Assembly (NCBI GenBank): GCA_030141605.1
Contig: JAQGDQ010000173.1
Span: 186,001 to 250,000, forward strand
DNA length: 64,000 nucleotides
Source of the DNA: Tubiluchus corallicola
Lineage: Eukaryota > Animalia > Priapulida
Reading direction: 5' to 3'
Part shown: positions 1-64,000 of the stretch, piece after piece
Layout of the letters: the number at the start of each line of letters is the position of its first letter
Position numbering within the stretch: position 1 is the stretch's first letter
The notes under the pieces: model-generated
Seen by the model: the letters and a program-made list of their open reading frames with translations, nothing else
The model's database searches: none
What the model was told of the DNA's origin: nothing
Translations under genes and position numbers: made by a program

Positions 1-26
1 CCAGATGCAGAAATGCTTTGGATATA
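1..26 (+). CDS. Possible 3' end of an upstream TET exon (xRCRNALDI)
   Basis: A GTGAG donor at 27 is phase-0 compatible with the acceptor before 689. The peptide resembles the tail of a CXXC finger, but only 26 nt are visible. Confidence 0.4.
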
Positions 27-122
27 GTGAGCAAGTGGATTTTGTCATCATCTTGATCTGATAATATAATGAAATGATGAAATAGTGTATAAAATGAACA
101 TGTAATGTATGTGTGTCTAATG

Positions 123-597
123 CAGGGGTGTGCAGATTGCGGCCCTCAGGCCACTTGCAGCCCGCCGAAGAGATTTGTCAACCTAATGAAAGTGCGGCCC
201 GGGCGATTAATTGAGTGTATCCAGCTGAAGTCCGTGCCACGATCCCAAAGATAGTGCGGGTAGTTTTTTTCTACTAGATCGGATGCCATTAACCCTTACA
301 AGACGGTTGTAGCTTAATGTCACTGTACTACACAGACTGTGTGATACACATTACTAATATGCATTGTAATGAAATTACCACTATCTCCCCTGAAAGTAGA
401 AATATATGGTTTGTAATACATTTAATAACTTCTAAAATAGTTTGAGTGCAGTAGTAATGATGTACGCAGGTCGGATGCAAAAAAAATCGTTATTAGGCCT
501 TTCTGTACTTGGCTGCTTGATCAAACTGCCTGTGGCCCGCAGGAATTGCGGGAAAGTTTAATGTGGCCCGGCTAGTCAGATAATTTGCACACCCCTG
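123..597. mobile_element. hAT-like MITE, family A, copy 1
   Basis: TIRs CAGGGGTGTGCA...TGCACACCCCTG with a perfect 8-bp TSD GTCTAATG. Confidence 0.9.
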
Positions 598-688
598 GTC
601 TAATGTGTACCCGTGCATATGTATGAATGCACAAAATTATCAATAACCATGCTGAAGTCAATAGTAAGATGCCAGTTTTTATTTTTAG

Positions 689-3600
689 GAGGAAAACGAT
701 GACACGGCAGATGAGGACCAAGTTGACTTAGAGGACACGACATCTGACAGTAGCCAGCTTCCTGTTAATATGCAGCATTATTATGCCGAAGCCAAGTTGC
801 ATGGTATTAAGTCCCATCGGAAAAATAGGGTTGATTATAAGGATCCGGATATGCCTTATCCACCCAATGTTGAGCTGCCACATCATCTGATGAATGGTGG
901 TTTGCACAAGTCTTTTGAAAATAAAGACCGTGGTAGTCGATTACCTTATAATGCTTCCACTCAGAGTCAAGTTAAAAATCTACAGAGACAAAGTGATTAC
1001 TTTGAAAGACCTAGCGAGTTTTATGGCCTCAACATGGATCATTTCAATAAATCGTCAGCTATTGAGCCTGTAGTGTCATCGCATCGAGGCTTTAATACCT
1101 TATCTAGTTGTCAATCATCAGCTTTACCAGACGCTTCACAAGTTTCCGAACTGTTACAACAACAACAGCAGCAGCAGCAGCAGCGACAACAACATGGCAG
1201 CAATTTAAGTTTATCTACAGTGCAAACATCGCCACTCTCTTCGTATTTTGTCCAAACTGGTCCAATTGATACAACTTCATTAAAATTTCGTTTTCGAAAG
1301 CAAGCTTCTCCCCCATTACACCAGGATGTCAGTCCCGCTTATCAGTCGTACAACACTGCCATTAATGTACCAAAGCAACAAGTTGGAAAGCGCATAGAGG
1401 AGAGGATACCAGTGTCCTCTAGCTGCTTGAATGTATCCTCGTTACCCAGTGTAAATCGTGACCAACATTCGTATCAGCAAGTACGTGGGACTTTATCTAA
1501 TAGTGATGTTTCAATGCTGAGAAATCGTGGTGATTACCATAGTTTGACTAATGTGCAGTCACGATGTGAAAGTGCCACAGACAGACTTATTAAGCCACAT
1601 AGTAAACCTTCCAGCATCTCAGTAAAAACGGAAACTGATAGTTTTGGAAATTTAGCTGATTATCAAAAGAACGATGCTGCAAAACCCGTGTGTGGCAATG
1701 TGAGTGAACTTCGCAAAGTGCGTGTGCCTAGTAAACCATCTTTGTTGTCACCACCGGCAACCAGTCTACAGTCATCTTCAAAGAATGCATTTTCAACACC
1801 TTCTGCAAATAGACAGCCAAGCAATTTATTTTCTAGTACTACTGCCAGTGATGCTTTTTCTGCCTTTACTGGTAATGCAAATACCTTATCAGCTGCTGTT
1901 TTAACATCTCAGTTGCAGCAAGCGTGGATTTTGCAAAACATGTTTTATCCGCAATTTCACGGGTTTCCAATGCCACTGAATTCCCTCTCGGCTGGATTAG
2001 GTTTGCCCTCTGGACCTCAAGATATAGTGGAAGCTGATATACCTGAAATAAATAAACGAAAAAGTTCCTGCAAGTTAAAAAGAACTAAAAACTTGCTTGT
2101 GCAGAACAGTGGCGATGACAGGCAAGGACATATAGGCCGATTGGACTCTCAGTTTAATAAAATGCACGAACAGTCACTGAAGCAGTTTAAGACTGTTCAA
2201 CGTAAGAAACCGCAGAGTCTTAAAAAGGCACTTGCCGAACGTAAGCAGGCTGAACAAGAGTTTTATCAACTTAAACGTGCTTTAGCTAATGAAATTAGCA
2301 AAAAGGACAATGGTCGCTTTGAGAAGACTTTTGGTTATTCCTTACCGGGTTGCAATTCTCACTTAGACATTACACAACGGACTGAACAGCCAGAGAGAAC
2401 TGTAGCTTTGCCTTCCGTCACAATGTCCAGTGAAGAAGATGTTGCATCTAAAGTCATGGATACTAGTTGTGGTGTCCATCTTAGTCAGCATTCTGATGCA
2501 AAGCGTCAGGAACTTCCCACAGAATTTCCGAATCGAACTCCAAAAAAAAGTGTTTTGAGTAGTGTTGATGCATCTATCGAAAATGTTGTGTTAGCAGCTC
2601 GATCACCACAAAGACAAACTGCCGTGAAGGCAGTTGTAGCACCGCAAGAACCTTCTGCTAGTCGGGGTGAGCGAGAAAATTTAGAATTGCGGGGTATGAG
2701 AGAGGTTACGGAAACTGGAATGGTATCTTCACATGCTTGTACACCTTACATGGAAGGAGGCATGTGTGAGAGGCCTGTGAGCAATAATCAATCTGTGAAT
2801 TTAACCGGGGTCAATCAAATGAATATAATCAGCGATAAAAAGCTGTCGGGCAAATGCAATACGTACTCCAATCCTGTTGCATTCAACGCTGAAAGGGAAG
2901 AACATTTGACTCCCACATATGACTTCTCGGATGGCAATTCTGATTTTTCTAAAACGTTTGCAGCAAGTGAGTTTGAAAAGCGGCTGGCTAATAAATTTGG
3001 CAACAAGCAATTAGCAAATGAAAATCTGTTAGCCGAGATGCAGAATTCATCGCGCATCAAAACTCGCGATTCTCTTTCCGATGCTATCCCGAAACAAAAT
3101 TTAGTAGACAGTTCTATGTATATTGGTGAACGAGCTTCTGTAGAAAGTCTAAAAGTGTGTGACAGTCAAGCTACTGCAAATTCTGATGTCACTTTCAGAA
3201 GTCCACCATCAGAGATGTCACATGCAGGCCTAAATAACAGCCAATTTACAATTTCAAATGCGTTGCCGAGTTTGTCAGAAGACTTATCTGCTGGATCAGG
3301 TCTTTCAGCGACCACATTGGCTTCTTCTGCCGCATTGAACACTTCATCATTCATCATGTCAGGTATTGCATCAACAACAACAGGTATTATGACGTACAGC
3401 ACATCGTGTATGCCACCAACAATGTCAAGCTCCACACTGTGCAGGACAACATATGATTCATTAGCAATACCAGACTCTTCAACATTGCGTATCCCACCAA
3501 CTGTGCTGAATTCATATAGCTCTACGAGTATCCCGCAAACAGTCACAGCTTCCTCGTCATTTGGAACAACATCTTTGTCGGGAACAAATCGTGGACGCTC

Positions 3601-6600
3601 CGTGTCCATCCTGTCTGATGGCTTCGAGGTTGACGTGAAGACTGAAATGCCCGAAAATAAAGCAGTGCTTTCTAGCGTTGTTGACTCGTACGAAAGGCTC
3701 AAGTTAAATCTGAAAGAGGAGGTTCCAGAGTGCAACTGCACTGGAGAAGGTCGGCGTAAGTTAAGGTTTTCATGCTCAAGTGTTAGAACGCTTTGAGCTT
3801 TGTGTTTGGCTTCCTCCATTTCAGTTGAGCACGGGCTTTTGTGTTAGTTTTAAAATTAGGAGTATTTGCTCTGGGCTTTCTCCATGTTGCATTCATACAT
3901 GTAGGAAGTTCTCTTTTTAATAGCCCAAATTTAAACCTGCACAACATACATGTAAAAAACTTGAGGGATTTTGTCAAACATCAACATGAAAACCAGAATG
4001 TCCCAAATATTAAGAATCAAAATTGCTAGAGCACGTAGCCAAGTAACATTAACAGTAAATTTTCCGAATGTCGGAATTAAAGTTAAAAATTTTTTGTTAT
4101 ATTATAACAGATGGAACCTGCTAAATGCAAATTCTGTTATCTGCCTGCTGTAATATGAATTTTTTCGTGCATTTCGTAAAATTTTGTAATAAATCTTCAT
4201 TGCCCTGGGTAAGCTAACCTTGCTAGTTATTTAAGACTCCACTAATGAGAAATTTAATTCCTTCTTCAAATTATTTAAATCGTATTCGACCACTTATTTC
4301 TCAAACTTCGCTGGAGTTTCTTCTTTTCCTACCAAACTACATTAACTAAAAGAAGCCCAGTATTCGATACTAAGCTGTGTGGGTTGAAAACCCAGAACTG
4401 AAATGGAGGAAACAAATTTTATGTGTCTCGTCATTCACTTTCACAACTATATAAAAATGTAGTAGTGAAAATATGAGCAACTTTCTTTAATGCTTTATAT
4501 TTTTGTACAGAAATGATGCCTAATTTTATCATATCTATTCTTTAAATTCTGATCTGTCCATTTTCATATTCTTCTTATGATACGTGAATGACAAGACAAT
4601 AGCTTGCATAGATATTTTTTATTACTTTATAATACAATTTTGCAAATGCTTATTACATTGCCGGGCATGGCACGGGCACACGCAATACGCAGTCTGCTGC
4701 GTTCTCACTTGCGCATTGCTACTGAACACTGATTTTTAGCTAACCGTTTTGCGTTACCTGCCACTGCTTTGTGTATGTTACCTGCTTCTGCTGCCTGCTT
4801 TACAATGTCTATCTGTATGTCAGATTGAGTGGTACGTGGAAACTTGCATTTATTTAATGATGTCATTCATTGGACGTGAGTAAAATCTTTTAATGCTTAA
4901 ACATTTTAGTACATCTAGGTGTAACTAAGCGATGTAACATGTTCACGTAACTTTTAACGCTTGTGAATATTTTCACACTGTTGATGCTAATGTATTATAG
5001 TACCCGAGTTTGGCCGAATACTAGCAAATTACACGTAAAAGAAACTGCTGCACGAGAAATTGGATATTAAACGAGTGTATTTGGTTTAGGTGCCTAGTTT
5101 GTTTGAATAAATTTCCTGGTTACGCTTCATTCCTAAAGTAGTATGTAAGAATAATTCTGTGCAAGTCACCATAAGAGGCAACTTATTAATACTTGTTCGG
5201 GTAGGCTTGTTAGTTCTTGAGAACCAAAAAGCAAAACTTGTGAGATATATATATATGTGTGTGTGTTTTTGTTTAATTTCACAGGAATTAATGAGGAGAA
5301 ATGCGAAGGACCATATTACACTCATCTGGGAGCTGCACCAAATGTTCCGGGGATCCGGAAGCTAGTGGAAGAACGGTATAATATCTACTGCCTATATTTT
5401 GGTTTTAGAATGGAGTGTACCTAGATTTAGGATGGAGGGTACCTAGATTTAGGATGGAATGTACCTAGATTTAGGATGGAGTGTACCTAGATTTAGGATG
5501 GAATGTACCTAGATTTAGGATGGAGTGTATCTAGATTTAGGATGGAGTGTACCTAGATTTAGAATGGAGTGTACCTAGATTTAGAATGGAGTGTACCTAG
5601 ATTTAGAATGGAGTGTACCTAGATTCAGAATGGAGTGTACCTAGATTTAGGATGGAGTGTACCTTGATTTAGAATGGAGTGTACCTAGATTTAGAATGGA
5701 GTGTACCTAGATTTAGGATGGAGGGTACCTAGATTTAGAATGGAGTGTACCTAGATTTAGAATGGAGTGTACCTAGATTTAGGACGGAGTGTACCTAGAT
5801 TTAGAACGGAGTGTACCTAAATTGAGGACGGAGTGTACCTAGATTTAGAATGGAGTGTACCTAGATTTAGGACGGAGTGTACCTAGATTTAGGACGGAGT
5901 GTACCTAGATTTAGGATGGAGGGTACCTAGATTTAGGACAGAGTGTACCTAGCGTGTTAAACTCCTATAAGTTGAGAATTCCTTTATCAATCAATCAATC
6001 AATTTATTTCACTCCAGCAATACATATACAATACATCAACATACAATATTATTGAAACAAAAAAGACAGTATAGGTAAAAAAAACGTTAATGAAGTCAAA
6101 TTAACCAAAATAAAAGAGTTGCTGTATGACACCTTGAAAGCTTGGCTTGTTAAGGTAGCACAAATGAGTGAATGAAAGAATGGTTAGGGTTAGTAGACAT
6201 GATGGAATGGAAAAATAGTAAGATTAGGGATAGGAAGAAGGAAGGGAAGGGAGGATGGGTGAATGAAAGAACGGTTAGGGTTAGTAGACATAATGGAATT
6301 AAAAAAATAGTAAGATTAGGGATAGGAAGAAGGAAGGGAGGGCAGGATGAGTGAATGAAAGAATGGTTAGGGTTAGTTGACATGATGGAATGGAAAAATA
6401 GTAAGATTAGGGATAGGAAGAAGGAAGGGAGGGGAGAATGAGTGAATGAAAGAACGATTAGGGTTAGTAGACATAATGGAATTAAAAAAATAGTAAGATT
6501 AGGGATAGGAAGAAGGAAGGGAGGGGAGGATGAGTGAATGAAAGAATGGCTTGTTACGGTAGCACAAATGAGTGAATGAAAGAATGGTTAGGGTTAGTAG

Positions 6601-9600
6601 ACATGATGAAATGGAAAAAATAGTAAGATTAGGGATAGGAAGAAGGAAAAGAGGAGAAGAAACGACCACGTTTCTTTATGCTGGCAAAAAGAAAAATACA
6701 GTAACTTTCTAACTCTTGTAACTAGCATCTATGCCAAATATAATTTAGAACAGTCCATTCTTATTTATGTACATTCCTTGTACAAATAGTTGCCCATATT
6801 AAATACGATTAGGAAATAACTAACAATTTTGGAGGTTTAAAAGGCTTTTGTCACATCCAGAAGTGAATTTTATAGAAACAGTGTTAATAAAGTGATTTTT
6901 GGTTGTAAGTTCATTTAGCATCTTACCTAGATGTATCATAGTTGGTGGCAATATTATAGTCAGGATATTGGATTTAAGCCACTTTGGCGACTTTGTATTG
7001 TGTGCCCCTACAGCATCATTTTTGAAGGTTTCTTTCAAAACAGTTATAAAAACACTCAATTATTCATTTCATTGTAAAAATAAGACAACTGTGAAAGAAA
7101 GATGTTAGTTTTTTAAAGTTCTTGAGTAATTTATGTCAGAATGTGTATTACTGTGTTGGTTTTTCCTGTTCCCACTGTGGATGTTTTTACTGTAGGACGG
7201 GAGTAACAGGAAGTGCCATACGAATTGAGAAATTATGTTACACCGGGAAAGAAGGTGCCACCACTGAGGGTTGTCCCATTGCTAAATGGGTAAGAGAACT
7301 GTTGCTCTTTTGTGCATACTGTCGGGTCCTCCAGTTTGGAGGGAATATCATTCAACATTTGCCAGCCACTTTTTTGGTTTTAATTATGTTTGTGTGCTCG
7401 TAATGTTGCAACAATAAATAAACAAACTTGATGTATGTAAACCATGTCAGGCCGGCTATCTATCCAGATTCTAGATTATCAAGTGTTTTGATGACATCTT
7501 ACTACAAAAGATAACAAATGTGTCAAAATGGGAGATTATATACTGATTATCAAAGAGAGTCTCATTGACAACAAGAAGGGTGACTTCATTAGATGTCTTA
7601 CTTTTGACCATTCAAAATAATTTCTGTAGATTCTTAAAAAAACTACACACGCACACACACACACACATAATATATATATATAAAATATAACTACATATAT
7701 ATCAATTACAGTAGTTGTCGCTTAATAGACTCACGGTTAATAGACTCAGTCGCTTGACTCACAAATGCCTGGAACCTGCCGCTTCTATTCAAATATTCAT
7801 AAAAACTATCGGTAATTGACTCAAATAACTTCGCTTAATTGACTCAACATTTTTCCTTCACCTACTTAAGATAAGATATTTGTATGTGCCCAAAGAACCT
7901 TTCCTACTTTTATGTCATCTTCACTTTCTTTTTATAGTGCAGTGCATAGTAAGGTGATGACTCATACTTCTATAGCAGTAATACAACACCCATTGCTTAA
8001 TAAGTTCAATCTGTTAATTGGGTCAAAACACGTCGGTCCCTAAGTGAGTCTATTAAGCTTCGACTACTGTATGTATTACAGACAGTGTGAGATGGTAGTG
8101 ATAGGTATAGTAATTGTTTCATTTAGTTTAATTTTTATTGTTAATGAAATGATCACAATTTTTCAATATTTTCTGAATTGAGCAATTTTTCAAGGTTAAT
8201 TGTATTGTCTGTATAGATTTTGCGTCGCGTGTCTTACGATGAGAAGTACTTGGTGTGCGTTCGACAGCGTCCTCACCACCACTGTGACACTGCGGTGCTG
8301 ATAATTGCTTTTGTTTGCTGGGAGGGAGTGCCACGCGAAGAAGCCGACACACTCTATGCAGAGGTTTCCAAAATCGTGGTCACGCAAGGCATTCCTACGG
8401 TGCGTCGGTGCGGGTTGAACGAAATGTAAGTCTTCTTATCTTTGAAATCTGAAAAATTTACGCGAGGTCGAAGTCGCCACTTCTTGATTTTTTATTCATC
8501 CAGTATAGTTTTTTAGTCATATCAGTGGTTTCGTTTGCTCAAGTTCAGCGTTAAAGTTTATAGGATATGCAGATTTTATGTATTTTGCAATTTTTTGCGA
8601 AATTCTGGTTGTGTCACACGGTAAATTTTGTATGACACTTTTCTCATTGTTACTTATGCTGTGTCTTATTGTAGCAGACTTAGCTTTTTTTTGTTAATCT
8701 TACTTACAAATTCGTGCACGAGGCGCCATCTGTGTCGGGAATGTAAAGCTTTTGGTTTTGGTCAGTTTTTCAGTTTGTTACCTGCTAGTCACCTGTCTGT
8801 TTTACTCACCTGTGCTCTGAACAGTCAGGTTAATCCACTTTATGGGATATGTGGGACATTTATGTACTGATTATGTGACAATAAAGCATTCAGTGCTATA
8901 TTAACCTCTGTTGACAGTGTTTCTGTAACTACACTTATTACTTCACTACATCATGAACAAGGATCTATCCTAGATGCTTTGACCCATGGAATGTTCCAGA
9001 AAATAGACGGCACTTGCGAAATTTTTCATTGGTTCCACAACTTACAAAGACAACGCATGACTGGACGGACCGTCTAATCAGGGGTGTGCAAATTATCTGA
9101 CTAGCCGGGCCACATTAAACATTCCCGCAATTCCTGTGGGGGCCGCATGCAGTTTGGTCAAGGAGCCAAGTACAGTAGGACGTAATAACGATTTTTCTGC
9201 ATCCGATTTGTGCACATCATTACTACTGCACTACTACACTCAAGAAACTATTTTAGAAGTTATTAAAATTTATATTTAAAACCAAATATTTCGTCGTGTC
9301 CGACAGTGACATTAAGGGACAACGGTCTTATAAGAGTTAATGCCATCCGATCTAGAGGAAAAAAACTACCCGCACTATCTTTGCGATATTGGCGCAGACT
9401 TCAGCTGGATCGTGTGGGCCGCACTTTCATTACGTTGACAAACCTCTTCGTGGGCCGCACAAGATCTCTCGGCGGGCCGCAGTTTGCACACCCCTGACTT
9501 AGACCCCGTTCTTCGAATGTGTCCAAAAATTAATTGTATTCCAACTCATTAGTTCTATAGGCACACCGAAGTTTACGTAATTTTTAATAAAGTGAAAGTG

Positions 9601-12600
9601 CTAACGTTTAGAAATTGTTAAATTGCGGTGGAAAGCCTGAACCTCATTTTAAAAGACATTATGGAAATTTTTATTAACCCACACATGATTAGATTTTTCA
9701 TCTCATTAGCTCACATTCTGTAGAACACTTATAATCATCTCATAAGTAACATCTAAGCAATACTGTTCTATTATTTAGGAAAACTTGTGCATGTCAAGGT
9801 ACGGATCCGGATACATGCGGTGCTTCATTTAGTTTTGGCTGTTCGTGGAGTATGTACTACAATGGTTGCAAGTTTGCCCGTAGCAGAAGTCCGCGCAAGT
9901 TTAGAATGATGCATGCTACACATGTATGTAAAAAGTTGCATATAATAGAGAATTTATATCAGCTACTAAACTGTGTCTGTTAAACATGTAATACTTGTCA
10001 AATACATTAGGAGTCAGCTTGGCTTGACTATTTCACAGATGGAATGAGAAAACCTAGCTCGTCCTATTAAAGTTGAGTATGCCTTTTGCTGTGCTACACA
10101 CGTGCATTCTTCTATGCAAATGTTGTTTTCGTAGGAACATGTTTACAACTGTGGTTTTGCTGTGTAATGAATTATTGGACAAATTAACTCTCTAGTGTAA
10201 ATTTAATTAGTGAGGCAGTGTCGAGGTAAAACTTGCATACGTATTTTTTAGGAAACAGATATTGAACATAAGCTTCAGGCTCTTGCTACCCATCTAGCAC
10301 CACTTTACAAACAACTTGTGCCGACTGGATATGCAAATCAGGTATGGGCTTCTTGTTCATTTTTTCATGGCAGGAGTGATAAGGCGTCTGCAGTTTTTAT
10401 CTTCATAGAAGCTTTTTCTCACACAATTCAATGATTAAATGAAGTCAGATTGTATATTACTTGAGTTATGGTTTAAAAAATGTTAAATGTACAGTCAACC
10501 CTCGTTAAACCGGACTAATTGGGGTGGGTGGGTGGTCCGATTTAGCCGATTGTCCGATTTATCCAATATGCCTATATATGGTCTATATTATACACGAATA
10601 ATCACCTTAATAAGGCCTATATACATTGCACTATATACTATACTGTATATTACTTTAAAATAGTTAACCTGTGAGGATAAAGAAATTATTGTACAGTTGG
10701 TAGGCCGTGTTGTGTTTAGCGCTCCGGCTCGGACGGAAATCGGTCAGTTTCCTTTACCACGGATGATGTCCGTCTTATCCTATATCCGGGCTAACGGGGT
10801 CCGGTTTAACGAGGGTCGACTGTATCAAGTTGTTTAATAATCGTTACGTAGTCTGTATTTAACAGTCAAATTTGGTCACTTGGGTTCCTCTTTTTTAGCT
10901 TTCATATTACGTTTATCAAATACTTATGGGCAACTGGCATGCTAAGCAATTGTCAACTGAAGTGTAAAATAATTTTATCTCATTTCAATTCAATTCAATT
11001 TATTTATCTCTTTATAGTGTTACAATAAAACATGATTAATAAAAGAATGTCTAATAAGTTTTGAAGAATGGTTAAAATGTATAGATAGATCTAGAACTAG
11101 AGAAAGGATAGCGAAAAGACTATAAAGACACCTAGTCTGCTATCCTTTACCGAATATAGATAAAAAGATTTTTTAGACACTGGTGGGCATTAATGTTATC
11201 GGTTTAATTTACGAAACATTAGTAATTTTTAAAATTATGACATTTTCTATGTAATCCAGAGAAAAGAATATACATGTAATTTAATTAGCGGGCAACAAAA
11301 TAAGGTCAATCTTGATTAAACTAAAAATTGCATTTAGATTTTATGTGAAATACAGGTCAAAATTGTTATGAAATGATAAAAACACTTTGGGTTAATAATG
11401 CTATTAATCATCAACAACATATCTAATTATTTGTCTCATGAAACATTAAAAAGTGATTGTAAAATAATGAGTTGTGGCATGTTAATTAGATAAATTTGAT
11501 TTTGCAACATCCTTGTTGTATTAACAAAGAATGCTTTTGTTAACAGACAGCTTTTGAGGATCAAGGCATGGAATGCCGTTTAGGTGACCAGCCGGGTCGA
11601 CCGTTTTCGGGTGTTACTGCCGTAGTAGATTTTTGTGCGCACAGCCACAAGGACCTGCATAATATGAACAATGGTGTCACTGTGGTAGGTATCAAATACC
11701 ATGACTGAAATTATTTTTGGCAGTGCTGATGTTGAAAATTCACAGTCGCAAATTCAGATGAATTGAATTGATTCTCGTGTTGTTGCCTTTGTATTTATCT
11801 TTGCCCTTTTTTTGTAGGTTGTCACATTAACAAAGCACAGAGACTTGAAAAAACCAGACGATGAACAGCTTCATGTGCTGCCCTTGTACGTACTTGATAC
11901 AACTGACGAATATGGATCGTATGAGGGGCAGCAAGAAAAGATCAGAACCGGTGCAATTGAGGTTTTGCAAGCGTTCAAAAAAATCGTCCGCACTCGTTCT
12001 CAGCGCGTTGCGCCTTGCAGACGAGTCAATTCCAAAAATTCATGCAAAGTGCCAGGATTTACTAGAAATTCTTTTAAATTTGCTGAATCCAGAACCACTG
12101 CACCGGTAGTAAATAAAAACGAAAAGAATGCATTACAAGAATGCAGCAGTCCGCAAGAATATTTTTTTAATCAGTTAAAGCAGAATCCAAACTTTCTTGA
12201 GGAACAACTGCTTATGTATATTCAAACCAAAAATGCAGGTAGTCATCATGCAAGTGGTAAATCACCTGTAAAACCAAATTCATTGTCAGAAGTGGACAGA
12301 TTTCCAAAAAGTCCCAGTTTAGACAGATATAATAGTGAACCATTGCTAGAAAAAGAATATCCTGCCTCTGCACCGAATAATCAGAATGTACTGGACAAAC
12401 GGTTGAACTCCACAAATCAACAATATAACCAAAACTTTGAAGTAGACTGTAGTGGGAGAAGCAGTACGCTAGGTGATGATGATTGGTTAGGAGCTGCTGT
12501 ATCTAAACTTCCAGAAAAAAGTGCTAGCAATCATTGCAATGTGCCCATCATTAACAATGTTAATAAAATTGTACACAATGATATAAGTCAGAGGGAATAC

Positions 12601-15600
12601 AGCTCAAAAAATTTTCTTTGTAAAAACAATGATAGTGATAACCTATCAGAAGCACACCCGTATGTCAATGCAGCACTGAAAGATACTAGTCAGTACAGTG
12701 ATCAACATTCTAATAAAAATCTGCATCCACAGAACCTTAACAGTTCATTGCAGTGCAATAAAAATACACCAGCTAGTCAGAGATTGAATGAAAATCAAGC
12801 AAATTGCCTGTCAACGGCATCTAATAGAGAACAGCGTGACACAGGTAATTACAAAAATAATTTAGAGAGCACTTCAAATGAACAACATTACAACTTAAAT
12901 AGTGATGTCAACAAATGTTCAACGGTAATGTTAAATTCTGCGCTTGAAAGCAGTTTTCAGTGTAATTCCGAAATTATGCAGGCCACCTATTCACAGCCTT
13001 TGAACTCTGACTTGATGGCCACAAAAACTGCTCTTCCAAAAAAGAACAGCATTTTCAAAAAGCCAGGTCCGGTGCGTGGAAGGCCGAGAGTGAAAACATT
13101 ACCAAAGTGCCTGCTGCCAACCTCATTGAAAAAATTACATAAGTCGTCACTTTCATTGCCAGCTAAACACAAACAATTTCATACTCCACTTGTTAAAAGC
13201 AGTCTCCAGCACAAAATGACAGGGGTACACTCCTCAAGAATGGCTCTGACACGAAAACTTCAAGCACGGCACAACTTGATGATGCAAAAGTATTCTTCTT
13301 ACTCTCAACAAACGAAGCCCTCATCCCCTTCATTAAATTTGCAGCAAGCTCCGCACTTCCAGAAGGATCATTCACTGCCTTCAATGCAGTCATTTGCAGC
13401 AGCACCTCATTTACGGCAAGATGGGTCAAACCAAGATAATGTTTTCCAGCAGCATAAAATGCAGCATGAAAGCTTGCTTTTGACATACGAAAGGTTTATT
13501 CAAGAACAGCAAAACGAAAACGGAAAACAAGTGCTTCCGTATGACAACTTTTTACCAGAACGTCATCAGTCTGATTTCTGTTCTTCAGCTAAATCTCACA
13601 TTACACAACCTAATCAAACCGTCACAAGACCAACTGATGCTCAGTCTGGTGCAGTTAGCCAAAGGCATCTGTCGGCCTCATTTTTTAATAAATCGGCAGC
13701 AAATTCTAGCCAAGCTCAAATGGCACAGAATTTGATTTCAAATGTAAACAGCGTTACAGATATGCAAAAAAATATTTCGGGTGGTTCTTCAGAAATGCCC
13801 TCACATCCAGTTCACGGTCGATCTGAGGCAAGATTAATGTCACCTTGGAATCAATTACGTTCGCCCCATCAGACTGACTTGCCTTCAAATCAACCTAATT
13901 ATAATGAGTCAAATATCAAAATGGCCTCTCATTTTTCTCCTCGGAATGTTCATCAGCTCGCTCAGCATCAGTCGGCATCTCCGAACATTGCCCCACAATC
14001 TCCTGCTTCACATTCTATCCAACAGGTGAGCCATCAACAAATTCCCGATCAGCTGACAATTTCACAAAACATTGTACCTCAGTCTCTCCTTCCTGCACAG
14101 CATTTTTCTCAGCATGCTGCTGGTCAGCAAACACCTTCCCCAAATATTGTCCCACACTCTCCCTCTCTTTCTATGCAACGTTTTTCCCACCCAGCAGCTT
14201 CCCTAAATGTTGTTCCAGGGTCTCTCTCCCCATCTATGCAACATTTTTCTGGGAATGTTAATGAACTGTCTAGCCATCAAGCAGCTTCTCCAAATACTGT
14301 ACCACAGTCTACTGTACAAGTTTTTGCTCAGAAGCATCCCCAGTTCTCTGCCCAACAAGCAGTTTCTCCAAGTGTTATCCCACACTCTCCTGTAAATTTC
14401 GTCCCTCAGTCTTCTCCTGTTCCACAGTATCCTGGTCAGCAGACCATTTGCCGAAGTGCTGCCCATCAGTCTCCTGTTGCTCAACATTCTACTTATAATA
14501 TTCACAACTTATCTGATCAGCAAACAGCTTCTCCGAATGTTCCTTTCTCTTCTTCTGTGCACTTTTTTCCTGGGCCAAGTCAGCAACCCCGTGATCACCA
14601 AGCAGTATCCCGAAATGATCCACAGTCTCTTTCATCCTTTCCAAATTCTTCCACTGAGGAAGCTAGGCCTAAACTGTTTCATGGTCAGAGGCGTGTCTCA
14701 CAGGGACATCAGTTTGCTAATTCGGAATTGTTACATTTCAGTAACAGTGGTGGTTATCAAAATATAGATTTTACATCTAAACATCCCGAAGACAATGGAA
14801 GCAGGACACCACTGTCAGCTGATGAACAGGCCTCCATGAAAAGAAAACAAGAAAGGCATCTTAATTCTCCTTTTGGCAGTACTTCCTCGGAATTAGTCGG
14901 AGTTTCGCACCGACAATCATATTTGTCCAGGGAGCCATCTTTCAATCCTTCATTTTTTCCAAATTACTCTACAGTTCAAGGTTATCAGGCAAGTAATTAC
15001 AGTGAAATGCCCCTAGCACCTTTATTTACTAGTCAAGTACCCTCTGTTTCTAAACCTTATTTCTATGCTGATATACAAAACAAGGTTTTCCTACCGAAAT
15101 CAAAATCCATTCAAGGTGATTCTCCTTATTCTGCTCCAGAGGACCCATCTGGTTACTCTAATACTATCTCGAAAGCAGGATTGATATCAAATGATGAAAT
15201 TGTGGTACCGCAGGCATTGGCATTCAACAAACATTCTCACTTTAATACACCACCATCTGTTCACTATGATTATTTTCAAAATCAAAAATTTCCATCACCT
15301 CACATGATTCCACTACATTCACCACTGCATACGAATTATCACAGTGCAGCGAATTACCTTCCTTCTGGTAATCCACCATTCAGGCATCTGCCTACTCCAA
15401 TTCCTCACAGCATATCAAATTCTTACAGAACCCCGTATTTTTCACAGCCATTAAACTCATTATCTAATAGTACCTCATCTTCTGTGCTTCAGTCCAAAGA
15501 AATTTCGGAACAAGTTAGAATATCTGAGCAAGACATGGAAAATATACATATCGAACATGGTTTGCCGCAGCAGTTTGGTGCGAGCCAGGAAAGCGACGTT

Positions 15601-16131
15601 ATTCCTGAAGGGGCTGCAAGTTGTGTAACAGAGGGCCGTTCTGACGAGCATGAGTTACCGCGGATAAAAGAATCTCTTTCTGAAAACGTGGATAGGTTTT
15701 TGGACCCAACAGTTGGTGGTGTTGCAGTTGCTTTGTGCCATGGTGCAGTGTTATTTGAATGTGCAAAACGAGAGCTACACGCCACCACGGCAATTAAAAA
15801 CCCAAACAGATTAGCTCCAACGCGAATTTCTCTTGTCTTTTACCAGCACAAAAACCTTAACAGTCGGTACCATGGACTTGCTGAATATGAGAAAAAAGCA
15901 GAAGAAAGACGCCAAGAAAAACTTGCAAAGGGTGAAGAACTGTCGAGAAAAGGACGCAAAAGAAAATTAAGTGCTCATTCGGACGAACCTCTACCTGCCT
16001 GCAAAAACATCCTGCCTTGCTCAGACGGCATTATGACAAAACGTTTCCAGACGCAAACTACGGATACACTTGCTACAATTTTTTCGTATGCATTTACTAA
16101 GGTTACTGGTCCGTATTCTAGATTTATATAG
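689..16131 (+). CDS. TET: TET methylcytosine dioxygenase, 5'-partial; 8 exons from 689, about 2715 aa
   Basis: Exons 689-3755, 5285-5375, 7196-7289, 8217-8425, 9779-9923, 10252-10341, 11547-11684 and 11818-16131 have GT-AG boundaries and consistent phases. They encode the TET Cys-rich and DSBH motifs [79 protein letters not shown] (HxD iron ligands), [13 protein letters not shown] (distal His), [10 protein letters not shown] (2OG-binding Arg) and the C-terminal [14 protein letters not shown]. An in-phase alternative donor exists at 3749. Confidence 0.96.
5404..5952. repeat. 22-bp minisatellite (CTAGATTTAGRATGGAGTGTAC)n, about 25 copies
   Basis: Visible tandem array in a TET intron. Confidence 0.95.
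5988..6670 (-). mobile_element. LINE 3'-UTR fragment with (ATTG)n tail and an internal ~118-bp tandem amplification
   Basis: It is the reverse complement of 51350-51620. It ends on the minus strand in AATAAA-TTGATTGA. The ~118-bp unit is repeated about 4 times at ~6165-6660. Confidence 0.7.
7709..8069. mobile_element. pogo/Tigger-like MITE
   Basis: TIRs CAGTAGTTGTCGCTTAATAGACTCAC / GTGAGTCTATTAAGCTTCGACTACTG, flanked by TA. Confidence 0.85.
9079..9496. mobile_element. hAT-like MITE, family A, copy 2 (opposite orientation to copy 1)
   Basis: Same TIRs and internal sequence as 123-597. No intact TSD. Confidence 0.85.
10492..10822. mobile_element. pogo/Tigger-like MITE, family D, copy 1
   Basis: TIRs CAGTCAACCCTCGTTAAACCGGAC / GTCCGGTTTAACGAGGGTCGACTG, with TA TSD. 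Confidence 0.9.
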
Positions 16132-19100
16132 ATCACTTTACAACTATGTGTGCTCACAGATAATTCTTTCTGTTCCACTACCAAAAAGCACTGCCATGTA
16201 TATACATCAGACAGATTTTAGATATAATAGATATATGTATATTATAATTATATTATATATAACAGATTGTTAATAATTTTTCTGTATACATGTACATTAT
16301 ACACTATTTTGCATTTAGTCTTGCATTCAGTAATGCAGATACCAACTACCATGTTGCAATTTTTATATAGACTCTACCTGTTTGATAGAGCTACTATATT
16401 AAGTTTATATATTAGCTAGCTCTGCATTTTCCCAAGGTGAATAATTCAAGGTTTCCATTTTCCAAATCATGGAAATTCAACATTACTGACACATTTTCAA
16501 ACATTAATGTGTTTAAATGAGAAGCTTAAAATTTAACTAAAATCGATATTTTTAATGTGTAAAAGTAAATTGCTATATAATGGAAATGCCATATGTTTCT
16601 TCTGCTTTCTTGTAAAATGGCAGAATGTGTAAAGCCTGTAATTGATCCACCGCTAGTTTGCAATTTACTTGCCTGTTTGTTTGATTTTAAATTATTATGT
16701 TGTAGTGTGTTATGTAAATAAGTACCATAAAATTTACGAAACTTAATTTGTGGAGTGCGAATTTGCAATTTTGCGAGTAGTGGTTTAATTTTATGTGTTA
16801 GTGAAAATCATTTATCGTGACTATATTACCAAGTTTGTTAATATATGAATACTGATAATCGTGTTTGTGCAAAGTATGAGACTGCTATAATTTATTGTTC
16901 CTTTTTTATTTTATGATTGTGTCTTAGTTATTTTAGTTCTGTTGTAGTTTTTAACACTACCAAATAACTGAAACATGTATAAACCCTATTATAGCGCGTT
17001 CAAACAAATGCGATTATCATAACTCGAAATTTATTACTCATGTGATGTTGACGATGATAGTTCCAACTGTACAGATGTCATGTACAACTATGACTTCCCT
17101 TACGAAATGTTCAACATAACTTTTGTCACACATGAAAATATCAATGCCATGGTTGCATGTGTTTGAATATACCTTTATATGCCAACTAATTTTGCATTTA
17201 ATGTAGATTTTAAGTATATGTTTTGCCATATTACTGTTATGAAGATGCAAACTATAGTATTTAGTAACTCTCTTTACACGAGCTACTCTGATCTGGTACC
17301 TGTATACCTCTATTGTTGGTTTTTTTTTGCTTACCACAAAAAGTCTTTTTCTTATCTTGTAACTAGAGTTCTATTTCTTCCATTGTTAGTTATTTATAGC
17401 AGGTTTGGGCTTTTAAATAATGTTTTTAATTTTTTATTAAGAATTACAACATTGCCTAGTTGCATTTAAACTTGGTGTTAATCATTAATGATTTTGCCTA
17501 CCACAAATTTTATATTTATTTTAACTTATTAAAGCTTATTTAGCTATATGATTTGTTTTTAACGCTCGTGAGCTTTGTGACACGTGTTTTACTGTTTATT
17601 CTGTCAAAAAATGTTCTAGTAAACTTATTAATGGCCGTGAAACGTTGTTCGCTGCGAATCTGCATCAACACTACTAGGGAGTAATTTAGAACATTATGTG
17701 GTCGATAGTAATTTGTAAATAGTGACAATTTTGTAGGTATAATAATGTAATTAGACAGATGCGATGTTGACGAATTGTTAGTTAAATGTCATAGTGGATT
17801 TGTTCATATTTCAACCATTTTTAACATGTTTATTCTTGTTTGAGCCATTTATGTAATTGGCTTGACCTGGTTTCAGAAAGCTTTGGCCAGGATACTTGGT
17901 GGATTCAGACTGGTCATAGTGGTTAGTTTGGTCCACATGGTCTCTCGGATAGATTCAATTATTTTTTTAGTTAAAGATTTATGTAAATGCTCTTTTTCTA
18001 GTGTACAAACATTCATATTTAGTTAGCATGATCAGTTTAGACTTCTTGAAACCTGAATTTTGTTGACTGTACTGAAGTATATATTGAAAGACCTAATTAA
18101 AGAATGTTTCAGAAATAGTTTCCTGCTGGCGTAAATAGGAGTAAATTGAATAAGTAACTTATTTTGAGATTTCGTGCTGCATGTTAGCGAGTATGTTGAG
18201 CTTAATCGATTTTGTTATATTTACAAGGCAACTCTTGAAATTGTACATAATAAACCTGTTAATTGTACTGTGTGATGCTGCTTGCTATATTGTTTTTATT
18301 GTTTTATTTGCAGCTTTTATTGTGCGTCTTGTGATTGACTGAATTTAATCAGTCATCAAAATAATATGTATCTTGTGATAAGCTGAAAATATAATTACGG
18401 TACTGAGTAGGATACGTGTGCCTACTACTGTGTTGACAATTGCATGTGCTTATTGTGTTATGATTATGTCGTAGTGTCACACTGTTAGTGGTGAACTAAC
18501 GTTTACTTTAAATTATGTTCTTGACACCAGACAGAAAAGTTATAATAAAACTTGTCTTTATTAACATGATCTTGTATACGGTAATAATGTTCATTTGTTA
18601 CATACTGTTCGTTACCGGATTCTTTGTAATAAGTCCAGTAACATTAGAATGGTCATTTTTTAAAAGTGGCATCATCCCTCTGTTTACACCATGGAAAATT
18701 TTGTGACAATTCTATTGTAATTGAATGCCACTTTTTCAAAATTTGATGCGAAAATCCGGTTTGCCAAACGACTGGGAATATTTCATAAAATTGCTCTTTT
18801 AAAATTTCGTCATAATCTTTTGTGAAACGAGAGACAAAACCAGGTTTTTTCCAAAATACGACAAAGTCGTTGCTATCTTGCAATTGTAACACCTTGTCAC
18901 AAGAACAACAACAGGATCATTAAAATTTTATTTTGCCTTATCTGGAATGGAATTATAGCAAACTCGTTTTGAACATCTGTGCAATATTTAATTGGAAAAG
19001 ATTGCTGTTCGTTAATCTTCCTGCATAAAGCTTATTCAAGTTAGTTTACATACTACTACTAGTAGTATAGAGTACTGACAACACAATCTATGGTACTATT

Positions 19101-19140
19101 GTTTAGGTGCATTTACGATGTTTGAGTAATACAGAAACTA

Positions 19141-19605
19141 CAGGGATGAGAATAACAAATTGCAAAAAACTCTGAAACAGGCCCTGGGTTCAAGGGGGCG
19201 AAGCAACAAATTGCAATTTTGTGACCATAGAGAACCTATATCAATCACCTTGTTTCATGCATAATTTAAAATACCCAACTATCAAGGGTACATGATACCT
19301 AATTGATCTCAAAAACGCTCAAGTAGTGGCCGCTCCTATGCAAAAGTATATAAAAACTGTCTGCAATTGACTCAAATAACTCCGCATAATTGATACTATA
19401 TTTTTATACATAGAGATATACACGTGGTTACACTGAGTACGTGATGTAAACAAAGTGACGACCTGCCACCTAGCGGTCAGCTTGTGAAATAATGTACTGT
19501 GTTCGTAAAAATTTTCTCAACGAATTTACGCGATTTACAAAAATGGCACTACTGATCTTCCAAAAACTCGGAATTCCCCGTATCTGCGGAAAATTCTCAT
19601 CCCTG
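19141..19605. mobile_element. Non-autonomous TIR element, family G, copy 1
   Basis: TIRs CAGGGATGAGAAT / ATTCTCATCCCTG. Flanks AAACTA and TAACTA match at 5 of 6 positions. Confidence 0.85.
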
Positions 19606-21066
19606 TAACTATGTTTGAGCATTGATTATCAGTGAACAAGTCACAATTCACTAGGCACCACACACTAAACGCACTTCTGTGAGTGAATTGTTTATCACAT
19701 CATTCTTATATTTAAAGGGCATCAATTCATAACTTTCGTGTCAATAGATGTCACGTCACTAAGCAGAACATACTGCTGCTAATGCTGGTTAGTGGTTACG
19801 TTGGCTTCATCAATTGAAATCAATATTAAACCAACAGAAGCTTGAGAATCTTTAACTTTGTGCATTTTCACAAAACACGCAAAACTATACAACTGAAAAT
19901 ACAACAAACTTCTGACGATTAACATAATTTATTTGATTGAAATGCAAAAATATACTATTCAAGATTCAGTAACATCATTAAATTAAACCAAAAATATAAT
20001 TATAATCATAAACTGCAACAGTTTAATTAGAATCAGATATGATGATTGTAAACATTGAAAAATATACCAAAAATTTGAAGTAAAAGACTTTATAAAAATG
20101 CCAAAAGAGGCTAATTAATGGATGATTTTCAATAATAAGAGCATCTCATAATCTTACTTCTATTTGACAGAAAGTGATTAGTACGCAGACATATTAAATT
20201 AGTGATAAGTGAAGTTTTGGCACAATACAAATGGAAGATGCTAATATTCTATAAAATACTATAGAAAACGATACAAAGTTAATGAACTGCACTATTGTGC
20301 AGAATACTAATGAGCTCTACTTGCTATTTCTTACTCATGAAACATAAGAGCGGATGATATGCCACTTAAGACTTGAATATAACCTTTTAGAATTTGTAAA
20401 TGTAAAACAAATCCTCGTGGTTTTAACCAAGTAGAAAACAAACCGTTTCTTGTCAGTCGGCAGAGGCACTATGTCAAATTACTTCATCTCAAGTGTATAG
20501 GTATGATCCCAGTCCCATACAGTATACCATCACAAAACCATAGGTTCAAATACAAGCTGGGTTCATATTTATTCATCGACGAATTGTTTCAATAACAAAT
20601 ACACGATTACAAACTTTCAGTTGAAATTGTATTAGCGCATTTATAGTAGGTTTTAGATTTCAGGGACAAATAATACTGGCATTATATTATTGCTTATAAA
20701 ATAGTAGTGTTTGCACCGGATTACAAAATAAATACGCATCACAGTCGTGTTGATTTTTGTAATATAATAACAGTTGGTTTATACAATCAGCCTTTCGTGA
20801 ACACAAATAGTTGACGCTGTTTTAGGCAGTGATAGTGCAGTGAGCAATTTTACTCTGACACACACAGGCGATTCCAAAAAAACTGTAATGAATCACATTG
20901 CCCAATGCAATATCTCAAATAGACTTAGTATTTTTATAGTGGGTAGTGTAAATTCAGAAGCATAATTACATCATAGCGACAGAAACATATTCATGTTTGT
21001 TGAAATCATAACATTTAGAATTTTATCACCAATGTCACATGCATAAAAAAAATCAATAGAAATAAA

Positions 21067-32277
<11,211 letters not shown>

Positions 32278-34366
32278 GGCATGTGAGTTTATCTTCTAAG
32301 TGCCATCTTGATCTGAAATTATTCTTTGCACTTAACACTCAGATGGTGAACAGCAGTCAGTGAAATATTGTGTATCCACAACAATCTAAAAAAATCTAAT
32401 TTTTCATTTCAGATAGAAAAATTCCAGCAACCGCTAAAATCCAATGGAAACTGATATTAACCTGAATCACTTATGCCCTACTTGTATTGTTTTCTAACAG
32501 TAACACAGTACCTGTGATAAAAAAATCATTTTTCCACAAGCAACTTTTTATAATACCATACTTTTAGGGGTACTATAACTTAACGATTTTTTATAGCTAT
32601 TTATTTATTTGATAAATTCTCTGAATTTCCTTACAAAGTACAATGGGCAACTTACAAAGTAAACTACACATAGTACACCTAAACGGTCAAAAAAGAAAAT
32701 GTCAGAAAGCTCTTAATCACGGAGAAAAATTAAACTCAATCTTGGAAAAGAAAAAACGTACTGGGTATTCCTGCTATAGGAATTTTAAACACACTTAAAA
32801 ACATTGAAAACAAAACTTTAACAGGAAATTTGTTAGTTGTCTATCTAATTTCCCTGACATAACTAACCAAATATTTAAGATAATTTTTGTCCAGTGATTC
32901 CGAGCCTCTCGTCACACTATCACAGTCTATACAAATATGTTCATGGGAAATGGGATAAAGTTCAAAATAAAGTATTTATAGACACGTTAGAGTATAGGAA
33001 AATAAAACAAAGTATATGGTGGCTGAATTTATGCAATTTGGCGCAGAAAACAAAATAGGGCAGTTAGCAATATTAACAAGACCAAAATAAAAATGAAACG
33101 GTTATATTACCGAGCATGAATAGCAGCACTGAAACATGGGCTAGTATGACAAGGCCATTGTTTTTGTCTCTTCGACAATAATAAAAATATGGTTATGTGA
33201 AAAAAGTAAGCTTAACTCACCTTTCTATGAACCAGTCATACTTTTGGCTCTTAAGATGCTAATGAATCAGTCAGCTGGCTGGGTTGTGAGGTAAGAAGCA
33301 TCAAAAACAGTGAGTATGATGAGCTTGAATATATTGGAAGTTTATGGTGGTGGTGATAATGAAAATAGTAACAATGATGTTGTTCTTCTGTTGCAGACAC
33401 AAGTCATTGTACAACATTTTAGTTCCATATCATTAGATTTACAAAACTATCGAACTATCCACTTGACTATTACTCAAAATGCTGAGTGATGTTTAGTTAT
33501 TTGAAATAAACAGTAAATTTTTCTCAAGTTTCCAGATGTGGTTCTGAAGGGGCATTAATGAATTTAAGAAAAGGGAGGTTATTCAGCATCACATTATGCA
33601 AAAGTGTATTTTCTGTAGTATTTTGTGCCAATGTAGAATACACAAATACTTTTATTATGTTGTTGTTGCAGGCATGTGTAAAGGTTTTGATATAAGTAGG
33701 AGTGAGCATTAAACATTAACGTTCGATTTAAATGTGTTTTTTAATCCTTATTCGATTTGAACAAATATCCAAAACTTTGGTATGAAGAATTGATGAAATA
33801 GGAAGAAAATGAAATCAATATTCTAGTTACAACTATTATCTTGCTTCTCATTAAAACAATGTTAACATAACTTTTGCAAAGAAAATAAGTAAAAGAAATA
33901 GATGTCAACATTACAACTAAACTGCATGAGTCACTGTGAACTTGTAGAACAAATCAACATCTTCCTTTTATACACATAACACAATCTACCTGTACTTACC
34001 TAAGTGATTATAGAATGGCATGATACAGACGAGTACAAATAACACAAATGTACTTAAAACGTAAATGTTACATTAGTTGCAAAGTCTTACGTTCCTATGT
34101 GCTTGCATCAAGGTAATTCATGCGATCTTTAAATGCAGACATAGAAATAAAACAAGAGTAATTAGATTTGTAGACAATTTTGTGAATATGAATGTAAATC
34201 TCTTATTCTAAATTAGTGACGGTTATACTTGTTAAAATAATAAAATGTCCTTGAAAATCCGGTCTGACAGTTTTTCATTACGTTTTGTTGTTTCCTCGGT
34301 GTGCACTTTATCTTACTAAGATAGGGACAAATGAATGTCACAGTGCAAGACACAAGTAATGTTATA

Positions 34367-35055
34367 GGGCGCCAAGTAATCCAGTAGCCGAAGTAGGACA
34401 CCTCCGGTAAAACGAATGTGCTTCATTTGTGAAAAGCAGTGTTGTACAAGGGCAGCCCAAGTAGGGCACTAGCGATTTATGTCGAGAATCAAGATCTATG
34501 ACATAATAAAACATAAAACCAAACTTGTTTTAGAAAAAAGTAAATTTATAATAATGATGGATAGTCCTTGACAACTTACAAATGTATTTTTTATAACAAT
34601 ATCATCATTATTATTAGATCCTTTAATAATTATCATCATAACATTAAACTAAGTATCTAATGCTTTAAAGAGAGAAGCTATGTGAGCACATAACTCGCTA
34701 ACCCGTTTACTTAGTATAATACAATTATTTGTCAAAGAGGGAGTGAAAAGGATCACCTGTCTGTGAAGCAAGACAAAATAGAAAATGATATACCATAAGC
34801 AAATGTTGGAATCGCCTAAAAAGTGTGCTCACTTCACTTCAAAGAAGATTAATATTAGCAAAATTATATTAGCTCAGAAAAAAATTCGTTTATTTTATCA
34901 GATGTGTAATAAATTATTCAACGTGTATTGACGTTTTTAGTTATTATTATTGTACGACGTGTCCTTTTTTGGCTAGCCCATATACGACGTGTCCTACTTG
35001 GGCTAGCCCATGTACGCCAATTGTCCTACTTTGGCTAGTTGGTTACTGGGTTCCC
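34367..35055. mobile_element. Old TIR element between the divergent PAK and LEM genes
   Basis: Imperfect ~34-bp TIRs GGGCGCCAAGTAATCCAGTAGCCGAAGTAGGACA / TGTCCTACTTTGGCTAGTTGGTTACTGGGTTCCC. Subterminal repeats ACGACGTGTCC..TGGCTAGCCCA lie at ~34954-35040. Confidence 0.6.
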
Positions 35056-36549
35056 ATCAAATCTAATCTAATCTAATCCATTATGCGGGTTGCGCGAGCT
35101 TGCGAGGCTTCAAGAATTACAGAAATCGTATGAACGTAAACTACTATAAATGAGTAATTTTATAGCACGTGGTACTAAGGCGGTTGATGAAAAGTGAAAA
35201 CTGAAGATTTTTTGGTAATTATTTTACGTAATAAAAGTTTCATAACGCTTACTACAGTTACAGTAGTATAAGTCTGTTAGGTCACCCACTGCAGTGCAAC
35301 TACTTCTTTTAGGGTAATAATAGTGCATGAGACATCTACGTGTGATGTAATAATATTGATACTGGTACTGAGTGTCTCTTTGTATTGACTACTGTACTAG
35401 TACTGAATGTAATAATAATAACTTCAAAATTCAGCTGAGTTAATATAGAATGTTGAATGAGTTTGGCATGTTGTAGCTGTAGTCTCTTATTCACACACTT
35501 TCTTCAACTGTTACATGATGTGCATGGTTTGTAATGCGTGTTAAGATAAGTAAAGTAAAGATTATGTTATGCTATGCTAGGAAGCCTTAACACGTTATTG
35601 TGTAGCAACAACCTACTTTCTCAAGATGAAGTCAATCCAAACCAGATGCAGAAGTTTAATGTAGAAAACCTGGAAACATACTAATGATTGGTTTAGAAAG
35701 TTTATTTCATTATGAAATTGCAAAGTTGTTGGGTCAGAAAACCCAGCTTTTTAAAAATAAAAGATGCCCGAATTTTAGTTCAAACTAGGATTTCAGAATC
35801 TTACCTAATGAAACAAAATGAAGTATATTTAAGATTTCTCTCTTGTGAATCAATAATTGTATAATATATAATATATATAATTAAAATTCTTTCACTGTCA
35901 GCCTTTTATTTTGCTTTAAATGTTCTTCTTAAAAATCCTTTTTACTTTCCAAGCAAAGCTAAAACAATTATTAAAAAGCTAAATTATGTAAAGAAGCTGC
36001 ATTTAATTCATAATTAGGTGTTGTGGTTTTCTGCCTTAACATGACTGCTTATTATATGTATCACTCTTAGGGTAAAAATAGTCATAACCATTAATTATCA
36101 TATTCAAGGGAAGAGGAAAACCAGACTAGTCTAAAAACTAAATATAATGCTGAAAAGTAAAAAACACATCTTTGATTTTACTACATGTATAGTGTTAGCT
36201 CCAAAAATCACCAGAACTCAGCAATCTCAAACTTACCAATACATTTAATGTACTCAGTTGAATTGTACCCAGGGTGATTTTTAACGGGTCTTAACGTACT
36301 TTTCTAAACGAGCTTAATCACAAAATTTGCACTAGTATGTGTACAAATGCTTCAAAAGCTTCCAGGAAATGTGTCAGTTTCCGGCCTCGCTGTCCCAGAG
36401 CCCACCAGGGGAGCTTACACCACTCCCCACGGCTGCCTAGCTTATTTTTCCATGTGACAGCCAAACATATCAGTCCACCTTTGGGGGACCCTCTGGGTGG
36501 ACTAGACCCCTGGTTGATTGTGCTTCTTCTGCTTTCCTTAGGTAGCACC

Positions 36550-36844
36550 TAGGCCTGTAATGATACATCGATGCATTAATGCATCATTATATCTTCTCAA
36601 AAGATACCAGTAATGCGATTATCTGAATTATCGATATTTAGCACAAACTTGACTCCTTGGTCACAATCAATGCAGTGAGTACAGCATTAGCAGAGGACCA
36701 GACTTGACCTTGACACGGGTACCTGCTGCTAACAGCCAGCCAAAGCGAAACAGTTGAAAACACAATGTGTTTGTAAAAATGTATGTAGTAGCAAACTACA
36801 ATTTTGTTTGTAAGTTTTTGAAATGGTTTGAAATAGTTTTTGAA

Positions 36845-36883
<39 letters not shown>

Positions 36884-37024
36884 GAGCAACAACTTAATCT
36901 GTTTTTTTTACCTAGTTAAAGCGTACAAACTTTAACTCAGTGTGTATCGTGATACATACCGTATGGTGAGGTTAATATCGTGATACGTATCGTATCATGA
37001 CTTAGGTGTATCGTTACAGCCTTA
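36550..37024. mobile_element. hAT-like MITE
   Basis: TIRs TAGGCCTGTAATGATAC / GTATCGTTACAGCCTTA, 8-bp TSD GTAGCACC, and GATAC/GTATC subterminal motifs. Confidence 0.88.
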
Positions 37025-37120
37025 GTAGCACCCCTTTAGCTGATGCCTAATAATTATCAATTTTTGTGTAATGTTACAGTGTAAAATCTGATGATATCGT
37101 AGATGTTCTGATAAACCAGT

Positions 37121-40100
37121 ATGATTGACAACATAGCTATTGCTGAGCTTACAGACGATGAACTAGTTGAAGTGCTTAAAGAGTATGGTTTTGATCCCGG
37201 ACCTATTGTAGGTATGTGCACGTAGAACACAATGTAAGCCAAAGCCAATTAAGCTATCTTTTAATTGTTGCCTCAACTGTGACTGTGATTAAAAACAGTG
37301 CAGGCTAATAGTAATTAATAATAACGTTTCGCTCTGCCCACATGCAGCAGTTTACTTTTGGGTCTGTTGTTTTGCAGTTTAAAAGTTTTGTGCCTAGTAA
37401 AAAAGAAAAATATCTGGGTCATATTTTATTAGATGACAATAGAGATGATTTAGATATATTACGACAATGTTCAATTTACTATGGTAGAGCAAATAAATTA
37501 CTCATGAAATTTACTCACTGTTTAGTTAACGTGAAGAGACAATTGTTTAATGCTTACTGCACAACTTTTTATTCTATGTCCACTTGGAGACATTTTTATT
37601 CTTACAATCTTAGCAAACTCAAGGTTGCATATAATGTATCAACACGGAAGCTGTTTAACTTTTCATATGATACGAGCGCGAGATATATTTCTACTAGACT
37701 TAATATTATTTATTTTGATGTGATTCACAGAAAATGTGCATACAGTTTACACGTCAGGCTGAATAAGAGTGAAAATTTTATATGCAAGAGCATTTTAAAC
37801 AGTGACGCAAACTTTACTTCTGTAATTAGACGTCATTGGCGTAGTTTGTTATATCGTTTATTGTTATTTGTGTTATTGTTGTGTGTCATGATTTATCATA
37901 TTATTTGTATTAATTTGTGATGTGTATATGAACTTTGTAAAGTTTGAAGTAAAATATTAAATCTAAATCTAATTTCACATATCCAAGAGTTTAGTAAATG
38001 CATTAGCAAATAAAAATTAGTTACAGTCTAGCCTCGTTATCTTGCCCCTCGTTATGCCGCCAAACTCGTCTCTCGCCATAGAAAGTACCAGGACGGATTT
38101 CCTGCTTTGATATTTACCTCGTTAAGTCGCCACCCTCGCTTCTCGCCCTCGCCACGTCATGCTAGGATGAGTGCTTATGTAAACTATATTCGTTATGTCG
38201 CCAAACAGACAAACTCAGAGGTGAATCGATCAATACATATACCGCGTGCCGATCAATATAACCGCGGTATGTAGACAATGCTGCTGTACTCGATAGACAG
38301 ACATAATTAATCTAGTGTGTGTCTCGCCAGGATTAGATTAGGAGTGCTGTGGTTGGTTAATGCGCAGAGAAACTAAAGCGTCACCGATATCCTTACTCTA
38401 TAACACCAAAGCTACATAGAGGAACACTATGTTAATCAACTATTATGTATATACATATAGACTAACTTCGTTATATTCCCGTTATCTCGCCATACTCGCC
38501 TCTCGCCAAAACTTTGCCCTAGACGTACAGTGGCGAGATAACGAGGCTAGATTGTATATATTTATTTTGGAAAAAATGTAAGTTACGCAGATTTAATAAA
38601 AATGTTTGATGTTACGTACAGTGTTAAATATATGAGTGAGACGGAAAGTTATTATATGTTAAAGGTTCTCGAGTTTTGGAATTGCAAATAGAATTTATGT
38701 ATATTTATGTTAATTTATTTCAACATGTGGAATGTCTGCCAAAATTTCCCAAACCGAAAGAAGCGAGAAATTTCAAAAAATATTTGAAAGCAATATTGCT
38801 GGCTTTTTTTACTGTAGCTACAACAAGGTCTGTGTACGAACGCAAGCTAGAGCGACTTATGACAGAAGATGCTGACAATGAAAAAAATATCAGTAATGAG
38901 GAGCAAACCAGTGACTCAAGGTATGTTGTTTCTTTTCATGAAACTTTTAGTCAAGGTTAATCAAGGGCGTATTAATCAATAGGCTAACTAGGCTATAGCC
39001 TAGTGCGCCTAGATGTGTTTGAGGGGCGTCTCATATTAGAAGATTCTTATTTTCCTCAGAAGATGTGTATACTTTCATATTCATGTAAAAGGCGCATTTT
39101 ATAGCACACCGCAGGCAGTTACTGAACACTGTTATATAAGTGCCACTTAACGAACAGGTGCAAGATATTACACAACAAGCAGTTGCATTGCGTGAATGTT
39201 AGTTCTTTGCAAATGCATGTAATTAATAATGACCACGTAGAAACTAGGTTAATAGTGTTTCCGATACACCACTAGTAATTGTTTAATCTTCTTGTTACAT
39301 GAACAATCATAAATTCACGATATAGAGATGGGCAATATAGCACCATCTGCCTTGAGCGTCGTATTCTTGATACACCCATAAGGCTAATTAGTAAAATCTG
39401 TGTGTTTTGGCCTTGCAGAAAAGGAAGCAATTTAGTTTACTGCTTAAGCAGAACAGACATGCAAGGAAAAGTAAGAAAAATTTCTTTGCTGCATGAGAAA
39501 TGTAAAAACTTTGAATGGCAATAGTTGACAATAGCATGTAACGCCTAGGACATAGTTTAATTATTCAAATTAGGCTTAACAAGATTAACTAAAATGGATT
39601 TAAAAAGAGATTAAATTGGAAAAGAATGAGATTTTGGAATAGGTATTTAGTACATTTTAGTTCTTTATGCTGTACTTTTTCAACTGTCATTTTTATTATC
39701 TAGTAGAGTTATTTACATTTTCCATTTCATCAGTTCGTATAACAAAAAATATTCTGATTTCTTGCCTCCAGATAATAGCTGTCTAAAACACCTGTTCTTG
39801 GTCACACTAATTATAATTAAATAAGTATAAAAGAGCCCATTTCGTGAATTAAATTATTCAATTCTTGAAGTCCTTGTTTGTAATTGAAAGTATACTACAA
39901 TATGACCGAAGATTGGGTTATAATTATTGATATTTTGACAGTTTGTCATTAGATGGCAGAACTGGTACATCGTTCGAATTGTATTATATTAGACGTGTTT
40001 ATTGAATAAAGGACTTCAGTGTTAGTTAAGTTGCCTCATGAAAATCTGTTTCCATTTTGGCTTGCTCTGAAAAATATTAGATAGTTACACTTAAATATCT

Positions 40101-43100
40101 TCAACTATTACATCTAAATCTAACATTAGGCTGAAATAACTGAAACAACCTTATAAATGTTAAATACCTACTCAGTGTCTACAAGAGGTGAATAGTTGTG
40201 CAATGATGAGGTAAGATTTTTTTCAATTACAACTGATAAATCAGGAGGGTGCAAATTATCTGACTAGCCGGGCTACATTAAATTTTCCCGCAATTCCTGC
40301 AGGCCACAGGCAGTTTGATCGAGGAGCCAAGTACAGAAAGGACTAATAACGATTTTTTTTGCATCCGACCTGCGCCCATCATTACTACTCCACTCAAGAA
40401 ACTATTTTAGAAGTTATTAAAATTTATATTACAAACCATATATTTATACTTTCAGGACAGATACTGGTAATTTCATTGCAATGCATATTAGTAATGTGTA
40501 TCACACAGTCTCTGTAGTACAGTGACATTAAGCTACAACCGTCTTGTAAGGGTTAGTGGCATCCGATCTAGTAGAAAAAACTACCTGCACTATCTTTGGT
40601 ATCGTGGCACGGACTTCAGATGGATACACTCAATTAATCGCCCGGGCCGCACTTTCATTAGGTTGACAAATCTTTTCGCGGGCCGCACAAATTCTCTCGG
40701 CGGGCCGCAATTTGCACACCCCTGTGATAAATGCTTCAAAAATACTTTTTGAGAAAACGAATTTTGCCATAATTTCTGTAACAGGTATACGAGATTGCTT
40801 TTCAGATATCAGTATAAATAACAATATTGTTCTTAATATGTTGATGATATGCTTTTAGGTACAAAGATGTATCTCATGTGATGGAATCATCTAAAGACAT
40901 CTCTGTTGATGCTGGTTTTCACATGCGACAATCATTCGAAGCCAAACGGCATACCCGAAAACGGTAGCTGTTGTATTTTTAGTAATACTCGTAATAAGAA
41001 TTATATCTTGCTTGTCTGTGGTATTAGATAAGTTAGATAAGATCACGTGATTGTTTCTTTCATTGTGTAATGTACGTTTAATGTTAATTGAGCTAATTAC
41101 TATCTACATTTATTCAGTAAATGTATTAGTTTTCGAATGTGACGTACAGTCTAGCCTCGTTATCTCGCCCCTCGTTATGCCGCCAAACTCGTCTCTCGCC
41201 ATAGAAAGTGCCAGGACGGATTTCCTGCTTTGATATTTATCTCGTTAAGTCGACAAACTCAGAGGTGAATCGATCAATATAACCGCGGTATGTACACAAT
41301 GCTGCTGTACTCGATAGACAGACATAATTAATCTAGTGTGTGTCTCACCAGAATTAGATTAGGAGTGCTGTGGTTGGTTAATGCGCAGAGAAACTAAAGC
41401 GTCACCGATATCCTTACTCTATAACACCAAACAGAAAACCAAATTTAATGTTGATTGGTATCGTAATGCGAAATATATTTTATATGTACATAGAGGAACA
41501 CTATGTTAATCAACTATTATGTATATACATATAGACTAACTTCGTTATATTCCCGTTATCTCGCCATACTCGCCTCTCGCCAAAAATTTGCCCTAGACGG
41601 ACAGTGGGGGGGGGGGGGGTAATGAGACTAGACTGTAACTTCTTATATAAATTTTCTTTTGAGTATGAAGCCACAGCTATATAATTACTAAATTTAAATT
41701 TTTTGAACATGGTTCCACTGTAATAAACCGCTGATTCCTTGCCTGCCTAAATGACAGTAATTTGTCATCGTAGAAATGCTATTGCGATTGGATGGAGGCT
41801 TTTCTGTTTGAGGAGTCAGGTATCACCAGATAGAGATGCCGTCTCTCCCTATTAAAATTGTGGTTCAAAGACAGTGAAGATGCGCTTTCTGTGCACTAGT
41901 GGCTACTGTTGTTTGTTTAGTGGAACTTTGCTTCTGCTAGGGGTGAGCATTCTCTACCAGAAAGCGAATTCGAATCGAACAGAATTTGTGACTTTCGAAT
42001 TCGAATCAAACCGAACTTCAGTGTTTCGAATTCGAACCAAATTCGAATTGAGATCGAATGATTTCGAACCACCAGGAAAAATTAGTCTTACAAAGATCAT
42101 GCATATCATTAAATTTTGTTCTGCAATAAAACGACTAGTAATTTCTTTAAAGTTGTGTGCAGAAATCACAGCTAAATTATGCTAATTGCATGATGTTTCA
42201 ATCGTTTTAGTGATTAAGAACATGTGTGATTGAAGTGCTGAATTATTCGAATCTATAGTTTTGGATTCGAATCGAGTTCGAACTAAAAAAACTCGTTCGA
42301 ATCGAATGTTCGAACTCGAACGTTCGATGCTCACCCCTAGCTTCTGCGTGATTGGTACATAAAACATGTTAATGACTTAGCTTATTATTGCTACTCTGAT
42401 TATTTCATGCAGTAGCTTTACTGTCTTGTGTTTCTCAGCTCGCAAAGAGAAATTAATGACAACTGTTTATGTTATTTAATTCCAAGAATCATGAATTTAA
42501 TTTATAATATACTGTTGTGGAGATCGCTGACGTCAAGTAGAACTGCATAGAACATCGTAGAACCGCCTTACCGTCCGTCTGGATTGTTCTCGAACATTTG
42601 TTCGAGAAGTTTCTGCAGTGCGCTATATATGGCGAAGATGGCGGATCGCACATTGCACACAGATCTTAACACGGACATATACTTGTATACTTACCTTTTC
42701 AGATATACTTAATCGTTTTCCAGATTTTCACGTTTAGTATAATCATTTCTTGTTCCTTCATCTTTGTGTTGTAAGAATTCTCGCTCAATAAAGTAATAAC
42801 ATTTAACGGTGTGTATTCTGGTTTTCTCTACGAGCCTTCCGAGAGAAACAAAACACAACGTATACATTGGTAACAGCTGTACAAAAAAGTTGAAATCTAA
42901 ATCACACTTATACGTAAAGGGTCTGCAAAACTCGCCTAGTTCCAGACTAATATTCTGAAAGTCTTGCACTTCAGCTTTTGAGGTCCTTACAGTGGTACAT
43001 TAGCTTAGTATATTCTACTATTGTACCCCATATCTGTAGTAAAACTTAAACACAGTAATACGGCCTCTTATTTCAAGTAACGAACTAGTTCAGCATAAAT

Positions 43101-43457
43101 AATTACAAAAATATCCTGCATGTAACAGAGATTTTTGTATTCGCCCCATTCTGCTTGTGAATATTATATACTCTGTGTGTAATTTTTATGTATATTTGTG
43201 TTGAACCTATAATTATTGGTGAACCATATTTATCCGTTTTCAGCGAGGTACCATCCCATGCCGAGTCTACGAAAGTTCACAAAGATGAAACGAAATCTGT
43301 GATTAAGCAGGAAAATAAGAAGATGTCCTGGTTATCAATTTGGGTTCAATTAGTTATATTGCTTGTCATGGCTGCTCTTGTTTACCTAGTGATTATGAAC
43401 ATGGAACAAGTGCAAGAAAGTCATATTCCTCGTTTGTCTGATGCTGATGTCGTCTAA
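37121..43457 (+). CDS. LEM-domain protein with C-terminal transmembrane anchor (emerin/LAP2beta/LEMD1-like), at least 170 aa
   Basis: Exons 37121-37211, 38818-38920, 40859-40963 and 43244-43457 splice in frame. The LEM motif is ELTDDELVEVLKEYGFDPGPIVATTRSVYERKL. The TM helix is WLSIWVQLVILLVMAALVYLVIMNME. Extra small internal exons are possible. Confidence 0.88.
37342..37975 (+). mobile_element. 5'-truncated LINE (RT thumb and ORF2 C-terminus)
   Basis: The ORF contains KYLGHIL..D..DI.RQ...YGRANKLL.KF..C...VKRQLFNAYC.TFY and KLKVAYN, typical of non-LTR ORF2. It is followed by a short (TAAATC)n tail. Confidence 0.8.
38024..38554. mobile_element. pogo/Tigger-like MITE, family F, copy 1
   Basis: TIRs CAGTCTAGCCTCGTTATC / GATAACGAGGCTAGATTG, with TA TSD. 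Confidence 0.88.
40242..40724. mobile_element. hAT-like MITE, family A, copy 3
   Basis: Same family, with 8-bp TSD TGATAAAT. Confidence 0.9.
41147..41635. mobile_element. pogo/Tigger-like MITE, family F, copy 2
   Basis: Same family as 38024-38554, with TA TSD. Confidence 0.88.
41938..42339. mobile_element. hAT-like MITE with TTCGAA-rich ends
   Basis: TIRs TAGGGGTGAGCAT / ATGCTCACCCCTA, with 8-bp TSD GCTTCTGC. Confidence 0.9.
42513..42860 (+). mobile_element. Solo LTR
   Basis: Termini TGTTGTG...CACAACG (CA mutated to CG), 5-bp TSD TATAC, an internal TATA-like CTATATAT, and AATAAA at 42787. Confidence 0.75.
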
Positions 43458-44834
43458 TTAGTTTAGTCAGGCCATGTTTAGTTTACTTTTGTTATTTATT
43501 ATGAACGATAAACGTATTGACTGCTTTCCTAGAAAAATGTGATTAAAACTGCATTCATTCTTCTTAAAAATCCATAATGTGAAGTGTTAAACTAGTTTTT
43601 TTGTATTAAAATAGATATCTAAGTATATGTACTTTAGGTAAACACGGTCAAGAGCTATAAGAAAATATTTTGTATAAAAAATGTCGGCTAGTGTTACTTA
43701 GAAACTGTTAAAAGAAGAAAAGCTTTAAAAAGAACTGCTTAAGAAAAATCGCTTAGTGTCTGCCAGTGCAACCAATACTAAACTTTATTATAATCTCTTT
43801 AAGAAAAGCATTATGCAGAATATGCACTAGAGTAATGTAAGCAGGAAATGATAACGACTAACAAATAATGGTTCTAATACATGTATATATGTATATTCCT
43901 CATTATTCTAATTACGATCATTAGCAATAGATATATACACAATTTTAGTAAAGGCGGAAAAAGCACAAGAAGCTACGTCTGCAGTAAGAATAGGAGTTCT
44001 CAGTAATGTTCGTAACCATGACATTCGTTTGTTGATTTGTTAAGATCAAGATTATCAATACATGTAATTTGCCAACTTTTGTTCTTTTTTGTGATAATTA
44101 TTCACATTCTATGAGCAATCATTTATTTTGAATTTATCATCATACTATACTCATAGTAAAGGAGAAAAATAATAGCAAGCTTGGCATGTGGTGGAGAGTT
44201 TCCTTTGGACTTTATCTGACTATACTGACCAATTTTGCGGCAAGATGTGGTACATTTTTATGTAGTCCTGTTTGTAAAGTGCATGTAGAGCTAATTAGAC
44301 ATTTTTATTTAAAACAATTGTCAACATGTGCCTAATTTGACAAGCATTCTAAGTATATGGGTATTTATTATTTTCTTTACATGTTTCTGGCAGTGAATGT
44401 TACAATGGCTGTATAATCGTGTAATATTACAGTTACAGATATTTTAGGTCTAGGTCCTTATTGCAGAATCTGATATGCAACTGTTTCAATTTTATTATTA
44501 TTATGGTAATACTGTGCAAAGTGTCCAATAGTAAAATTTTGTTTAATGCAGACTTCTAATCTAACATAAATTAAGTTGACTTTCCTGCAATAGTAAATTG
44601 CAAAATTAAAATTGGGCAAATAGTTTCTATTTGATGCTTATAACTTTAACTAGTGATGCACTGAAATGTATTTATGGAATCATTTTAACAATGTGTGAAT
44701 TGAACTTTAACAAATGACAGTTTTATTAGTTTACAAAATAAAATTGTATTAGTTACTGCACTGGTTACTAGTTTATTTCTTATATTTAATTCGTTGGGTT
44801 GTAACACTTTGGACAGTTTATTATTTTTTACTAA

Positions 44835-45154
44835 ACTAGACAGCTAAATTGATCACTGTGAGTAGTTTTGAATGTACTCAACTAGACAGCTAAATTGATC
44901 ACTGTGAGTAGGGTGAGTAGTTTTGAATGTAGTCAACTAGACAACTAAATTGATCACTGTGAGTAGGGTGAGTAGTTTTGAATGTAGTCAACTAGACAGC
45001 TAAATTGATCACTGTGAGTAGGGTGAGTAGTTTTGAATGTAGTCAACTAGACAGCTAAATTGATCACTGTGAGTAGGGTGAGTAGTTTTGAATGTAGTCA
45101 ACTAGACAGCTAAATTGATCACTGTGAGTAGGGTGAGTAGTTTTGAATGTAGTA
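44835..45154. repeat. 55-bp minisatellite, about 6 copies
   Basis: Unit ACTAGACAGCTAAATTGATCACTGTGAGTAGGGTGAGTAGTTTTGAATGTAGTCA. The first copy lacks 9 nt. Confidence 0.95.
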
Positions 45155-45816
45155 TGCCAGCTTTCTTGTACTTGCTACATTGTATAATTACTGTTTTACA
45201 AAAGGCAGTTTTTCAACAGTCATGCAGAATACCCTTACCGTTGAAGCATAAGAGCTTAAGGACCTCTCCACTCTTCTTTGTTGATTTTATTAAAAATAAA
45301 AATGAACAGAATAGGTGGCCACACAGCAATCATGAAGTGTAGCTCAAGACTTCTTGTTGCCATTTGTGACAACCTAGGGTCTGTATACTTTTCTGGATTG
45401 CATTTCCAGTGTCTATCAACACGAATCTGGAACTGAGCAGGACTAGAGGCTTGAACTACAGTGTCTGGCACATGTTCTGTTCATTAATTGCTGGCATTGC
45501 AAATGTATCTCATCCTGCGATTATAGCAAATGGAAAATTTCTGTACTTCACTTGCAACCCTTGCAAGCAGAGTAATAATTATGTTTGTTTGATTTAAAGC
45601 TTTATTTAATACTTCCTTTATAATTACAATAATATTATACTACATGCTAGCAGTAGTTTGACACTAATGAGGTAGCTGCAATTCGGGTTATAAACGCTAA
45701 ATTTAGCGCGTTGAACATGTGTTTGTAAGTTAGTTACGCCTGGAAAATTCATGAGCTCTTCAGGCGGAGCAAGAATAATTGGCAATGTTCCAATGTGTAC
45801 GTGCCGCATGGTTTTC

Positions 45817-45957
45817 GGATTTCCCATTTTTTAAGAAGGTTTTCCCCTTTTCCTCTGTATATATAAAGGATGGGTTATGGTAAAATCCCGTTTTATGTGT
45901 GTCAGTTTTCAAACTTGTATGTCAGTGTTCGGGCTGCCAGATTAGAGACTTTATAAG
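45817..45957 (+). promoter_or_regulatory. Putative promoter and non-coding first exon of the caspase-STING gene, with kappaB-like sites
   Basis: Elements seen: GGATTTCCC 45817-45825, GGTTTTCCCC 45838-45847, TATATAAA 45860-45867, GGTAAAATCCC 45879-45889, Inr-like TCAGTT 45902 and a consensus donor AAG|GTAAGT at 45957. The ATG exon starts at the acceptor TTTTTCAG|CC at 47296. Confidence 0.5.
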
Positions 45958-46516
45958 GTAAGTTACCTTAAAGTTTTTGTTATTACGACGTCCCGGCTTA
46001 CACGATTTGGCCATTATTAAAAATGATTTATTTGCACAAACATGCAAGTCACTACTACACTTGGATTGTTTATAGCAATTCTCGGACATAAATCACTATC
46101 ACCAAGATATCCACTTTTAGAAACTTTACTCACAGTAAATTGACAGTGTGCAGCTAATTCATATTTAAACGAAATGCTAGACTGTTGTACATTCTTGTTT
46201 TCGAAAATGACAGCTAGGTGCATATATTTATAATGCAAGTTGGAACTAACTGAGTAGCAGCACTGAGTGGACCCAGTAAAACGTGAGAGCTGTGGTGTTT
46301 TTAAACAATTTACCCCTAAATTGCACCCGTAGATTTAAATGCCACATGTGCATATTTATAACATTTTAATAAACTTATTAATAGCGTTCAGAGCAGTAAT
46401 AATTATAAGTACATACACCAAAGCAGCAGCCTAGTGTACTAAATTTATTGCATTATGATGATTAGACTAAAGTTTACAATTCCCCATACACAATAAATTA
46501 GTCTGTGAAGCAGACT

Positions 46517-46581
46517 AGGATTAGGGTTGAGGTTAGGGTTAGGGTTAGCTCTAGGGTTAGGGTTTGTTTAAGATTAGGGTA
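46517..46581 (+). repeat. Degenerate interstitial (TTAGGG)n tract
   Basis: Sequence TTAGGGTTGAGGTTAGGGTTAGGGTTAGCTCTAGGGTTAGGG...TTAGGG. Confidence 0.75.
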
Positions 46582-47297
46582 TTTAAATTGTTTGTGGAAT
46601 TGTAAACTTCTTCCAATGATTATTATAGCCATACTGCATGTTTTTAATAGCTTTGAAATACAGTATTTCTGTGTAATGTGGACATAGTTTTGTATGTGTG
46701 TACAGCAATGTTATGTGATGTGAATGCATTATATGAGAGGCGCTGCCACAACACGAGTTATTGTTGTGTCTACAGGAAAATGCATGTGAGTTGGGCACAG
46801 TTGGCCCTTCATGTGTGTCAGCATTTCTCCACTAGCATGGTCATGCCTAGAAGGTTTTCAGATTGAGGAGTACTTAGCAAATAAGTTCCTCGTGTCATGA
46901 TCCCATTTTATTGTATTTACCTGTATAACTATATATATAACACATATAGACATAATTATGCTCTTTTCTGTTTGAAAGCCCTGAGATGCTCGAATGCAGA
47001 TCTTGTATCGACTGTTGCATTAACAGTTTTTTCATTATTAATTAAATACCATATTGTTAAATTATGCAATAAAGCATCCATGAGTCTATTTATTACCACA
47101 GAACAGAGCTTTCCATTAAATTCATGTGCGATTTTACAAGACATTTCAGTATTTGCACTTCTTTGCTTTTTGTGGTGGAGGACTTTGCTTTTTGGACCTT
47201 TCGCTCTATCTTGGTGCCAACTTGTTAACCATGTAAACAAGCATTTTGGTTCTATCTTCAGTGCATCATATAGAACACTGACCGCCATTTTTCAGCC

Positions 47298-50200
47298 ATG
47301 GAAACTGGAGGTGGTGATGTTCCATCTACCGTCAAGGTGCTGAAAGGGACAATAGTGAATGCAAGATATGCTAGTCGACGAAATGTGAGTTACTAATTTG
47401 ATGTCGCATGTCATGTTATTAAGTTCGTAAAAACAACCAAATAAATTACTCAGTTGTCAGTGGGTTTATTTTTCCTAAGTCTGATAAAAAATATTCCCTT
47501 TTGGTTACTTTGTGAATAATAATAATAAATAAAGAAAATTTGCGGTTATCACAATTACAGATACAAATACACATGTAACGCTTTTCCTACATCCTCACTA
47601 ACTTTCTGGTCAAAGATTTTTTTCCAGGGGTCTGAAGTTCAAGGTCAAAACCTTGGTCAAAAGGTCATCAACTGAAAATCATCATATAGATTTGAGCTTG
47701 GATTTGGATTCTAGGTATTTTTCTGATTAAAAAAACACCTCTCACTTGAATTTTGGTGCAGTAGGTGTTGAGATATGAATTTTTGAAGTTTCAGGCGAAC
47801 GCGAAAGAGTGCGAAAAGCTCAAGTTTTCAAATTGTCATAACTTTTGAATGGGTGGACCAATTGACCTAAAATTTTGAACATAAATTATTGTCAAAAAGC
47901 CCAATAACCGTACCAAGTTTCATCAAAATACGAAATGGTCGGGGGTAGATAATCCAAAATTTTTGGTGAATTGACATGGAATGACCCTGTGGCCAAGTCA
48001 GCCATGTTTGAAATGTCTGAGGTGGCATGCAAAAAGTTGCCTGTTAATGCTTTATACATGAAAGAGCATTTTGAGGTAGGCAGTTTAGTATTTTGTTGCT
48101 CTGTGTGGTGCACCTGTGGTTGGCAATCATGCAGTCAGGGGCGTCGTGCACCAAAAAAAAATTGGGGGGCCCGACTGTATATAATGGCGGAACTTAACTG
48201 TTTAAAAAACGTATAATTTTGAATTCCCATACAGTATTTTGCGTGCAAGAAAAACGATTTATTTATTCCCAACTGGCATTTAACTTCAAGCTATAGCAAC
48301 GGAAACTTAATTAAAATTAAAAATTAAATTAAAATTTAATTAAGTATTTATTAGCTGTCAGGAATCCAAAGATTCGGCGAAAAGACATAGTAGGAGAAAA
48401 ATGATGAAATGTGCTCAAAATCACGCCCTTTTATGCAGCAAACTCCTGGGAAAGAGTCGCTAAGGAGTAGCAAAGAGTGGGCAATGTCCAATCAGGAGGT
48501 AGCTGAGCCGTGGCTCATCAATTTGTATCTCCCAAACCGACTCTCTGGTACTAGGCTAGCTCAACATGACTTCAATGTTTGCATTGTTTTCGCTCTATTA
48601 TTTCACTTATTCTCTATTATAACACACTGCTGAAGGAAGCTCGAGTGCTAACTGAGCCGTTTTGTTAATTAACAGTCTTTTGTACAAAGACGCTAATGCT
48701 ACTCAACGAGCTGGTTTGTTAACTGTTCCTGCCTGCCTCCTGAATAGATTACATGCAAACAAATTAACTACATCCTGACTTTCAGGTAAACACATCTGGT
48801 CAGGCACGTATTAACAGTCAGCATAATTTAACTCGGCGACAAACTTTAATGATAAAAAATATTATTGGGCTACTGTACCGAAACGCTCATACTGTTCGCA
48901 TTTATGGAGCGCTGGCCCGCTATTGTGTGTCAAAAAGTCAGAAATAAATTTGCTTACCGTTTGCCATTTTGACATTTTCTAAAAAATTGGGGGGGGGGGG
49001 GCTATAGCACGACGCCACTGCATGCAGTCTTTTTATGGACTTAGAACTTATCTGTGTTTGAAATTTAAGAGAAGCCTCAACAGATTTGGGAAGCAAATAT
49101 TACATAGAGATGTCTGTGATGCATTCCGTTTGTATTTACAGTGTCTTCTCTGTATAGTAACAATTCTGTCCTTTTGTTTAATATTTTGCCACTTTGATGG
49201 AATGTGAAAAACATTTTAAACATAGATAGCTTTTAAAAAAATTTGTTTTGATTTCTGAATTTAACTTATTTGATTTAATTCAAGATTACTAAATTACTAT
49301 TTTTTTCCAAACACACAACAAAACTGTATATTTCTTCAAAATTAGCGAAGATGCGCACAATCTTGTTAATGCTTTAAGCAACCTTCTAAAAGTACCGGTC
49401 ATTCATCATCCAATAAATGTGGCTGGTTGTGTGTCAGAATGTTATTTAACTCCCCATGGCAGATCTGCAATACGGATGTTCAGAACAGAACATGCTTTTT
49501 GAAGGTAGGTTTTGGTTATTCGGCAGCTCCACGTTAAGCAGAGGTCAGTAGAATCAGTAAAGTCAGTATTTCATAATCTGCACATTGTCGATCCAGATTT
49601 TATGTGGTTACGTCATGATTTTCACATTAGGGACCACATTTTGTATGTTGTCGCATAACTTACACGTTCTGGACCAACTGTGCATGCACTACTGTATAAC
49701 CTGTGCAATACAGACCCACATTTCTAGTGTTGTTACATGAGGTCACCACTTAACTACTGCATATGTTTAACATTTCTAATCAATGCATGTGTCTCAAACA
49801 GCATAAGTCATGAGATTTGTCACTGTTGCTTGGCAAACTGTTGTTATCAAATGTTGTTACTTATTAGGTATATCCCATGGATTCCACACCACGCGGCTAC
49901 TGCTTGATCATTAATAATGTTGAGTTTGATGCAAGAAAAGTAAAAAATGAGTATGACATGATAGTTGACTTCAAACCAGAAACTAGAAAAGGTTCTGATG
50001 TGGACGAAGTAAAGCTAAGGAGTCTGTTTGACCAACTGGGATATGTTGTTGACCCAACACAGTCCAATCTGACGTCTGAGGTATGATACAGGGCAGGTGT
50101 AGATACAGCCAAACTGATCAGATGAAATTTTGTTTGTTCAAGCCTCCATATGAAGTCCACATATTACATACTGAATACAGAAAGCTATAAATTGTAAAGC

Positions 50201-51888
50201 TTGTAGCACTGTTGGGTAATAATAAAACAATAGTAACTGATTACTGTAGATGCTTAGATACTGCTATCATGAAACATTAATACATTACTTTGGCTGGCCT
50301 GTAGTGTAACAAATTCTGGTTTTCATTGACTGCATTTGGTACACACCATCTGTTTTTGTTGTATAGTACAAGCATGCAGTTTTCATAATTATCAGATTTA
50401 ATTTCTCCTTATAGTTTACCTAAAATCTAAAAGTCATTTGCTGCTGTAAACTTTGGTAACTTTACATGCTGAAAATTATTTTAAGTTTTGCAGAGATGCA
50501 TCTGTAGGGAAATACATAGTTGTCTGGCAAAGCAGCAGCACCGTCACATCTCCACTTCTAAACATCGTAAATTATAGAGACCGAGTGTTAATAAGCCACC
50601 AGATTTTTTACTATTTCAATATTCTTTACAGCCAGTTTTTGTCTTCAAATACTGGATTCAGATAATTCGCTTTTTGGAACATTGAGCGGATCTTTTGATA
50701 GTATTACTGCTATTTATACTTATGCAAATTTTTGTTTCAGCAAATGCTGTCTGTCATTGAAAAGTTTGCGCAAGATACTAAGCATCTTAGTGTTGATTCA
50801 TGTGTTGTGGCAATACTAACCCATGGCAACAAAGGTGACCTGTTATTCACTAGAGATGGCCACTTGGACTTTGTTGAGCAGATTTTGCCTTTATTTAGTG
50901 GTAGGCCATTGATTATTTTAAAAGTACATATAATGGCATTGCTTAATGATAATGATATTGCTTTAACGGCATTCTTAAATAATTTACCGTAACCCGAAAC
51001 ATGGTTAAAGTACGACTGATTTTTTTCAGTTTTTGTGTCGAAGCCAAAGCTTCCCGTTTCATTAGGACACCCCTACCAGTCTAGATTTAGTTCCCGTCTA
51101 AGTATACAGGTATAGGTTTAGGGTTCACTTTATTAAATTCACAGCCCCCAACAATTGGAATAAAATAAGTGCCCAAGTAAAAATACACAAAACTATTTAT
51201 AGTTTTAAAAAGTACTTGAAAATGACCATTTTTGATTCATACTTATAATACAATTTTAATGGTTCCATGTCTCATGCAGCCCCAATATATGGCCTCCAAT
51301 CAATTATAATGCTATTTTAATATACCTCTATGTAAATTAAACATACACTGTGGTCGTTTCTTCTCCTCTTTTCCTTCTTCCTATCCCTAATCTTACTATT
51401 TTTTCCATTCCATTATTTCTTCTGACCCTAACCATTCTTTCATTCACTCATTTCTGCCACCTTAACAAGCCAAGCTTTCAAGGTGTCATACAGCAACTCT
51501 TTCATTTGGTTAATTTGACTTCATCAACATTTTTTTTTACCCATACTGTTTCTTTTTCTTCAATAATATTGAATGTTGATGTATTGTATATGTATTGCTG
51601 GAGTAAAATAAATTGATTGATTAATTCAAGGTGTTTTTATTTAAGATTCCACAGAGACGTTAAATTACTTTTATAGTTGATTTTGAGATTCATCTAACTT
51701 TTTCTCGAGTATGCGTTTAACTCATTCTACTGTGACTTAGCATTTCTTATTCTTACATATAGGATATTTGAGTAAATGCAGTGTCAATGTGCCCAGTTCA
51801 TATGCTGTACATTTATGGTGACTGAAGCCTTGAAAGTTTGATGTTTGCGATTTGATATATATATATATATACATTAATTATGTATATA

Positions 51889-51932
<44 letters not shown>

Positions 51933-54900
51933 GGTGAATGCTAAATAATGATAATAATAAATGAATTCTTAGGACGCAGTGCTGTGCATTTGTCTGGGAA
52001 ACCAAAAATATTTATCATTCAAGCTTGTCGTGGAGGTAGGTTTCTATTGTTATTTTTTATTTTTTTTGGAGTACTTTTAAACATTTATCAGTAAATTTAA
52101 TGCAGTTTCACTGAGCTATATATTGCCTTGCAAAAATAATGGGCAGTAACTACAAAATGTTGCTTTTGAGAATTGTGTGAAAAGAGAAGCAAAGCCTAAA
52201 GATACTGCTATTCAATCTGCAGTAAAAATGAAGTTACTTTACCGTTTTCATTTCTGTACACTGAAGTGGTAATTCTGATAGTCGTGCTGAGCAGTTACTG
52301 CCTATAATTCTGCAATGGAGCTAGTTTGTGCATAGCCTATGAATGGAAGTTACTTAATACACAAAAACTATCGCTTATAATAAAATTTCATAATAATAGC
52401 AAGAAAGAGCCATTTGTTGGGTAACACCTGTTCTAAATTAGTGAACTTCCTTGAGGAATTGGCTTCTAGCAGACACAAAAATGCTCTAAAATGCAGCAGA
52501 GTGCATTGTTGGATGGGGCTCCACCCTAGACCCCCCTAACTTCTTTCATACTGGGCCCACCGTTGTTCTAAAATCTGTATTCATCCCTGATTAGCCAGAA
52601 TGAATTCTGGAGACTGAATTATTCTCCCTATTCAGATGAGAGCCAGGAGCCAATTGAAGTATCCAAGCCGTCGGAGAAACGTTCATTTCCTGCTGGCGCT
52701 GATCGCGGAGACGACAAACTAACTCAAGATTCAGGGATCAGTTTAATCGCAAAGCAGAGGATGCCGCAAAAGACAAAGCAACCAAATGTTGGAAATACAA
52801 TTGTATGCCGAGCATCTGTGTCAGGTAATGTATCAATTTTATTCCCTTTTTCTTAAAAATTTAAGCATTTGCTTCTGTAACATTTGTCAAGTTAACAAAT
52901 CTTAACTCATTTAATATGTAATAAAGGAATATCGGATATGTTGCATCAGGTGAGAAGCTATTAGGATTGAATGAAGACATTTTTGATTATTAAAAGCTAT
53001 GTGGCTAATAGTATAACAAAATGTTTCACCTGTATAATCTGAAGGTGCCTGATTGAAATCCAGTACTAGTCCTGAATTTTTTCATTTCATTTTGTTCAAT
53101 CAAGCGGTTTAAAATATTTAATTCTAGAGGAGTCATTCAACCCGTGATTTATTAAACTTAGCCCATGTGTGACTAATTGATCCTTCTTTGATGCCTCTTT
53201 GATCCTTCGTGTGTGACGGAAGTAGCTGTGGCCACCGTGAAAAGAAAGTCGCATAGAGGCAGTTCTTATGGTAGTGATTCCTACCACCCCTTTACTGTCC
53301 AGGCTTGACGTTGCTTAATATCGGTCACTAAGCACTCACCTTGACCACCTGGCTGTCTCTGTCATGGTGTACTTATTAAAATAAAGGTGGTTGTGGTAGG
53401 ACCGGAATCCAGATTATCATGGCAGATAATCTTGTAAAGTGAGATGACCTGCTAAAGTTGTCTTGCCACTTCAGGTTTGTGTACTTCCTTCCTCTTTGAG
53501 GTAAATACCGTAAAGTAGTTTTCTCGATGGTCACCATTCATTTACTGGCCAGACTTTGTGTTGCTCAAGTTCAGTCATTTTTTACTTCGACACAACACAT
53601 ATTTCATATATCGTAATAATTACACAATATTTGAAGAATATTATCACCTGAGACTGAGAAACTTAATCTATTGATACATAAATGATTATTTTAAATCTTG
53701 TTCCCAACATGCCAATATGTCTCAAATCACTTTGAAGGCAGAACTCGTTAGAATGATTTGTTAGCAAAAAACGAAATATTAGAAAGAAAGAAAACAGAAG
53801 AAACAATGAATCAGTTTAGGATATAACTAGTTAAGCAGAATTTGAAAGGATTACTAAGGAGGAGTTAGTGAATGGCTGCTATGATAAAGCAATGACTCAA
53901 ACTCAAATTGTAGTGTGATTAATTATATTATATCAGGTTTTAGTTCAATGAAATTCTGTGCTGCTGTAAAGTTCACTATTTGGATCTGTATTAATAACAA
54001 TAGACTCATTAAGCTGCAATTAAGTACTGGTCCTGCTAATATGATAATGACGTATCTTCTTATGTATTAATCAAGACAAATTAAGACACTTGTTATCATG
54101 ATAATTGTTAAATTTTTCTGACTAGTAACATAATTTAAAACTTTTGATTGATATAGCAGATTTAACAGTAAGATTTAAAGTGTACCTTAATGACGTATAT
54201 GTGTACTGTAATGTGTATCCTATATATGTAATAGAATGTTTAGCCAGTTTTGATTTACAGTAAGGTAGCAAAAGTCTTGACGTAATGATAACACTGCTAT
54301 ACTACAGCTTCCTAGAGCCCCAAATGATGAAAAAATCCATTTTCATGTTACCAATTTTTCATTAGCGTTGTTTTTGGCTGTGTAGGATATGCTTCGATGA
54401 GGTCTGAAACTAGGGGTACATGGTTCATCAGAAAACTGGTGACAGAGTTTGCGCAGAATGCTAGCTGTCTACATATTCATGAACTAATGACTAGGGTGAG
54501 TTGATGCTAACGGTGCACCAGAACCGGCGAAAATTCTCCTGGCGCCCGGATCCAAAAATTCTACTAGTACATTTCAATAAATAATCCTGCATGATACTTG
54601 TTATCACTAATGCTTGATAATCAGTTCTTCACAATTAACAGCCTTCCTTAAATTTATTTTGAATAAACAGATCAGATAAGTTTTAATGAAACAAGAGATA
54701 TTTAAATTACATGATGACTAAAACGCAATGTGGGAAACCTTCGCTTGCAGTGTGCACAGGTACACGTCTGCTACATTGAGTAGAGAATAAATGTATCTTT
54801 CTGTATTTGAGGAAGCTGTGAAAAAACAGCACAGTGAACCAGTAGGAAATGAGTCCAAAATTTTAAACAAGAAACACTGTTGTCCAAAATGTTGTCCAAA

Positions 54901-57900
54901 CACGAGCTACCATCGCCAAACTATAGCTATTGCTGGTGCTATTGCAAAACAATTGTTGTCAATGGGCAGCCATTAAATATTATTAATAATAAGGGTCTTG
55001 CATTTGCTGTAGCTTAGTTTGCAGTCGTCTGTGTGATTCACTTGTTCTCATTTGTATGTTCTCACTCCTTTGTCTTTCCAGGTAAAAACAGATGCTTTTT
55101 GTCAGCATTCCCCAATCTTACAACTATTTTGGCGCGATCTGCAAGAGGAGGAACATCCTCCCAGCTGGCAGCAGTCATGCTTGACATATTTCTACAAAGT
55201 TAAAGATTTATGTTAAATGCAGTACCAATGTACACAGCATTAGGTGTAGAACTCCTTTTACTAGTTTGTTTTGAGGATCTTGGAGGTAAATAATATTCTC
55301 ACCTCAGGGTCAGAGGCCACAGCAGCAAGACCCAAACTGTGAAAATTAGGTCGAATAACTTTGTCACTCAACTGATCTTATAGTTTTAGACTAGGACCCA
55401 CTGTTATGTATATATAGGTTTTTGGGCATGTGCATTAAGAGTAGATGTGCATTAAGTATTTTTTGAAAAGTGGGCATTTGCCAGGTCACGTGACATGAGT
55501 GAAAGTGTTAAAATGGGGCCTGGTCAATAAATCCATAAGTGTAAGAACTAGAATCACGAAACTTTCAGGGGCACTTAACTTGCGCAGCTACAGAGCGGTA
55601 CAGGAGTGAGTACATATTTATTTAGGTAATCAAGTACGGAAAATTCAGTAATAGAAAAATTATGAACTTGAGACAAAGATCAAGTCAAGAAAGATTTTTC
55701 ACAGTCAGCAGTTGCAATTTTGCCATAATGCAGAATCTTAAGTTTTGACTTTGTTAATGACTAAGTTCATGACTTTGTCATAAACACGGTCTAGTATTAT
55801 TTTTCATTGCTTGCTGTTAGTACACTAACCATGCGCACTAGCTAGTGTGGCACACATTAGAACCGAAGTTGGGATAGCAACTTTTCCCCTAAGAACCAGA
55901 AAGATATTGACATGCTGAGAACAGTCTCAGATTTAAATATTCATCAAAGTGCGTTGTTTTAGGTACATCGTCAAGTGTTTGAATTGAAGGGTCGACAAGA
56001 GAGGATGTGTGCAGATGGTGCTAGCTTTGAGAAGTTTCTTGTTACTCAAGTTCCCGAATTGGAGTCTTCATTGATGACTCGACTATTTTTCAATCCACCA
56101 CTTGTAAGTGCCCAATTTCACATTGTAAGATGCATATAAGTCCTATATCACATTTTTTACTATCAATACTTGTTGCAATAGATACATTTTTGTGTATAAT
56201 ATTTAAAATTATCAATCAGCGTTTTTAAAGTTTGTTATGTAGTTTACAATTTTTCTGAACAACAGCGTTATGAAAACTGTTATCTTACTTCCTTGTAAAA
56301 TCTAAAACTGTTTAGGAAACTGGTCCAGTAGGATTAGGTGGAGCACTTGCTTACTGGCACTGGATTGGTTATCCTGCAGTTATCAAGGATGACTTTGTAC
56401 GAGAGATATCAACATGGAAAGAGAATGAAAGTTTGGAGCATGTCATCCCGAAACAAATTATTGTCTATTCACAAAGCTGTCTAGGAAGCCGTGTTTCTGA
56501 TGAAATTGGCAAGTTTAAGAAAGCTGCTAAGGTGTTTAACGTTACAAAAGATATGGCCGGTATGAAAGGTCGTAAATACGGAGTTACGGTATGGCCTATC
56601 AGGTCGGACGAGAAGAAATTCTATGTTGCAGTGGACTACCCGAGTGCTATAAAAGCCATTCCAGCCAACACTAATAATATCCGACAGCAGCTAGGAGAGG
56701 TAGCTGCATTTCACAAGACGTTGCAAGACATTGTGACACAGGAAGGTGCTGAGTCAATTCCATTTGTGTTGCTACCATATGACGATGAACAGGAGACACT
56801 TAGAGCTATCTTAAAGGAAGCTTGCAAACAGTTCGAAAAGCCTAACTTTGTCGTGGGTTCCTGTTTGAGGGGTCCAGGCACTGGCTGGGATTTTCCTGCA
56901 TGGGTGACTGAGTCAGATGCTAGTTATTTTAATCTCACTGCTGAGATGCCAGTCGGATTTCTTATAGCAGAAAGGTCTGTATGACTTTTTCCTTCAAGTC
57001 CTGTTCTAGATTGTGCAAAGTTTCTGATGACTGCTATTAAAATTTAACTTTTATAATTGTCAAATTTATAATGACATTCAACTTGTTCGTCAACTTGCAC
57101 TTTTTCTGGTACAGGTATGCTGGGCATTATTTCCACAATTATTCAATTAATCTTCAAGAGCGTTTGAATCAGTTTAAACGGCCAGGTGCACAGCAGAGTG
57201 TCGAGTCAGACAGTGATGATGACGATGATGAGGATGATGAACTGATGGAAACAGACGACCAGGTATGCAACATGTATAATCTTGCATCACTAATAGAACT
57301 GTGTTGTTTATAGTATTAGTCTCTTTTAACTGCTGTGCTAATCCAGTGACTGCACATTGTAATGAAGAGATTTTAATAGTTAAACATCTGATGTTTTTAA
57401 GCCTTTGTCTATCCAAGTTGTTTATTTTTCTAAAATGACATTGCAATGTTATTGGCACCAAAACACACAACGAACAGAACAGGAATGACAACAAGGAAAT
57501 GATTTCCAAAATCTGCATAATCCAGAAAATGTTTAAAGAACCACTGAAAAGGTTCATTTCATAGTAAATTTTATTAGAATGTATGAAGCTGAGCAAAATG
57601 GCACTGCATTGGCAGCATCTTAAGGCAAATGTGACAGTATTGGCACCTATTTTGTGCTTATAGAAGAATGTATCTGGAGGTTTCCATCCATCTAATGATG
57701 TTATTGCTTTTTTTAATTTAGGTCTTGGTTTTAATTTAGTGTATAGATTAACTGAACTTCAAGTACCAATTTACTTATATGAGGAAAAGTATAACTAAGA
57801 GAATGTTTTTTCTTTATAAATATCTTAGTAGGAGCTTTTTTGTTCAGCTAGTGAAACTATAAGTGGGAAAATCATTAGGTTTGAGCCATTTTACTTAATT

Positions 57901-58692
57901 TAAAACGAATAACTAGTAAATATCTCATTATTTATTTGTTAAAAAATTGCATACCAAGGAAAACTTCTAATGACATCTTTGGATTCAGTTGCAAGTGATG
58001 TGCTTTGCCACTACAGTTATTTTGTATGTAAACTGTGGTGACCAAGTTCAAGCTTTTGCCCTTCTAGCATTCACTGAGTTAGTGCCACCATTTTCGGATA
58101 ATTCTTCCTGACAAAAAACAGGACGCCGATTTATGATTATGGATCTTTTTTTTGAGAAAACGCAACAATGTAAGCATCTTTAGTCAATTTAACGATTTTG
58201 TTTTTTGATTTTAATTTTACTTTTTCGTAACAGGGTGTTAAATTTACTATCAACAAACTGCTGGTTCTTCTTCCGTCATCCTGTATTGTTCTTGACTCAC
58301 TGGAAAACGTAGCAGGAGTAGAAGTCATAGGCAACACAGACAGTCTACAGGGAGATTCTGCCAAGATCTTTCTTTCAGATAAGCAGAGATACGTTGGGCA
58401 CAGTACAGTATACAAGCTGGATGACGACTACTTTATTGCTGAATTTGCTACGCCATTACGTTTCCTCAGATACATGCGAGAGCATGGAGTGCTAGATGAC
58501 AGTTTGCTCAACACATTCTATGAGCAGTTCTGCATTAGACTGGAAAGTTTACTGGACGAGAACACCATATGGGAGAAAAATTTTCAAGTGGTTACTTACA
58601 ATGACATGCGCAAGACTATTGGCCCGCCGCTTGTGACCGAATTGCGTGGTATTTTTGCAGCACAGCGCTCTTGCTTGGTGGAAGGAAAATAA
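47298..58692 (+). CDS. Caspase-STING-STING fusion protein (peptidase C14 + two TMEM173/STING ligand-binding domains), 742 aa
   Basis: Exons 47298-47384, 49868-50080, 50741-50900, 51973-52035, 52636-52824, 54386-54495, 55963-56103, 56316-56974, 57115-57262 and 58234-58692 total 2229 nt. All introns are GT-AG, phases are consistent, and there is no internal stop. Caspase motifs are followed in frame by two STING-like domains. Confidence 0.88.
48136..49020. mobile_element. hAT-like non-autonomous element
   Basis: TIRs CAGGGGCGTCGTGC / GCACGACGCCACTG, with 8-bp TSD CATGCAGT. Confidence 0.9.
51080..51620 (+). mobile_element. LINE 3' fragment (ORF2 C-terminus and 3' UTR)
   Basis: Encodes FIKFTAPNNWNKISAQVK...YSFKKYLK, an ORF2-end-like peptide. 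The UTR is shared with 5988-6670 and ends AATAAATTGATTGA. Confidence 0.7.
53100..53370 (-). mobile_element. Possible tRNA/5S-derived SINE
   Basis: The minus strand has a tRNA A-box-like CAGCCAGGTGGTCAAGG followed by TTAAGCAACGTCAAGCCTGGACAGTA, similar to the 5S rRNA internal control region. Boundaries are approximate. Confidence 0.4.
56331..56830 (+). other. STING-like ligand-binding domain 1
   Basis: Motifs match human STING in the same order: LGGALAYWHWIGY ~ VAHGLAWSYYIGY; KQIIVYSQSC ~ RLYILLPLDC; AGMKGRKY ~ AGIKDRVY; VAVDYPSAI ~ VLEYATPL; FHKTLQDIV ~ FCRTLEDIL; FVLLPYDD ~ CRLIAYQE. Confidence 0.85.
56947..58660 (+). other. STING-like ligand-binding domain 2 (split over 3 exons, with an acidic insertion)
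   Basis: Motifs: VGFLIAERYAGHYF..NLQERL ~ VAHGLAWSYYIGYL..ELQARI; KLLVLLPSSCIVLDSL ~ RLYILLPLDCGVPDNL; HSTVYKL ~ SNSIYEL; FIAEFATPL ~ VLEYATPL; FCIRLESLL ~ FCRTLEDIL; FQVVTYND ~ CRLIAYQE. Confidence 0.88.
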
Positions 58693-58865
58693 TGATTAAA
58701 TCTATGGTGTGCAAAAAACTTATGTTAGCATAATTAATTTTCTTTCTACAGGTAGTCATTGACTTACAACCTATGCGACTTGCGACTGTTGGACTTTACG
58801 ACACAACCGCAACTAATTATACGAATATTAATATTATACATGTTATAGTATAATTATCATATATA

Positions 58866-60363
58866 TCGTATATATTAATTTTGCTGGTATATATATATAT
58901 ATAAGATTCGAGGCTACATCTTTGACGACGGCACCATTTGCGGCGATCTATATATCAAAAGAAAAGTCTTGATCTAGTGTCGTGCCATTGGGGGTTTATT
59001 TTTCGAATCGGGCCCACCGGGAGGAACAGGGGGTGCAAAAAACCTCCAAAAATGGCCATTTTTCGGCCGTTTTTTGCAAAAAATTGCAAAACTTATACCC
59101 TTATTTCTAGAGAACGGAATGTGCCAGGAGCGGTGTCAATAATGGTTAGATAGCCCATTCAGCGGTGGGTGTAGTAGGCGTATTTAGAATACGCGAGAGG
59201 GCCTCGGTCTCCTGTAACGGATGTTTTCCCGGACCGATCTCCCGATTTTTTCGAAGTTTTGGGCAAACAGCCTATAGGAAAAACGTTCTAGCGGTGTTCA
59301 GTGGCACTCTTGGAAGAGATATACACCTCTTTAGAAAAAGGAAGAACAGGGCTACACGATGATGTGGGCCGTGCTTTAGAACACGTCCACCAAGAGGAGT
59401 GCCGACGAGTTAATTAGATGTTCTATTTTCGGCAATTTTCGCTTGGAAAACTGCTGACGCAGAGCTATTGTTCTGACATCATCCATTATACTCTGCTTAT
59501 AACCTTATAACTTTAGTTCAGTAAAAGCTGCTGCTCGCTTCACGTTGTAAATGAGGACCATGTAGGATGTTCGCGTATTTTTTATTATAAGTGGATTTAT
59601 ACGCAATTTTTGCAGGGCCTTTGCTAGTCTATATATTAATTTCTCTGGTATGTTATATATATATATATAAGATTCGAGGCTACAGCTTCAACGACGGCAC
59701 CATTTGCGCCGATCTATATATCAAACGAAAGGTCTCGATCTAGTGTCGTGCCGTTGATGGTTTATTTTTTGAATCGGGCCCACCGGGAGGAACGGGTGAC
59801 GAAAAATATTCAAAAATGGCCATTTTTTGCAAAACTTATACCTCTTACTTCTTGAGAACAGGAATGGGCCGATGGTGGTGCTGGCTATGGATAGATAGCC
59901 CGTTCAGCGGTGGGTGTAATAGGCATATTTAGAATTCGCGAGAGGGCCACGGCCATTTTCCTGGACCCGATTCCGGATTTTTTCAAAATTTTGACCAAAC
60001 GGCCTGTCGAAAAAACGTTCTAGCGGCACCTGGTGGGACTCTCGAAAGGAGATATATAGCTCTTTAGAAAGAGGAAGAACAGGGCTACACGATGACCTGG
60101 GCTATATTTTAGGACGCTCCCTTCCAGAGGAGCTGTGATGAGTTGATTGGAGGTTCCGTTTCGCACGATTTTCGCTTGGAAAACTGCTGACGCAAAGCCA
60201 TTGTTCTGACGTCATCCATTATACTCTGCTTATAACCCTATAACTTTAATTCAATAAAAGCTGCTACTGGCATTGCTTTATAAATGAGGACTATGTAGGA
60301 TGTTCGCACATTGTTGATTATAAGTGTATTTATACGAAAAAATTTTTGCGGGGACTTTGCTAG
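58866..60363 (+). mobile_element. Head-to-tail dimer of non-autonomous Helitrons (58866-59627 and 59628-60363)
   Basis: Structure A|TC...CTTTGCTAG|TC...CTTTGCTAG|T, with no TSD and subterminal hairpins. Confidence 0.82.
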
Positions 60364-63066
60364 TTATATTATTATTACAGTAATATTAATACACGTATTA
60401 ATTAATTATATGAAACTATAGCTCATATTTCCTTCCATTTTTTTAGCAAATTAACTTTAAATTGCTGTCTGTTTCAATAAATTCATTCTGGTTACTGCCA
60501 TAGTTAGTACTCCTACACACCCAACGTCTACACATTGTACGGATGTATCACTTTAATATACGGGTCCGGCTTGCACCCAGTTTGTCTTTATAACCAATTG
60601 TGGCTTTATACTTTCACATTATGTGCAGAAGTGAACGTAAGAACCCAAGTAATGCAGTATCTGCTTGAAATTGCCATCATGTATTCTAATTTTTATATGA
60701 CTTAAATTCCATAATGCAATTTCTTAAATTTATTTTATAAAGAAGAATATTTTCACAAAACAATTTTTAATTATTGTCAGTAGATATTCGCATAGTGATT
60801 TGAAAATATTCATTATGTGTTTAGAATTCCAAAGATATAGTGCCTATTCATTCCATACAACTTTAGTGCCTATGCCTACTTATGTCTAGAGTTACTAGTC
60901 TTTAGTCTAAGATTTTGACTTTGGCAGAAAATTAGTGGGAATGTCTTGTAGGTTTACTACTGTGCTAAATTCACCGCGTGACCTTACATTGGTAAAGTTG
61001 TTTAATGTACTGCCATGGTATAGCACAGTTCTAGATACGAGTTACTCTGTCCAGCATCCAGCAGTACAGACCTACTTACAGGAAAGTGAGAAGAAATTAT
61101 GAAGTCAGAAAGATTTTTTTACTGTGACTTGAACTCACGTCATAGATATAAGGACACTGCATTGCAATTTCTTTTTTTCTTTTATCGATGAAGCGAGCAT
61201 ACACTGCGCTGACTAAGCATTTTCTTATTGAATTCAACGAAGCCAATTTACTGTTTTGAATTAAGAGTTGAACATACAGACTGTTTTGATCTTTGTTAAA
61301 CAACATATGGACTGCTTTGATCTTTGTTAATACTTCAAGAAAATAATATGTCATACTAGTATGTGTGATATTGCCACGATGGTCCATGTTATAGTATTTG
61401 ATTGTTTAGGGCAAAATTACTCTGGTTTGTTTAACTTTGTTACTGTAATTTAAACCATGAAACCTTTCATTGACTGTTATTTGAACTATACTTATCGTTC
61501 AACATATATACATGTAAATTATAGTTATAGTACATATGGCTATTTTAGTTACATTACATGTTAGTATTGTTCCGTTGCTGACCTTTTCGTTTCGTTATTA
61601 TTTCCGGTGATTTGTTCATATCCCATAATAATTTTATTGATTGTTACATTGTATTATAGATGTGCAGGAATAGTCACAAGCTATAGTATTGTAATGATAT
61701 GATACGACTTGATTTGAGATAGTATAATATAAAATAGTCCATACATTTTGGTGCACTACAAACCAATACTTGCCACTCTGCTGTAAGGAATTTTTCAGGT
61801 GATCATCTAATTACTGATCAGGCAAGACATTAATTAACTTTGTCGCTAAGCACCGCACTGTGACTATTTAATCACTCCCTTGCCAATAATATTATAAAAA
61901 AAAACACATTGTAAATATCTATACTGCGCAAACATTGATTACGTACAATAATGTATTGACTACTTGCTAGCGGCCTATATATGTAATTATGTACGTCCAC
62001 ATTAAAGCTCGGCTTGTATAAATGTGGCATGTGCGAAACTGGCGGCTTTGTTATCAACTTATAGGTTCATAATAATTAATAAAACTCTAGTGTGCCAAAT
62101 GAACTTTTGCTTGTGCAGAAGAAAATCTATATACCCAGTTATTACTGAGAGGTTCTATATACTACTGAGTGTTGCCAAATACACTTAGGATGAGTCCTGA
62201 CACTTTTTGAGTGTGTCTGGAGAATTTCGTGGTTCCGTTATTAACGTAATTCCATTTTTACGAGTAATAGGGGCGCACAAGGGTAAGGGAAGGTATCCAT
62301 TTGCTGGAGAGGACGTTGGCGATAATTCTGTCCCAGATATGATGCAGAATGAACACTTGCAAAAAGAGATGCTGAGTGTAAGAAGGGGCAAAGAAAAAGG
62401 CACATAATCCAAAATTGTAATCCTAACTCTTATAGCTGTGAGTTGTTCTGTGTTAATGATATTTTCCAGTATTAATGTTTTAAATTTTTTGTCCTTTAAT
62501 ATTGCTCAGAACTTTGCGCTATTGTTGAATATATAATAAACAGAATTTATTATAATTTTTATTCATTCTTTTACTTTTAATGTCAAATATCATTCTCTGT
62601 GTGTAGTGTAGATGGTGAAATATTAGGAAGTCAAACGATGAGTCAAAAGTGGGCTTATTAGGAAGTAAATTATGTTTAGATTTCCATGCATTAAAATATA
62701 AACGTTTGTGGTTCTATTTCGTTATTATTTGTCGCCGAATTGCAAAATACACCCATGGCATATACACAAAATAAAAGAGTTAAAAATAGGAGAAATTAAA
62801 AAAGAAAATATGCTCACAACACCACAAATAATAAAAGATTTACAAGACAAGGATTTCACAAGTACACACCACAATTTCAATCTGCTTGTATTTAAAAAAC
62901 CTTTATGTTTAATGTAACCGACATTAACATACTACATAAAAATAGTTTATTTAAAAGGCGAAATCCATCGTAATTTTATCTGTGTGGACTTATTGAATAA
63001 ATATATATATATATATATATATATAAAGTAATGCTTTAGATAGGTAAAAGTTTCTGATACTTTAAT

Positions 63067-63830
63067 CCAGACTCAAAAAGCTGCTGTTATACTTACTGGA
63101 AACCCTCCGTGCTCTTGGATCAGCCACCAGACTCAAAAACGCTGCTGTTATACTTACTGGAAACCCTCCGTGCTCTTGGATCAGCCACCAGACTCAAAAA
63201 GCTGCTGTTATACTTACTGGAAACCCTCCATGCTCTTGGATCAGCCACCAGACTCAAAAACGCTGCTGTTATGCTTACTGGAAACCCTCCATGCTCTTGG
63301 ATCAGCCACCAGACTAAAAAAGCTGCTGTTATACTTACTGGAAACCCTCCATGCTCTTGGATTAGCCACCAGACTCAAAAACGCTGCTGTTATGCTTACT
63401 GGAAACCCTCCGTGCTCTTGGATCAGCCACCAGACTCAAAACGCTGCTGTTATACTTACTGGAAACCCTCCGTGCTCTTGGATCAGCCACCAGACTCAAA
63501 AAGCCGCTGTTATACTTACTGGAAACCCTCCATGCTCTTGGAGCAGCCACCAGACTCAAAAACGCTGCTGTTATGCTTACTGGAAACCCTCCGTGCTCTT
63601 GGATCAGCCACCAGACTCAAAAAGCTGCTGTTATACTTACTGGAAACCCTCCATGCTCTTGGATCAGCCACCAGACTCAAAAAACGCTGCTGTTATACTT
63701 ATTGGAAACCCTCAATGCTCTTGGATCAGCCACCAGACTCAAAAAGCTGCTGTTATACTTACTACAAACCCTCCGTGCTCTTGGATCAGCCACCAGACTC
63801 ATAAAACGCTGCTGTTATACTTACTGGAAA
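63067..63830. repeat. ~60-61-bp tandem repeat, about 12.5 copies
   Basis: Unit CCAGACTCAAAAAGCTGCTGTTATACTTACTGGAAACCCTCCRTGCTCTTGGATCAGCCA, with no spacers. Confidence 0.95.
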
Positions 63831-64000
63831 TGCAGTTTTGCCTGCAACTGAAAATATTGCCTATGCGTAATTTTAGTAAATTTTTCTGAATCAAAATTAA
63901 TACCTAGACCAAGTCCTATTTCAGTTAATTGCTCCATATTCATACTAGAAATCTCTTTAAGGGTATACTGCAATGGCACTTGTTCTGATGCATCTGGTAG

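Follow-up and report, generated by a model that had tools for sequence, protein, structure and literature searches.

A candidate caspase-STING-STING gene in the priapulid Tubiluchus corallicola

We describe herein a candidate gene of Tubiluchus corallicola, on the + strand, in which a predicted caspase is followed in the same reading frame by two STING domains. The gene lies in a 64,000-nucleotide stretch of contig JAQGDQ010000173.1 (the window), and its ten exons provide 2,229 nt that encode 742 amino acids and a single stop (Table 1). A sequence-only reading had proposed such a ten-exon, phase-consistent frame, and the re-derived model agrees: all nine introns are GT-AG and keep the phase. 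The interpretation that accompanied that reading is partly supported. Of its single-polypeptide sensor-effector, the single chain, the caspase complete in its catalytic residues and the two STING folds stand, but the ligand pocket is non-canonical.

Table 1. Features of the candidate gene, in window positions
Feature	Position	Strand	Residues and content
Exon 1, coding part	47298..47384	+	aa 1-29; N-terminal peptide, short and without a prodomain
Exon 2	49868..50080	+	aa 30-100; large subunit, pocket Arg69 (ETRKGS); PF00656 4e-06
Exon 3	50741..50900	+	aa 101-153; catalytic His128, codon 50822-50824; PF00656 4.8e-05
Exon 4	51973..52035	+	aa 154-174; QACRG with catalytic Cys172 (codon 52026-52028); PF00656 5e-04
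Exon 5	52636..52824	+	aa 175-237; inter-subunit linker, then start of small subunit; putative self-cleavage site LTQD206-S
Exon 6	54386..54495	+	aa 238-274; small subunit, pocket Arg243 (SMRSETRG); PF00656 4.4e-05
Exon 7	55963..56103	+	aa 275-321; last part of the caspase fold (RLFFNPP); matched in alignment by P0001 and P0003
Intron 7	56104..56315	+	212 nt, phase 0, at the caspase/STING junction
Exon 8	56316..56974	+	aa 322-540; STING domain 1 (~aa 324-495), ~35-40-aa linker, start of STING domain 2
Exon 9	57115..57262	+	aa 541-590; STING domain 2 stem helix, acidic (poly-Asp) insertion; aligns with all relatives
Exon 10	58234..58692	+	aa 591-742, then the stop codon; STING domain 2 core, including EFATPL; PF15009 5.9e-10

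The gene model rests on homology, namely an end-to-end alignment with two related proteins. One of them, P0001, is a 655-aa protein (caspase, STING, STING) whose intron-free frame lies on a contig of 2,188 nt, and is 40% identical to the window protein in the caspase, 52% in the first STING domain and 55% in the second. The corresponding values for the other, P0003, are 40%, 31% and 38%. Splice-site strength alone is not decisive: under a leave-one-out matrix, 2-96 of 687 donor decoys outscored the donors, and 7-271 of 675 acceptor decoys outscored the acceptors. A donor at 56978 was ruled out as an alternative, since it breaks the frame, and a 48-nt exon candidate (58122-58169) was dropped for a stop in phase 0. 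An ATTAAA is found at 58695, just past the exon 10 stop.

Reads of two runs, X1 and X2, were placed on the window at 85% likeness. Run X1 is DNA-like, with one contig unspliced across 56026-56345. Exons 1 and 2 are joined in a spliced X2 contig (joint 47386/49871), exon 10 is matched by gap-free X2 contigs at ~86-88% identity, and X2 gives no cover over exons 3-9. The X2 contigs diverge from the window by ~10-14%, and by sequence their source may be a paralogue or a related species. An additional upstream exon probably exists, because no placement was found within 46500-60000 for the 167 nt that lie 5' of exon 1 in the spliced contig. Among the 14 + strand ORFs of at least 42 aa in 43878-47340, none matched a death-fold family, and the relatives likewise begin with a short N-terminal peptide and no prodomain.

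In a Pfam search run exon by exon, Peptidase_C14 passed the curated cut-off on exons 2, 3 and 6 and fell slightly short of it on exon 4 (20.3 vs 21.4 bits); both large and small subunits are present (PF00656 on these four exons), and exons 5, 7 and 9 returned no Pfam family in the single-exon search. The motifs ETRKGS, THG, QACRG and SMRSETRG occur at aa 67, 127, 170 and 241, respectively, and include the His-Cys dyad (His128 in THG, Cys172 in QACxG). Arg69, Arg243 and Gln170 presumably form an Asp-specific S1 pocket, with roles as in caspase structures. The caspase of a relative's structure model matched caspases at E ~1e-15 (Foldseek). Motifs and Pfam bear out the complete caspase claimed earlier (THG, QACRG and both S1-pocket arginines), and the domain is predicted to be an Asp-specific caspase with intact catalytic residues. 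It would be an initiator-type caspase without a prodomain. A CARD was present in 23 of 43 scanned caspase matches and a DED in one. In a quick tree of 55 rows, built without a named reference set and loose in its deep branches, the fused clade fell among CARD caspases, and the four fused caspases tested formed one branch (SH-aLRT 88, under the starred level). Placement among CARD-type initiators, together with the lack of a prodomain, makes STING-driven clustering the likely switch.

The two domains downstream of the caspase each match STING. STING_LBD (PF15009, cut-off 27) scored 40.3 bits on exon 8 (2.7e-10) and 39.2 bits on exon 10 (5.9e-10). Sequence matches of exon 8 in PDB were 8ydn (3e-06) and 6wt6 (5.7e-06), and exon 9 alone found nothing there. 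Structure models were those of a relative's protein rather than of the window protein, and their confidence is moderate (mean pLDDT 63.6 and 62.7, pTM 0.50); the remaining four models of a second run scored 41-48, and these single-chain outputs carry no inter-domain contacts. When compared with human STING, domain 1 of the relative's model gave Z 14.6 (rmsd 3.2, 169 aligned) and domain 2 gave Z 14.2 (rmsd 3.3, 156 aligned), the best non-STING row in the same comparison being Z 5.7. All Foldseek rows listed for its STING part were STING, and animal and choanoflagellate STING (Z 12.7-14.6) were closer to it than bacterial STING (Z 8.3-9.4). Kinship of the two domains rests on each one separately matching STING: hhalign pairs them weakly, at 17% identity (E 0.004, probability 8%), and BLASTP between the two gave no significant match (E 0.71). 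The four N-terminal TM helices of canonical animal STING are absent, the caspase standing in their place, and the highest 19-residue hydropathy is only 1.62, in a predicted beta-strand at aa 592, which argues against a TM bundle. LxIS is absent from the window protein's sequence, and a missing pLxIS tail is expected for an invertebrate STING (PMC13144350). Two in-frame STING domains without TM helices or such a tail had been read from the sequence earlier; Pfam, Foldseek and hydropathy confirm this, the two checks suggested at the time having returned both Peptidase_C14 and STING (Pfam, single exons) and a STING fold for both domains in the relative's model.

A search for the same architecture elsewhere, also suggested then, found it in P0001 and in three Priapulus caudatus RefSeq models: XP_014670077.1 (LOC106811066), XP_014664583.1 (LOC106806925) and LOC106806933 isoform X2. 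These proteins have an FNPP junction in common with the window protein, and the junction peptide is continuous in them; in full-length relatives, only PF00656 and PF15009 were found, with no TIR domain. As judged from these alignments, the fusion is real and not a splicing artefact, because layout and junction recur. Among the best 150 matches of P0003 in 1.84 billion representatives, P0005 and P0001 alone fit the STING profiles of the family, in a list of mostly caspases where distant STING-only relatives could rank lower. An exon 8 pattern gave 112 matches in metagenome contigs, none of them confirmed, and ESM Atlas offered no usable match to the STING part of P0003 (poor model, structure rows under TM 0.3).

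The complete canonical pocket set (GLAWSYY stem, lid Arg/Tyr, EYATP) is absent from each single domain. In place of the stem GLAWSYY, domain 1 has ALAYWHW and domain 2 has LIAERYA; the stem Ser is replaced by Trp in the former and, as judged by eye, by Arg in the latter, in 8 of 8 sequences each. The first lid Arg of domain 1 is replaced by Met or Leu; the stacking Tyr position holds Tyr, Phe or Leu, and the second lid Arg is replaced by Lys in the six Priapulus sequences. Domain 1 retains G-x-x-x-R-x-Y in the lid and G-Y in the stem, and reads DYPS at the EYATP region. Domain 2 has a remodelled lid, with E[FY]ATPL and a lid Arg in 8/8 sequences, and its acidic tract also occurs in Priapulus proteins. 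By these motifs, the two domains differ from each other in a conserved way. Invariant positions over three lineages number 39/167 in domain 1, 53/200 in domain 2 and 43/145 in the large subunit, with 1/51 and 3/40 in the linkers; by this count, the STING parts are conserved as well as the caspase. The case for cyclic-dinucleotide binding is weakened by the altered stem, the lost lid Arg of domain 1 and the remodelled lid of domain 2, and the ligand may be one other than 2'3'-cGAMP, since the pocket residues depart from canonical STING.

We propose, with our confidence evenly divided, that the protein is a soluble immune receptor-enzyme, in which a nucleotide second messenger held between the STING domains clusters molecules and thereby activates the caspase by proximity. 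Domains 1 and 2 would each contribute one half of an asymmetric STING dimer, formed within a chain or between chains. The ligand would shut the lid and drive side-by-side oligomers, like other STING proteins, and the STING pair would be a clustering module in place of the CARD of an initiator-type ancestor. The caspase would then dimerise, self-cleave, possibly at LTQD206-S, and cleave a substrate of the immune system. As outputs, a Relish-type NF-kB factor and cell death are about equally plausible; "death", as named earlier, is weakened by the ecdysozoan STING-caspase link that has been tested, in which Relish/NF-kB is cleaved (PMC13144350). The non-canonical pocket speaks against the proposal, as do P0001 and isoform P0157, two of the five caspase-bearing models, in which catalytic residues are missing. 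A fuller version, possible but short of probable, is that a non-canonical messenger gates the caspase through the remodelled pocket of a single-chain asymmetric pseudo-dimer. This would be a one-protein animal equivalent of SAVED-CHAT that compresses STING-FADD-caspase, is old (lineages only 30-50% identical) and is tuned by catalytically dead paralogues.

A serious though rather doubtful alternative is that the STING domains have lost nucleotide binding and form a protein-binding module that switches the caspase by contact, either as decoy bait for pathogen STING antagonists or as a dock on activated canonical STING. The bulky Trp or Arg at the stem Ser position and the lost lid Arg are consistent with this, as are the caspase recruitment by Drosophila STING oligomers via protein contacts (PMC13144350) and the presence of at least six Priapulus loci of the family (~81-97% identity), which fits a fast-turning immune family. 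However, pocket-lining residues of the lid and the EYATP region are kept across lineages only 31-38% identical, and this is more easily explained if the pocket was retained.

It is unlikely that the family is mainly a regulator or sink, which binds the messenger or pairs with other caspases while proteolysis is dispensable. The model here is cFLIP, which pairs with caspase-8. P0001, the closest relative found, is without the catalytic His and the second pocket Arg, yet has STING domains 52-55% identical to those of the window protein; isoform P0157 is without the QACRG segment, and the Priapulus models P0002, P0004 and P0158 have no large subunit. Nonetheless, the truncated Priapulus models may be annotation fragments, and His, Cys and both Arg are kept in the window protein, P0003 and P0005 (three of the five caspase-bearing models). 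Very improbable is a constitutively dimeric, effector-like caspase that is regulated through upstream cleavage and that the STING pair only localises or restrains until cut off. The N-terminal peptide is short, as in effector caspases, caspase-6, -3 and -7 are among the top Foldseek rows, and the ESM Atlas clusters nearest to P0001 are caspase-3/7-like (0.80, lead level only), but the sequence neighbours are mostly CARD-type initiators and the FNPP-LETGP junction offers no Asp for protease release. That caspase and STING are two adjacent genes wrongly joined is scarcely credible: the 56103/56316 joint is not among the joints listed for X2, which gives no cover over exons 3-9, and three Priapulus models have little or no caspase, but P0001 has the same junction in its intron-free frame, a stop lies before exon 8, in which aa 401 is the first Met, intron 7 contains no ATG-started mini-exon and no AATAAA or ATTAAA, and P0002 and P0004 still open with the last caspase strand.

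The receptor-enzyme that we favour can be compared with several known systems. The Priapulus proteins have the same layout, FNPP junction, domain-specific motifs and acidic insertion in domain 2, but are only 31-40% identical to the window protein and are known as predicted models. The Crassostrea gigas TIR-STING (PDB 6wt6/6wt7), the best sequence match (3.7e-12) and top Foldseek row, also combines a soluble N-terminal effector with an animal-type STING domain, and PMC11103948 mentions oyster TIR-STING-TIR-STING forms with two STING domains; here, the effector is a caspase, one effector serves two adjacent, highly divergent STING domains, and the pocket motif is non-canonical. In Drosophila, likewise an ecdysozoan, STING oligomers activate the recruited caspase DREDD via FADD, and Relish/NF-kB is cleaved (PMC13144350). 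That pathway uses three proteins, with a membrane-bound STING and a DED caspase-8 homologue, whereas here there is one soluble chain, with a caspase nearest CARD types. The best "works like" model is the SAVED-CHAT of the Haliangium ochraceum type III-B CRISPR system, a cyclic-nucleotide sensor fused to a caspase-like protease, in which cA3-induced filaments activate the protease (bioRxiv 10.1101/2023.06.23.546230); being bacterial, with a SAVED sensor, a cA3 ligand and a CHAT protease, it is analogous but non-homologous as a system. Bacterial TIR-, hydrolase- and trypsin-STING fusions (PMC10732462) set a STING-peptidase precedent, and fungal PNP-STING fuses an enzyme effector to STING (bioRxiv 10.1101/2025.09.04.674280). 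Such fusions have a single STING domain of bacterial type; here there are two, closer to animal and choanoflagellate STING.

The novelty suggested by the sequence-only reading holds in part, for RefSeq already includes proteins of this layout, the Priapulus models, which are named "uncharacterized" and assigned no function in the records seen. No description of a caspase-STING-STING protein was found in the literature searched, outside which are Burroughs and Aravind 2020 (J Bacteriol), reportedly a survey of STING fusions that may list this arrangement, and Morehouse 2020 (Nature).

How STING passes on its signal in invertebrates, where the vertebrate tail is missing, is still an open question; the fly answer (FADD, DREDD) dates from 2026. 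If ligand-gated, the protein would be a nucleotide-switched protease ready for biosensors. Its unequal paired STING domains could reveal by what means an asymmetric pocket picks out a messenger that is itself asymmetric or new, which symmetric homodimers cannot do directly. A natural caspase-STING fusion is evidence that the STING-to-caspase link was hard-wired in one animal lineage, where it becomes testable with a single soluble recombinant protein and a fluorogenic substrate.

The gene (see table) comprises ten exons with nine phase-matched GT-AG introns, and its spliced frame of 2,229 nt encodes 742 aa with a single stop; the open reading frame proposed in the sequence-only reading was reproduced. 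When exons were scanned one by one, caspase-domain matches were found in exons 2, 3, 4 and 6, and STING_LBD in exons 8 and 10, the last two both over the curated cut-off; exons 5, 7 and 9, scanned singly, gave no domain match. The catalytic and pocket residues that had been read as a complete caspase (THG, QACRG and both pocket arginines) were located as His128, Cys172 (in QACRG), Arg69 and Arg243. The two STING domains were likewise described as lacking TM helices and a pLxIS tail, and in the predicted protein no TM bundle was seen (the hydropathy maximum, 1.62, lies on a predicted strand) and LxIS was not found. Between 7 and 271 of 675 decoys outscored the true acceptors; splice-site scores alone would be insufficient, and it is homology that establishes the gene model.

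A search of longer proteins with exon 8 returned a single match among 1,422 candidates, P0001, a 655-aa protein from a 2,188-nt Logan contig that carries both Peptidase_C14 and STING_LBD. As a 655-codon frame on 2,188 nt leaves no intron space, this contig is probably a transcript. The junction peptide is read through in both, as FNPPVETGP in P0001 and FNPPLETGP in the window model. Additional Priapulus caudatus RefSeq models came from two further searches, with three matches among 4,953 candidates and six among 7,155, from a full HMMER scan and from cluster look-ups. Three of these (XP_014670077, XP_014664583 and LOC106806933 X2) contain the caspase and both STING domains, three (XP_014669128, XP_014672625 and LOC106817462 X2) the STING pair with at most the caspase end, and XP_014673590 a caspase piece only; in the collections searched, every relative of the STING pair that carries a name comes from Priapulus. 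Identity of the window model in the caspase, domain 1 and domain 2 is 40%, 52% and 55% to P0001, and 40%, 31% and 38% to the Priapulus model P0003. A stop codon precedes exon 8, whose earliest Met is aa 401; in intron 7 there is no start mini-exon and no poly(A) hexamer, and intron 6 holds five ATG-started candidates. On these sequence comparisons the caspase-STING-STING fusion is real, with the exon 7/8 junction supported through relatives, and that the two parts are separate genes is hardly credible.

In sequencing run X2, which the tool guessed to be RNA, exon 1 is spliced to exon 2 in one contig, and exon 10 is covered by two gap-free contigs at ~86-88% identity; a close copy of the gene is therefore probably transcribed and spliced. 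In the spliced contig, 167 nt 5' of exon 1 match no place in 46500-60000, and an AG stands at 47294-47295, immediately ahead of the start codon, so an additional exon upstream of 47286 is likely. In run X1, which behaves as DNA, depth reaches 114-134 in bins 52363-53264 and 56873-57323, versus 3-20 in many others, and one deep X1 contig across exon 5 omits 4+5 letters; paralogous gene copies or repeats may account for this. The window consists of animal DNA, with further genes listed in the table. No cGLR, an enzyme of the kind that makes cyclic dinucleotides, was seen among those of the window's ORFs that were scanned, 67 in number.

Features in and around the caspase-STING-STING gene
Feature	Coordinates	Strand	Remarks
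TET-family dioxygenase gene	689-16131	+	two very long exons; Tet_JBP 5.2e-10
Tandem array, period 22	5404-5952		
PAK-type kinase gene	21067-32295	-	PBD 1.4e-12, Pkinase
Small LEM-domain membrane protein	37121-43457	+	C-terminal hydrophobic segment; presumably emerin/LAP2-like; upstream neighbour of caspase gene
Tandem array, period 55	44858-45153		
Caspase-STING-STING gene	47298-58692	+	
High-copy repeat, two copies ~750 nt apart	58900-60000		directly downstream of gene; X1 depth >10,000; probably a transposon fragment
Tandem array, period 60	63067-63830		several long open frames retained

By all sequence tests the predicted protein is a caspase. Its inter-subunit linker contains a candidate self-cleavage site, LTQD206-S, which we take to resemble caspase-3/7 sites, and a prodomain is absent from the window model and from its relatives. 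Scanning 43 of the best 150 P0003 matches (chiefly high-ranking longer proteins, plus four with long C-terminal tails) revealed a CARD in 23, a DED in one and a C-terminal Death domain in one. A quick tree built from 55 caspase domains, open in its deep branches, groups the four fused caspases that were included into a single branch (SH-aLRT 88, unstarred) amid CARD-bearing caspases. These CARD-rich neighbours and the single branch make it likely that the fusion arose once, from an initiator-type caspase. A parallel sensor-caspase fusion was also encountered, P0119 (1,063 aa), with an N-terminal caspase (32-274), a RIG-I-like helicase and a RIG-I C-terminal domain. Other unusual layouts (P0103, P0013 and P0021) are a caspase that carries a Death domain at its C-terminus, ankyrin-caspase repeats from Sanderia malayensis and a Priapulus model, possibly a merged gene model, with an RPA1 N-terminal domain, CARD and caspase.

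The AlphaFold and Foldseek check suggested for the STING fold was run with an AlphaFold2 model of P0001's STING region (alignment of 10 rows, mean pLDDT 62.7, pTM 0.50); the Foldseek list contained STING rows exclusively, and with VIA-align both domains matched human STING (residues 5-177, Z 14.6; 213-405, Z 14.2). Animal and choanoflagellate STINGs scored 12.7-14.6, bacterial ones 8.3-9.4, and the top unrelated row 5.7. In the full-length model the caspase is confident and domain 1 weak. The two domains share 17% identity (hhalign), and the motifs specific to each are kept in all eight family sequences. Pocket residues were compared with oyster, anemone and coral STING. In domain 1 the stem is ALAYWHWIGY where the canonical one is GLAWSYYFGY, DYPS replaces EYAT, and the first lid Arg is Met, the second Arg (Lys in Priapulus) and the Tyr being retained. 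Domain 2 retains EFATPL, with LIAERYAGHY as its stem in a by-eye alignment and a remodelled lid with one invariant Arg. The GLAWSYY stem and human R238 are described as important in STING in section 7 of bioRxiv 2025.09.04.674280. Invariant columns make up 23-27% of the STING domains, near the 30% of the caspase large subunit, versus 2-8% of linkers, which argues that the STING fold is kept and under constraint; the pocket is non-canonical. The two unequal halves, joined by a 35-40-aa linker, suggest an asymmetric dimer.

The likeliest reading, to which we give about an even chance, is that a ligand-gated STING pair would cluster and activate the attached caspase. A nucleotide messenger would bind the pair, which would close and form oligomers; the prodomain-less caspases thus brought together would dimerise, self-process and then cleave a substrate. 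We infer the steps from ligand onward from known systems: in Drosophila, STING oligomers activate DREDD via FADD, leading to Relish cleavage (PMC13144350), and SAVED-CHAT is activated by cA3-induced filaments (bioRxiv 2023.06.23.546230). Given the fly result, NF-kB cleavage would be as plausible an output as death. That the STING pair is a ligand-free decoy or docking module appears unlikely, if the strongest of the alternatives. Rather improbable is a regulator or sink in which catalysis is dispensable; catalytic state does vary, P0001 being without the catalytic His and the second pocket Arg and isoform P0157 without QACRG, and the residues are complete in the window protein, P0003 and P0005. 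An effector-type caspase held back by the STING pair is very improbable.

The window protein combines the STING fold with a pocket that is not canonical; it would resemble SAVED-CHAT and TIR-STING in working but is a member of neither; its layout belongs among STING-effector fusions, with a caspase as the effector. The available parts of the literature name TM-, TIR-, hydrolase- and trypsin-STING (PMC10732462), fungal PNP-STING (in the choanoflagellate preprint, bioRxiv 10.1101/2025.09.04.674280), TRADD-N-STING (PMC8195603) and oyster proteins carrying two TIR and two STING domains (PMC11103948); the available part of PMC10855445 gives no further type. Five supplements of PMC10732462 gave no match to Priapulus, Peptidase_C14 or caspase. 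No description of a caspase-STING fusion was found in the literature searched, although Burroughs and Aravind 2020 may include the layout. The architecture has been seen before, though apparently not described: it already exists in RefSeq as uncharacterized Priapulus models. The fusion is rare, with three lineages in the collections searched. It bears on how tail-less STING signals, and is readily testable.
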